From Macrostomum lignano (taxonomy: Eukaryota), in the NCBI GenBank assembly GCA_002269645.1, contig NIVC01001650.1, forward strand, positions 1-64,000: DNA of 64,000 nucleotides, in the 5' to 3' direction. Below, in pieces: positions 1 through 64,000 of the stretch (its first letter is position 1; every line of letters begins with the position of its first letter). Under the pieces are notes generated by a model. That model searched no databases. It was given only the letters and a program-made list of their open reading frames with translations, and was not told where the DNA came from. The translations under genes were made by a program, and so were the position numbers.

Positions 1-682
1 TGCAGGAATGCACAAAACCGTGCAGGATGCATTTCTGCGCCTAATGCTTTTTCAGTGAATTTTACCATAGACAATCCATTCAATGCACGCAAAAGAGTGC
101 AAGAATGGCCATCTTGCATGGAAAATCAGCCGACAATGGCTATTATCTTATACTTTATGCTTCCCAACGGGAAGATAGGAATGGACACTGTTTTCGTACC
201 AAATTTGAGTTATCACAATCAGTTGTAATTCCAGACTCCACATGTAGTTTTTGTACTCTATCGCCATTTATTCATGCTGCGTATTGTGGGCGGGGAGTTT
301 GGAGACTTGGGTGGGAAGAGATTGTATAGGCTGGCAGTGGCAGAAACGGTGTGGTAATGCTTTGAATGGACGGAAAATTTACTGCATCAAAATTATTAAA
401 AAAGTCTCATAGGCTACTTCAATATTGCTTGTCCGCCGGCGACCCCTACAGCTGATCATTAGCATCTGCACTATGCAGACCCGGTCCCACCGCCGGAGCC
501 AGTTAGTTCTACGGATATCTGTGTCCAAGTATAGAGAGGGCACTGCTTCTGCAAAGGCAAGGTCATAAATATTTAATGAAAAGTTGGCTGCGTTTAACGA
601 GAGGAATATTGCTGGGGGTTGCTGTCAGCGTGTGCACAGATGGTCTGGGAATTTCTGGCCAGAGATACTGCAATAGGTGTGT

Positions 683-972
683 TGCTCTGCACTCTGTGCT
701 TGATGGTGGCTGCTCTGCACTCTGCTTGATGGTGCTGCTCTGCACTCTGCTTGATGGTGGCTGCTCTGCACTCTGTGCTTGATGGTGGCTGCTCTGCACT
801 CTGTGCTTGATGGTGCTGCTCTGCACTCTGTGCTTGATGGTGCGCTCTGGCACTCTGTGCTTGATGGTGCTGCTCTGCACTCTGTGCTTGATGTGGCTGC
901 TCTGCACTCTGTGCTTGATGGTGGCTGCTCTGCACTCTGTGCTTGATGGTGGCTGCTCTGCACTCTGTGCTG
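683..972. repeat. ~28-bp minisatellite (GCTCTGCACTCTGTGCTTGATGGTGGCT)
   Basis: ~10 tandem copies with 25-28-bp variants. Confidence 0.95.
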
Positions 973-1402
973 TAAGGTGTTTTTTTTCTGGCCATGATCA
1001 TCAAATGTCACAAATTTTTTTAAATTTACGGCTTCAGGAAATTCATTAAGCAAATTGATTTTCATGGCTTTGTTCCGCTGCTGGCAATTGATTCAATTTT
1101 AATGACGCTGTCAAAGTGAGGGCGCAGGGGCTCTGAGCAGACAGAGAGCGCCAGTCATTCTACTGTCATGTCTGTAGGACTTTATTGTTTATTGCCTCTG
1201 TTGCCATGCAGCAGGCTAGAGATATATGAGACAGCGATACAAGACCCGGAGTCTACAGCTGTCAGAAAGACTATACCGCCGGTTCATGATTAACGAATGA
1301 TCAAGACAGGGCGCGGCAATGGCAATGGGGCATTTGAGGATTTTCCGTGTTTTGAATGACCAAAAAGTTAAATGACGTATTACAGAAGAGTGGACTCAAG
1401 TG

Positions 1403-1530
1403 CTTCAAGCTAAGTGCGATTGTGTCTCAGCTAAGTGAGAATCTATGTGTTTCAAGCTAAGTGAGATTGTGTTTCAAGCTAAGTGAGATTGTGTTTCAAG
1501 CTAAGTGAAAATGGATGTGTTTTCAAGCTA
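1403..1530. repeat. ~22-bp minisatellite (GTTTCAAGCTAAGTGAGATTGT)
   Basis: ~6 degenerate copies. Confidence 0.85.
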
Positions 1531-3156
1531 TAATTCATATCATCTGACTCTGTCTTTAGAAAAAGTTTGTAGCTCCTAGTTTAATTTTTTTATTTGATTA
1601 TTATGTTACTGCAGAAATATGAGTCATATTTGTAACAGCAAATTGCTCGCTCCTAACTTTCCTCTAATCTAGAGGGACGTCTTGGAAGAGAAAAAACTGA
1701 GGGGTAAACTGCCCCCATGACACTTTCGCGGTGGCCCAGAGTGTTCCTGTATTTTTTACTATTCATTGCTTTTACTATTACTTTTACTACGAGCTATTCT
1801 ATTGCAGATTATCCAGCTAAGAAAAAATGGGCATACATTTTTAGGTTTGCCTGGTTTTTCTCATTGAAACTATTCTTCGCAACGCTAATTGGCGCTGATC
1901 GGCCCTAAAACACTAAAGATCGAGAGCTAGTTGCAGTAAAGCACATGTAGAATCTTCTTAGGTTCACTTAAGTTAATTTAGCACTCTCTGCAGCACGTGT
2001 ATATACATGCAGTGACAGTATAAAACTGATTGCACATGTATGTACACACTGTATGTACATAATATGTCGCCCCTGGGTGAAGGCATCCAAACCCCAAGCT
2101 AACATATTTATCTTCTTTATACAGCAGAAGATCTAAATGAATCTACGTTGTCAGTTAACGCTATGCAAAGCAGCAGATTCTTTCACGGACTTGCATGTGT
2201 ATTTCCTAAACATAAACATATGCTGACTAAAGCTTTTGATTTTAATTCGAGGCTCTGGCAAGGGAATCAGTCGATGCTTTGGATTAAGCGTTTCGTGCAA
2301 GAAGCTACACCGCGAAGAATATTATACAGTTTTAACAAATTATTTTTAATTGTTTTTGTTTAACACGTACATATAATCAAAATAGTAAATTTGATTTCTT
2401 GATATTGTTATTTCTAATAACTGTTCTTTTATTAAGCAAAATATTATTCTATTTTCTGTAAGCAGTATAAATAAGGCATTTTGAATTCCTTCTCACTTAA
2501 TATTTCACTGAATGTCTGTCAAATTTGCCGAACAGCTATTTAGCATTTCTACTGTTGCAAGTGTATTAGATGTTTTTCAGAATGCTTATATACTACTAAA
2601 GGCTTACTACGAAATTATTTGTCGATTTCATAATTTAATCGATCATGTATACCATTTAAGCTAGACTTAGGTCACAAGTGCTCAAAACATAATTCAGGTA
2701 TTGTCGTGTATTGATCAATATATTTAAAACTATAAATTTTTAATTTTAACAGAATATACCGGATATTTTTGGTATTTCGATTAGCTTTATACGTCTCTAT
2801 TCTAAAATAAACGTACAAAACTAAAAACCTGCAAAGCATGCAGATGTAACATTAACAAGGATTATTAAACTTTTAATTTGTACAGAAACCTGACGTTTTT
2901 TGATAATTCCAAATAGTTGTAAAAAACCTTTGAGTTTAAATAGGTTAACAACTAACATTGCCAAAAAAATTGACAAAGCAAAGCCATCAAATTAAATTTT
3001 GAAATTGATTAAATAAGCAAAGATAAAGTATTTTAATATATTTTTTTTCAGACTTAAGCTGCATGATTGTTACTATTTTAAGTTTCACTCCTACAATTCA
3101 TTTATTAATAGCAATAACTTAGAAACAGTGCACTTTTTCTTCATGCCCAATCCAGC

Positions 3157-6100
3157 ATGAAATCCAGAGGTGTTCTCAAATGTCGCGATGAAGAGTACCA
3201 GCTCTGTCCAAAAATAACTACAATTGGGTCAACCGGATGCGACATCATTGTTGAGGTGATCTACAGAAAACCATTAAGCATTCAATGCTTAGATGCTTCA
3301 ATGCTTTTGGTTGTAGCTTTTACTAAGGCTTTGTAATCCTTGCATTTTTTCAGGCTGAAGGCACAGAAAGTCAGCACGCCATCATCGAGTATTCCGAAGA
3401 GGACGGCGGCTTCATTTTGAAAGACTTGAATACCGAATATGTGAGCTTGCCATGCTGCCTGTTTTGCCTAGCCTAGCGCTCAGAGCTAATGGCATCCAGT
3501 CTTTGACACAAGAGGCCTGTCATGAACATCTGCCTCAAAGTTGTGGCAAAAAGACAGACTTAACTTTATCATGAGAGACCGTTATGGGCCCAAGAATTCA
3601 GAATAAGCTTCAGGAGCAGTTGGTCATTGCCCCCCCCCCTGTTGGGGAGGCAACAAAGAAAGGAATAAAATTTGTTTGAATAAGCTACATGCAGGCTTTG
3701 ACCGTGCAAGTCGCTATTGCCAGTTTCTTAAGAAAAAAGATGTTTAACGCAAAAAGCATCAGTCTCGAAAGCCTTTGGCTCATGGCTCAACCCTAACTCT
3801 CCCTTTGACCTACCTTTGGCTTGGCCTACCAACAACCTTGGCATCTCAGCAACCGCCCTCCATGAGCCACACACATTTCAGTGATCCCCTATGAGCCTTG
3901 ACATCTCTGCAACTCCCTCGTGAGCCCTACAACTCTCATCTGTCCCCCACCAAGAGTTGAAGTAAAATCGAACCATGCTAAGTTACGACCATAACTGAGT
4001 TGAATTATAACCAAACTCGCCACCCCAGGGCACGCGCATCAACGATTGCCTCGTCCAGAACGCGGCAGTTCGGCTGAGCCCCGGCGACCAGCTTCGATTC
4101 GGGCAAGGGCAGGCCGTGTACCAGCTGGCTGTGCAGCAGCAGCCGGTGCAGCTCGGCCGCCCCCTGCCGAGCCTCCAGCCGGGCACCCCCGGTCTCATCC
4201 GCGGCGGCGGCAGCGGCGGCGGCGCAGGCAACTTTGCCAGCTTCGGATCCACGGCCGGAAGCGGCACCTTCAGGCTGGGCCGGCCGACCAGCGCCAGCCC
4301 GATGGTGCTGATGAGCGGCAGCAGCGGTCGGCGGCAGCAGCAGCAGCAGGAATTCGGCCAGCACGTCGGGTTCACCGTGCCGGTGATTTCAACCGCTACG
4401 ACAACCACCGCTGCCACGACGCTGCGAGTGCAGAGCGCTCGCGGGTCGAGGGCCCAGCAGCAGCAGCAGCAGCAGTGCCTGGATGAGAAGGACCAGCAGC
4501 TGCTGTCGCTGCAGCTCGAACTGCAGCGGTTCCGCTCGCTGGAAGCTGAGAGCCGCGAGAAGGACCGTCGAACAGAGGAGATGCGAGCCCAGCTGGCCGG
4601 GCTTCAGAGGCAGCTGGCGTCACTCAACGACCCGGAGCTGCGCCGCCGTCTGTCCCACCTGGAGACCGAGGTGGCGGCCAAGCAGCAGGAGGTGGCGCTG
4701 CTCAAGGAGCAGCTGCAGCGGGCCAGGGCCGACGAGAGCGGGCCGCCGGCGGCGACGAGGTGGCGGCCAAGACGGCCGAGCTGGCGGCGGCCCGGCTGGA
4801 GGCCAACAAGCTGCGCCGCGACGCCCAGGTGTCCGGGGGCCTCATCACCCAGCTGCAGCGAGACATGACCGGCAAGGTGAGGCTGGGTTCGCTCTGCATG
4901 CCTGGTTATCTGGGTGTTGGATTTTGGGGTGAGGGTATTGGGGTATTGGGTTGAGGGTATTGGATATTGGGGTGAGGATATTGGGGGTAATGAAGTGAGG
5001 CCGGAGGGGAGGGTATTAGGGTATTGGGGTGTTCAGGCGAGGGTATTGGGGTATTCAGGCGAGGGTATTGGGGTATTCAGGCGAGAGTATTGGTGTATTG
5101 TGGTGAGGGTTTGGGGTGAGGGTACTGGGGTGAGGGTATTCGGGTGAGGATATTGGGTTGAGGGTATTGGGGTGGAGAGTATTGGGGTGAGGGTATTGGG
5201 GTGAGGGTACTGGGGTGAGGGTATTTGGGTGAGGGTACTGGGGTGAGGGTATTCGGGTGAGGGTACTGGGGTGAGGGTATTGGGGTGAAGATGATGATCT
5301 ATTTTCTCTTACAAAATAAGAGCGAATCAAAACCTATTAGGTATTTAAATTTAGCCAAGCGCCGTCCTCTCACGCCCTCTACCCAGGACACGACAATCAG
5401 CCGGCTGAACCGCGAGCTGGAGACCCTGAAGGAGGAGGTGAAATCCCGCGACTTGACAATTTCGGCTCTGCAAGCAAAGGTGAGCTGGATATGGGCCTAC
5501 AGTATTGTTCCTGCGTCAATGTAATATGAAGCTCTAAGATCTATCAGCATCATCCTACTGTCAGTAGCTTGAACCTGAAAGTTGTGCATAGAAAATCGAC
5601 TGAAATGTAAAACCCATGAACTGAAAAAACCCGGGGACAAAACGGCAGTACCCGGAGGATTTCCGATGCCCGAGGCTTGTGCGATTCGAGGAGCGAACTG
5701 GGACCCGCCGGCCGCCTCAAAGCTGCCTGCAGCCTCCGATGAGGTTTAAAAACGCCTGGCGACGCGGCTCAGCGTCGCTGACGTCGCGCTACGTCACCGA
5801 CAGGAACAAAGACTTGCTGGCCGAGTTCGGCGCCGCGGCGGGCCGGAGCAGCTCGGAGCCGGTGCAGCACCCGCTGTGCGGCACGCTGTACATCCCGATC
5901 TCGCGGGACTCGCTAGACGAGAGCGGCGGCTACCACCTGGATGTGCATGTTAGGCCTGGCTGTGGTTCGCTTTGGCGCCTTCACGCAGCTGAAGTAGAAG
6001 GATGCTAAACTCGATTTCTTAGAAATCAGCTGTAGGCCCTTCAGCAACGCACCGATACCAAATGCACTATCGATACGTTCCTGACGGGCCTCCAATTTAT

Positions 6101-9100
6101 TTTTAAGAAAGTCGAGCGTAGCGTCACTCTACTGCAGTCGTCGTCACGGCTTCACAATGCTTTTCGTGAAGCACTTTTTCTTCGCCACTAGCATGGATTA
6201 ACGCGAGCTTTGTTGAATTGACCAGTGCAAAGTATGCATTCACAGCAAGTCTAGACCGCATGCCTCTGGTTGGTTTAAGAATGTACACGTCACACCTGCT
6301 CATAACTCACTAGCCTCAAGATTTTTCATTGAAATGTACATAGCGATTATACAATGAAAGAGAGCATGCGCTATTAAATGTACGCGATTTGAGTTTTATC
6401 TATTGAACCTAACACCCCACCGCCATCAGTTCGCCCGCATCAAGGACACCAAGCGGGAGGAGGAGGAACGCGAAGCTCGAGAAAAAGAGTTGATGGCGCT
6501 GCGCACGAAGTTCAAGGACGCCGAGGCGCGGGCCAACGGTCTTCAGGAGTCCTGCCGCCAGGCCAAAGAGGAATTGGAAGCCGCCAAGACTGTGGCGCTG
6601 CGCGAGGAATCAGCGAGGCAGAAGCTGCGACAGGAGCTGGACGAACTGCAGGCCCAGGTGGCCGACGGCCAGCGTACTGAGCGACTGGCCAAGGTGGGTT
6701 TGGATGGAATCCAGTTCATGCAGCCTCGTTTGCTTGCCGCCCTCAGCACACTCACCACCCCACAGCACACCCACCACACCACAGCACACCCACCACCCCA
6801 CAGCACACCCACCACACCAAAGCACACCCACCACCCCACAGCACACCCACTACCCCACAGCACACCCACCACCCCACAGCACACCCACCACCCCACAGCA
6901 CACCCACTACCCCACAGCACACCCACCACCCCACAGCACACCCACCACCCCACAGCACACCCACTACCCCACAGCACACCCACCACCCCACAGCACACCC
7001 ACCACACCACAGCACACCCACCACCCCACAGCACACCCACCACCCCACAGCACACCCACCACCCCACAGCACACCCACCACCCCACAGCAGCCCCCCTAG
7101 CCATTCTCACTGTCTCGCTCCACCTGCATGCAGGCGGACGCCCAGCACGCCACGCAGCGCCTGGAGCGATTCCGCAACCGCGTGGCCACCGTCGCCTACT
7201 CGGCGCCCGGACTACGCGTGCCCGAGCAGGAGGCCACCGACGACCAGCTGCTCGAGCTTCTGAAGCGCTCAGTCGAAGAACGCACCGAGTTTCAGCGTCG
7301 AGTTGGCGAACTGAAAGAGTCGCTGAAGTTGGCGGAGGCTTCGGTGACCAAAACCGACTCCGGCATTCAGCGCTGGCGAGTCCAGCTGAAGGATGCCTTC
7401 GCCAGGCTGACCGAGAAAGGCCGTCTGGCGCGAAACCTGCGGGACGAGCTGGCCAGGTTGACTGCCGAGTCGACCGAGGAGGCGCTGCAGCCGCTGCGGG
7501 ACGCCGTGCTGCTGGACCTGCAGGCGCAGGTGCAGTGGCAGCAGGAGATCGAGGACGCCGTGGAGCGATGCGGGGCTCCCGTGCGCCTGTCACCAGAATG
7601 TGAGTGCGGCGGCTGAGGTCCGGGTGCCGGGATCTGGGTGCTGGGATTTTGGTGCTGGGATTTGGGTGTTGGGATTTTGGTGCTGGGATTTGGGTGCTGG
7701 GATTTGGGTGCTGGGATTTGGGTGCAGGGATTTGGGTGCTGGGATTTGGGTGCTGGGATTTGGGTGCTGGGATTTGGGTGCAGGGATTTGGGTGCTGGGA
7801 TTTGGGTGCTGGGATTTGGGTGCTGGGATTTGGGTGCTGGGATTTGGGTGCTGGGATTTGGGTGCTGGGGTCTGGGTGCTGGGATTTGGGTGCTGGGGTC
7901 TGGGTGCTGGGATTGGGTGCTGGGATTTGGGTGCTGGGATTTGGGTGCTGGGATTTGGGTGCTGGGATTTGGGTGCTGGGATTTGGGTGCTGGGGTCTGG
8001 GAGCTGGGATCAGATTCTGTGACTTTCTATGAGATTTTGCAATCATCGTAATAAAATCATAAACAAAATTCTAATAATTTTTTTCGCAGCTGAGGATGCA
8101 ACCGAAGTCCAGCAGAGTAAGTTAAGGTGGCAATGAAACAGTTTTGATCAGCAAATTTTCTTCTCAAATAATTTACCTTATTACCTGTTGCCTAAAAATT
8201 CGCACCTGTCACTGGATGCTTTTTATGATAAATTCAGTAGTGAATTAGCCACAAATTTGCATCCATTGTTTGGTTCCTTGTAATTTTGCAATTTTGCCAG
8301 TAAGTAAGAGACGGAGACAACTGGAAGTAAAACTGATAGGAGAGGAGAGGAGAGGAGAGGAGAGGAGAGGAGAGGAGAGGAGAGGAGGAGAGGAGAGGAG
8401 AGGAGAGGAGAGAAGAGGAGAGGAAAGGAGAGGAGAGGAGAGGAGAGGAGAGGAGAGGAGAGGAGAGAGGAGAGGAGAGAAGAGGAGGAGAGGAGAGGAG
8501 AGGAGAGGAGAGGAGAGGAGAGGAGAGGAGAGGAGTGGAGAGGAGAGGAGAGGAGAGGAGAGGAGAGGAGAGGAGAGGAGTGGAGAGGAGAGGAGAGGAG
8601 AGGAGAGGAGAGGAGGAGAGGAGAGGAGAGGAGAGGAGAGGAGAGGAGAGGAGAGGAGAGGAGAGAAGAGGAGAGAGAGGAGAGGAGAGGAGAGGAGAGG
8701 AGAGGAGAGGAGAGGAGAGGAGAGGAGAGGAGAGGAGAGGAGGAGGAGAGGAGAGGAGTGGAGAGGAGAGGAGAGGAGAGGAGAGGAGAGGAGAGGAGAG
8801 GAGAGGAGAGGAGAGGAGAGGAGAGGAGAGGAGAGGAGAGGTGAGGGGAGGGGAGAGAAAAAATGAAAGCAGATTTTGATTTTCCGATTACTAAAGCGTC
8901 ATATTAATTTTTTGCTGACAACCGAACTCGAAGTTAAATTTCGAGTGCTGCAGCGCCAATCCTGTTGAGCACACTTGGCTTCAAACAGCCACCCCACCTG
9001 GCCTGCTCCAGTTTAGCGTGGAAGCAACTCGCACTGTTTTTCCCAAACCGCGGATTCCGCAGCCCCGGCGCATCACGTGACCCAGCTGTACTCGCGCTGG

Positions 9101-12100
9101 CAGGACGCCTTGAACGAGCGGGAGCGGCTCCGGTCTCGCATCGCCGAGCTGGAGTCGCAGGCGGCCGCTGACCGCGAAAGCTTGGAGGCCCGGCTGGCTG
9201 GCGAGACCGAAGCCCGCGTGGCCGAGGCGCTGGAGAAGGCGGCGGCCGAGGCTGCCAGGGAGCAGCAGCGAGTCATCGACGACGTGGTGGCAACGGAGAC
9301 GGAGCGGCGCGAGGCGGCGGTGGCTCACGAGCGCGGCACCATCGCGGAGCTGCAGGGCCGTCTGGCTGCGCTGCAACGCGCCCTTGAGGAGCGCGAGGCT
9401 GAGCGCGCCGATGATCTGAGCGAAGCGCAGTCGGCGGTGGAGCGCCTGTCGGAGAAGGAGGCCACCGAGGCCGAGCTGCGTCGCGACGTCGCCAGGCTGA
9501 CGGTCGAGAAGGAGGAGGCTCTGGCCAGCGCGGAGGAGCTGGTAAGGGCGGCGGAGGCGCGGCACGAGAAGGAGGCACAGGGCTTCAAGGACCAGGTGAA
9601 GCAGCACAGCGTCACCATCTGCCATATGGAGGAGCGCCTGACCAAGGTGAGAACTTCTTCACTTCTTCTGGGATGCTGCTCTGTGCGAGTCAGGGAGTGA
9701 CGACGGTGCACTGGAAGCCTTTGGGTCAGTGGGTTCAGCATCTCAAGTGGGTCAAGTATCTCAAGTGGGTCGAGCACCTCAAGTGGGTCAAGCATCTCAG
9801 ATGGGTCAATCATCTCAGGTGGGTCGAGCATCTCAAGTGGGTCGAGCATCTTAAGTGGATCAAGCATCTCAGATGGGGAAAAGCTTTTCAAGTGGGTCAA
9901 GCATCTCAGGTGGGTCGAGCTTCTCAAGTGGGTCAAGCATCTCAGATGGGGAAAAGCTTCTCAAGTGGGTCAAGCATCTCATATGGGGAAAAGCTTCTCA
10001 AGTGGGTCAAGCATCTTAAGTGGGTCAAGTATCTCAATTGGGTCAAGTATCTCAAGTGTGTCAAGCATCTCAAGTGGGTTGAGCATCTCAGGTGGGTCGA
10101 GCATCTCAGGTGGGTCGAGCATCTCAGGTGGGTCGAGCATACCTGAAGCACACAGTGGCAAGACCCGAACCCGCACCCGCTGCCCAGGTGGTGAAGCAGA
10201 ACAAGCAGCTGCAGGAGGAGCTCAACCAGGCCCGCCAGGAAGCCAGCGAGCTGCGAGGCCAGCAGGAGGCCGCCTCGGCCAGACGCCGAGAGGCGGCCAC
10301 CACGCCGAAGGTGATTGTGCAACGGCCGACAGCGGAGCTGGCAGTGATGGAGCGCACCGTGGTCGGGCTGCGGCAGGAGAACTCCAACCTGAAGGAGACG
10401 GTGCAGAGCCAACGACAGGAGATGGAGAGCCTGCGCCGCGACCTGCAGGGGATGTCAGCCCGGCTGTCAGACATCCGCGGCGAGCTGACAGATCAGCAGA
10501 AGGAGGAGCTCGAGGGCTCGAAGCACCGCCTGCGGGAGGTGGAGGCGGAGCTGGCCGAAAAGAAGGAAAAACTGGCAAAGCTGACTGAGGTGGCTGAGAA
10601 TCAGGTGAGGCTAGCAATATACCATATTGGCTAGGCTAGCAATCCACTCTATTGGCTAGGCTAGCAATCCACTCTATTTGGCTAGGCTAGCAATCCACTC
10701 TATTGGCCAGGCTAGCAATCCACTCTATTAACTAGGCTAGCAATCCACTCTATTGGCTAGGCTAGCAATCCACTCTATTGGCTAGGCTAGCAATCCACTC
10801 TATTGGCAAGGCTAGCAATCCACTCTATTTGGCTAGGCTAGCAATCCACTCTATTGGCCAGGCTAGCAATCCACTCTATTAACTAGGCTAGCAATCCACT
10901 CTATTGGCTAGGCTAGCAATCCACTTTATTGGCCAGGCTAGCAATCCACTCTATTAACTAGGCTAGCAATCCACTCTATTGGCTAGGCTAGCAATCCACT
11001 CTATTGGCAAGGCTAGCAATCCACTCTATTTGGCTAGGCTAGCAATCCACTCTATTGGCCAGGCTAGCAATCCACTCTATTAACTAGGCTAGCAATCCAC
11101 TCTATTGGCTAGGCTAGCAATCCACTTTATTGGCCAGGCTAGCAATCCACTCTATTAACTAGGCTAGCAATCCACTCTATTGGCTAGGCTAGCAATCCAC
11201 TCTATTGGCTAGGCTAGCAATCCACTCTATTGGCTAGGCTAGCAATCCACTCTATTGGCTAGGCTAGCAATCCACTCTATTGGCTAGGCTAGCAATCCAC
11301 TCTATTGGCTAGGCTAGCAATCCACTCTATTGGCTAGGCTAGCAATCCACTCTATTGGCTAGGCTAGCAATCCACTCTATTTGGCTAGGCTAGCAGTCCA
11401 CTCTATTGGCTAGGCTAGCAATCCACTCTATTTGGCTAGGCTAGCAATCCACTCTATCCGCTCCCAGGCTGCTCAGCTGGCCGAAGCTCGAGCCCAGCAG
11501 GAGAAGCACCGGTCCGCCCTAGGCCGCATGCAGTCGGCCCTGGATCGCACCGAGGTCGGCTCCAAGGACCTCGAGGCCCGTCTAGAAGCCGAGCGTTGCC
11601 GGGCCGATGAGGCTGCGGCGCGCACCTGTGAGGAGGAGCGAATCGCTGCCGAGATGTCCTCGCTGGGTCACCAGTGCCGCGGCGAGCGCCACGCCGAGGT
11701 CATCGCTCACCAGAAGGAGGCGCTCAGCGAGCTGCGAAAGCGGCTGAAAGAGCTGGAGCGGACTCGGCCGTCTGGTGAGCGAGTTCAGCTTCCTTATTCC
11801 TCTCTAGCCTACTCAGTATTTCCTCTGTTAGTGCACTTCTATTAGAAGTTCACAATTTTTTTTCTCAGAATCAGAACCTACTTCCCTACCCAATTTCATT
11901 GCCCAACCTCTCGACTGAGGGAGGATTTGGCCCAGGACAATGCACACTACCTGCCTTGGTCTCAGTCGCATCTCTACCCCATTTTATTGCCCAACCTCTT
12001 GATTGAGGGGAGGATTTGACCAAAGACAATTCACACTATCTGCCCTGCCTCAGTCGCATCTCTACCTCATTTTATTGCCCAACCTCTTGATTGAGGGGAG

Positions 12101-15100
12101 GATTTGACCAAAGACAATTCACACTATCTGCCCTGCCTCAGTCGGATCTCTACCCCATTTACTGCCCAACCTCTCGCGTGGGGGAGGATTTGGCCCAGGA
12201 CCATACACACTATCTGCCTTGCCTCAGTCGGATCTCTACCCCATTTTACTGCCCAACCTCTCGCGTGGGGGAGGATTTGGCCCAGGACCATACACACTAT
12301 CTGCCCTGCCTCAGTCGGATCTCTACCCCATTTACTGCCCAACCTCTCGCGTGGGGGAGGATTTGGCCCAGGACCATACACACTATCTGCCTTGCCTCAG
12401 TCGGATCTCTACCCCATTTTACTGCCCAACCTCTCGCGTGGGGAGAATTTGGCCCAGGACATTTGCACACTATCTGCCTTGCCTCAGTCGGATCTCTACC
12501 CCATTTTATTGCCCAACCTCTCGCGTGGGGGAGGATTTGGCCCAGGACATTTGCACACTATCTGCCCTGTCTCAGTCGGATCTCTACCCCATTTTATTGC
12601 CCGACCTCTGGCGTGCGGGGGTTTAGCTGGGCAATGTACGCGACGCTGACAACGTGACGTGTACTTTGTTTAATTGATAGCAAAATTTGTCACGCGAAAC
12701 TCCTTGATACAGTATATCTCAAGTCAATTTAATGTGCACTTTTAACAATGTACACCCCGATTGGACAATTTCTCAATTTCTCTTCAGCGGCTGCCTCGCA
12801 AGACCAAGCAGCCCAGCAGCAGCAGGTGACGCTGCTCAAAAAGGAGCTGGCCGAGCTCCGAGCCAAGCAGGCCATGGCGGAGACTCGCCCGGCCATCGGG
12901 GGCGCCTCCGCCGGTGACGCCAGGCAGCTGGGAGCCTCCGGCGTGGCTCGAATAGCTTCCTCGGCGGCCGATTTGGAGGCCGAACGGGCGGCGCACAAAG
13001 AGACTCGCGACTGCCTGGAACTGTCTGAGCACACCTACCTCAGCCTGCTGCGGGGCCTGGCCAGCGGGCTCGAGCTCGAGTCTGTGCAGGTGAGAGGCTT
13101 TCAGACATTTCACCCATTCCATCACTGCCTAGTTCACTCATTCCTTCACTGACTAGCTCACTCATTCTGTCACTGCCTAGTTCACTCATTCCATCACTGC
13201 CTAGTTCACCCATTCCATCACTGCCTAGTTCACTCATTCCTTCACTGACTAGCTCACTCATTCTGTCACTGCCTAGTTCACTCATTCCATCACTGCCTAG
13301 TTCACCCATTCCGTCACTGCCTAGTTCACTCATTCCGTCACTGCCTAGTTCACTCATTCCTTCACTGACTAGCTCACTCATTCTGTCACTGCCTAGTTCA
13401 CTCATTCCATCACTGCCTAGTTCACCCATTCCGTCACTGCCTAGTTCACTCATTCCGTCACGGCCTAGTTCACTCATTCCATCACTGCCTAGTTCACTCA
13501 TTCCTTCACTGCCTAGTTCACTCATTCCGTCACTGCCTAGTTCACTCATTCCGTCACTGCCTAGTTCACTCATTCTATCACTGCCTAGTTCACTCATTCC
13601 GTCACTGCCTAGTTCACTCATTCTATCACTGCCTAGTTCACTCATTCCGTCACTGCCTAGTTCACTCATTCCATCACTGCCTAGTTCACTCATTCCATCA
13701 CTGCCTAGTTCACTCATTCCGTCACTGCCTAGTTCACTCATTCCATCACTGCCTAGTTCACTCATTCTGTCACTGCCTAGTTCACTCACTCCGTCACTGC
13801 CTAGTTCACTCATTCTGTCACTGCCTAGTTCACTCATTCTATCACTGCCTAGTTCATCCATTATGTCACTGCCTAGTTCACTCATTCCGTCACTGCCTAG
13901 TTCACTCATTCCGTTCACTCCTCGCCATCGCCCAGGGCCTCCGCTCGATGGCCCACCTGCCCCGTGACGAGCGCGACCGCCTGGCCCGGGAGCGGGAGGA
14001 GGCGGCCAGCCTGCTGACCCAGCGGGTGCGGCTGTTCAAGGAGCGCCTGGGCCGCAAGGAGGACCTCCTGCAGGGATACGAGAGGGACCTGGCCAAGCTG
14101 CGGCAGGCCGAGGAGCTGGCGGGCAAGAGGAGCCATCAGGTGAGCGAATCTCGCTGGAAAGCCGGTTTGTCAGCGAAAATGCACCGGCGAGTCAGGGAGT
14201 TTTCTGAGCTTCAGCACTAAACTCATTATATTAGCCTAGTGATTGGTTGGCTTCAGTTTACTTAATCCATGCGGCAAAGCCCTTGCTGATGCCAAGTCTC
14301 ACTACCGATGTATTTGATGAGGAAGTGAGGTGGTTGATGGAGTGGGGTGGGTGAGGGAATGGGGTGAGTGAGGGAATGGGGTGGGTAAGGGAGTGAGGGG
14401 GGCGTTGCAGGGGGCTCCGGGCATCCGAATACAGAAGGAAGGTGTTAACACCCGTTCCGCTAGAGTGAGGTGGAGAAAGAGTAAGAGAATTTGATAGATA
14501 AATGAGATTTGAGATAGATCTTGAATGGGATTTTATAGAGCTTGAATGAGATTTGATGGAGCTTGGATGAGATTTGATGGAGCTTGGATGAGATTTGATG
14601 GAGCTTGGATGAGATTTGATGGAGCTTGGATGAGATTTGATGGAGCTTGGATGAGATTTGATGGAGCTTGAATGAGATTTGATGGAGCTTGGATGAGATT
14701 TGATGGAGCTTGGATGAGATTTGATGGAGCTTGAATGAGATTTGAGATAGATCTTGAATGGGATTTTATAGAGCTTGGATGAGATTTGATGGAGCTTGAA
14801 TGAGATTTGAGATAGATCTTGAATGGGATTTTATAGAGCTTGAATGAGATTTGATGGAGCTTGGATGAGGTTTGATGGAGCTTGGATGAGATTTGATGGA
14901 GCTTGGATGAGATTTGATGGAGCTTGGATGAGATTTGATGGAGCTTGAATGAGATTTGAGATAGATCTTGAATGGGATTTTATAGAGCTTGAATGAGATT
15001 TGATGGAGCTTGAATGAGATTTGATGGAGCTTGGATGAGATTTGATGGAGCTTGGATGAGATTTGATGGAGTTTGAATGAGATTTGAGATAGATCTTGAA

Positions 15101-16819
15101 TGGGATTTTATAGAGCTTGGATGAGATTTGATGGAGCTTGAATGAGATTTGAGATAGATCTTGAATGGGATTTTATAGAGCTTGAATGAGATTTGATGGA
15201 GCTTGAATGAGATTTGATGGAGCTTGGATGAGGTTTGATGGAGCTTGGATGAGATTTGATGGAGCTTGGATGAGATTTGATGGAGCTTGGATGAGATTTG
15301 ATGGAGCTTGAATGAGATTTGAGATAGATCTTGAATGGGATTTTATAGAGCTTGAATGAGATTTGATGAAGCTTGGATGAGATTTGATGGAGCTTGGATG
15401 AGATTTGATGGAGCTTGGATGAGATTTGATGGAGCTTGGATGAGATTTGATGGAGCTTGAATGAGATTTGAGATAGATCTTGAATGGGATTTTATAGAGC
15501 TTGAATGAGATTTGATGAAGCTTGGATGAGATTTGATGGAGCTTGGATGAGATTTGATGGAGCTTGAATGAGATTTGAGATAGATCTTGAATGGGATTTT
15601 ATAGAGCTTGAATGAGATTTAATGGAGCTTGAATGAGATTTGATGGAGCTTGGATGAAATTTGATGGAGCTTGAATGAGATTTGAGATAGATCTTGAATG
15701 GGATTTTATAGAGCTTGAATGAGATATGATGGAGCTTGAATGAGATTTGATGGAGCTTGAATGAGATTTAATGGAGCTTGAATGAGATTTGATGGAGCTT
15801 GAATGAATTTTTATTGGAGCTTGGATGAGATTTGATGGAGCTTGGATGAGATTTGATGGAGCTTGGATGAGATTTAGCACTAAATTAACTATATTAGTCT
15901 AGTGTATGCATTGTGTATGCATCGGTAGGGTATGCACTACTGATATGTACCGAAATTAACATATTACCCATTCAACCAGGTGGACAGCCTGGCCCAGGAC
16001 CTGCGATCTCGCGGCGAAGAGGTCGACCTGCTGCGCGAGAGCCTCAGCCGGACAAAGGACGTGCTCAACCAGGAGAAGCGAATCAACACGGCCATCAAGC
16101 AGAAGAAGGCGCTGCACTCCGGGCAGAACCTGGCAGCCACCACGGCCAGGGGCAGCCTGGGGGCCGGCGCCAGCGGGGGCGCCCACTGCCCGCCTGAGGA
16201 TGTGCATGCCAAGGTGAGTTTTGGCTGGCTGAGTGAGTGAGTGAGTGAGTGAGTGAGTGAGTGAGTGAGTGAGTGAGTGAGTGAGTGAGTGAGTGAGTGA
16301 GTGAGTGAGTGAGTGAGTGAGTGAGTGAGTGAGTGAGTGAGTGAGTGAGTGAGTGAGTGAGTGAGTGAGTGAGTGAGTGAGTGAGTGAGTGAGTGAGTGA
16401 GTGAGTGAGTGAGTGAGTGAGTGAGTGAGTGAGTGAGTGAGTGAGTGAGTGAGTGAGTGAGTGAGTGAGTGAGTGAGTGAGTGAGTGAGTGAGTGAGTGA
16501 GTGAGTGAGTGACCAATCCCTGCTCACACTGCGGTCACCCAGGAGGAGGCCAAGAAGCGGGCGATCCGAGAGAAAATCAAGCGAAAAGACTACGAGATTC
16601 GAACTCTCAAAGCCGAGCTAATGTCGCGCGAGAAGGACCTGTCAAGTGCCTCATCCAGGCTCGTGAATCTGGAAAGCACCCTGGTGAGTCAAGTTTTTTT
16701 GGTTTATGCATCTCCTCTCAGCACTTCGATCCATCCTCATTATCTACATCATTGCATATCATAAATATTTGTAATTTCAGCCAGATAAAGCGTTGAATGC
16801 CCGAGAATCGCCTACTTAA
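3157..16819 (+). CDS. FHAD1: Forkhead-associated (FHA) domain coiled-coil protein, FHAD1-like, ~1370 aa, 15 exons
   Basis: Exons with GT-AG ends and consistent phases: 3157-3255, 3354-3440, 4029-4876, 5387-5479, 6430-6693, 7134-7599, 8090-8116 (microexon), 9063-9646, 10188-10604, 11468-11774, 12788-13089, 13936-14139, 15980-16213, 16543-16683, 16781-16819. N-terminal FHA (TTIG...HAIIEY...[15 protein letters not shown]...[10 protein letters not shown]), then long coiled coil containing the FHAD1-type motif [29 protein letters not shown]. One 1-nt frameshift near 4740. Last exon is less certain. Confidence 0.88.
4910..5288. repeat. 14-bp G-rich minisatellite (GAGGGTATTGGGGT), FHAD1 intron 3
   Basis: Tandem copies visible. 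Confidence 0.9.
6745..7090. repeat. 20-bp minisatellite (CACAGCACACCCACCACCCC) with 60-bp higher-order period, FHAD1 intron 5
   Basis: Tandem copies; 20-aa period in the translation. Confidence 0.93.
7625..8010. repeat. 14-bp minisatellite (GGGATTTGGGTGCT), FHAD1 intron 6
   Basis: Tandem copies visible. Confidence 0.95.
8338..8858. repeat. (GGAGA)n microsatellite, FHAD1 intron 7
   Basis: Pure purine tract. Confidence 0.97.
9725..10142. repeat. 18-bp minisatellite (GCATCTCAAGTGGGTCAA), FHAD1 intron 8
   Basis: 6-aa period (KWVKHL) in the translation. Confidence 0.92.
10609..11458. repeat. 25-bp minisatellite (GCTAGGCTAGCAATCCACTCTATTG) filling FHAD1 intron 9
   Basis: ~34 copies from just after the donor to just before the acceptor. 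Confidence 0.97.
11880..12610. repeat. ~86-87-bp minisatellite, FHAD1 intron 10
   Basis: ACACTATCTG recurs at 12121, 12207, 12294; ~8 copies. Confidence 0.95.
13108..13915. repeat. 24-bp minisatellite (CACTGCCTAGTTCACTCATTCCGT) filling FHAD1 intron 11
   Basis: 8-aa period (MSELGSDG) in the antisense translation. Confidence 0.97.
14500..15877. repeat. 21-bp minisatellite (GAGCTTGAATGAGATTTGATG) with recurrent variant units, FHAD1 intron 12
   Basis: Tandem copies; same family as 21340-21768. Confidence 0.97.
16229..16512. repeat. (GAGT)n microsatellite, FHAD1 intron 13
   Basis: ~70 perfect units. Confidence 0.98.
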
Positions 16820-17867
16820 AGTAGCATCCCTTAGCTGTTTTCTTATTTTTCACAGCACGTCACTTGGAAAGTTTTTGGTTCGTTTTACAAGAATTAAAAG
16901 CTTGTTTTACTGTCGAATACCGAGCTCACAAATTACCCGATTAGGCAGTTAGAATACAGATACTTGAGTTCCTGCGTATTAGAGGTGCATCCTGCACTGG
17001 AGCCGACCAGCATTTGCACTTTTATTTTCTGTCACGGTTGCATCATCATCGCACAGTTAATTTGGCTCGCGCATTCATTCAGCACCTGTTTATCTTGCCC
17101 AGGGCCTGCCGCACGAATCAGAGCTCACAGCGGAGTCCTGAGAGCGATGGACCTATCAAAATGCCACACTGATGAGGAGCATCACGTGACTAATTTTCTG
17201 TCCAGCTGTTCGCATATTTTTCTCCTCTAATAATTGGTATTCTTTTTGTTGTGCGTCTTTTTTCTCCGCCTGATACATTTCGTCAATGATTTTCGCATAT
17301 TTCTACTCTCAGTAGAGTAGCTTGATTGATAAATTTGTGAATTTTTTCTGCGCTTTAAGGTGAAAAATGTCTGGCAACATTTTTCGGATTCTTTTAAAAG
17401 TTTTTTTTCCAGTTCCGATCCCCCATGCTCCGGGCTGATTCGGCACAGCTGTATTCAACCATGCCTTACCTTATCAATTACTGTAGACCGCTGTAGTGAG
17501 TATAACTTTCCGAATAATTTATTGTACTCTATAATCCCGCGTGTCCCCCGGATTCTGCGTGATTTTTCACTTGTTCTTCTGCTGATAGTGATAAATATTA
17601 TTATAGTTTTCACTGATAGCCTGGCACCTGCACTTAGACTCCTACAGAAGATGATAAATAAAAGTTCAATTGGCTATGTAGTGTATTTATCGCGCAGATT
17701 AAAATTATATTTGAAAAAATTACAAATATTACTCTTGAATTATTATTTACGCTTTGGGTTGGAAGTTTCCAATAATCCAGAATTCAAGTCGCAGTTTAGA
17801 TCACCGATACTGGAACTACTACCTTAGATAGATGGTTGATAGCCCACTCAGCACATTTGCGTGTAAG

Positions 17868-18208
17868 CTACTTTCAGTTCAGTAGTAAGTTAAACAGAAG
17901 CATTTCAATGTATTTTCAAAGCCAAGGCTCATTTATTGGCTCTTGCCCCCAACTTCTACCCAAACTCTCCAATCGCGCCTTTCTACTAACCCTCGTCCCG
18001 CCCCAATTTTTATTGGCCTTCTCGGAATTCCAGCCTAAAGCTGCCATGTACATTTCAGTGGACTGGCTAATGTACATTATCGCTGAACCAATTAGCAAGC
18101 TGTTTACGACTGCAAGCTTGGGCTTCTAAACTTATTAAAGTAATTTCAGCTGCCATTATTTCTATATAATAGCTTATGCATTCTTCTTTGCTACTGAACT
18201 GAAAGTAG
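17868..18208. mobile_element. Possible MITE (~340 bp)
   Basis: Perfect 18-bp inverted repeat CTACTTTCAGTTCAGTAG (17868-17885) / CTACTGAACTGAAAGTAG (18191-18208); can be read as a 15-bp TIR with TA target duplication. No second copy in the window. Confidence 0.4.
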
Positions 18209-18939
18209 AAAGCTGTTTTACTAAAGAATGTCTGAGTGCCCATCTATCCGTGGTTTAGATTAGCAAACCGTAAACTGGACTGCGAGGCCAAAGATCTTTT
18301 ATGAGAACAGGACATGAAAATGAAATTGACTTCCAGTTGCAGTTGGAACTTTTATAGTTGCTTACAAGTAGCTAAAAAGTGGCTAAAAAGTAGAACAATG
18401 GCTTGTATTCCACAAACTTTAAACTCTTTAAAACTCAGCTCAGTCAACAATGGAACGAGACTCAAGGCTTCAGTCTGTGCGTGTGACCCGCATAAGGAAT
18501 TAGCGCGCCACGAGTCTGGCTCAACCGATCTCAGGCGTGACCCAATGCATCAACTATTATCATTTATCCACAGGTTGGCCACGCGCTCGAGCAGATCCCA
18601 ATCAGTCCGTGCCCTGTCATCATATTGCACAGGCCGGCTCTCCCCTTCATCGCTGGCAAAATTATTCATTCATTTTACTGTGTGCGACTGTCAGGGCTCA
18701 TGCGGGCCCTGCTCGTATCTGCCGCTTGGCTCGGGTTGCGCAACACCACCCTAATTACTGCCGTAGCCTGCGCATGTCCCGGCCGTGAAAGCAGATTTTA
18801 AAGGGTGTTTAATATAGACGATTTAATTGTTCTCTTGTATGCTTCTGAGCTTTTCTGTGGCCCTTTCTTAAGCTGCCAGCTTAGTAAGAGGTCCGTCTCC
18901 TAATTCTGTTAACTCCCGTCCTGTCACTATCTCTGCTTC

Positions 18940-18944
18940 CCCCC

Positions 18945-19018
<74 letters not shown>

Positions 19019-19535
19019 TCCCTCTCTTCCTCTCCCTCTCTCTCTCCCTCTTTCTCTCCCTCTCTCCCTCTCTCTGTCTCACTCCTCTCCTTCTCTCTCT
19101 CCTTCTCCCTCTCTCTCTCCCTCTCTCTCTCCCTCTCTCCCTCTCTCCCTCTCACTCCTCTCCTTCTCTCTCTCTCCTTCTCCCTCTCCCTCTCCCTCTC
19201 TCCCTCTCCCTCTCCCTCTCCCTCTCCCTCCCCCTCTCTCTCTCCCTCTTCCTCTCCCTCTCCCTCTATCTCTCCCTCTCCCCCTCTCTCTCTCCCTCTC
19301 TCCCTCTCACTCCTCTCCTTCTCTCTCCTTCTCCCTCTCCCTCTCCCTCTCTCCCTCTCCCTCTCCCTCTCTCCCTCTCCCTCTCCCTCTCCCTCTCCCT
19401 CTCTCCCTCTCTCCTCTCTCCCTCTCTCCCTCTCTCCCTCTCCCTCTCCCTCTCCCTCCCCCCTCTCTCTCTCCCTCTTCCTCTCCCTCTCCCTCTATCT
19501 CTCCCTCTCCCCCTCTCTCTCTCCCTCTCTCCCTC
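18940..19535. repeat. (CT)n/(CTCCCT)n pyrimidine tract
   Basis: Low-complexity tract with internal duplications. Confidence 0.97.
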
Positions 19536-20337
19536 TGCGGTTTTCACTGTCGCTATGAGCGTACGCAAGTTGCCGGTCAATTTTGATGCTCCTGGCCTCT
19601 TCTCTTTGCCTTTCACTTCCATTTACAAACACACGGCTGTCCATTTTGGCGTGTGACAGCGCGTGGCTGCCAAAAGTTTTGTCTATGCAGCCATGATAAA
19701 TACTCGCAATTAGCGTCATAAAAGGTAGTCATAAAACTTTATGAAAGTTTTGCTTCCAGCCCGACTGGAGGACATGATAGGAAACTGGCATATTCTATGG
19801 CTTTTTTGACACCTCCTGAATTATAATTCAAGCTATTCGAACTGGTGAGGCCTCAGGCTCGCTTGACTAATTCCATCGCTCCATTCACAGCTCCTCCGAG
19901 CTTCGAGCTTCCCAGGCCCGCCCGCATCGGTGCTAACCAAGCTGGCGCCTTGAAACTCCAATTCCAATCCATTTTCTTAAGAGTCCCCCTATTTTCAAGT
20001 CCCCGGGCCCTCAAGTCTCCGCGGCCGCCTCTTCAAGGCTCAGACCGAAGCCCGCATCACTCGACGGCACTTGTTAAAAAGCGGGACATTCCTCCCAAGG
20101 CGCCGCTAAGAGACAGCGGACGGTGGGAGAGGGGCCTTGGATACGAGGAAACCTGCGAGGCCCCTGAGTCATCTAAGAGTTGCCCTCCAGCTGTGCTTGC
20201 CAGGGTTCCTACCGCCCCCGTGCCTGGATTAGCCGGTTGCTGTGTGTTTTGAAAAGCCACACTGAAAAATTGTGATACAGAAGGGGTCTAGCTAGCATCC
20301 TTGATTAGGAGTGCGTCTTTTGGAGACCCTAGCTTCA

Positions 20338-20845
20338 AGGGCGCCAGCACCAAGGGCGCCAGCACCAAGGGGCGCCAGCACCAAGGGGCGCCAGCACCAA
20401 GGGGCGCCAGCACCAAGGGGCGCCAGCACCAAGGGCGCCAGCACCAAGGGGCGCCAGCTCCAAGGGCGCCAGCACCAAAGCGGCGCCAGCACCAAGGGGC
20501 GCCAGCACCAAAGGGGAGCCAGCACCAAAGGGGAGCCAGCACCAAAGGGGCGCCAGCACCAAAGGGGCGCCAGCACCAAAGGGGAGCCAGCACCAAAGGG
20601 GCGCCAGCACCAAAGGGGCGCCAGCACCAAAGGGGAGCCAGCACCAAAGGGGAGCCAGCACCAAAGGGGCGCCAGCACCAAAGGGGAGCCAGCACCAAAG
20701 GGGAGCCAGCACCAAAGGGGAGCCAGCACCAAGGGCGCCAGCACCAAAGGGGCGCCAGCACCAAAGGCCAGCATCAAACCTGCTGTGAGGTGGCGCCAAA
20801 CCTGCTGTGAGGGGGCGCCAAACCTGCTGTGAGGTGGTGCCAAAC
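20338..20845. repeat. 15-17-bp minisatellite (GGGCGCCAGCACCAA) followed by three ~22-bp units (CAAACCTGCTGTGAGGTGGCGC)
   Basis: Tandem copies visible. Confidence 0.93.
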
Positions 20846-21339
20846 CTCTTGCCAACTATAAAAAGTAACTTCTGAAGGTCAATGCTGGTGAAAACGGCTT
20901 GACAGCTTGTCAAGTTTTCCTCAATTCGCCATTGAGTCCTCAAGTCCAAAGGATTCGACCTTCGGGACACGAACCGTTCACGGGACGACTTGGCGCAACG
21001 TTACAGGAATTTCTATTCAATTTTCGATTCAGCTTCAAAATACAGTAGAGAGGTAGGTATTTTTTATAGCTCGTAGTTTCGACACTCCATTTTACGCTGT
21101 TTTTGAGCCAGGCATTGCGTCAAATGGAATTCCCTTGATAGCCTAAATTGGATGCCCTGGCAACCAGCAAGCCATCAGATAAAAAAGAAGGGCTGCTCTC
21201 GGGTCAACAGCGTTCAGTCCAATATTTATTCGAATAGCTGGCGCCCTTATGGCAAACACTAGAAGCCGCTTAGACACGAGGTAGCATCGTCATTTGAAGT
21301 CAGTATTGCGCCATTACCCAATGATTTATGGCCTAAATG

Positions 21340-21768
21340 AATGGAGAGCTTGAATGAGATTTGATGGAGTTTGAATGAGATTTGATGGAGTTTGAATGAG
21401 ATTTGATGGAGCTTGAATGAGATTTGATGGAGCTTGAATGAGATTTGATGGAGCTTGAATGAGATTTGATAGCGCTTAAATGAGATTTGATGGAGCTTGA
21501 ATGAGATTTGATAGCGCTTAAATGAGATTTGATGGAGCTTGAATGAGATTTGATGGAGTTTGAATGAGATTTGATGGAGCTTGAATGAGATTTGATAAAG
21601 CTTGAATGAGATTTGATAGCGCTTAAATGAGATTTGATAGAGCTTGAATGAGATTTGATGGAGTTTGAATGAGATTTGATAAAGCTTGAATGAGATTTGA
21701 TAGCGCTTAAATGAGATTTGATAGAGCTTGAATGAGATTTGATGGAGTTTGAATGAGATTTGATGCTA
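21340..21768. repeat. 21-bp minisatellite, same family as 14500-15877
   Basis: GAGCTTGAATGAGATTTGATG units in the same orientation. Confidence 0.95.
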
Positions 21769-22053
21769 TCTTCAGGACGCTGTCTGGTTTATGCTCAGTG
21801 ATGCCCTCTGTGCCTTGAGAGTGACAGGTCTCAGGGCAGGGGGTGACATATCGTGGTGAGATCTGGGCACGTGCCCCCCTCGATTCCACAGTCCCACAAC
21901 CCTTCCCAGCCAATGGGAGAGCAGGGGGGCAGCCCACCCCACCACCTCAACCCGAGCCAGACAATAAGAAGGCTAACATTGGTGGCCTGCCAGACAGACC
22001 CCAGAGCTGTCCAGTCTTTACCCACCAACCAGGCACAGCTGCATCCCACAGCC

Positions 22054-25000
22054 ATGACCGAGTACTGCATCAGCCGGCTGCTCAGCTCCCGCCAGCCCGC
22101 CTCAAGCGACTCAGCCAGGCAGCCGGCAGCCAAGCGGGCGCGACTGTCTCCCCAGCAACAGCCGGCTGGCCTCCCGGAGCCCCTGCTGTTGCGCGGCCTC
22201 GGCGACTCGTTGAAGCGTCAGCTGAGCAGCGACTTCAGCCAGATGATTGACAGCTTGGTGGCGAAACTGAGGGCCAGCGCCCAGCAGCAGCTGGAGAGGC
22301 TGATGCAGCACCAGCAGCAGCAGCATTTGGTTCCTGCTCTGCCGCTTCCATTCTTTCACCATCCTCAATTTGCCTGGCCCCTGATGCCGCTGCATCCGGC
22401 AACCGCGACGTTTCCCGCAGCTTCCGGCGGGGCCAAGGCGGCGGCTGATGAAGCATCGGAGTCGACCGCTCCCAGCTGCACCGGCGTGGAGAACTGGACC
22501 GGGCGGCGTAGAGCAAAGGTGGGCGGGTTGCTTTTGGAGAGGGTGGATTGCTTTTGGAGAGGGTGGATTGCTTTTGGAGAGGGCGGATTGCTTTTGGAGA
22601 GGGCAGATTGCTTTTGGAGAGGGTGGATTGCTTTTGGAGAGGGCAGATTGCTTTTGGAGAGGGCAGATTGCTTTTGGAGAGGGCGGATTGCTTTTGGAGA
22701 GGGCAGATTGCTTTTGGAGAGGGCGGATTGCTTTTGGAGAGGGCAGATTGCTTTTGGAGAGGGCGGATTGCTTTTGGAGAGGGCGGATTGCTTTTGGAGA
22801 GGGCGGATTGCTTTTGGAGAGGGCGGATTGCTTTTGGAGAGGGCGGATTGCTTTTGGAGAGGGCGGATTGCTTTTGGAGAGGGCGGATTGCTCTTGGAGA
22901 GGGCGGATTGCTTTGGAGAGGGCGGATTGGTCTTGGAGAGGGCGGATTGCTCTTGGAGAGGGCGGATTGCTTTTGGAGAGGGCGGATTCGTCAACAGAGA
23001 GGGGCGGATTCTCATTGGAGAGGAGCGGATTTCTCAATGGAGAGGGGCGGATTTATCAACAGGGGATTCCCCAACAGAAGGGGGGGCGGATTCCTCAGAA
23101 GGAGGGGTGGATTTCCCAGCAGCAGGAGAGGCGAATTCCCCAGCAGGAGGGGCGGATTTCCCAGCAGCAGGGGCGGATTCATCAGGAGGGGCGGATTTCC
23201 CAGCAGGAGGGCGGATTCCCAAGCAGGAGGGGCGGATTCCCCAGAAGGAGGGGCGGATTCCCTTAACAGTACCAAATCATCTCAATACAAACCGGAAACA
23301 ACAATGCCGCAGGTCGGGGCACTGGTCGAGGCCGACACTGGTCGAGGCCGCCGGCCCCTCCAACCAGAGGCGAACCCCGCGCCGGTCGGGGCGGATGGCC
23401 AGGGCGGATGCCCGGATGGCGGCAGCAGGGCCTCCACGCCATGTCAGCTTGCGGTGAGTCAGAGATGGTGAGGCGGTCGGTAATTGCTGGGCAAACAAGG
23501 GAACCGTTTGCCTTCCAGTTTGGGATTTTTTATTTATGATTTATGATTAGTGAATTACTTCTGTAAAGCAAATAAATGGCTTCCCACAGATTCCTTGCAC
23601 TCTTCCAGCACCCACTCTGATCTCCCAGCATCCCGCATTCACCCCAACCCAATTTGCCCTTCGCCTTCGCAGTGCGGCCGCGGAGACCCGGCCGGCCACC
23701 CGCTGTCCGCCGGCCACCTGCGCAAAGCCAAGCTGATCTTCTTCTACAGCCGCTACCCCAGCTCAGCCACACTGAAGTCCTGCTTCCCGGACGTTCGGTT
23801 TGACAAGAACAACACCGCCCAGGTGGTGAAGTGGTTCTCGAACTTTCGGTGAGTCAAGGGACATTGTCTATGACTGACTGACTGACTGACTGACTTGAGT
23901 GACTGGGTGACTGACTGACTGACTGACTGACTGACTGACTGACTGACTGACTGACTGACTGACTGACTTGAGTGACTGGGTGACTGACTGACTGACTGAC
24001 TGACTGACTGACTGACTGACTGACTGACTGACTGACTGACTGACTGACTGACTGACTGACTGACTGACTGACTGACTGACTGACTGACTGACTGACTGAC
24101 TGACTGACTGACTGACTGACTGACTGACTTGAGTGAGTGGGTGACTGACTGACTGACTGACTGACTGACTGACTGACTGACTGACTGACTGACTGACTGA
24201 CTGACTGACTGACTGACTGACTGACTGACTGACTGACTGACTGACTGACTGACTTGAGTGAGTGGGTGACTGACTGACTGACTGACTGACTGACTGACTG
24301 ACTGACTGACTGACTGACTGACTGACTGACTGACTGACTGACTGACTGACTGACTGACTGACTGACTGACTGACTGACTGACTGACTGACTGACTGACTG
24401 ACTGACTGACTGACTGACTGACTGACTGACTGACTGACTGACTGACTGACTGACTGACTGACTGACTGACTGACTGACTGACTGACTGACTGACTGACTG
24501 ACTGACTGACTTGAAATCTCGCTTGAATTTGCTCAGGAGTGAGCGGATTGGGCAGAGTTGCCTCACCCCTGCAATTATTATTATTAGTAATTAATTAACT
24601 AACTAAATCATATGCATATAAGGTTCAATGAAATTCTGAACTGCAATAATTTAGGGCCAATAAATTTCGATGCTTATTGCCGCTGGTGTCTGCAATATCC
24701 GGGTTATTGCAATTTTCCACTCATTTTTTCATTCAGCGAGTTTTTCTACATCCAAGTGGAGAAGCTCGCCCGGGAGCGCCTGGCCACCGGCGAGGGCCTT
24801 CAGGTGAGCAGCGGCGATGAACTCATGCTGGCTCTGTGCGCCCACTTCAACAAGTCTGACCGACTGCAGGTGAGAGCAATCAGGTTACTGGGGTATTAAA
24901 TACCTGTTAGCATGGGTCACTGCATGCGATGTTCTCTATAGGTGTCCTTCACTCTCACTCTCTGTTCACAATCATCTGTAGCGATCATTCACAGTCCTCT

Positions 25001-25765
25001 CACACTCACTGTTCACAATCATCTGTAGGGATCATTCACAGTCCTCTCTCACTCACTGTTCACAATCATCTGTAGGGATCATTCACAGTCCTCTCACACT
25101 CACTGTTCACAATCATCTGTAGGGATCATTCACACCCTCTCTCACTCACTGTTCACAATCATCTGTAGGGATCATTCACAGTCCTCTCACACTCACTGTT
25201 CACAGTCATCTGTATGGATCATTCACACCCTCTCACACTCACTGTTCACAATCATCTGTAGGGATCATTCACAGTCTCTCTCACTCACTGTTCACAATCA
25301 TCTGTAGGGATCATTCACACCCTCTCACACTCACTGTTCACAGTCATCTGTAGAGATCATTCACACCCTCTCTCACTCACTGTTCACAGTCATCTGTAAG
25401 GATCATTCACACCCTCTCTCACTCACTGTTCACAATCATCTGTAGGGATCATTCACAGTCTCTCTCACTCACTGTTCACAGTCATCTGTAGGGATCATTC
25501 ACACCCTCTCACACTCACTGTTCACAATCATCTGTAGGGATCATTCACACCCTTTCACACCATCTATCTTCCCTCACAGGTTCCATCCCACTTTCTGGCC
25601 GTCGTGCAAGCAGCTCTGATGGAGTTTTACCAAGCTCTGTCGGTCAGCCGAGATCAGCAGCCGGCCTGGAAGAAGCCCATCTATAGAGCCATCGCCCGTC
25701 TGGACCAGCCCGTTCCTGATTGGCTGAGACGAGCCGACTGCTCTAGCCCGTTCCTGATTGGCTGA
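22054..25765 (+). CDS. PROX1: Prospero/PROX-family homeo-prospero domain transcription factor, ~366 aa, 5 exons
   Basis: Exons 22054-22518, 23313-23453, 23673-23848, 24737-24869, 25580-25765. Homeodomain [54 protein letters not shown]; Prospero domain [13 protein letters not shown]...[17 protein letters not shown]. An in-frame ATG at 21913 is an alternative start. Exon 1/2 boundaries are less certain than the HPD exons. Symbol denotes the family, not a specific paralogue. Confidence 0.88.
22520..23260. repeat. 20-bp minisatellite (GAGGGCGGATTGCTTTTGGA) decaying 3', PROX intron 1
   Basis: Exact 20-bp period at 22801-22860; starts at the donor. Confidence 0.95.
23872..24510. repeat. (GACT)n microsatellite, PROX intron 3
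   Basis: Near-perfect tract with a few repeated interruptions. Confidence 0.98.
24950..25560. repeat. ~46-bp minisatellite, PROX intron 4
   Basis: CACTCACTGTTCACAATCATCTGTAGGGATCATTCACA units. Confidence 0.95.
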
Positions 25766-25807
25766 GACAAACCGACTGCTCTAGCCCGTTCCTGATTGGC
25801 TGAGACG
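25707..25807 (+). repeat. 38-bp tandem repeat (~2.6 copies) spanning the PROX stop codon
   Basis: AGCCCGTTCCTGATTGGCTGAGAC at 25707, 25745, 25783. Confidence 0.92.
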
Positions 25808-26059
25808 CGATAGATATTATAATCTTCATTTTTCGCATCATTTTATTTATTTCATTTTAATGCTGCAAAATAAAAATTCCAATTGACTACTGACTTTCCA
25901 AAAGTAGTATGTTTTGTGTGATTGAACAGGTGACAGGCGCACCAGTGCATTCCCTTGAGACATCTTTAGTGTTTTTTTTTAATAAAAGAAAAAACTGCAT
26001 GCAGGTTATTGCAACTTTGCTCCCTCCGAGCTCTGGCCTTGTGGTGCCTCTACATGTAG

Positions 26060-26580
26060 CTTTTGATTTGTGGCGCCCCTACTTGTTGATTTGTGGCGCT
26101 CCTAGCTGTTGATTTGTGGCGCGCCTAGCTGTTGATTTGTGGCGCCCCTAGTTCTTGATTCGTGGGCCATTAGTTCTTGATTCGTGGGCCATTAGTTCTT
26201 GATTTGTGGCGCCCTTAGTTCTTGATTTGTGGCGCCCTTAGTTCTTGATTTGTGGGCCCTTAGTTCTTGATTTGTGGCGCCCTTAGTTCTTGATTTGTGG
26301 GCCCTTAGTTCTTGATTTGTGGCGCCCTTAGTTCTTGATTTGTGGCGCCCTTAGTTCTTGATTTGTGGGCCCTTAGTTCTTGATTTGTGGCGCCCTTAGT
26401 TCTTGATTTGTGGGCCCTTAGTTCTTGATTTGTGGCGCCCTTAGTTCTTGATTTGTGGCGCCCTTAGTTCTTGATTTGTGGCGCCCTTAGTTCTTGATTT
26501 GTGGCGCCCTTAGTTCTTGATTCGTGGGCCCTTAGTTCTTGATTTGTGGCGCCCTTAGTTCTTGATTCGTGGCTCCCCTA
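26060..26580. repeat. 22-23-bp minisatellite (TTTGTGGCGCCCTTAGTTCTTGA)
   Basis: Tandem copies visible. Confidence 0.95.
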
Positions 26581-26749
26581 CATGTAGCACTCTGGAATGA
26601 AAGTCTGCAAGCATAAATGCGTATACTCAGCAACAGTCAAAAGTTCCACCCTCCAAGCGAGATGAGTTTTTTTTTCACTTATTGCGAGTGACGCAACTTA
26701 CGGCACGCGCAAAGCTTATTCCACTTGGGGGCGGCTTGGGTCTGCTTAA

Positions 26750-27050
26750 TGGTCCAAGATGACAACGCGCCGCCACACCAAGCCGATGCTGTGAGTCAAC
26801 TGAAAGAGCAGCTACAGCTGCGCACTCTGCGCTGGCCTTCCAGGTCCCCCAGACATGAATCCCATCGAGCATGTCTGGGACTTCCTAAAACGCAGCATTC
26901 GAAAAGAAAATCCACCACAGAATGCAATGTATTTATAATCAGCAACATTGAAAAGTCGCCCACCGGCGTAGCTAATTTGCGTCACTCGCAAAGATTGAGA
27001 GACTTCACCTGCACTCTCAAAAGTGGCGACCACAGACGGAATCTTCTGTG
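26750..27050 (+). mobile_element. Tc1/mariner-family DDE transposase remnant (frameshifted)
   Basis: VQDDNAPPH...WPSRSP then, after a +1 shift in the C-run near 26846-26850, DMNPIEHVWDFLKRSI = the Tc1 QDNAPxH / WPxxSPDLNPIEHxW motifs; downstream stops. Confidence 0.85.
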
Positions 27051-27071
27051 ATGGCGACTTTCGATGTTGCT

Positions 27072-27932
27072 GAGTATGCATGTAAGTATGTGAGTATACA
27101 CATACGCTTGCATACACATACGCTTACATACACATACGCTTACATACACATACGCTTACATACACATACGCTTACATACATATACGCTTACATACATATA
27201 CGCTTACATACACATACGCTTACATACATATACGCTTACATACACATACGCTTACATACACATACGCTTACATACATATACGCTTACATACATATACGCT
27301 TACATACACATACGCTTACATACACATACGCTTACATACACATACGCTTGCATACACATACGCTTACATACATATACGCTTACATACATATACGCTTACA
27401 TACACATACGCTTACATACACATACGCTTACATACACATACGCTTACATACACATACGCTTACATACATATACGCTTACATACACATACGCTTACATACA
27501 TATACGCTTACATACACATACGCTTACATACACATACGCTTACATACACATACGCTTACATACATATACGCTTACATACACATACGCTTACATACACATA
27601 CGCTTACATACACATACGCTTACATACACATACGCTTACATACACATACGCTTGCATACACATACGCTTACATACACATACGTTTACATACACATACGCT
27701 TACATACACATACGCTTACATACACATACGCTTACATACACATACGCTTACATACACATACGCTTACATACACATACGCTTACATACACATACGCTTACA
27801 TACACATACGCTTACACATACGCTTACATACACATACGCTTACATACACATACGCTTACATACACATACGCTTGCATACACATACGCTTACATACACATA
27901 CGCTTACATACACATACGCTTGCATACACATA
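27072..27932. repeat. 16-bp minisatellite (CATACACATACGCTTA)
   Basis: ~53 copies. Confidence 0.97.
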
Positions 27933-28549
27933 CGCCCGTTCAGACGGAGTCAAGTTCAGACGCGCAACTGCAATGCAAAATTCACACACGCATCTATTTC
28001 AGCTTGTCAAAACTGATTGAATGAAAATTCTGACAACCCTTTGCCTGTAATTGGCGCAGTAATTTTGAGTACAGCATAACGTCATTGTGGAGTTGGGGGC
28101 AGAAGGTGTGCACTGTGCACTTCGTGCACACTGACTCAGGGGTCAGCACCAGACTGGGCTTCCAGCACAATGGACAATTGCAAGGGCAGCTGTGTGCCTA
28201 CTATTTGTTCGAATTCCACTATAGCGCACGACGCATTGTTGCTGTGGACCGCGCGACAGCCAATGGAAGGAAACACGGGGCAGAGAGAGAGAGAGGCAGA
28301 AGGTGGGAGAGGGCGGCATTTTGATTAAGATTGCCCGACTGCGAGCTTGCGCAGCGTATAGTGATTCTTAATACTGGTATATGCATGCGTACCTTGTGTA
28401 AAACAGCATAGTGAGGCATTCGTCCTGATTTGGTAGCCAGGGCGGATGTCTGCTATCTCAATACATTCGATCGGTCCGCTCGGCTCTGCTGGCGGACATT
28501 CAGTTCTCATTCAGCTTCTGGCCTTGCCAATGGTGAGGAAATTTGGATT

Positions 28550-29582
28550 TATCTATCCTGTTCTATCCAATCCTATCCTTTCCTATCCTATTCTATTCTA
28601 TCCCATTCTATCCTATCCTATCCTATCCTATCCTATCCTATCCCATTCTATCCTATCCTATCCTATCCTATCCTATTCTACCATATCCTATCCTATCCTA
28701 TCCTATTCTATCCTATTCTATCCTATCCTATCATATTCTATCCTATCCTATCCTATCCTATCCTATCCTATTCTATCCTATCCTATCCTATTCTACCCTA
28801 TCCTATCCTATTCTACCCTATCCTATCCCATCCTATCTTATCCTATCCTATCCTATTCTACCCTATCCTATCCTATTCTACCGTATCCTATCCTATCCTA
28901 TTCTACCCTATCCTATCCTATTCTACCGTATCCTATCCTATCCTATTCTACCCTATCCTATCCTATCCTATCCTATCCTATCCTATTCTATCCTATTCTA
29001 TCCTATTCTATCCTATCCTATCATATTCTATCCTATCCTATCCCATCCTATCCTATCCTATCCTATCCTATCCTATCCCATCCTATCTTGTCCTATTCTA
29101 TCCTATCTTATCCTATCCTATCCTATCCTATCCTATCCTATTCTATTCTATCCTATATTATCCTATTCTATCCTATTCTATGCTATTCTATCCTATTCTA
29201 TGCTATTCTATCCTATTCTATCCTATTCTATCCTATCCTATCCTATCCTGTCCTATCCTATCCTATCCTATTCTATCCTATCCTATTTTACCCTATTCTA
29301 TCCTTTTCTATCCTATCCTATTCTATCCCATCCTATCTTATCCTATTCTATCCTATCCAATCCTATCCTATTCTATCCTATCCTATCATATTCTATCCTA
29401 TCCTATCCTATCCCATCCTATTCTACCCCATCCTATCCTATTCCACCCTATCCTATTCTATCCTATCCTATCCAATCCTATCCTATTCTATCCTATCCTA
29501 TCCTATCCTGTCCTATTCTAACCTATCCTATCCTATTCTATCCTATCCTATCCTATCCTTGCCTATCCTATCCTATCCTACT
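28550..29582. repeat. (CTATC/CTATT)n pentanucleotide satellite
   Basis: ~1 kb tract. Confidence 0.97.
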
Positions 29583-30200
29583 TGCCTAGCCTAAGTACAC
29601 ATCGCATGACGTTCCGTTCTAAAGTTCACGCCAATCCTGCATGCGCAATGGCCGCACACAGAATTGCCAACCGAAAAGCAAACAAAAAGGTTTTTATACA
29701 GCTCGGAACTTCTTGAGCTTACCTAAAGAAGTGCTCCGAAATCAGACTGGGTGACTGCAGAGCACTAACTAGCATTGGACAATGGAGAGGTGTTCAGCGA
29801 CCTGAGCACGCATTGCCTGTACTCAGGCTGCACGTACAGCCTCTGCAGGCATTGGACACATCCACAGAATTGGGAGCTGAGAGCCTCCTGCTGCCAGCAA
29901 AGCTCTCCTCTCTCTTCTCCCAGTCTGTCTGCTTTCAGAGGAAAAAGCAGATATCGCGGCAGATTTGAATGGCGGGAGTGCGGGAGACTAGGTGAGGTGG
30001 AGGGAACTGCCTGCATTGTTGTTGCTGCCAGCCCCACGCCATACTGGGGTTCAATTGTGTTTCTGCCCACCTCAAGCTTACTAATAATGAATGCCTGTCA
30101 GCAAGCACTACTGCCCCGAGTTGAGAGAGACAGCAGGCCAGCGCGACTCGGCAGTTAAAATCTGCTTATCTCAGCTACCCTAGCAATCAGCATGTAAGTG

Positions 30201-30202
<2 letters not shown>

Positions 30203-30254
<52 letters not shown>
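30203..30254. repeat. (GA)n microsatellite
   Basis: Perfect tract. Confidence 0.97.
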
Positions 30255-30257
<3 letters not shown>

Positions 30258-30589
30258 GCCAGCTAGCACATGCTCTCGATAGAGTCCGAGTGAAATTACG
30301 AGCGTTATTTAGCGCACACCGCAACTGCTGTGCCAATATTGCCACGGTGCCTCAATTCAAGGTAGAGATACTCCCCTGGGTGATTGTTGCATGCACTTTA
30401 TGCTATCATTTCGCTGCCAGCATTGTCTATGGCAATTCTCCCCTGCATCTTTGTATTTTTCGTAATAAAGAGTAGCAGAGCTATTGAGCAAAATTGAGAA
30501 TATGAAGCACGCCGCATGCACAAAGCTGGCAATGTTGCGCAAGTGAATAAGGGACTTCCTTTACCGAAGGCACAGCAGGTAAGATTGAG

Positions 30590-31800
30590 GTAAGAGATTC
30601 TCAAGGTCAATAGATTCCCCTGAGTGAGATTCTCTAGGTTGATAGATTCCCCTGAGTGAGATTCTCAAGGTGAAGGGATTTCCCTGGGTGATATTCTCAA
30701 GGTCAATAGATTCCCCTGAGTGAGATTCTCAAGGTGAAGGAATTTCCCTGGGTGAGATTCTCAAGCCCAAGGTGAAGGGATTTACCTAGGTGAGATTCCC
30801 AAGGTAAAGAGATTGATCCCCTGGGTGAGATTCTCCAGGTCGATAGATTCCCCTAGGTCAGATTCTCAAGGTGAAGAGATTCCTCAAGGGTGAGATTCTC
30901 CAGGTTGATAGATTCCCCTAGGTGAGATTCTTAAGGTCAAGGGATTCCCCTGGATGAGATTCTCAAGGTGAAGAGATTCCCCTGAGTGAGATTCTCCAGG
31001 TCGATAGATTCCCCTAGGTCAGATTCTCAAGGTGAAGAGATTCCTCAAGGGTGAGATTCTCCAGGTTGATAGATTCCCCTAGGTGAGATTCTTAAGGTCA
31101 AGGGATTCCCCTGGATGAGATTCTCAAGGTGAAGAGATTCCCCTGAGTGAGATTCTCCAGGTCGATAGATTCCCCTAGGTCAGATTCTCAAGGTGAAGAG
31201 ATTCCTCAAGGGTGAGATTCTCCAGGTTGATAGATTCCCCTAGGTGAGATTCTTAAGGTCAAGGGATTCCCCTGGATGAGATTCTCAAGGTGAAGAGATT
31301 CCCCTGAGTGAGATTCTCCAGGTCGATAGATTCCCCTAGGTGAGATTCTCAAGGTGAAGAGATTCCCCTGGGTGAGGTTTTCAAGGTGAAGAGATTCCCC
31401 TGGGTGAGATTCTCCAGTTCGATAGATTCCCCTAGGTGAGATTCCCAAGATGAAGAGGTTCCCCTGGGTGAGATTCTCAAGGTGAAGAGATTCCCCTTGG
31501 GTGAGATTCTCCAGTTCGAAAGATTCCCCTAGGTGAGATTCTCAAGGTGAAGAGATTCCTCTGGGTGAGATTCTCCAGGTTGATAGATTCCCCTAGGTGA
31601 GATTCTTAATGTGAAGAGAATCCCCTGGTGATATTCTCAAGGTGAAGGGATTCCCCTGGGTGAGATTCTCAAGGTCGATAGATTCCCCTAGGTGAGATTC
31701 TCAAGGTCGATAGATTCCCCTGGGTGATATTCTCCAGTTCGATAGATTCCCCTAGGTGAGATTCCCAAGATGAAGGGATTCCCCTGTGTGAGATTCTAAA
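30590..31800. repeat. 32-bp minisatellite (GAGATTCTCAAGGTGAAGAGATTCCCCTGGGT) with higher-order repetition
   Basis: Period 32 (31342 to 31374); variant units recur in order at 30830-31340. Confidence 0.95.
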
Positions 31801-32414
31801 CTAGAGAGATTTCCCTTGATGAGATTCTTAGAAATGATACTTTGGCTTTGTATTCTCATGAGATTCTTAAGAAAGATTCCTTTGGATTCGACTCTTAGGA
31901 GGGGAAATTCTCCCATATGAGATTGCCAAGGTGCTGAGAATGCTGTATGGTCACTACCCGAGTGGAAATGGCTTGGAACTGGGTTTTTTGCGAGTCAATG
32001 GGTTAGCCCGTGAAGATTAGCTAGTGCAGTCAGCGACCGAGGCCGGGGTCGCAGGGCTGTACATAAAAGTCAACAGACACGGGAAGTCACTCCGGCTCCG
32101 TTATTTTACTGAGAGGTTTGTGTCTTGGGCGTTGGTGCTCAGTTTTTCTTTCAGTCTCTCCTTGGAAACAAATAATACTGAGTGCTAGGCAGTGGAAGTT
32201 AATCTACACGTTCATTGGCATTGCAAATACGCTTTGCCGTTATATTACGAGTCCCAGAGGAAGTCACGTGCTTTACTTAAAGTCATAAGGAAGCTCACGA
32301 TTTTTATTTATCAAAGCTCATATATTTAACCCAGCTTTTTTGTCTTGAAAACTGAGTGTTAAAATTTATTTGTGACGCTGTCTTGCGTTCGTAATTTGAA
32401 AGCCAGTTAAGCCA

Positions 32415-32760
32415 GGAGCTTGAAGTCACGTGAATTTCTCAAGGTCATGTATTCAATCTGATGCTTGAAGTCACGTGAATTTCTCAAGGTCATTTATTCA
32501 ATCGGACGCTTGAAGTCACGTGAATTTCTCAAGGTCATGTACATTCAATCTGACGCTTGAAGTCACATGAATTTCTCAAGGTCATGCATTCAATCTGACG
32601 CTTACGAGCGTATAATCACGTGAATTTCTCAAGGTCGTGTATTCAATCTGACGCTTAAAGTCACGTGAATTTCTCAAGGTCATGTATTCAATCGGACGCT
32701 TGAAGTCACGTGAATTGATCAAGGTCGTGCATTCGATCTGACGCTTGAAGTCACGTGACT
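32415..32760 (+). promoter_or_regulatory. 45-bp minisatellite, 8 copies, each carrying a CLEAR-like E-box, most with a TCAAGGTCA half-site
   Basis: GTCACGTGA at 32425, 32470, 32515, 32660, 32705; GTCACATGA at 32562; ATCACGTGA at 32615; perfect GTCACGTGAC at 32750. Lies ~100 bp before the hexosaminidase ATG. The repeat is certain; regulatory function is inferred. Confidence 0.65.
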
Positions 32761-32861
32761 ACAGAAAGTTGACGATTTTAGAAGATTCTTGTTAAACCTA
32801 TCGCCGTAAGTTTCTTTTAATTTCAGAAATTCCTCGCGGACCATAAAAGGCACCTCTAGCG

Positions 32862-43785
<10,924 letters not shown>

Positions 43786-44040
43786 GAGGGTTGTAGCCCA
43801 GTGGTGAGAGCGTCGAACTCACGACTGAAAGGTCGGGGGTTCGATTCCCGGTCCCACTGGAACAATTTGTGTCCTTGAGCAAGACACTTAACTCTGCATT
43901 GCTTCAGTTCACCCAGCTGTAAAATGGGTGCCAGCATTAGCTGGGGTCATTGAGGGTGTGTGGCGACCCCCCCCCCAAGGCCGTACGCAGCCTTCAGACG
44001 CGCCGCGCAATGGCTGCGGCTGAGCTGTCGGTTGTATATC
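43786..44040 (+). mobile_element. tRNA-derived CORE-type SINE, copy 1
   Basis: Pol III A box TAGCCCAGTGG (43794) and B box GGTTCGATTCC (43838), followed by TGTGTCCTTGAGCAAGACACTTAACTCTG...CTTCAGTT...CTGTAAAATGGG, resembling the MIR CORE domain. 3' end approximate. Confidence 0.8.
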
Positions 44041-44400
44041 TGGGCATTAGGGCAGGTGTAATCAATAATTATATTACAATCATCGATATATATACTCGTA
44101 GACCGATATTTGACCAATTAAAAGCTCTTAGCTTGATGTTGAACAATTAAATACGCTGCCTCAATAATGTTCACTGATTTGCAGCAGTCCTTAGCATGAC
44201 TAATTAAACATTTACGCCTGTCATCGTATATCTGTACCCGTCTAATCTGTTCTATTAGAGTATTCTCTAATGTAATTAATAGTCCTTGTTAATTACTATT
44301 CACTCGCTCGGAGATTGGGGGTCTTCATTCTTTTATCACAAAGTTTAGAACATCTGTTCATAGCACGCTGAACAAATGCTCATCTTTTGATCTTTTTTCC

Positions 44401-44534
44401 TACTGAACTGAAGCAGTGCAGAGTTAAGCATCTTGCTCAAGGACACATTGTTCCCAGTGGATCGAGATTCGAGAATCGAACCCTCGACCTTCCAGTCGTG
44501 GGTCCAACGCTCTAACCACTAAGCTGCAATCCCT
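44401..44534 (-). mobile_element. tRNA-derived CORE-type SINE, copy 2 (3'-truncated, inverted relative to copy 1)
   Basis: Reverse complement reads AGGGATTGCAGCTTAGTGGTTAGAGCG...GGTTCGATTCTC...TGTGTCCTTGAGCAAGATGCTTAACTCTGCACTGCTTCAGTTC; aligns by eye to copy 1 over head and CORE. Confidence 0.8.
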
Positions 44535-46465
44535 GACTGTGTAACGAAATGTGCAGCAGAAATGATAAAATGGAATCATTCATCGAACCAATGAGTGGAG
44601 ATGTGCCACTTTAATCATTTTAGGCACAGGAAATGTACGCAGGATAATAAAATTAGCATAGCTCGTAAAATCCAAATCAATAGAGCCATCAGAAAGGCAA
44701 GTCATACCAAAATATGAACATTGGGTCTGCCTTCTATCAAAAACAATTGCACGTTTTGTGCTGAAAAATGAAAACCTCTATTCTCGGTAATGTATTTTTA
44801 GTAAAACATGCCCCCTAAAATTTGTCCAAGAAACATACTTTTCCGTTTTTCTACTTAAGTAGTCCTTGGGCCAAATAAGTTGTAAAATCAGTAAAGTATT
44901 CAAATGCTTAACATGTATTTTGAACGAGCGGCTGATGGCAGATCTGCGTGCTGCATCCATGTACAGGTTAAGTAGAAGGCTCAACATGTACACCTGCAAT
45001 TTCAGGTAAATTTCAATGAACTTGCCGTGGAATTAAGCTGGAAATTATAATTTTGCGGATATGAATTCTCGGTTCTTTAGCACTTAATAGATTACTCATG
45101 GTAAATTCCAATTATTTTAGTTTAAATCTCTTTAGAGAAAGATGAAATGTGACTGGATTGGTTGCTCTCTACCAGTGTCTTTAACTGTGTCCATATGTGT
45201 GCCTACTGAAGGTACAGTAGTAAAATTTGCATATGCAAAGAAAAATTTTCGTCAGAGCGTAAATTTTAATGGGAAGAGATAAGAATGTACATCAGTTTGT
45301 GCATGCCTGTCTGTCAAATTAGACTTGAGTAGTCAGATTGGAACTTACTAGAAATTGCCGCGATATTGCAGCCCTCGCCGCCGAGCCAAGACTGGGGAAT
45401 GAAAATGCCAACGGTATATACAGATGATTTGGCTGCGCTGTGAACAAATAGACTAATCATTTTGCGAACTTAATTAATTCTATAAGATTAAAATAGCTTA
45501 ACTCGAGTGTCAAAGTAGCATTTAAAGGAGGCTGACATCAAGCCCGAGTAGGGACATTTTTCAAGCGCTGGAACCCACTACTGTAACACTTAAACGGATT
45601 CATTTTGTCGTGCTGTGTACATGCTGCTGCTGCTGCTGCTGTACAATTAATGAACTTTTGTGCAAAACATTTCTTCTTTTTGCCTAAGCACTAACCCAGC
45701 TGCTTCTGCATTGTCACTGTGTAGTAGAATTCTTCCTTCTAAACCTAAAATGGAGGAACAGATTTTTGTGAATATCCTTCAAGGGCCTCTCGAAGACCTC
45801 AGATTCGAAGAAAATAGTCAAGGTAACTAGTTTTATTTAAATGAACTGTACGATAAAAGCGGCCGGTAGTGTGGTTGTACAGTTGCATAAGTGTTCGACA
45901 ATTCTTTTCAAAAGTTTGAGTAGTTCATAATCTATATTGGGCACAGCTGAGCTTGCAGTCGCCCTGACAACGCTTCGTCTTATTTGCAGCTGCGATCTAC
46001 CATATAGACAAAATCTCTACACGGACACTAACAATAATGCTAGCGAAGCAGCCCGAGTGATATTGGTAAACTATGCAGACCTTACTATCCATTCATTTCA
46101 GCCCGGTAGCAGCGGCCAGTGCTGGTTTTACAAGTGGGCCTGCATCGCCATGTTTACTGTCTACACTCTATCGAAGTTGCTGACCAGAAAACAACAACAG
46201 CAGCCGCATCTGTACAATCGGCAGCGATTGTCCCAATTGTTGGGTCTGCTGCGTAGGGGCCCTCTTTGGTTGTGGATGAAATTACTAACCCTTAACGAAG
46301 GAGTTCTGCTGCTTCTGCTGCTGGCTGCCTATTTACTGGGCTGGATCGTGACTCAGCTGCTGGTCATATGAACAAATTATTTCTTGAGCTCTTTTTTTGG
46401 CGTAGTCTAAACCAACGTTGAAATTAATCAATAGTTTCTATAGTACGCAAGCGGAATTAGGGGAC

Positions 46466-46633
46466 TAGAGGCGGGCGGAGATTGTTTAGCTAGGCAGGAA
46501 GTGGGGTTGGGTTAACAAGTGTCATACGCCAGCCAATCAGATACAACTGATGGGTAGAGGCGGGGATTGTTTAGCTAGGCAGGGAGTGGGGTTGGGTTAA
46601 CAAGTGTCATACGCCAGCCAATCAGATGCAATT
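46466..46633 (+). promoter_or_regulatory. Tandem duplication (89-bp period, ~2 copies) of a GC-box plus CCAAT-box module
   Basis: GGGCGG/GGCGGGG and AGCCAATCAG in both copies, ~1.1 kb upstream of the MYLIP ATG. Confidence 0.45.
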
Positions 46634-47755
46634 AAGCTGAATTAAATGGTACAATGCTTTCCTCTCTATGAAATGCACTTTTCCGCGTGACTGGTAAAAG
46701 CAACTTCATAATTGAAAGAAATTGCTGGACTAGCTGCCATTCTTTCTTGTTTTTCTCGTTTTTACTTTTGCTGTACACGGCCTATATTTGCTGAATCTAT
46801 TTCTGTTAACTATTAAATAGCATTGTGTGCTTTTGTTCGCCGCCTGGACTCCCGCCTTTCAATCATTTGTACAGTGTCAGCAGCCTTACAACTCTTATTT
46901 GTTGTTCTGTTCGATTGTGGACCAAGCTGTGGCTTATTGCCTCATGCATTAATCTCTCGTACTATTGCTATGCTTTACTTATAAGTATTCTTTGAATAAA
47001 CTGTGGATTCTAAGAGAGAAGATTTACCAAATCGTGGAATGAATTTCAGAGATAACAATTATTTTCTAACCAAGTTTTGGTGAAAATCAGTTGAGCCGTT
47101 TTTTAATCAATCCCATAGCCAGTCGATTGCAACTACATTTTTAGTACTTTAGCTAGTATTTATGAGCATGCAATCTAGAGTTGCGCTTACGTATATGAAA
47201 TTATCTGTTAGAAACAGATAATGTAAGATGATTCGAAAGTCTAGGTTTTTCCTTGAATGAGATTGTTTGGTTGGAACTTGGAACATTGGAATGTGGAGTA
47301 GCAGTCAGTAGTATCTATCTGGTCCATTTGGATTTCCATGCCCATAGCGTACTTACAGGCACTGCTATTAAGGGTCACGCGACACGCGAATGGAAAATGG
47401 CGCATAGTGCTAAAAATAGAATCGAGGCAACCCCATTCTCCCGGCTTTGAGTGCGCCACGCGCATGCTGCGTGGCCCTGCACGAATTGACCTTGACAAGA
47501 AACCATTCCTCACTCGCCAAATTTCGGGTTACCACAGTAGGAGAGGATGGAAAAGGAAGCCCCATGCGCATGTGGCGTGTGCGATTTCAGATTCTCACCC
47601 CCGGAATTCCTCTTATATAAAACAGGATTGCGCACACAGCATACGCCATACAAAAGCGTCTGTTCAAACAAACAGTGAGTGTGTTGATTTGCCTTCATGA
47701 AACAATCGCAATTGTCCTAACAATTAACTATTTTAAAGATTTTTTTCAAAATAAA

Positions 47756-50700
47756 ATGAGTTGCCTCGTTCACTACGAAGTGACTCTGCCAGACGGGCGA
47801 GTTCGGGTTGTCTCGTTCGACAAAAGTGCCAGTGGATACGACTGCATTAAATTGGTGAGCAAAATTTTGCAGTTTGATTTGGCGACCTGAGCAGTGACTG
47901 AGTTTCTTGCTTTCTGTGAGTTAAGCAGTAGTCAAAAAATTCAGTTGGTACAAAAAATCTTAGCAAAAAGTGAAAACATACACAGCTAAGCAGGGATTTC
48001 GGTAAAAAAATCTGACAATGTCACAATGCTCACTGACTTAGATAAAAATAAACATTCGAATATTCGGGTGCGACGTCTAATTTTAGTTTCTGGCATACAG
48101 AAGAGGTCTTGTAGCTAAGAGCAACAATGAAAGACACCCATTTTGCTATGCCCGTCTGAAAATTCGCTTATGTCTACTGATAACTACCAGCATATTGTTG
48201 GCATATTACTAGAGAATTTAAATCTATTTAGCTGAACCCGCCCGCTCCCAACATGTTTGCAGTTGTGCCGCAGTGAGGGCGTATTCGAGGAGGCGGACTA
48301 TTTCGGCTTGACCTATCCAGGCAGCCGAGGCGAGGAGCTCTGGGTCAACAGCCGCAATCGGCTCGCCAAGCAGGTGCCCCGGCCCGGCCGCTGCCAGTTG
48401 CGCCTGGCTGTCAGGTTCTTCGTGCAGCCCCATATGCTGGTGGAAGAGGCGACTCGGTGAGCCAGTCTCTGGGGTGGGCATCGTAGGTTGAGGTCAAGGC
48501 CTAGCCTAAGGAATTCATATAGTAATTCTGGGAGTCCAAGGTCACCCAGCCGCGAGTCCAAGGTCACCCAGCAGGGAGTCCAAGATCACCCAGCAGCGAG
48601 TTCAAGGTCACCCTGTCAAGGTCACTCAGGGAAGTCACGATCACTCTGGTAGCAGGTCACAGGTCAAGGTCATTCTGGAGGCCTATTCGTTCTGGGTTTT
48701 TAGGGTTATCAGGGGTCATTATGGGAGGTCAAGGTTATTTTAAGATTTAGAAAATCATTTTGAATGTCCTCACAGGCAGCTATTTCACTTGGAGGCTCTC
48801 AGGCGCGCTGGCCACCAGCACCCAACCGAAGCTGCTCGCACGACAACCCTAGAACAGGTGGCAAACGGAGCCGCTTACGGCTGTCACTTTCATCCCGTCA
48901 AAGACTGTCAGCGACGAAAACTATTAATTGGAGTTGACTGTGATTCGGTCCTCCTTTGCCGCGCAGATGGCGGAGTTCTGCTGAGGTTGGTGCCAGACTT
49001 TTTTATTCCTGGCCTATCAATATATGCTATATCTGCTACTTTCAATGGGCGTCGGTTTGGCGTTTTTTGGCTAAATTTGTGTTCTGAGTAAAATTTGGCT
49101 TCGGCTGGCTGGTGTGCAAAGTTATTAATCTCTTTCCTTTTTCCTTTCTGACTTTCTTATTGGCTCATGTATACTTTTATCGACCATTAACAGCCCCCAG
49201 CCCTTAGCTCAACCCCCGACCGCGTCTTCTACACGCGAACCCTCTACCCCCCACAGCCCTCCTCTCCCATGTACATTTCCAGCGGGGCGCTAGCCAATGT
49301 ACATTACAGATTGATAACAAGTTGTTTACGGGCTGGGCTGCAAGCGTTCCGCTTTAACAATGGACGTAACTTTTTAGTGGCAGATTTTAGTGGCGCATTT
49401 ATATCCGTATGCTCAGAATGTAATGCATTTTGCAAGAAATTAGCCAGTATAGAAACGCAAGTAACAACAATAATTTATAAATTTAACCAACTATTAAACA
49501 GGTACGCGTTTCCCAGAGTTCAGAAGGTGACCAGAAGCGGCAGGCTGATTTACCTGTTGCTAAGTAATCAAGACGGAATTGCTAGGGAATTTGGTTTCCG
49601 TCTGGCCAGCGGCAAAGCTGCCGAAGGCCTGTACCGCTGCGTGACGGAGACGCACAGTTTCTTCCGCAGCGGCAGCGTGCGCTCCCGGCTGGCGATGCAG
49701 CGGCGGCGGCGGCACCCGCTGCGGAATTCGCCGAGGGTCGGCGACCTTAAGGCCAGTTTGGCGGCGCTCATCAAAGGCGGCGCCGTGGGCAGTGATGCCG
49801 TCAACAGCGAGGCAAAATCCGCTGAGGACTGCTGTGAGCATTGCGCTGCTTGGGGTCTGGGGTTGGTCTGTTTTGTTAGGGTCAGTGGCGTCAGTGGGGT
49901 CAGTGGGGTCAGTGGGATCAGTGGGGTCAGTGGGGTCAGTAGGCTCAGTAGGGCAGTGGCGTCAGTGGGGTCAGTGGGGTCTGGGGTCAGTGGGGTCAGT
50001 GGGATCAGTGGGGTCAGTGGGGTCAGTAGGCTCAGTAGGGCAGTGGCGTCAGTGGGGTCAGTGGGGTCTGGGGTCAGTAGGCTCAGTGGGGTCAGTGGGG
50101 TCAGTGGGGTCAGTAGGCTCAGTAGGGCAGTGCCGTCAGTGGGGTCAGTAGGCTCAGTGGGGTCAGTGGGGTCAGTAGGCTCAGTGGGGTCAGTAGGCTC
50201 AGTGGGGTCAGTGGGGTCAGTGGGCTCAGTGGGGTCAGTGGGGTCAGTAGGCTCAGTGGGGTCAGTAGGCGTTAGTGGGGTCAATAGGCTCAGTAGGGTC
50301 AGTGGGGTCAGTTAGGGTCAGTTGGGGTCCCTTGGGTCAGTGGGGTCAGTTGGGTCAGTTGGGGTCCGTAGAGTCTGTGGGGTCAGTTGGAGTCCGTAGG
50401 GTCTGTGGGGTCAGTTGGGTCAGTGGGTTCTCAGCAGTGCCCTTCCACGCGAGGCCGGCCCCGAACCCGCAGGCCCATGCAGCTGCTACGCTTTCGACGT
50501 TCGCTGCACAGCCAAAGAGGTGCACGACGCGGCCAGGCGCCGTCAGTTCCGTGACCTGCGCAGCGCCGGCGGCGCACTGAAGCCGGCAGTTGCTGCTGCT
50601 GCTACGACCGCAGAGCCGGCCGCCTGTCCTGCCGGGCCAGACGAGGTGAGATTGATGTTCTCTTGCACTACCTGTAATTAGCATGATAATGTAACTTCAT

Positions 50701-50930
50701 AGAATAATGTAAGGTAACTTTAATTTCCGCAGAGCATTAATGCGTTAGCTAGTCGTTTGGAGTGTCTGCTTCAAGAGCGGACCTGCTGCCTGTGCTCCGA
50801 CCAGCCAATCAGTATTGTGCTGGTGCCGTGCAGCCACATGCTGAGCTGCCAGGACTGCTCGGCAAAGCTGCTCGAGTGCCCGATTTGCCGGGGACAAATC
50901 GCTGGCAAGCAGACTGTTTTGCTTCCTTAA
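47756..50930 (+). CDS. MYLIP: MYLIP/IDOL (Drosophila dnr1) FERM-RING E3 ubiquitin ligase, 401 aa, 6 exons
   Basis: Exons 47756-47854, 48263-48456, 48776-48985, 49502-49833, 50473-50645, 50733-50930. FERM F1 (DYFGLTYPGSRGEELWVNSRNR...RFFVQPH), F3 (KLLIGV...AAEGLYRCVTETHSFFR), IDOL-specific YAFDVRCTAKEVHDAARR, C-terminal C3HC4 RING CCLC...PCSHMLSCQDCSAKLLECPICR. Confidence 0.92.
49880..50430. repeat. 9-bp G-rich repeat (GGGGTCAGT), MYLIP intron 4
   Basis: Tandem copies visible. Confidence 0.93.
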
Positions 50931-51374
50931 ATTAGTTGAGTTTACAAAATTCCCTCGTTTTTCTACTGTAAGTAAGCGAGTAGAGACCTGTCTTCCTTCG
51001 AATATTTAGTCTGCAATTTGGCACTTTGCAAAGCAATGCAGACAACTGGAATCTCGAATTGTTTTGTCTTTTTATTTTTTATGCAAAATTATGCTACGTT
51101 TTATGATAGAATGCGAAAAGTATTTCTGCACAGTTTGAAGTGATATTTTTATAACTCTAGACTTTGCGGCACATTGCCTGTTCAATGCAAATTGTACGAG
51201 TGAAGAGCGCTTTTCTCAGTTCTTGCTTGCAATTTTCATTTTTTGCTTTAATAAATTTAAAACGCTATAAAACACGAGTATTTGGCAGTGCAATCAGTTC
51301 GTGAGTGATTTTCTACACGTCTAATTTTTTTGTAAAAATGAAGTTCAGTTGGACGGGAGAGTGAGCGAATGGTC

Positions 51375-52085
51375 AAGCTCGGTGATCTGGTAGGCAAGGG
51401 CAGTGATCTGGTAGATAAGGGCAATGATCTGGTGGACAAAGGCCGTTAGCTGGTGGACAAAGGCCGTTAGCTGGTGGACAAAGGCAGTCAACTAGTGGAC
51501 AAGGGCAGTGATCTGGGGGACAAGGGCAGTCAGCTAGTGGGCAAGGGCAGTGATCTGGGGGACAAGGGCAGTCAGCTAGTGGGCAAGGGCAGTGATCTGG
51601 TGGGCAAGGGCAGTGAGCTGGTGGGCAAGGGCAGTGATCTGGGGGCAAGGGCAGTGAGCTGGTGGGCAAGGGCAGTGATCTGGGGGACAAGGGCAGTTAT
51701 CTGGGGGACAAGGGCAGTCAGCTAGTGGACAAGGGCAGTGATCTGGGGGACAAGGGCAGTCAGCTAGTGGGCAAGGGCAGTGAGCTGGTGGGCAAGAACA
51801 GTGAGCTGGTGGGCAAGGGCAGTGATCTGGGGGACAAGGGCAGTCAGCTAGTGGGCAAGGGCAGTGAGCTGGTGGGCAAGAACAGTGAGCTGGTGGGCAA
51901 GGGCAGTGATCTGGGGGACAAGGGCAGTCAGCTAGTGGGCAAGGGCAGTGAGCTGGTGGGCAAGGGCAGTGAGCTGGTGGGCAAGAACAGTGAGCTGGTG
52001 GGCAAGGGCAGTGATCTGGGGGCAAGGGCAGTGAGCTGGTGGGCAAGGGCAGTCAGCTAGAGCTAGTGAGCAAGGGCAGTGAGCA
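51375..52085. repeat. 21-bp minisatellite (GGGCAAGGGCAGTGATCTGGT)
   Basis: 7-aa period in the translation. Confidence 0.95.
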
Positions 52086-52974
52086 GATTGTTACAATAAA
52101 CTTGCATGAGCCAGCTGATCTCAAACTGAACCCGATCTTCCCATCCTTGATGGGCCGGTCATCGGCTAGCTGGTCACGCAATCCCCCCATTTTTTCGATT
52201 CCCCTTTTCTAACACCTTACAGTACAGCTTTCCCCATGCGATGCAACTGCTAGCTGGGTTTCAGAGGTGAGCAGGCAATGTATCGAAAGCAAGGCGCTGA
52301 GAGTGCAGCTGTGCCAGCCGGGCCGGAGTGTCGGGTTACGGTTCCTCGCGTCCTGCCGGCTAGACCTTCTGCTTATACCATAAGCCTGCGCTGGGCTCAA
52401 ACGGTTCTCCAAACAGTAGCTGTGTCACGCTCAGAGAGCGAGCTCGGCTTGTGTGAAGCAGCAGCTTTTAGGAGAACAGAGCAAATGCAAGGCTAGAAAA
52501 TAAGTTCAAGCATTTTAGCCACCGTTTTGATTTAGCGTGTCAGGGCTATTTATTTATTTGTTTATTGCCTACGAAATTATTGCCTCCATTTTAATGCGCC
52601 ATTTTAAAGGGAACAGAAAAGTCAGAAACAAAATAATAATTTACACAATGGTAGATTGACTGGACTGCAAAGCCAGGCAAAATGCAAGCAAAATTGCAGC
52701 CTTCTAAAGATACAAAGTACTCGTACGATATCCAGGGGCCGTCCCAGTAGCGTCGAAGCTTAGAAAACGAGGATGACAAAACAATCTAGCTAGAAGCGAA
52801 GACAACGTCACAGCCTTGGTTGCTAGTGACGTCATAGTCAAATGCAAGATAGTGACGGGATTCTCCAGGTGAGGGAATGAAGCTACAGCCAATGGGGAAA
52901 AGGATGCATCAAAGCGTCAATCGAGGGTACCGTAGCGTCATCGAGCAGAGTCTAATTAGCTGCACAAATCCGGG

Positions 52975-55404
52975 CTAAACATCGGTTGTCAAGGTGACAG
53001 CCGCGGAACCACCGAGAACGTGACCTTGTAACAGCGGCTGCGTCCGCGGTGGCAGCGGTGGCGGCAGCAGCAGCTCGCGTTCCACCAGCAGCCGCGTCGC
53101 TGGCAGGCGGCCGCCACCTCGGCGCTGGTCGCCGGCACCGCGCCAGGAGTCCGGGCGATGCAGCGGGCAGCGGGCGCCGGCGATGGCCGGGTCGCTTCCG
53201 CTCGGAGCCCCGCAGCCTGCGCCCTCATCTTCGCTGCTGAAATCGTCACTGTCATCCTCCTGGCCGAGCCGGCCGGCCACGGGGAAATTGGCGCTGCCAC
53301 CAGCCGGATTGGCGTCGGCACAGACGCCACCGCGCAGCAGAAAAAGCGCCGATGCCGACGCCGACGCCGGATCGCGAGCGTACCGAGGCAGTGCCGTCAT
53401 GGAGTCGTACGGAGAGCCACAACCGCCCGGCGGTACATAATCGGGCGAGACGCAGCCGCCAGCCGAGCCCCACAGCATCGGCAGCTGCCCCTGCATTGCT
53501 GCCATCGGCTGCGTCGACGGTGGCTGCAGCGGCGGCGATGTTGGCGGCGCCTTGTCTGGTGTGTCCTGACTGCGCCGGTAGCGCAGCACGGCGAATACCA
53601 CGGCCACCAGGGCCAGCAGGAACAGCAGCACGGAGCCGATACCGGCCCAGAGAATCACCGACTGGTCGACAATCTGCTGTTCCCTGACCACCACCGAGTT
53701 GGTGGTGTTGGGCCGCTGCACGCACTTCCTGAGGCGGAACTCGGCAGGAGGCTCGGGTTCTCCTTGTGCACCGAAACAGCGCAGGCCGCGAATCCCGTCG
53801 CCGAGGAGTCGCCGCTGCCGCTCCCAGGCGTCCGGCTCGAGCTGGGAGCAGCTGCAGCGGACGGTGACGGAAGCGCCAAGGTCCACACGTGGCGGCGTGG
53901 CGCGGCCGGCGGACGCCAGATTGAGCAGGCTGGGCGGTAGGCTGAGCAGCGGGTTGCCGCTGAGGTTCAGCCAGTGCAGGCTGGTGAAGGCGGCCAGCGG
54001 GGCGAAATCCGTAGCCGCAGTGATGCGGTTTCTGCTCAGGTCGATCCGCTGCACAAGACTGGCGTTGGCGAGCTTGCCGGCGAATTTGAGGCTGGATATC
54101 CGGTTGTCGGCCAGCAGCAGATTGTAGCGCACCGGGTGCACGCTGGCTGGAAGGCGCCGCGGCAAAGCTGAAAGCCCGGCGCCGCGGCATTTCAGTGTCA
54201 GCTCGGACGGCATGACGCGCTCGGTGCAGCCGCAGCCGGTCGGACAGTCGTCGGTGTGCTCGCAGCGGAGATCCGTATCGGCCAAGCTCGTGATGTTTTT
54301 CCTGCTGACATAGCCACCACCTGGGAGGCTGGTGGGGTCGCAGCGCAGGCGGAGCCAGTAAGCCAGCGACAGCGCGTTCCGCCTGGAAAACTCGTCCGGA
54401 TCCCGGTGAACCCGGCGCAGGAATGACCACGCGGACAGCAGGCGGCAGTCGCAGGTGACCGTCGAGTCGGTGTTGTCGATGTACAAAAACGACCGGAAGG
54501 CGTCCCGGTAGAGCTTCAGCGCGTTTACCACGGCGTCAGTGGCCGCGTCAGAGTCGGAGTCCAGGCTGGGCACCGGGAGGCCCCAGAGGGTGCGGCCGTC
54601 GGCAAAGGCCTCCGGGCCGATGCGGTTTTGCACGAGCTGCACGGACAGGCGGGCGTAGTAGTTCGGGTCCTGGGTGCGCCGCCAGTTCCGCTCGGCGGCG
54701 ATCGCGGCCACCTTGTCGGGCGTCCAGCGCCATCGGAGCCGGTCGGTGACGCGGGACACCCGGTTGTAACTCAGGTCGATGTCCTGCAGGCTGGGCAGGC
54801 GCACCAGTGAGATGTCCACCTGCTTGATGCGGCAGCGGCTGGCCAGGATCGTCTTGAGCGCCGCGCTGCTGCGGCCTGACTGAGACTGCAGCGCCTCGCT
54901 GAGGTAGAGCGACTCCAGCTGGCGGTTGTCGGACAGGTCCAGCTGCTCGAGGCCCGGCAGGCGGAGGAACTGCGAGATGTCGGCCTCGCGAAGGCGGTTG
55001 GCCCGCAGGCTGAGCCAGCGCAGGCGGGACAGGCAGCCGGGCCTGTCGGACAGCTGGCCGGCAGGATAGCGGAATTCGGCTATCAAATTCTCGGCCAAGT
55101 CCAGGCCGGACAGCTGATCGAACTGGCAGAATCCGGACAGGGGAGCCTCGGACAGTTGGGCGCGGCGCATGGTGAAGTTGAGCACCCGGTCGGGCTGGTA
55201 GGCCGTCTCGTGCAGGTGGCAGCGCTCGGGGAAATTGTTGCTGGGCCGGCACTCGTGGGCGGTGAGCATTCGGTAGTCGCCGCCGCCCGAGCTTGACCGA
55301 ATATTTTTCACCTGGACGCTGTGGCAAAATCGCCAGGGACAGCCGACTGCCACAGGTGGCAGCAGCAACAGCAGAAGCAGCGGCAGCAGCGTCTCCGGCC
55401 TCAT
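52975..55404 (-). CDS. Intronless LRR type-I transmembrane receptor with Toll-like multi-cysteine-cluster ectodomain, no TIR, 809 aa
   Basis: Single open frame. ATG at 55404 gives signal peptide MRPETLLPLLLLLLLPPVAVG; ~6 LRRs (LDLAEN, LSLRAN, LDLSDN, LASRC, IDLSYN, LVQN); LRRCT (CDC...LRC...LRC) directly followed by LRRNT (CPTGCGC...C); 3 LRRs (LLADN, IDLSRN, LNLSGN); second CSC...C...C cluster; TM VILWAGIGSVLLFLLALVAVVFAVL (~53584-53658); ~200 aa low-complexity tail. Confidence 0.88.
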   Translation of the reverse strand: MRPETLLPLLLLLLLPPVAVGCPWRFCHSVQVKNIRSSSGGGDYRMLTAHECRPSNNFPERCHLHETAYQPDRVLNFTMRRAQLSEAPLSGFCQFDQLSGLDLAENLIAEFRYPAGQLSDRPGCLSRLRWLSLRANRLREADISQFLRLPGLEQLDLSDNRQLESLYLSEALQSQSGRSSAALKTILASRCRIKQVDISLVRLPSLQDIDLSYNRVSRVTDRLRWRWTPDKVAAIAAERNWRRTQDPNYYARLSVQLVQNRIGPEAFADGRTLWGLPVPSLDSDSDAATDAVVNALKLYRDAFRSFLYIDNTDSTVTCDCRLLSAWSFLRRVHRDPDEFSRRNALSLAYWLRLRCDPTSLPGGGYVSRKNITSLADTDLRCEHTDDCPTGCGCTERVMPSELTLKCRGAGLSALPRRLPASVHPVRYNLLLADNRISSLKFAGKLANASLVQRIDLSRNRITAATDFAPLAAFTSLHWLNLSGNPLLSLPPSLLNLASAGRATPPRVDLGASVTVRCSCSQLEPDAWERQRRLLGDGIRGLRCFGAQGEPEPPAEFRLRKCVQRPNTTNSVVVREQQIVDQSVILWAGIGSVLLFLLALVAVVFAVLRYRRSQDTPDKAPPTSPPLQPPSTQPMAAMQGQLPMLWGSAGGCVSPDYVPPGGCGSPYDSMTALPRYARDPASASASALFLLRGGVCADANPAGGSANFPVAGRLGQEDDSDDFSSEDEGAGCGAPSGSDPAIAGARCPLHRPDSWRGAGDQRRGGGRLPATRLLVERELLLPPPLPPRTQPLLQGHVLGGSAAVTLTTDV

Positions 55405-56499
55405 CGCCAGCTCAGTCAGTCGGTCACGCACACTGGAGCTGCTCCAGTTAAGTTGCGCGCATGGCTTCAAGAAATCGAGAAGATGAAAAGAAGTTTGTTG
55501 GTTGCTTGGCACGGCTCAGCAAACAGTAACGGGAGAGGCTGGGGATGCAATCGAAGCAGTCCTGGCAGGAGTTGCAATGGGCGGCGTTGCCTTGGCGGAG
55601 CGCAGAGCAGAAGTCAGATTATACTGGCAGCGGCAAGGGAGTTTGCAGCCGGGCTCTGACGAATATTGCAGGGAATCGCTGAGCAAATTTTCGCATTACC
55701 TCTTCTTATCTTCTCTCTCTCTCCTTAGCCCTGCTCAATCGGGGCGAATTGCTGTGTGTTTGTCTCCAGCCAACCAGAGGGCAGGTGGGCCAAGCAGGGG
55801 TGGGCGGGGCAGGTGGCTCGCAGCTGCATACAGAGATTAGGCGGGACGGAGGGCTCCGCTTGGCAGCAGGTGAGACACAGCGCCCTGTGGAGCCGTGCCA
55901 GCGCCTCACTAACCCCCCTCCGCCCCCGTACACTGCCGAACTTGTCGGCCACTTTGAAACTTGAGGCACTTCGCTCATCTGTGCTTTCTCAATGCTCACG
56001 CACCCACTTGTGGGCGTAAAGTTAGAACTCAATTTTTGCGGTCCTGTTTTTTAGCAAAGCCGAGCTTGAGCTCGACTGGCAGGCAGTCCCGGCGCGCCAC
56101 CTACGCATTTTTAGCGCTGATGTCACGCGGCGTGACTATTAATAGAAACAAATTTTATTGCTTTTTATTTCGCTCTCATGACGAAACACCAAGCCGGACG
56201 CTTCCATTCAGATAAAAGCAGAGTTTGAAGCCTCTCCGTCCAGGCTGCATGACTGCTGTTAAATTGCTTCTCGTTATTGTAGTTTGCAAATTATGAAATA
56301 TGACTTCAACTTCAAGCTCCGAAACGGCTGCTGAGATGGGAATGATGAGGCAAAGAATGATTATATCAATCCTGTTATACTAATGAGCGATGTGTTAAGC
56401 TGTCTTTGCTGCCAAATATGCTAAGTGCCACCGAAAGCTGTCGTATGGCGCTTAGGGTGTCGGTGGCAGCAAAGCTATCAGATGTCAGGGAGGCGTCAG

Positions 56500-57390
56500 A
56501 TGGAGCAGGGAGGCGCCAAAGGGGCAGGAAGGCGCCAAATGGGATAGGGGGTGCCAAATGGGACAGAGAAGCGCCAAATAGGATAGGGAGGCGCCAAATG
56601 GGACAGAGAGGCGCCAAATAGGACAGAGAAGCGCCAAATGGGACAGAGAGGCGTCAAGTGGGACAGGCAGGGGCCAAATAGGACAGAGAGGCGCCAAATG
56701 GGACAGAGAGGCGCCAAATAGGATAGGGAGGTGCCAAATAGGATAGGGAGGCGCCAAATGGGATAGAAAGGCGCCAAATGAGACAGGAAGGCGCCAAATG
56801 GGACAGATAGGCGCCAAATAGGATAGGGAGGCGCCAAATGGGACAGAGAGGCGCCAAATGGGACAGAGAGGCGTCAAATAGGATAGGGAGGCGCCAACTG
56901 GGACAGAGAGGCGCCAAATGGGACAGATAGGCGCCAAATAGGATAGGGAGGCGCCAAATGGGACAGAGAGGCGCCAAATGGGACAGAGAGGCGTCAAATA
57001 GGATAGGGAGGCGCCAACTGGGACAGAGAGGCGCCAAATGGGACAGAGAGGCGTCAAATAGGATAGGGAGGCGCCAACTGGGACAGAGAGGCGCCAAATG
57101 GGACAGATAGGCGCCAAATAGGATAGGGAGGCGCCAAATGGGACAGAGAGGCGCCAAATGGGACAGAGAGGCGCCAAATAGGATAGGGAGGCGCCAACTG
57201 GGACAGAGAGGCGCCAAATGGGACAGATAGGCGCCAAATAGGATAGGGAGGCGCCAAATGGGACAGAAAGGCGCCAAATGGGACAGGAAGGCGTCAAATG
57301 GGACAGGAAGGCGCCAAATAGGATAGGGAGGCGCCAAATGGGACAGAAAGGCGCCAAATGGGACAGGAAGGCGTCAAATGGGACAGGGAG
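56500..57390. repeat. 20-bp minisatellite (GGCGCCAAATGGGACAGAGA) with higher-order pattern
   Basis: Tandem copies visible. Confidence 0.96.
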
Positions 57391-57922
57391 GCGCCCAAAG
57401 ATGTTTGGGGCGCCACATCCAGTCGGGGCGGAGCTTGGCGACAGCAGCGGTTAGATCTGTGCCGAAGCGAGGGGCAGTGCGTCTGCCGCTCACAGGCGTT
57501 TAGCAGGGCTCGTCTCTGACTAGGACTGCATTGTAAACATCTGCATGGTCCTCAGGGTCATCTGCACCACATTTTTACAGCAAAGAAAGTGCTGCGGCTA
57601 ATGCACACGGGGTAGTAGTGCATGGCGGAGCCATCAATTATTAAGCGCTGATGGCGAAAAGTCGCAATTGGGCCGCCCATTAAGTAGAATTATCAGGATT
57701 GGCTCGAAACTACAAGTAGAAATTCTGCTCGAGTAAAAGCCAGCCGTTTTTTGGTTACTTTCCATTGGGTTGCGGGATCGGGATGCGGGATCGGGATGCT
57801 GCATGCGGGATCGGGGGTCGCCATCACAAACCCGAAAAATCACAACTCCGAAAGCACTTCCCATCACAAACCCGAAATATCATAACTTCGAAAACCAAAA
57901 TAGTGTTGGACATTGCTAGAAC

Positions 57923-59760
57923 TTTCGGAGTTATGATATTTCGGGCTTGTGATATTTCGGGTTTATGATATTTCGGGTTTATGATATTTCGGGTTTATGA
58001 TATTTCGGGTTTATGATATTTCGGGTTTATGATATTTCGGGTTTATAATATTTCGGGTTTATGATATTTCGGGTTTATGATATTTCGGGTTTATGATATT
58101 TCGGGTTTATGATATTTCGGGTTTATGATATTTCGGGTTTATGATATTTCGGGTTTATGATATTTCGGGTTTATGATATTTCGGGTTTATGATATTTCGG
58201 GTTTATGATATTTCGGGTTTATGATATTTCGGGTTTGTGATATTTCGGGTTTATGATATTTCGGGTTTATGATATTTCGGGTTTATGATATTTCAGGTTT
58301 ATGATATTTCAGGTTTATGATATTTCGGGTTTATGATATTTCAGGTTTATGATATTTCGGGTTTATGATATTTCGGGTTTATGATATTTCGGGTTTATGA
58401 TATTTCGGGTTTATGATATTTCGGGTTTATAATATTTCGGGTTTATGATATTTCGGGTTTATGATATTTCGGGCTTGTGATATTTCGGGTTTATGATATT
58501 TCGGGTTTATGATATTTCGGGCTTGTGATATTTCGGGTTTATGATATTTCGGGTTTATGATATTTCGGGTTTATGATATTTCGGGTTTATGATATTTCGG
58601 GTTTATGATATTTCGGGTTTATGATATTTCGGGTTTATGATATTTCGGGTTTATGATATTTCGGGTTTATGATATTTCGGGTTTATGATATTTCGGGTTT
58701 ATGATATTTCGGGTTTATGATATTTCGGGTTTATGATATTTCCGGTTTATGATATTTCGGGTTTATGATATTTCGGGTTTATGATATTTCGGGTTTATGA
58801 TATTTCGGGTTTATGATATTTCGGGTTTATGATATTTCGGGTTTATGATATTTCGGGTTTATGATATTTCGGGTTTATGATATTTCGGGTTTATGATATT
58901 TCGGGTTTATGATATTTCGGGTTTATGATATTTCGGGTTTGTGATATTTCGGGTTTATGATATTTCGGGTTTATGATATTTCGGGTTTATGATATTTCAG
59001 GTTTATGATATTTCAGGTTTATGATATTTCGGGTTTATGATATTTCAGGTTTATGATATTTCGGGTTTATGATATTTCGGGTTTATGATATTTCGGGTTT
59101 ATGATATTTCGGGTTTATGATATTTCGGGTTTATGATATTTCGGGTTTATGATATTTCGGGTTTATGATATTTCGGGTTTATGATATTTCGGGTTTATGA
59201 TATTTCGGGTTTATGATATTTCGGGTTTATGATATTTCGGGTTTATGATATTTCGGGTTTATGATATTTCGGGTTTATGATATTTCGGGTTTGTGATATT
59301 TCGGGTTTATGATATTTCGGGTTTATGATATTTCGGGTTTATGATATTTCAGGTTTATGATATTTCGGGTTTATGATATTTCGGGTTTATGATATTTCGG
59401 GTTTATGATATTTCGGGTTTATGATATTTCGGGTTTATGATATTTCGGGTTTATGATATTTCGGGTTTATGATATTTCGGGTTTATGATATTTCGGGTTT
59501 ATGATATTTCGGGTTTATGATATTTCGGGTTTGTGATATTTCGGGTTTATGATATTTCGGGTTTATGATATTTCGGGTTTATGATATTTCAGGTTTATGA
59601 TATTTCGGGTTTATGATATTTCGGGTTTATGATATTTCGGGTTTATGATATTTCGGGTTTATGATATTTCGGGTTTATGATATTTCGGGTTTATGATATT
59701 TCGGGTTTATGATATTTCGGGTTTATGATATTTCGGGTTTATGATATTTCGGGTTTATGA
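57923..59760. repeat. 16-bp minisatellite (ATGATATTTCGGGTTT), ~115 copies
   Basis: Highly homogeneous array forming one arm of an inverted repeat. Confidence 0.98.
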
Positions 59761-59859
59761 TGGAAAGCGCTTTTCCGAGTTGTGATTTTTCGCGTTTGTG
59801 ATGCCCCCGGGGATGGGGACGTTGGATCGGAAAGCGAAATCGAGATCGGGATCCCAATC

Positions 59860-60045
59860 GGGGTGTGGGATCGGGATGTGGGATTGAGATGCGGGACCGG
59901 GATGCGGGGTCGGGATGTGGGATCGGGATGTGGGATCGGGATGTGGGATCGGGATGTGGGATTGGGATGTGGGATCGGGATGCGGGATCGGGATGCGGGA
60001 TCGGGATGTGGGATTGGGATGTGGGATCGGGATGCGGGATCAGGA
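59860..60045. repeat. 13-bp minisatellite (GGGATCGGGATGT)
   Basis: Related units also at 57773-57815. Confidence 0.93.
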
Positions 60046-60329
60046 ACGGAATCCTGGATGTCAAACCTGGATGTCTATTTTTTTTCAGATCGCAAACCTG
60101 TGTAGCTGAATAATCTTTTTGATTCGAATTTCTGTTTTTCAGTTTTAAAGAAATTTGAGTTTTTCTGCCTCAGCTTTCGTGACTGCTCTTTCGTATAGCG
60201 GAGAGGCTGCTCTTCTAGCCTGCAAAATATTCCCCTTTTTTGCACGATTTCACTCAGCGATTTTGTCTTCTACTTCTTTTCTAATCTCGTACCAGCGTCT
60301 ACCTTGCCTTCTAGCCTAAAAATACTGTT

Positions 60330-60715
60330 CACTTTAATCCCCACCCCAATAAACTCGAATCCCCACCCCGATAAACTCGAATCCCCACCCCAATAAACTC
60401 AAATCCCCACCCCAATAGACTTGAATCCCCACCCCAATAGACTCGAATCCCCACCCCAATAGACTTGAATTCCCACCCCAATAAACTCGAATCCCCACCC
60501 CAATAGACTTGAATCCCCACCCCGATAGACTTGAATCCCCACCCCAATAAACTCGAATCCCCACCCCGATAAACTCAAATCCCCACCCCAATAGACTTGA
60601 ATCCCCACCCCAATAGACTCGAATCCCCACCCCAATAGACTTGAATCCCCACCCCAATAAACTTGAATCCCCACCCCAATAAACTCGAATCCCCACCCCA
60701 ATAAACTCGAATCCC
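60330..60715. repeat. 22-bp minisatellite (AATCCCCACCCCAATAAACTCG)
   Basis: Period 22. Confidence 0.95.
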
Positions 60716-61984
60716 AATCTCAATCAGGTGATTTTGATCCCCCACGCCCCCATTTATTCTTTCCTGGCGCACAAGGAGCAAAATATTTTCATAAGAGCAG
60801 ATCAATAAATCTCCATGTCAGAACAGCCGAGAATTCAACCGGATGCTGGCCAGATGCAGTTACTGTAAACAATGTCCCCTATATTATAATTTTTCAGCCC
60901 TTTCACAAACAGCAGCCGAAAATGACCCAGCCCTCACCTGATGGTGTCGAAAGAGAAGCAAGAAAATCGAAAACTGCAGCAGCAGCAAAACTAATGACAA
61001 GAAAGGCAGACTTGAGTAAGGCCTGATGAAGCTGTCTTGTATTCGGAAGCTGGATCGGAGACGGGGGTCTACAGTTGCATGTGAATTCGGTTCTGCCCGC
61101 ATCAAGTCATTCGCTGACACACAGACAGGGCGGGGCGATGCGGAAGCTGAATAAGTTGATGAAGCAGCCTTGAGCTGAGGGCGAGAGCGCGGCCAAGGCG
61201 TACTTGAACTGAAATCTCTGGACTGGCAAACTGCACCCCTGAAACCTTCGTTTCTTACAAGAGAACACCGGAAGCAGTTCGCTTTAGCTTTGTCTGCAGC
61301 ACAGTGGAAATTCAGAGATCTGACTCACTGGCCAACTTCAGAGCAGGATTGATCAACAAAATTTAAAGTTCAACCACAGTTCAACCGCTTTTAGCGGAAC
61401 ATCCTTTGGTCTTCACTGAACAGAAATTCACAAATCATTTCTCAGTTTTAGTAGCAGAGCGCGGAAATCGACCAGGGGCTTGTCGCGTGACGTAGATGCC
61501 AACCCCGAAGGTACAAATAGCTCGTAATTATATTCGCTGGACAGTCGGGGACGCTGTACAAGCCTGCACATCCGTGAGCGTGTGCGGAGCCTGACTTCAG
61601 AGTAAAAAAGACAGTGAAATTGAGTTGCGAGTCCGGATGTCTCGTCTTAAAACTCCTCGGCCGGGCTGTAGACCCGCACGGATCTGCATGGCCCCGATCT
61701 CTTTCGCAGGCAGCCTCGAGTCCGCGCGTCCTTCTCCCCAGCTATTCCGCGCTCATTTTTTCGCAGATTAGCCAAATTTAAGCTGCCTGCACTTCATCAA
61801 GGTCTATTCCCAGATACAGCCAGTCTCCCCCCAATCATCTGCGAGCGACTTCCTCCGTCTTCTTTCAAGGCAGATTATTAAAAAATATATCTTTTTTCTT
61901 AAATTGCTCTGCTAGCGGAAATGTCTCAATACGTACGAGTAAGGAGCACCCGGCTGTCACGATACTCGCCAATTTCTAAGCAAA

Positions 61985-62690
61985 GATGAATAGGAAGACA
62001 AAAATCAACAATAAATAAATTTAATTTAACGACGCGTTTCGCACGATACTGTGCATCTTCAGGTTTATTTTGAGCGAAAGAAACGAGTGAGATCGGCAGT
62101 AAATAAATAATATTTGAAGTACAGGTTTGTTGGTCCAAAAGTCGAGCGGCAAAGTCCAGGGACGGAATGATAGCGATATAGTTAGAAGTATATAATGTAC
62201 ATCCAGTGTCCCCTCCCTCAGAACACACGGAGAACATGTCCCGCGCCACTGTGTTGGAGTTGAGTGTTGAGGTTGGGGGAATGCGCTTTAATGTACAGCG
62301 CTTCAAGTATCTGGAGTTTGGAGTCAAATGAGCATTGAGCAACGACTTTGAAGCGCTCTTCGGTTTGCAGTTGGAGCAACAATTACACTCTAAGAGTGGT
62401 TTTGTAAAGCCGACGGTTTCAGCCAGTGCTCCCTGATTCTAGTGTGCAGGTGCCTTTTTGTCTTCCCCACGTAGTAGACGCTCTGGTCATCAGAGCAGTT
62501 GAACTGATAAACGACACCAGCACGAAGAGCACAGGGAACACGTGACTTCAACCGACCGACAAAGTTGTCAACCTTAGCAGAACGAAAGATGACCAGAGGT
62601 TTTTCAGGTTTATGAACCTCACAGACCCCGTAGAGCTGACCAAGTTGGCTCCCACTGGGCAGGATGTGCTGGTAAGTGCTTTTATCCATG
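61985..62690 (-). mobile_element. Penelope-like element remnant (RT N-terminal fragment joined to GIY-YIG endonuclease, plus 3' terminal region)
   Basis: QLYGVCEVHKPEKPL (RT pre-motif LYGLPKVHKP) joined to GVVYQFNC...YYVGKTKRHLHTRIREH...SALQNH and, after a frameshift, KLQILEALYIKAHSPNLNTQ (stop at 62218). Most of the RT is deleted. Confidence 0.85.
62028..62065 (-). ncRNA. Minimal type-I hammerhead ribozyme motif in the PLE 3' region
   Basis: Minus strand AAC-CUGAAGA-U-GCAC(AGUAUC)GUGC-GAAA-CGCG-UC^GUU: conserved core, 4-bp stem II, palindromic ACGCGU in place of stem III, 3-bp stem I (AAC/GUU). Confidence 0.75.
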
Positions 62691-62825
62691 AGCTTTACGG
62701 GGTTCTGTAAGGTTCATAAACCTGAAAACCTCTTAGACCAATCGTCTATGATTAACACCGCTGAATATGAGCTGGCCAAGTATCTGGATTCCCCCATCAA
62801 GCCTCTCATTCCGTCTTACTTGCCA
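62691..62825 (+). mobile_element. Penelope-like RT fragment in opposite orientation
   Basis: GFCKVHKPE, PLRPIV (offset frame) and MINTAEYELAKYLDSPIKPLIP match the PLE RT motif KVHKP..PLRPIVS.I.SP.Y.LAKYL..IL.PL. Confidence 0.75.
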
Positions 62826-63119
62826 ATCTTACTTGCCAAGCGAGCAACTTTACCTGAGTTTTACTTTCAAATCTAAGCAAAGAAATTTAATAACTCAGGT
62901 AAGAATCACCACATTTTCGCGTTCACCTTTAGAGACCGTCGTGAGGCTACGCGCGAAAGAGCAAGTGAATGTAAGAGCAACTCACTCTACTGACAGTAAA
63001 TGAATCAGGGTAATTTTAGAAAAAAACTTTGCAAACAATCAAATTTAAGAAATGTCGGGTATAGACCAAAAAAGCAATATCCGCAAGAGCGCTGTGGTCA
63101 CCATGGCGCAACGCTTTCG

Positions 63120-63450
63120 GTCGATTGACTGCGGTCAAGCGGACAATTGACTGCGGTCAAGCGGACAAAATGACTGCGGACAATTGACTGCGGTCAAGCG
63201 GACAAAATGACTGCCGACCGACAATTGACTGCCAACAAAATGACTGCCGACAATTTGACTGCGGCGATTTGATTGCGGACAAAATGACTGCCGACAATTT
63301 GACTGCCGACAAAATGACTGCCGACAATTTGACTGCCGACAAAATGACTGCCGACAATTTGACTGCCGACAAAATGACTGCCGACAATTTGACTGCCGAC
63401 AAAATGACTGCCGACAAAATGACTGCCGACAATTTGACTGCCGACAAAAT
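63120..63450. repeat. 15-bp minisatellite (GACTGCCGACAAAAT/GACTGCCGACAATTT)
   Basis: Alternating variants give a 30-bp period. Confidence 0.94.
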
Positions 63451-64000
63451 GATGCTCCTAAAGTTTAGCACGTTTTTACTCTTTCACCTTAAAATGTGTC
63501 GTTCGGTGAAATATTATATTGATGTTATTTATTGTTGTCAAGATATTAATTAGAATAACGCAGAACAGAATACACTTCCTGTGTAAATACAGACTGCAAT
63601 TCTAAAGGCACAAGTGGAACACTTTTTGTTTCTTGGAAAAACCTATATATAATAAAATTCCTTTTAATCTTGGAGGTCTAAGAAAGGGTGCTAAATCGAT
63701 TTTGGAAAGGATCACTTAGGGCCGAAGATTCGAGATTCCCCCAGAGACCACCGCTAAAACGGTTGGGAATTCTTAAAAAGCGCGTTTAATTTCATTTTGG
63801 ATACTCCTGAGTGCAGGGAATCCAAGCTTAGGGATATAGGATCTTTCTGATCTATCGATTTCAGAACCCCAGAAACGTGGAGCCAAAGGCAATGCAGGAT
63901 TGCAATCAGTCTGAGCCTGACACAGAGGAAGAGATCCTGAATTGAAATTGCAAAATTGCAAATTGCAATCCCTCAGGGAGGCAGTCTGGGTCAAAAGGCC

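What the first reader, a model, noticed from the sequence alone, without database searches (positions are those of the whole stretch)
32261..32862. CLEAR-element minisatellite directly upstream of a lysosomal hexosaminidase gene
Seen: a 45-bp unit repeated 8 times (32415-32760) carries a CACGTG E-box in 7 copies (GTCACGTGA in 6, the last being the perfect palindrome GTCACGTGAC) and GTCACATGA in one; another GTCACGTG lies at 32263. Most units also contain TCAAGGTC(A/G). The array ends ~100 bp before the HEX ATG. Known: GTCACGTGAC is the CLEAR motif bound by TFEB/MITF/HLH-30, HEXA/HEXB are classic CLEAR targets, and TCAAGGTCA is the ERR/NR5A extended half-site. Inference: tandem expansion multiplied a lysosomal-biogenesis enhancer, so repeat number could tune lysosomal enzyme output. 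This is the best candidate for an undescribed regulatory mechanism here.
Basis: partly seen in the sequence, partly recalled or inferred. Interest (0 to 1): 0.8.

Follow-up and report, generated by a model that had tools for sequence, protein, structure and literature searches.

The report
E-box repeat array upstream of hexosaminidase
A 45-base segment carrying the DNA word that lysosome-master-regulator proteins (TFEB/MITF family) recognise has been copied eight times in a row just in front of a flatworm lysosomal-enzyme gene; the motif-gene pairing looks real and ancient, but the copying itself is ordinary in this repeat-riddled genome and no effect on expression has been shown.

Summary
The window is Macrostomum lignano contig NIVC01001650.1. 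A 45-bp array (32418-32759; 7 full units and a 17-bp stub) ends 102 bp before the annotated ATG of a HEXA/HEXB-type beta-hexosaminidase gene. It carries TCACGTGA seven times and TCACATGA once.

The CLEAR reading is plausible:
- Four more T-flanked E/M-box sites lie around the gene's 5' end, against four in the other 62 kb.
- In three molluscs the only TCACGTGA in 15-30 kb lies 17-143 bp upstream of the HEX ATG.

The "undescribed mechanism" reading is not supported:
- 40% of the window is tandem arrays (40 of at least 150 bp), so an array next to a gene start needs no special explanation.
- Other arrays also carry AP-1, Sp1 or CCAAT words.
- The TCAAGGTCA word recurs in unrelated repeats.
- Promoter repeats that multiply binding sites are a known kind.

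Three near-identical copies of the locus hold 8, 7 and 8 units (7, 7 and 6 CACGTG). This is real but small copy-number variation, and less than in every other array that could be measured at the locus.

Binding, the transcription start and any dosage effect are untested. Best reading: an ancestral CLEAR-type promoter site amplified by the genome's minisatellite process. Interest is moderate.

The parts
32418..32759 (.). 45-bp tandem array: 7 full units (45, 45, 47, 45, 53, 45, 45 bp) and a 17-bp stub. Each unit holds a T-flanked E-box: TCACGTGA seven times, TCACATGA once at 32563. The array ends in the palindrome GTCACGTGAC (32750-32759).
   Evidence: Present in all three copies of the locus with 8, 7 and 8 units.
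32260..32286 (.). Solitary degenerate unit-like segment, GAAGTCACGTGCTTTACTTAAAGTCAT, with a one-side T-flanked E-box.
   Evidence: 81% identical to the unit core over 27 nt. nhmmer E=0.066. Identical in all three copies.
32821..32826 (+). TTTCAG after a pyrimidine run, 35 nt before the ATG. Candidate spliced-leader or 5'UTR acceptor (inferred only).
   Evidence: Sequence. The M. lignano trans-splice acceptor motif is [T/C]TNCAG (PMC8629364). No read data were available.
32842..32849 (+). CATAAAAG, a TATA-like word 13 nt before the ATG. It is too close to the ATG to position a start site that keeps the ATG in the mRNA.
   Evidence: Sequence only; inference.
32862..33084 (+). HEX exon 1: ATG, signal-peptide-like start, and a 21-bp coding repeat at 32964-33010. 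The donor GTAAG starts at 33085.
   Evidence: Matches the N-terminus of annotated protein P0001 across the junction ...NSHV|VHVQ....
33064..33081 (.). GTCACGTGA followed 2 nt later by TCACATG: a pair of MiT-type sites inside exon 1.
   Evidence: Conserved in L002 and L003.
34303..34309 (.). TCACGTG at the first bases of exon 2 (exon 2 starts at 34302).
   Evidence: Conserved in L002 and L003.
34302..43701 (+). Remaining HEX exons, approximately 34302-34790, 36193-36312, 40018-40326 (two exons), 41341-41751, 42382-42480, 42831-43175 and 43537-43701. The GH20 catalytic D-E, R and H residues are kept. The annotation adds one more exon at 46093-46371.
   Evidence: Precomputed Pfam PF14845 and PF00728.
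30594..31828 (.). Neighbouring 32-bp minisatellite whose unit shares GTGA..TTCTCAAGGT with the 45-bp unit. This is context for where the TCAAGGTCA half of the unit may come from.
   Evidence: 14 of 16 matches; 2 of 500 shuffles reach the score; the comparison was chosen post hoc.

Best explanation
The array is a cluster of identical MiT/TFE-type (CLEAR) E-boxes close to the promoter. The HEX promoter probably already had a CLEAR-type site, as mollusc HEX promoters do. A 45-bp segment containing it was then multiplied by the slippage or unequal-exchange process that fills this genome with minisatellites, possibly as a 4-unit block that later doubled. The result is eight binding sites about 45 bp apart, at -444 to -103 from the ATG, plus four more sites nearby. 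A flatworm MITF/TFEB-like bHLH-zipper factor would bind them and drive or condition HEX transcription, for example with feeding or starvation.

Shown: the array, the motifs, the gene's identity, the variation among copies of the locus, the enrichment of sites outside the array, and the mollusc parallels.

Inferred: which factor binds, that the sites are used, where transcription starts, and that copy number affects output. The amplification itself need not have been selected.
For: - The motif equals the 8-bp ChIP consensus TCACGTGA of MITF, TFE3 and TFEB. The CACATG variants equal TCATGTGA, which the same family also binds (PMC12828906).
- CLEAR sites lie within about 200 bp of start sites (PMC10626434).
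- The gene is a HEXA/HEXB-type GH20 enzyme.
- Only 1 of 40 arrays has CACGTG.
- Four extra T-flanked sites lie in 1.86 kb around the 5' end, against four in the other 61.8 kb.
- All sites are kept in three copies of the locus.
- The promoter kilobase diverges 0.37-0.56% between copies, against about 1.1% overall.
- Lottia, Pinctada and Solemya each have their locus's only TCACGTGA at -143, -46, and -34/-17 from the HEX ATG. M-box words lie next to it in two species, and Solemya has a 17-bp tandem duplicate.
- The MITF family is present across lophotrochozoans, and a Mitfl1 gene is described in a planarian.
- The unit and its flanks are single-copy in the 130 kb held, so a transposon origin is not indicated.
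Against: - There is no binding, expression or start-site evidence.
- Arrays are everywhere here (40% of the window), so the position alone means little.
- Other arrays carry AP-1, Sp1, CCAAT or TEAD words by chance.
- Within the array the E-box is not significantly better conserved than the rest of the unit: about 1 change in 64 sites against about 16 in 259 (my hand count from the alignment; no significance test was run, and I estimate P at about 0.2).
- One copy of the locus has lost a further CACGTG.
- Rotifer, schistosome, tubeworm and amphioxus HEX loci show no such site within -1000 to +300 of the annotated ATG.
- In Drosophila the Mitf targets found were mainly V-ATPase subunit genes.
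- USF, Max-network, Mlx, SREBP and Clock/Bmal factors also read CACGTG and exist in lophotrochozoans.
- An M. lignano MiT/TFE gene was not looked up.
Confidence: 0.5

Rival explanations
1. The E-boxes are functional but are read by another CACGTG-binding bHLH(-zipper) factor (USF, Myc/Max/Mnt, Mlx/Mondo, SREBP or Clock/Bmal). The array would then link HEX to growth, sugar or lipid state, or the day/night feeding cycle, rather than to the lysosomal CLEAR programme.
For: All these families exist in lophotrochozoans. GTCACGTGAC is also close to the USF and Bmal/Clock preferred sites (my own knowledge). Sequence alone cannot tell them apart. In Drosophila the Mitf targets found were mainly V-ATPase subunit genes.
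Against: The T/A flanks on both sides and the tolerated TCACATGA variants fit MiT/TFE best. Mollusc HEX promoters pair TCACGTGA with TCACATGA words.
Confidence: 0.2
2. The array is a neutral minisatellite with no regulatory effect. The E-box is a chance word, or a dead former site, that was copied along with the unit, like the AP-1, Sp1 and CCAAT words in other arrays.
For: 40% of the window is arrays and there are 40 large ones. TF-like words occur in about nine other arrays. There is no significant extra conservation of the E-box within the array (my hand count). Unit loss and E-box loss are seen among copies of the locus. The reading was made post hoc.
Against: An 8-9-mer match in the one array next to the HEX start has probability of about 0.001-0.002 (my arithmetic). 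Sites outside the array are independently enriched. Three molluscs show the same motif at the same place. This array is older, with 86% unit identity, and far more length-stable among copies than its neighbours.
Confidence: 0.2
3. Each unit is a composite module: an E-box plus an extended nuclear-receptor half-site (TCAAGGTCA) for an ERR/NR5A-type receptor.
For: TCAAGGTCA is present in five units and TCAAGGTCG in two, at a fixed 5-bp gap after the 8-bp E-box TCACGTGA.
Against: The same 9-mer occurs in the 32-bp array (30601, 30697) and in the 22-bp array at 48602-48664. The half of the unit that carries it resembles the neighbouring repeat family. Two units have the G variant. No such word lies next to the mollusc sites.
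Confidence: 0.05
4. The array acts other than as an activator platform: as a decoy that soaks up the factor, as a boundary, or as part of a transcribed outron/5'UTR with an RNA-level role.
For: Repeated sites can act as decoys in a synthetic yeast system (PMC3322331 abstract). A YTNCAG acceptor 35 nt before the ATG means the array could be transcribed and then spliced away.
Against: Eight sites per locus is a small sink. There is no evidence on transcription or structure. The position fits a promoter better.
Confidence: 0.05

Closest known systems
CLEAR elements of the TFEB/TFE3/MITF lysosomal gene network (vertebrates; HLH-30 in C. elegans, Mitf in Drosophila)
   Same: The same word (GTCACGTGAC / TCACGTGA), close to the 5' end of a lysosomal-type hydrolase gene, and more than one site per promoter.
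   Different: Here seven or eight of the sites are exact tandem copies of one 45-bp unit rather than scattered sites. The organism is a flatworm in which no MiT/TFE target is known. Binding and the nutrient response are untested.
Promoter minisatellites/VNTRs whose unit carries a transcription-factor site (e.g. human MNS16A with GATA-1 sites, PMC5438627; promoter repeats as expression modifiers, PMC4857002, PMC3899988)
   Same: A 10-100 bp unit with a binding site, head-to-tail next to a promoter, with a copy number that differs between copies of the locus.
   Different: No link between copy number and expression has been measured. The variation seen is between three duplicated or allelic contigs of one assembly, not a population.
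Synthetic multimerised CLEAR reporters (e.g. 4xCLEAR-luciferase; from my own knowledge, not checked here)
   Same: Several CLEAR boxes in tandem in front of a minimal promoter.
   Different: This one is natural, has 45-bp spacing with extra conserved sequence, and has eight copies.
Mollusc HEX promoters found here (Lottia L005, Pinctada L006, Solemya L009)
   Same: TCACGTGA, with or without TCACATGA, within 150 bp upstream of the HEX ATG. Solemya even has a 17-bp tandem duplicate of the site.
   Different: Two or three sites in the molluscs, against eight in a regular array plus four others in M. lignano.

Membership tests
CLEAR-network target promoter | Carries the CLEAR box (GTCACGTGAC; core TCACGTGA) | tested here: met
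   TCACGTGA seven times in the array, the full palindrome once, and further sites at 32264, 33065 and 34303. Consensus taken from PMC12828906 and PMC10626434.
CLEAR-network target promoter | Site lies within about 200 bp of the transcription start | tested here: inconclusive
   The array is -444 to -103 from the ATG. The start site is unknown, and a candidate spliced-leader acceptor at 32821-32826 could put it further upstream.
CLEAR-network target promoter | Gene encodes a lysosomal or autophagy protein | tested here: inconclusive
   The gene is a clear HEXA/HEXB-type GH20 enzyme with a signal-peptide-like start. Its cellular location in the worm was not testable.
CLEAR-network target promoter | Bound and activated by a MiT/TFE factor; induced by starvation or TOR inhibition | not testable with these tools
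   Needs ChIP or CUT&RUN, RNAi and a reporter.
CLEAR-network target promoter | The organism has a MiT/TFE factor | not tested
   A Mitfl1 gene is described in the planarian Schmidtea, and the MITF family is present in molluscs, annelids and a brachiopod. The M. lignano gene was not looked up.
Minisatellite / VNTR | Head-to-tail copies of a 10-100 bp unit | tested here: met
   Period 45, 7.4 copies, 86% matches.
Minisatellite / VNTR | Copy number varies between alleles or copies | tested here: met
   8, 7 and 8 units in NIVC01001650, NIVC01003788 and NIVC01003661.
Expression-tuning promoter repeat | Expression changes with copy number | not testable with these tools
   No expression data per copy of the locus. 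Needs reporters with 1-8 units.
ERR/NR5A extended half-site (TCAAGGTCA) element | The word is specific to this element rather than generic repeat sequence | tested here: not met
   The same 9-mer occurs at 30601 and 30697 (32-bp array) and at 48602, 48616 and 48664 (22-bp array). The unit half resembles the 32-bp repeat.
Transposon-borne satellite | The unit or its flanks are dispersed, or terminal repeats are present | tested here: not met
   No other copy in the window, L002 or L003 apart from the orthologous position. The only inverted repeats are the E-box palindromes. The whole genome was not searchable.

The most novel reading that the evidence does not exclude
In M. lignano the genome-wide minisatellite process routinely captures working promoter sites. 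This CLEAR array would then be a real, copy-number-variable dial on lysosomal hydrolase output: more units would mean a stronger or steeper response to feeding state. Paralogous or allelic HEX copies would differ in expression because of their 6-7 intact boxes, and repeat turnover would be a major source of cis-regulatory variation in this species.
Probability: 0.15. Interest if true: 0.65.

Novelty: new member of a known kind. Interest (0 to 1): 0.35.

Why it matters
If the sites work, this is the first candidate CLEAR-type target in a flatworm. Together with the mollusc promoters, it suggests that the pairing of HEX with the MiT/TFE motif is shared by vertebrates, molluscs and flatworms. That is wider than the Drosophila picture, where the targets found were mainly V-ATPase genes.

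It would also give M. lignano, which can be made transgenic, a compact natural "8xCLEAR" promoter to use as a reporter of lysosomal or nutrient state, and a clean case for asking how site number shapes output.

If the sites do not work, the array is a caution: in a genome that is 15-40% tandem repeats, factor-like words in arrays are expected.

Tried and rejected
- **First protein search.** A search with one exon found nothing. The concatenated exons then identified the organism and gene.
- **Orthologue look-ups.** Look-ups for the Lingula and Dimorphilus HEX proteins failed. Schistosoma and Lamellibrachia gene models are very long (34-46 kb), so their negative result is weak.
- **Metagenome scan.** A scan for the unit core found nothing.
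- **Gene identifier.** No paper in the library mentions Mlig033111.
- **Prior literature.** In a search combining repeat terms with TFEB, CLEAR motif or MITF, none of the 12 papers listed describes a natural minisatellite carrying CLEAR sites.
- **Transposon origin.** Rejected for lack of dispersed copies or terminal repeats.
- **Other features in the window.** No tRNA gene and no spliced-leader RNA gene are present.
- **Selection within the array.** My hand count of changes (1 in 64 E-box sites, about 16 in 259 other sites) was too small to show constraint.
- **Conservation among paralogues.** Lower divergence in the promoter kilobase is suggestive only, because divergence is very patchy along the locus, from 0 to 6% per block.
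- **Link to the 32-bp repeat.** The similarity was noticed post hoc and would not survive correction for 39 possible comparisons.
- **Unused resources.** The third protein search and the structure tools were left unused.

Full report
**Where the window comes from.** The concatenated HEX exons hit a Macrostomum lignano protein at 89% identity over the whole query: PAA65465.1, BOX15_Mlig033111g1. That figure reflects my rough exon joins. The gene lies on contig NIVC01001650.1 of assembly GCA_002269645.1 (Mlig_3_7) and starts at record position 32862, the same coordinate as in the window. The window is therefore the first 64 kb of that contig. M. lignano is a free-living flatworm. More than half of its genome is repetitive, 15% is simple or tandem repeats, many mRNAs are trans-spliced, and transgenesis is available (PMC5730564).

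**The observation.**
- TRF finds a 45-bp array at 32418-32758 with 7.4 copies and 86% matches.
- The units are 45, 45, 47, 45, 53, 45 and 45 bp, plus a 17-bp stub.
- CACGTG occurs seven times. GTCACGTGA occurs six times, ATCACGTGA once and GTCACATGA once. The last copy is GTCACGTGAC, and GTCACGTG is also at 32263.
- TCAAGGTCA occurs in five units and TCAAGGTCG in two.
- The annotated protein begins [11 protein letters not shown], which is the ATG at 32862. Its sequence crosses an exon junction from 33084 (donor GTAAG) to 34302. The "HEX ATG" is therefore the database model's start, and the array ends 102 bp before it.
- The closest solved structures are human HEXB and HEXA (E about 5e-59). The catalytic Asp-Glu, Arg and His positions are kept, although the local motifs read DTPDH and GMDE.

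- 40% of the window is tandem arrays. There are 52 arrays, 40 of them at least 150 bp, or about one per 1.6 kb. An array next to a gene start therefore needs no special explanation here.
- Arrays also carry other factor-like words: TGAGTCA 25 times in a HEX intron array, and GGGCGG, CCAAT, GGAATG and CAGGTG elsewhere.
- TCAAGGTCA also occurs in the neighbouring 32-bp array and in a 22-bp array at 48.6 kb.
- The half of the unit that carries TCAAGGTCA matches the 32-bp repeat in 14 of 16 positions. Two of 500 shuffles reach that score, but the comparison was chosen post hoc.

I therefore give the nuclear-receptor reading little weight.

**Why the E-box reading still stands.**
- This is the only one of the 40 arrays with CACGTG. 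A 45-bp unit holding TCACGTGA has a probability of about 0.001-0.002 (my arithmetic).
- Outside the array there are four more T-flanked E/M-box sites around the 5' end: 32264; 33065 and 33075 in exon 1; and 34303 at the start of exon 2. The other 61.8 kb holds only four (Poisson P about 8e-6; the bounds were chosen after seeing the sites).
- TCACGTGA is the shared ChIP consensus of MITF, TFE3 and TFEB, and TCATGTGA (the reverse complement of TCACATGA) is also bound by that family (PMC12828906).
- CLEAR sites lie within about 200 bp of start sites (PMC10626434).

**Related loci within the species.** The assembly holds three near-identical copies of the locus: the window, L002 and L003. This fits the known duplication in the sequenced DV1 line.
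- All three copies have the array. L002 lacks one unit, which leaves 7 units, all with CACGTG. L003 has 8 units, with a second CACGTG changed to CACATG.
- Non-repeat divergence is about 1.1% overall and very patchy. The promoter kilobase (31843-32949) differs by 0.37-0.56%.
- The other arrays that could be measured at the locus change length more between copies, several of them 2- to 7-fold. This array changes by one unit.
- Units differ from each other by far more (86% matches) than the copies of the locus do. The array therefore predates the duplication and is comparatively stable.
- The data are too few to show selection. The E-box has 1 change in 64 sites against about 16 in 259 for the rest of the unit (my hand count; no test was run).
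- A 190-bp offset gives 92% identity against 86% at a 90-bp offset, which hints at a doubled 4-unit block.
- Neither the unit nor its flanks occur elsewhere in the 130 kb held.

**Related loci in other species.** I fetched HEX loci from seven other animals.
- In Lottia the only TCACGTGA in 15 kb lies at -143 from the ATG, with TCACATGA at -156. Both are in the 456-bp spacer between two divergent HEX genes.
- In Pinctada the only TCACGTGA in 19 kb lies at -46, flanked by TCACATG at -62 and -25.
- In Solemya the only two copies in 30 kb lie at -34 and -17, inside a 17-bp tandem duplicate.
- The expectation is about 0.01-0.02 per 1.3 kb in each case.
- Adineta, Schistosoma, Lamellibrachia and Branchiostoma show none within -1000 to +300 of the annotated ATG. 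Two of those gene models are doubtful.

The HEX-CLEAR pairing therefore exists in molluscs as well as in vertebrates. That raises the prior that the flatworm sites are real, and it shows that small tandem duplications of the site recur.

**The factor.** MITF-family genes are present across lophotrochozoans and a Mitfl1 gene is described in a planarian. USF, Max, Mlx, SREBP, Clock and Bmal are present too. In Drosophila the Mitf targets found were mainly V-ATPase subunit genes. The M. lignano gene was not looked up.

**Promoter anatomy.** TTTCAG at 32821-32826 follows a pyrimidine run and matches the species' trans-splice acceptor motif YTNCAG. If it is used, the 5'UTR is 35 nt and the start site lies upstream, in or beyond the array. 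If it is not used, the start lies between the array and the ATG. Either position is compatible with an activator platform. No read data were available.

**Verdict.** The most likely reading (about 0.5) is an ancestral CLEAR-type promoter site amplified by the genome's ordinary minisatellite process. This gives a cluster of eight identical sites, plus four others, that a MiT/TFE-like factor uses to drive HEX.
- Another CACGTG-binding factor: about 0.2.
- A neutral array with no effect: about 0.2.
- An E-box plus nuclear-receptor module: 0.05.
- A decoy or RNA-level role: 0.05.

Promoter repeats that multiply binding sites are a known kind (PMC5438627, PMC4857002, PMC3899988). None of the 12 papers listed by a search combining repeat terms with TFEB, CLEAR motif or MITF describes a natural minisatellite carrying CLEAR sites. 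I therefore rate this a new member of a known kind, of moderate interest, and directly testable in this species.

Noticed in passing
window 41727-41910: A 31-bp minisatellite repeats the last 24 nt of a HEX exon together with its GTGAGG splice donor six times (GCTGGTGGTGTACTTTGCCAACAG|GTGAGGG). That gives six tandem donors, and only the first keeps the reading frame. The array is about 187 bp in L002 and about 602 bp in L003.
   Followed up: partly
window 32964-33010 (exon 1): A coding 21-bp repeat ([14 protein letters not shown]) is 47 bp here but 110 bp in L002 and L003. The annotated proteins are 757 aa and 778 aa. This HEX has an unusually long, variable N-terminal extension before the conserved WPxP start.
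   Followed up: partly
window, whole; L002, L003: 40% of the window is tandem arrays, with 40 arrays of at least 150 bp. Between the three 99%-identical copies of the locus, individual arrays differ up to 7-fold in length (for example 671, 191 and 1418 bp at 36331-37001).
   Followed up: yes
window 37298-38106: A 23-bp intronic array carries the AP-1-like word TGAGTCA about 25 times. Other arrays carry GGGCGG (22521-23262), CCAAT (10608-11457), GGAATG (13109-13919) and CAGGTG (41727-41910). I used these as a control for chance factor-like words.
   Followed up: partly
L005 4545-5000; L006 4930-5000; L009 4960-5000: Mollusc HEX promoters share a compact arrangement, ATCACATG...ATCACGTGAT, just upstream of the ATG. 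In Lottia it sits between two divergently transcribed HEX genes. In Solemya the site is a 17-bp tandem duplicate.
   Followed up: partly
window 41380-41706: The HEX catalytic-domain motifs read DTPDH and HLGMDEV, where human HEXB has DTPGH and HLGGDEV. The catalytic Asp-Glu pair is kept.
   Followed up: no
window 43537-46371: The database gene model continues past the GH20 domain into two further exons (43537-43701 and 46093-46371). These add about 140 residues with a hydrophobic tail. This is either a real membrane anchor or a fused gene model.
   Followed up: no
window 43750-43940 and 44390-44520: Two related segments, whose translations share KQCRVK.LAQGH, look to me like SINE-type elements downstream of HEX. 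I did not test that reading. ARAGORN calls no tRNA gene in the window.
   Followed up: no
window 4100-16200 (+ strand): The upstream neighbour looks like a long coiled-coil protein gene, and nearly every intron is filled by a different minisatellite. The TCACGTGA at 9073 sits at the edge of one of its exons, not at a promoter.
   Followed up: no
window 32418-32759: The array is more self-similar at an offset of 190 bp (92%) than at 90 bp (86%). This suggests a 4-unit block that doubled.
   Followed up: partly

What the first reader, a model, noticed from the sequence alone, without database searches (positions are those of the whole stretch)
53584..55404. Toll-type (multi-cysteine-cluster) ectodomain on a receptor with no TIR domain
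Seen: SP, ~6 LRRs, LRRCT abutting LRRNT (~54460-54225), 3 LRRs, LRRCT, TM, all in one exon. Known: the LRRCT-LRRNT-3LRR-LRRCT juxtamembrane module is the hallmark of protostome-type Toll; canonical TLRs are reported missing in Platyhelminthes; Hydra uses separate LRR and TIR proteins. Inference: if the host is a flatworm, this may be a relic or split Toll receptor that lost or exchanged its TIR. Lack of introns suggests retroposition or a fast-evolving family.
Basis: partly seen in the sequence, partly recalled or inferred. Interest (0 to 1): 0.7.

Follow-up and report, generated by a model that had tools for sequence, protein, structure and literature searches.

The report
Flatworm Toll-like receptor without TIR domain
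This is an intact, intron-free gene of the flatworm Macrostomum lignano for a membrane receptor whose outer part looks like that of insect and mollusc Toll receptors, but whose inner part lacks the TIR signalling domain and ends in a short motif that typically docks onto scaffold proteins. So in an animal group said to have lost all Toll receptors, a Toll-type sensor or adhesion module survives with different wiring.

Summary
One minus-strand ORF (ATG 55404, stop 52975-52977, 809 aa) encodes, in order:
- a signal peptide and a cysteine cap
- about 6 LRRs and a family-specific insert
- an LRRCT abutting an LRRNT (C381-x5-C387)
- 3 LRRs, a second LRRCT, a TM helix
- a 202-aa disordered tail.

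It is the annotated "hypothetical protein BOX15_Mlig003707g4" of Macrostomum lignano, so the host is a flatworm.

There is no TIR in the protein, in any frame of the 64-kb window, or around three related loci. The C-terminus is conserved in all four family members, so it is genuine.

An exhaustive search of 1.84 billion proteins finds only four family members: three M. lignano paralogue groups and one from an unknown organism.

The nearest outside relatives of the ectodomain are TIR-bearing multi-cysteine-cluster Toll/TLRs. Profile-profile score is 374 against short spiralian TLRs, 348 against long Tolls, 171 against Slit and 142 against chaoptin. The top fold matches are fly Toll, mosquito Toll5A and worm TOL-1. 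A neighbour-joining tree cannot say whether the family is nested in TLRs or sister to them.

The tail keeps a PPLPPR motif and a terminal T-[D/N]-[V/L] PDZ ligand, which suggests scaffold coupling.

Retroposition is not needed, because related TLR genes are also single-exon. This is a new variant of the known "LRR-only TLR-like" kind and is moderately interesting.

The parts
52975..55404 (-). Complete single-exon CDS (809 aa plus stop at 52975-52977). It matches M. lignano 'hypothetical protein BOX15_Mlig003707g4'.
   Evidence: ORF listing. The best local alignment to P0001 is 100% identical. Against P0001's own gene (L002) the CDS differs by 2 amino-acid changes, 1 synonymous change and a 2-aa indel. 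The NCBI model is single-exon.
55342..55404 (-). Signal peptide, aa 1-21 (MRPETLLPLLLLLLLPPVAVG)
   Evidence: Hydrophobic window at aa 4-24. AF2 helix at aa 3-14. The cleavage site is inferred.
55186..55341 (-). N-terminal cysteine cap, aa 22-73 (C22, C27, C52, C62)
   Evidence: All four cysteines are invariant in the four family members. AF2 predicts a beta hairpin at aa 24-54.
54733..55185 (-). First LRR block, about 6 repeats, aa 74-224
   Evidence: Pfam LRR_8 and LRR_4. LRR cores at aa 98, 128, 152, 183 and 206. AF2 pLDDT is mostly 84-98 here, with short dips to about 60-70.
54490..54732 (-). Family-specific conserved insert between LRR6 and the first LRRCT, aa 225-305 (W225, W227, Y249, LWG 273-275)
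   Evidence: Invariant residues across the four members. AF2 helices at aa 229-245 and 286-304. Only partly alignable to TLRs.
54262..54489 (-). First LRRCT, aa 306-381 (C318, C320, C355, C381)
   Evidence: Aligned to the first LRRCT of Drosophila Toll and of TLR profiles. The cysteines are invariant or nearly so over 26 sequences.
54133..54246 (-). Internal LRRNT, aa 387-424 (CPTGCGC...C406), 5 residues after the last LRRCT cysteine
   Evidence: Pfam LRRNT at aa 386-419, E 0.012, below the cut-off. PDB profile hits to the LRRNTs of Slit2, a VLR-like protein and 5T4. Junction string CEHTDDCPTGCGC.
53890..54132 (-). Second LRR block, 3 repeats, aa 425-505
   Evidence: LRR cores at aa 451 and 476 and the YNLLLADNRISSL repeat at about aa 427, read from the sequence. 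Pfam LRR_1 at aa 475-496. AF2 pLDDT is mostly 86-97.
53722..53889 (-). Membrane-proximal LRRCT, aa 506-561 (C517, C519, C543, C561)
   Evidence: hhalign to TLR profiles runs through the last cysteine. The cysteines are invariant or nearly so.
53584..53658 (-). Transmembrane helix, aa 583-607, followed by RYRR
   Evidence: Kyte-Doolittle peak of 3.06. AF2 helix at aa 581-606.
52978..53583 (-). Cytoplasmic tail, aa 608-809. It is rich in Pro, Gly, Ala and Ser, is predicted disordered, and has no known domain.
   Evidence: No Pfam family. pLDDT below 35. Composition. hhalign to a TIR profile gives probability 0.1%.
53218..53262 (-). Acidic serine cluster, about aa 715-729 (EDDSDDFSSEDEG). D721-F722-S723-S724 is invariant between the window gene and Mlig000711; the other two members keep only part of it.
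   Evidence: Alignments. A kinase-site role is inferred only.
53044..53064 (-). Polyproline motif LPPPLPPR, aa 781-787. It fits the class II SH3 ligand form PxxPxR.
   Evidence: P781-P783, P785 and P786 are invariant in all four members, within an otherwise divergent tail. SH3 binding is inferred from the motif.
52978..52986 (-). C-terminal T-D-V, a class I PDZ-ligand form ([S/T]-x-[V/L] at the carboxyl end)
   Evidence: TDV, TNV, TDV and TDL end the four family members. T807 is invariant. Binding is inferred.
52561..52566 (-). Candidate polyadenylation signal AATAAA, about 410 nt after the stop. No genomic poly(A) tract follows.
   Evidence: Read directly from the sequence. Function is inferred.

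Best explanation
The locus is a functional, single-exon gene of Macrostomum lignano. It belongs to a small family: three M. lignano paralogue groups and one relative in an unidentified organism.

The product is a type I membrane protein. Its ectodomain is a short multi-cysteine-cluster (protostome-type) Toll/TLR ectodomain. Its cytoplasmic part is not a TIR domain. It is a 200-aa disordered tail with a conserved PxxPxR polyproline motif and a conserved C-terminal T-x-V/L PDZ ligand.

Shown:
- the architecture
- the absence of a TIR
- the genuine C-terminus
- Toll/TLR ectodomains as the closest relatives.

Inferred:
- The protein descends from, or is sister to, the spiralian short TLRs. It fits the class that TLR surveys call 'LRR-only TLR-like'.
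- It acts at the cell surface as a ligand- or partner-binding (adhesion or recognition) receptor.
- Its output and localisation go through PDZ and SH3 scaffold proteins (Dlg/PSD-95-type, from my own knowledge of -TDV ligands) rather than through MyD88-type TIR-TIR signalling.
For: Gene and constraint:
- Intact ORF identical in extent to the NCBI model.
- The paralogue Mlig000711 is also a single-exon gene.
- Against a 97-98% identical second copy, the CDS has 3 mismatches in 2,424 aligned bases. The immediate flanks have 15 in 1,996.
- Paralogue dN/dS is about 0.3-0.5.

No TIR:
- Pfam on the protein, on two relatives and on the tail alone.
- tblastn with a Tollo TIR.
- A TIR HMM against all six frames of the window and of L001-L003: best E 1.2.
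- Tail profile against TIR profile: probability 0.1%.
- The terminal T-[D/N]-[V/L] and PPPLPP are conserved in all four members, down to 29% identity, so the stop is the real end.

Toll-type ectodomain:
- The best PDB sequence hit is Drosophila Toll, aligned across LRRCT-LRRNT-LRR (E 3e-8).
- In the exhaustive search, 17 of the 26 top-150 hits whose alignment spans the junction carry a TIR. The best module scores (45-58 bits) belong mostly to TLRs, with 'Protein toll' of Cacopsylla highest. Two Pfam-confirmed Slits score 32 and 24 bits.
- A four-member module profile gives 37 full-length module matches. 26 are in TIR proteins and none is in a Slit.
- hhalign score is 374 (E 6e-46, 417 colinear columns from the first LRR block to the last cysteine) against short TLRs of Owenia, Argopecten, Potamilus and Saccostrea. 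It is 348 against long Tolls, 171 against Slit and 142 against chaoptin.
- AF2 model: pLDDT 82, pTM 0.75. Foldseek ranks 1-6 and 8 are Toll, Toll5A and TOL-1 (E 3e-11 to 2e-7); generic LRR proteins start at about 1e-7.
Against: - All similarity to TLRs is low (about 20-23% identity).
- LRR proteins match each other easily, and the control profiles differ in depth (Slit 2 sequences, TLR 11-12), which inflates the score gap somewhat.
- The PDB holds multi-block LRRCT-LRRNT ectodomains only for Tolls. The AF2 alignment contained TLRs, so the fold ranking is not independent. TM-scores are low (0.22-0.30).
- The neighbour-joining tree places the family basal to the TLR modules and not nested. Family monophyly has only 16% bootstrap support because of one long branch.
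- The scaffold-coupling mechanism rests only on short linear motifs.
- No expression or interaction data were found.
Confidence: 0.55

Rival explanations
1. Split Toll receptor, as in Hydra. The LRR-only protein senses microbial or endogenous ligands and signals by pairing in the membrane with a separate TM-TIR protein. This would restore a Toll pathway in an animal without canonical TLRs.
For: No TLR was found in the M. lignano genome, and TLR-like LRR-only or TIR-only proteins are said to be present in flatworms (PMC8609888). Planarians have about 20 TIR proteins, none with LRRs, and keep MyD88, TRAF6, TAK1 and p38 (PMC7958881). The Hydra precedent is cited in both papers. The ectodomain here is Toll-type.
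Against: No partner could be looked for with these tools. The 200-aa tail has its own conserved PDZ and SH3-type motifs, which a mere ligand-binding subunit would not need. No TIR gene lies near any of the four loci.
Confidence: 0.2
2. An ordinary extracellular-LRR adhesion protein (Slit-, Slitrk- or LRRTM-like class) with no specific ancestry with Toll. The LRRCT-LRRNT-3LRR-LRRCT layout would then be convergent, or an ancient shared module.
For: LRRNT-LRR profile hits to Slit2, the amphioxus VLR-like protein and 5T4 score as well as or better than Toll when only single domains are compared. Slit has a similar C-x5-CPxxCxC string, although there the first cysteine is an extra one in the inter-domain linker. 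The full-length word-indexed search returns chaoptin, artichoke and chondroadherin-like proteins first. The tree does not nest the family in TLRs. A PDZ-ligand tail is typical of synaptic LRR adhesion proteins (my own knowledge).
Against: When the whole module or the whole ectodomain is compared, TLRs score about twice as high as Slit or chaoptin. No Slit covers the full module. No non-Toll family comes closer.
Confidence: 0.2
3. A decaying relic or retrocopy with no function.
For: The gene is intronless. It sits between tandem-repeat arrays in a repeat-dominated window. The tail is fast-evolving and dN/dS is 0.3-0.5.
Against: The 809-codon ORF is intact in two near-identical copies of the locus, and the three other family members are intact too. 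All structural cysteines and the terminal motifs are conserved down to 29% identity. The CDS is less diverged than its flanks. There is no poly(A) tract. Related TLR genes are also single-exon.
Confidence: 0.03
4. A canonical TLR whose TIR exon was missed.
For: None, beyond the general possibility of mis-annotation.
Against: A TIR HMM finds nothing in six frames of 64 kb, nor in the flanks of the three related loci. The conserved C-terminal motif is directly followed by a stop in all four members.
Confidence: 0.02

Closest known systems
Multi-cysteine-cluster (mcc, 'protostome-type') Toll/TLRs. These include the short (~700 aa) spiralian TLRs (Owenia fusiformis CAH1777296, Argopecten irradians XP_069136858, Saccostrea 'protein toll-like', Potamilus) and Drosophila Toll, Aedes Toll5A and C. 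elegans TOL-1.
   Same: The ectodomain order is the same: LRR block, LRRCT, LRRNT, short LRR block, LRRCT, TM. Twelve cap cysteines are conserved. There is a colinear profile match over 417 columns. The CDS is single-exon. These are the top sequence and fold matches in the PDB.
   Different: There is no TIR domain. The tail is 202 aa, disordered, with PPLPPR and a T-D-V end. A conserved 80-aa insert precedes the first LRRCT. Identity is only about 20-23%.
'LRR-only TLR-like' proteins: the Hydra LRR proteins that pair with HyTRR TIR proteins, and the unlisted TLR-like proteins of Platyhelminthes mentioned in PMC8609888.
   Same: A transmembrane LRR protein of Toll type without a TIR, in an animal lacking canonical TLRs.
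   Different: No TIR partner is known here. The long tail has its own docking motifs. The Hydra sequences were not compared directly.
TIR-less 'protein toll-like' of chelicerates (Limulus XP_013777121, Tachypleus XP_076331624, Centruroides XP_067122184), and by analogy vertebrate RP105/CD180 (my own knowledge).
   Same: A full Toll module followed by a TM helix and no TIR.
   Different: Their tails are 10-45 aa with no PDZ-type end. They coexist with canonical TLRs in the same genomes. RP105 is of the single-cysteine-cluster type.
Slit (and vertebrate Slitrk)
   Same: Tandem LRR domains each capped by an LRRNT and an LRRCT. A similar C-x5-CPxxCxC string occurs.
   Different: Slit is secreted, with four LRR domains plus EGF and laminin-G domains. 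The profile score is half that of TLRs, and the second LRRCT is not matched. No Slit covers the full module.
Synaptic LRR adhesion proteins with PDZ-ligand tails (LRRTM, NGL/LRRC4, SALM/LRFN). This is a functional analogy from my own knowledge.
   Same: A type I LRR ectodomain plus a disordered tail ending in a class I PDZ ligand. LRRTM2 and LRRC4 appear among the weaker PDB sequence hits.
   Different: They have a single LRR block with one NT/CT pair, and some have Ig or FN3 domains. No specific sequence relationship was found.

Membership tests
Canonical Toll-like receptor (definition used in PMC8609888: LRR + TM + TIR) | Intracellular TIR domain | tested here: not met
   Pfam finds no TIR. 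TIR HMM on six frames of the window and related loci: best E 1.2. Tail versus TIR hhalign: probability 0.1%.
Canonical Toll-like receptor | At least one extracellular LRR and one TM helix | tested here: met
   LRR_8 E 1.9e-14. TM at aa 583-607.
mcc / P-type Toll ectodomain | More than one LRRCT, with an internal LRRNT following the first LRRCT | tested here: met
   Cysteine clusters at 318-381, 387-406 and 517-561. They align column for column to TLR LRRCT-LRRNT-LRRCT.
mcc / P-type Toll ectodomain | Closer to Toll/TLR ectodomains than to other LRR families | tested here: met
   hhalign scores: 374 and 348 (TLRs) against 171 (Slit) and 142 (chaoptin). 26 of 37 full-module hits carry a TIR. Foldseek ranks 1-6 and 8 are Toll, Toll5A and TOL-1.
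mcc / P-type Toll ectodomain | Phylogenetic nesting within the TLR clade | tested here: inconclusive
   Neighbour-joining tree of the module: the family is basal to the TLRs when rooted on Slit. Family monophyly has 16% bootstrap support, and family+Slit form a clade in 10% of replicates.
LRR-only TLR-like protein (PMC8609888, Fig. 1) | Toll-type LRR ectodomain and TM, lacking a TIR | tested here: met
   See the rows above. Definition.
Hydra-type split receptor (LRR protein + TM-TIR protein) | A TM-TIR partner that associates with the LRR protein | not testable with these tools
   No eukaryotic proteome filter was available. No TIR gene lies within the four loci.
Slit | Four LRR domains followed by EGF repeats, laminin-G and a cystine knot; secreted | tested here: not met
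   Only two LRR blocks and a TM helix. No EGF or LamG, whereas the genuine Slits P0041 and P0092 have them.
Class I PDZ-ligand proteins (motif class, not a family) | [S/T]-x-hydrophobic at the free C-terminus | tested here: met
   TDV, TNV, TDV and TDL in the four members. Actual PDZ binding was not tested.

The most novel reading that the evidence does not exclude
The family is the surviving descendant of the ancestral spiralian short mcc-TLR in flatworms. The lineage did not lose the gene. It replaced the TIR with a tail that couples to PDZ and SH3 scaffolds. This turned an immune or developmental Toll into a scaffold-anchored recognition or adhesion receptor. That receptor might still meet TIR-only proteins, or Toll ectodomain partners such as latrophilin (compare the TOL-1-LAT-1 structure 8suf). 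'TLR loss' in Platyhelminthes would then be domain rewiring, and this gene would be an entry point to how flatworms sense microbes or position cells without TLRs.
Probability: 0.3. Interest if true: 0.65.

Novelty: new variant of a known kind. Interest (0 to 1): 0.45.

Why it matters
Platyhelminthes are the textbook case of a phylum without Toll-like receptors, and how they sense microbes is an open question (PMC8609888, PMC7958881).

This gene shows that a Toll-type ectodomain persists in a basal free-living flatworm that is an RNAi-tractable regeneration model. It is joined to a different, conserved cytoplasmic output.

It gives a concrete candidate for testing three options:
- flatworms use a split or rewired Toll system
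- the Toll ectodomain here serves adhesion or positional functions, as known for some fly Tolls (my own knowledge)
- neither of these.

The matter is of moderate weight, for three reasons. TIR-less Toll-like proteins exist elsewhere. The family appears restricted to a few sequences. Nothing functional is known.

Tried and rejected
- **Word-indexed protein searches.** They returned only the close paralogue and generic LRR-rich proteins (chaoptin, artichoke, TLR9). They missed two family members that the exhaustive search found. They are therefore not used for ranking relatives.
- **Pfam on raw translations of the 10 kb downstream.** It was replaced by a local TIR HMM on six-frame segments.
- **First AF2 run with 4 sequences.** It was poor (pLDDT 52) and was not used for fold search.
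- **Neighbour-joining tree of the module.** It is unresolved. The grouping of P0007 with a Strigamia TLR is most likely long-branch attraction.
- **Junction spacing C-x5-CPxxCxC.** It is the modal spacing in TLRs (35 of 69 junctions), but a similar string also occurs in Slit. It is not discriminating.
- **dN/dS between paralogues.** dS is about 1, close to saturation, so this is only weak evidence.
- **Paper searches.** Searches for the gene identifiers and for the run accession DRR639838 gave nothing. The organism of P0007 stays unknown. Its contig is genomic, has AT-rich flanks and a lower GC3.
- **Retroposition.** Rejected as unnecessary.
- **Other long ORFs in the window.** Those that overlap tandem arrays are repeat artefacts.
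Full report
**1. What is there**

The minus strand carries one long ORF, 52975..55512 (845 codons from a GTG). The first ATG is at 55404. It opens with MRPETLLPLLLLLLLPPVAVG, a signal-peptide-like stretch. The ORF ends at the stop at 52975-52977, giving 809 aa.

The word-indexed search shows it is essentially identical to NCBI 'hypothetical protein BOX15_Mlig003707g4 [Macrostomum lignano]' (P0001, 807 aa).

That NCBI gene lies on contig NIVC01003661.1 as a single exon. Its locus is a 97-98% identical second copy of this window. The two CDSs differ by one synonymous change, two non-synonymous changes and a 6-bp indel. That is 3 mismatches in 2,424 aligned bases, against 15 in 1,996 bases of immediate flank.

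The rest of the window is mostly tandem-repeat arrays. The gene sits between the arrays at 51382-52058 and 56486-57395.

**2. Anatomy**

| Part | Residues | Notes |
|---|---|---|
| Signal peptide | 1-21 | |
| N-terminal cap | 22-73 | four cysteines |
| First LRR block | 74-224 | about six LRRs |
| Conserved insert | 225-305 | family-specific, two predicted helices |
| First LRRCT | to 381 | C318/C320/C355/C381 |
| Linker | 382-386 | five residues |
| LRRNT | from 387 | C387-P-x2-C391-x-C393...C406 |
| Second LRR block | 425-505 | three LRRs |
| Second LRRCT | to 561 | C517/C519/C543/C561 |
| Stalk | 562-582 | about 20 residues, one N-glycosylation site |
| TM helix | 583-607 | followed by RYRR |
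| Cytoplasmic tail | 608-809 | 202 aa, rich in Pro, Gly, Ala and Ser |

All five N-x-S/T sites are extracellular.

Pfam itself recognises only the LRRs and, weakly, the LRRNT (E 0.012). The LRRCT assignments rest on the cysteine pattern and on profile alignments to TLR LRRCTs.

**3. No TIR**

- Pfam finds none in the protein, in two of its relatives, or in the tail alone.
- tblastn with a barnacle Tollo TIR finds nothing in the window.
- A TIR HMM built locally from more than 40 TLR TIR domains was run with filters off. It was searched against all stop-to-stop segments of the six frames of the window and of loci L001-L003. Its best hit has E 1.2.
- A profile of the family tails against the TIR profile gives hhalign probability 0.1%.
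- The protein end is conserved (section 4).

The refutation condition 'a downstream exon supplies a TIR' is therefore not met.

**4. The family**

A profile of the gene and its paralogue was scored against 1.84 billion representative proteins. It gave 803 hits at E<=1e-3 but only four at E<=1e-30:
- Mlig003707 (this gene)
- Mlig000711 (P0002, 814 aa, about 48-52% identity)
- Mlig007983g1-3 (P0006, 867 aa)
- P0007 (779 aa, 29% identity), from a Logan assembly of run DRR639838. Its organism could not be identified.

The next hit drops from 171 to 94 bits.

Mlig003707, Mlig000711 and P0007 have single-exon CDSs. The locus of Mlig007983 was not fetched.

All four members keep every cap cysteine, the insert motifs (W-x-W, LWG) and the TM helix. 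Within an otherwise barely alignable tail they also keep a PPPLPP(R) stretch and the last three residues: TDV, TNV, TDV and TDL. The window gene and Mlig000711 additionally share an acidic D-F-S-S cluster.

Paralogue dN/dS is 0.32-0.54, with dS about 1. The family is constrained but fast-evolving.

**5. Is the ectodomain 'Toll-type'?**

Several partly independent tests agree.

(a) *PDB by sequence.* The best hit is Drosophila Toll (4lxr, E 3e-8). Residues 305-495 align to Toll 525-708, that is, across LRRCT-LRRNT-LRRs. With the module alone, single-domain LRRNT proteins (Slit2, an amphioxus VLR-like protein, 5T4) score as well. Only the Toll structures align across the junction.

(b) *Exhaustive search, top 150 hits.* A local TIR HMM marks 47 of the 146 non-family hits as TIR-bearing.
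- 17 of the 26 hits whose alignment spans the LRRCT-LRRNT junction carry a TIR.
- Only 5 of about 60 hits that match just the N-terminal LRRs carry a TIR.
- The best module scores are 45-58 bits and belong mostly to TIR-bearing proteins. 'Protein toll' of Cacopsylla is highest at 57.9. A few high scorers lack a detectable TIR.
- The two Slits in the list, confirmed by Pfam to have EGF and laminin-G domains, reach 32 and 24 bits.

(c) *Module profile from the four family members (aa 303-563).* It gives 37 non-family matches covering the whole module. 26 are in TIR proteins, and no Slit qualifies. Several of the TIR-less ones are annotated 'protein toll-like' in Limulus, Tachypleus and Centruroides. 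They have a TM helix and a 10-45-aa tail.

(d) *Profile-profile comparison (hhalign).*

| Compared with | Score | E-value | Columns |
|---|---|---|---|
| 12 short (~700 aa) TLRs (Owenia, Argopecten, Potamilus, Saccostrea and others) | 374 | 6e-46 | 417 |
| 11 long Tolls | 348 | 1e-41 | 419 |
| Slit | 171 | 3e-20 | 319 |
| Chaoptin | 142 | 3e-16 | 368 |

The match to the short TLRs is colinear from the first LRR block to the last cysteine. The Slit match does not include the second LRRCT. The control profiles are shallower than the TLR profiles, so the gap is somewhat inflated.

(e) *Conserved cysteines.* In a 26-sequence alignment of the family with 22 TLRs and TLR-like relatives, ten cap cysteines are invariant and two nearly so.

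(f) *Fold search.* An AF2 model of aa 1-607 made with that alignment has pLDDT 82.4 and pTM 0.75. Foldseek against the PDB ranks Toll (4lxr, 4lxs), Aedes Toll5A (7b1b-d) and C. elegans TOL-1 (8suf) first, with E 3e-11 to 2e-7. Generic LRR proteins begin at about 1e-7. TM-scores are low (0.22-0.30), the alignment contained TLRs, and the PDB has no other two-block LRR ectodomains. This is therefore support by rank only.

(g) *Tree.* A neighbour-joining tree of the module rooted on Slit places the family at the base of all TLR modules with poor support. Descent from within the TLRs is therefore not demonstrated.

Net result: no known non-Toll family comes closer, and the layout is that of a short mcc Toll.

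**6. How it probably works**

The protein cannot signal by TIR-TIR contacts. Three things survive in the tail across 29% identity:
- a membrane-proximal basic stop-transfer
- a PxxPxR polyproline segment (class II SH3-ligand form)
- a free C-terminal T-[D/N]-[V/L] (class I PDZ-ligand form).

From my own knowledge, -TDV ends of Shaker-type channels bind Dlg/PSD-95.

The most economical reading is a cell-surface recognition or adhesion receptor that PDZ and SH3 scaffolds localise and couple to the cortex. This resembles vertebrate LRRTM, NGL and SALM proteins (analogy, my own knowledge).

Toll ectodomains are known to bind partners other than Spätzle. The PDB entry 8suf is TOL-1 bound to the latrophilin LAT-1 lectin domain.

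The steps beyond 'motifs are conserved' are inference.

The main rival is the Hydra-style split receptor. The literature makes it attractive: flatworms have TIR-only proteins, MyD88 and TRAF6. It could not be tested here.

**7. Introns and retroposition**

The short TLR genes of Owenia and Argopecten also have single-exon CDSs (2,139 and 2,142 nt for 712 and 713 aa). Intronlessness is therefore shared with the nearest relatives.

The 3' flank has an AATAAA about 410 nt after the stop and no genomic poly(A) run.

Retroposition is not needed. 'Fast-evolving family' is consistent.

**8. Comparison with the literature and novelty**

Orús-Alcalde et al. 2021 (PMC8609888) list 0 TLRs for the M. lignano genome. 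They define proteins lacking the TIR as 'LRR-only TLR-like' and state that such proteins occur in flatworms, 'data not shown'. The gene is deposited only as a hypothetical protein.

I found no paper describing any of the following:
- its mcc-Toll architecture
- its restricted family
- its PDZ/SH3-type tail.

This is a new variant of a known kind. It is not a TLR, because a defining feature was tested and not met. It is not a new category either.

**9. Limits**

- Similarity to TLRs is remote.
- The direction of evolution is unresolved.
- The breadth of the family in flatworms is unknown.
- No expression or functional data are available.

Noticed in passing
window 1-64000 (e.g. 57923-59761, 38473-39910, 14501-15875, 28553-29580): The window is dominated by dozens of micro- and minisatellite arrays, period 4-173 bp (59 TRF rows at score >=200). 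Most long ORFs outside the LRR gene run through these arrays and are artefacts, for example 51576-52046 and 56485-57357.
   Followed up: partly
window ~46474-50437, + strand (ORF 49269-50315): The neighbouring gene is on the opposite strand. In the near-identical contig it is called as a 401-aa product with FERM_N and a C3HC4 RING finger, which looks like a MYLIP/IDOL-type E3 ligase. The window ORF gives a weak FERM_C hit. It also gives a collagen-like hit that comes from a 9-bp tandem array.
   Followed up: partly
L002 (NIVC01003661.1:6138-24561) versus window 45223-64000: A second copy of the whole locus, 97-98% identical and colinear with it, exists in assembly GCA_002269645.1. Cluster P0001 holds 4 member sequences. 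This fits the known large-scale duplication in M. lignano. Array lengths differ between the copies.
   Followed up: partly
P0037/P0278 (Tachypleus, Limulus), P0119 (Centruroides): Chelicerates have 'protein toll-like' genes with a complete Toll juxtamembrane module and a TM helix, but only a 10-45-aa tail and no TIR. These are TIR-less Toll paralogues outside flatworms.
   Followed up: partly
P0011 (Limulus polyphemus XP_022235721, 1955 aa): This protein contains two complete Toll modules (around aa 582-793 and 1441-1650) and one TIR. It is either a tandem-duplicated ectodomain or a fused gene model.
   Followed up: no
L003 (Logan DRR639838_56455, gene 572-2911): This is the only family member outside M. 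lignano. It lies on a 4.9-kb genomic contig with AT-rich flanks. Its GC3 is 0.59, against 0.83 for the window gene. The organism is unknown, and the protein is a singleton in the 5.8-billion-protein collection.
   Followed up: partly
window 54490-54732 (aa 225-305): An 80-aa insert between the last N-terminal LRR and the first LRRCT is strongly conserved in the family (R-x-x-W-x-W, YY-x-RLSV, R-LWG-P). It has no clear counterpart in TLRs. AF2 predicts two helices packed on the solenoid. It could be a family-specific binding surface.
   Followed up: no
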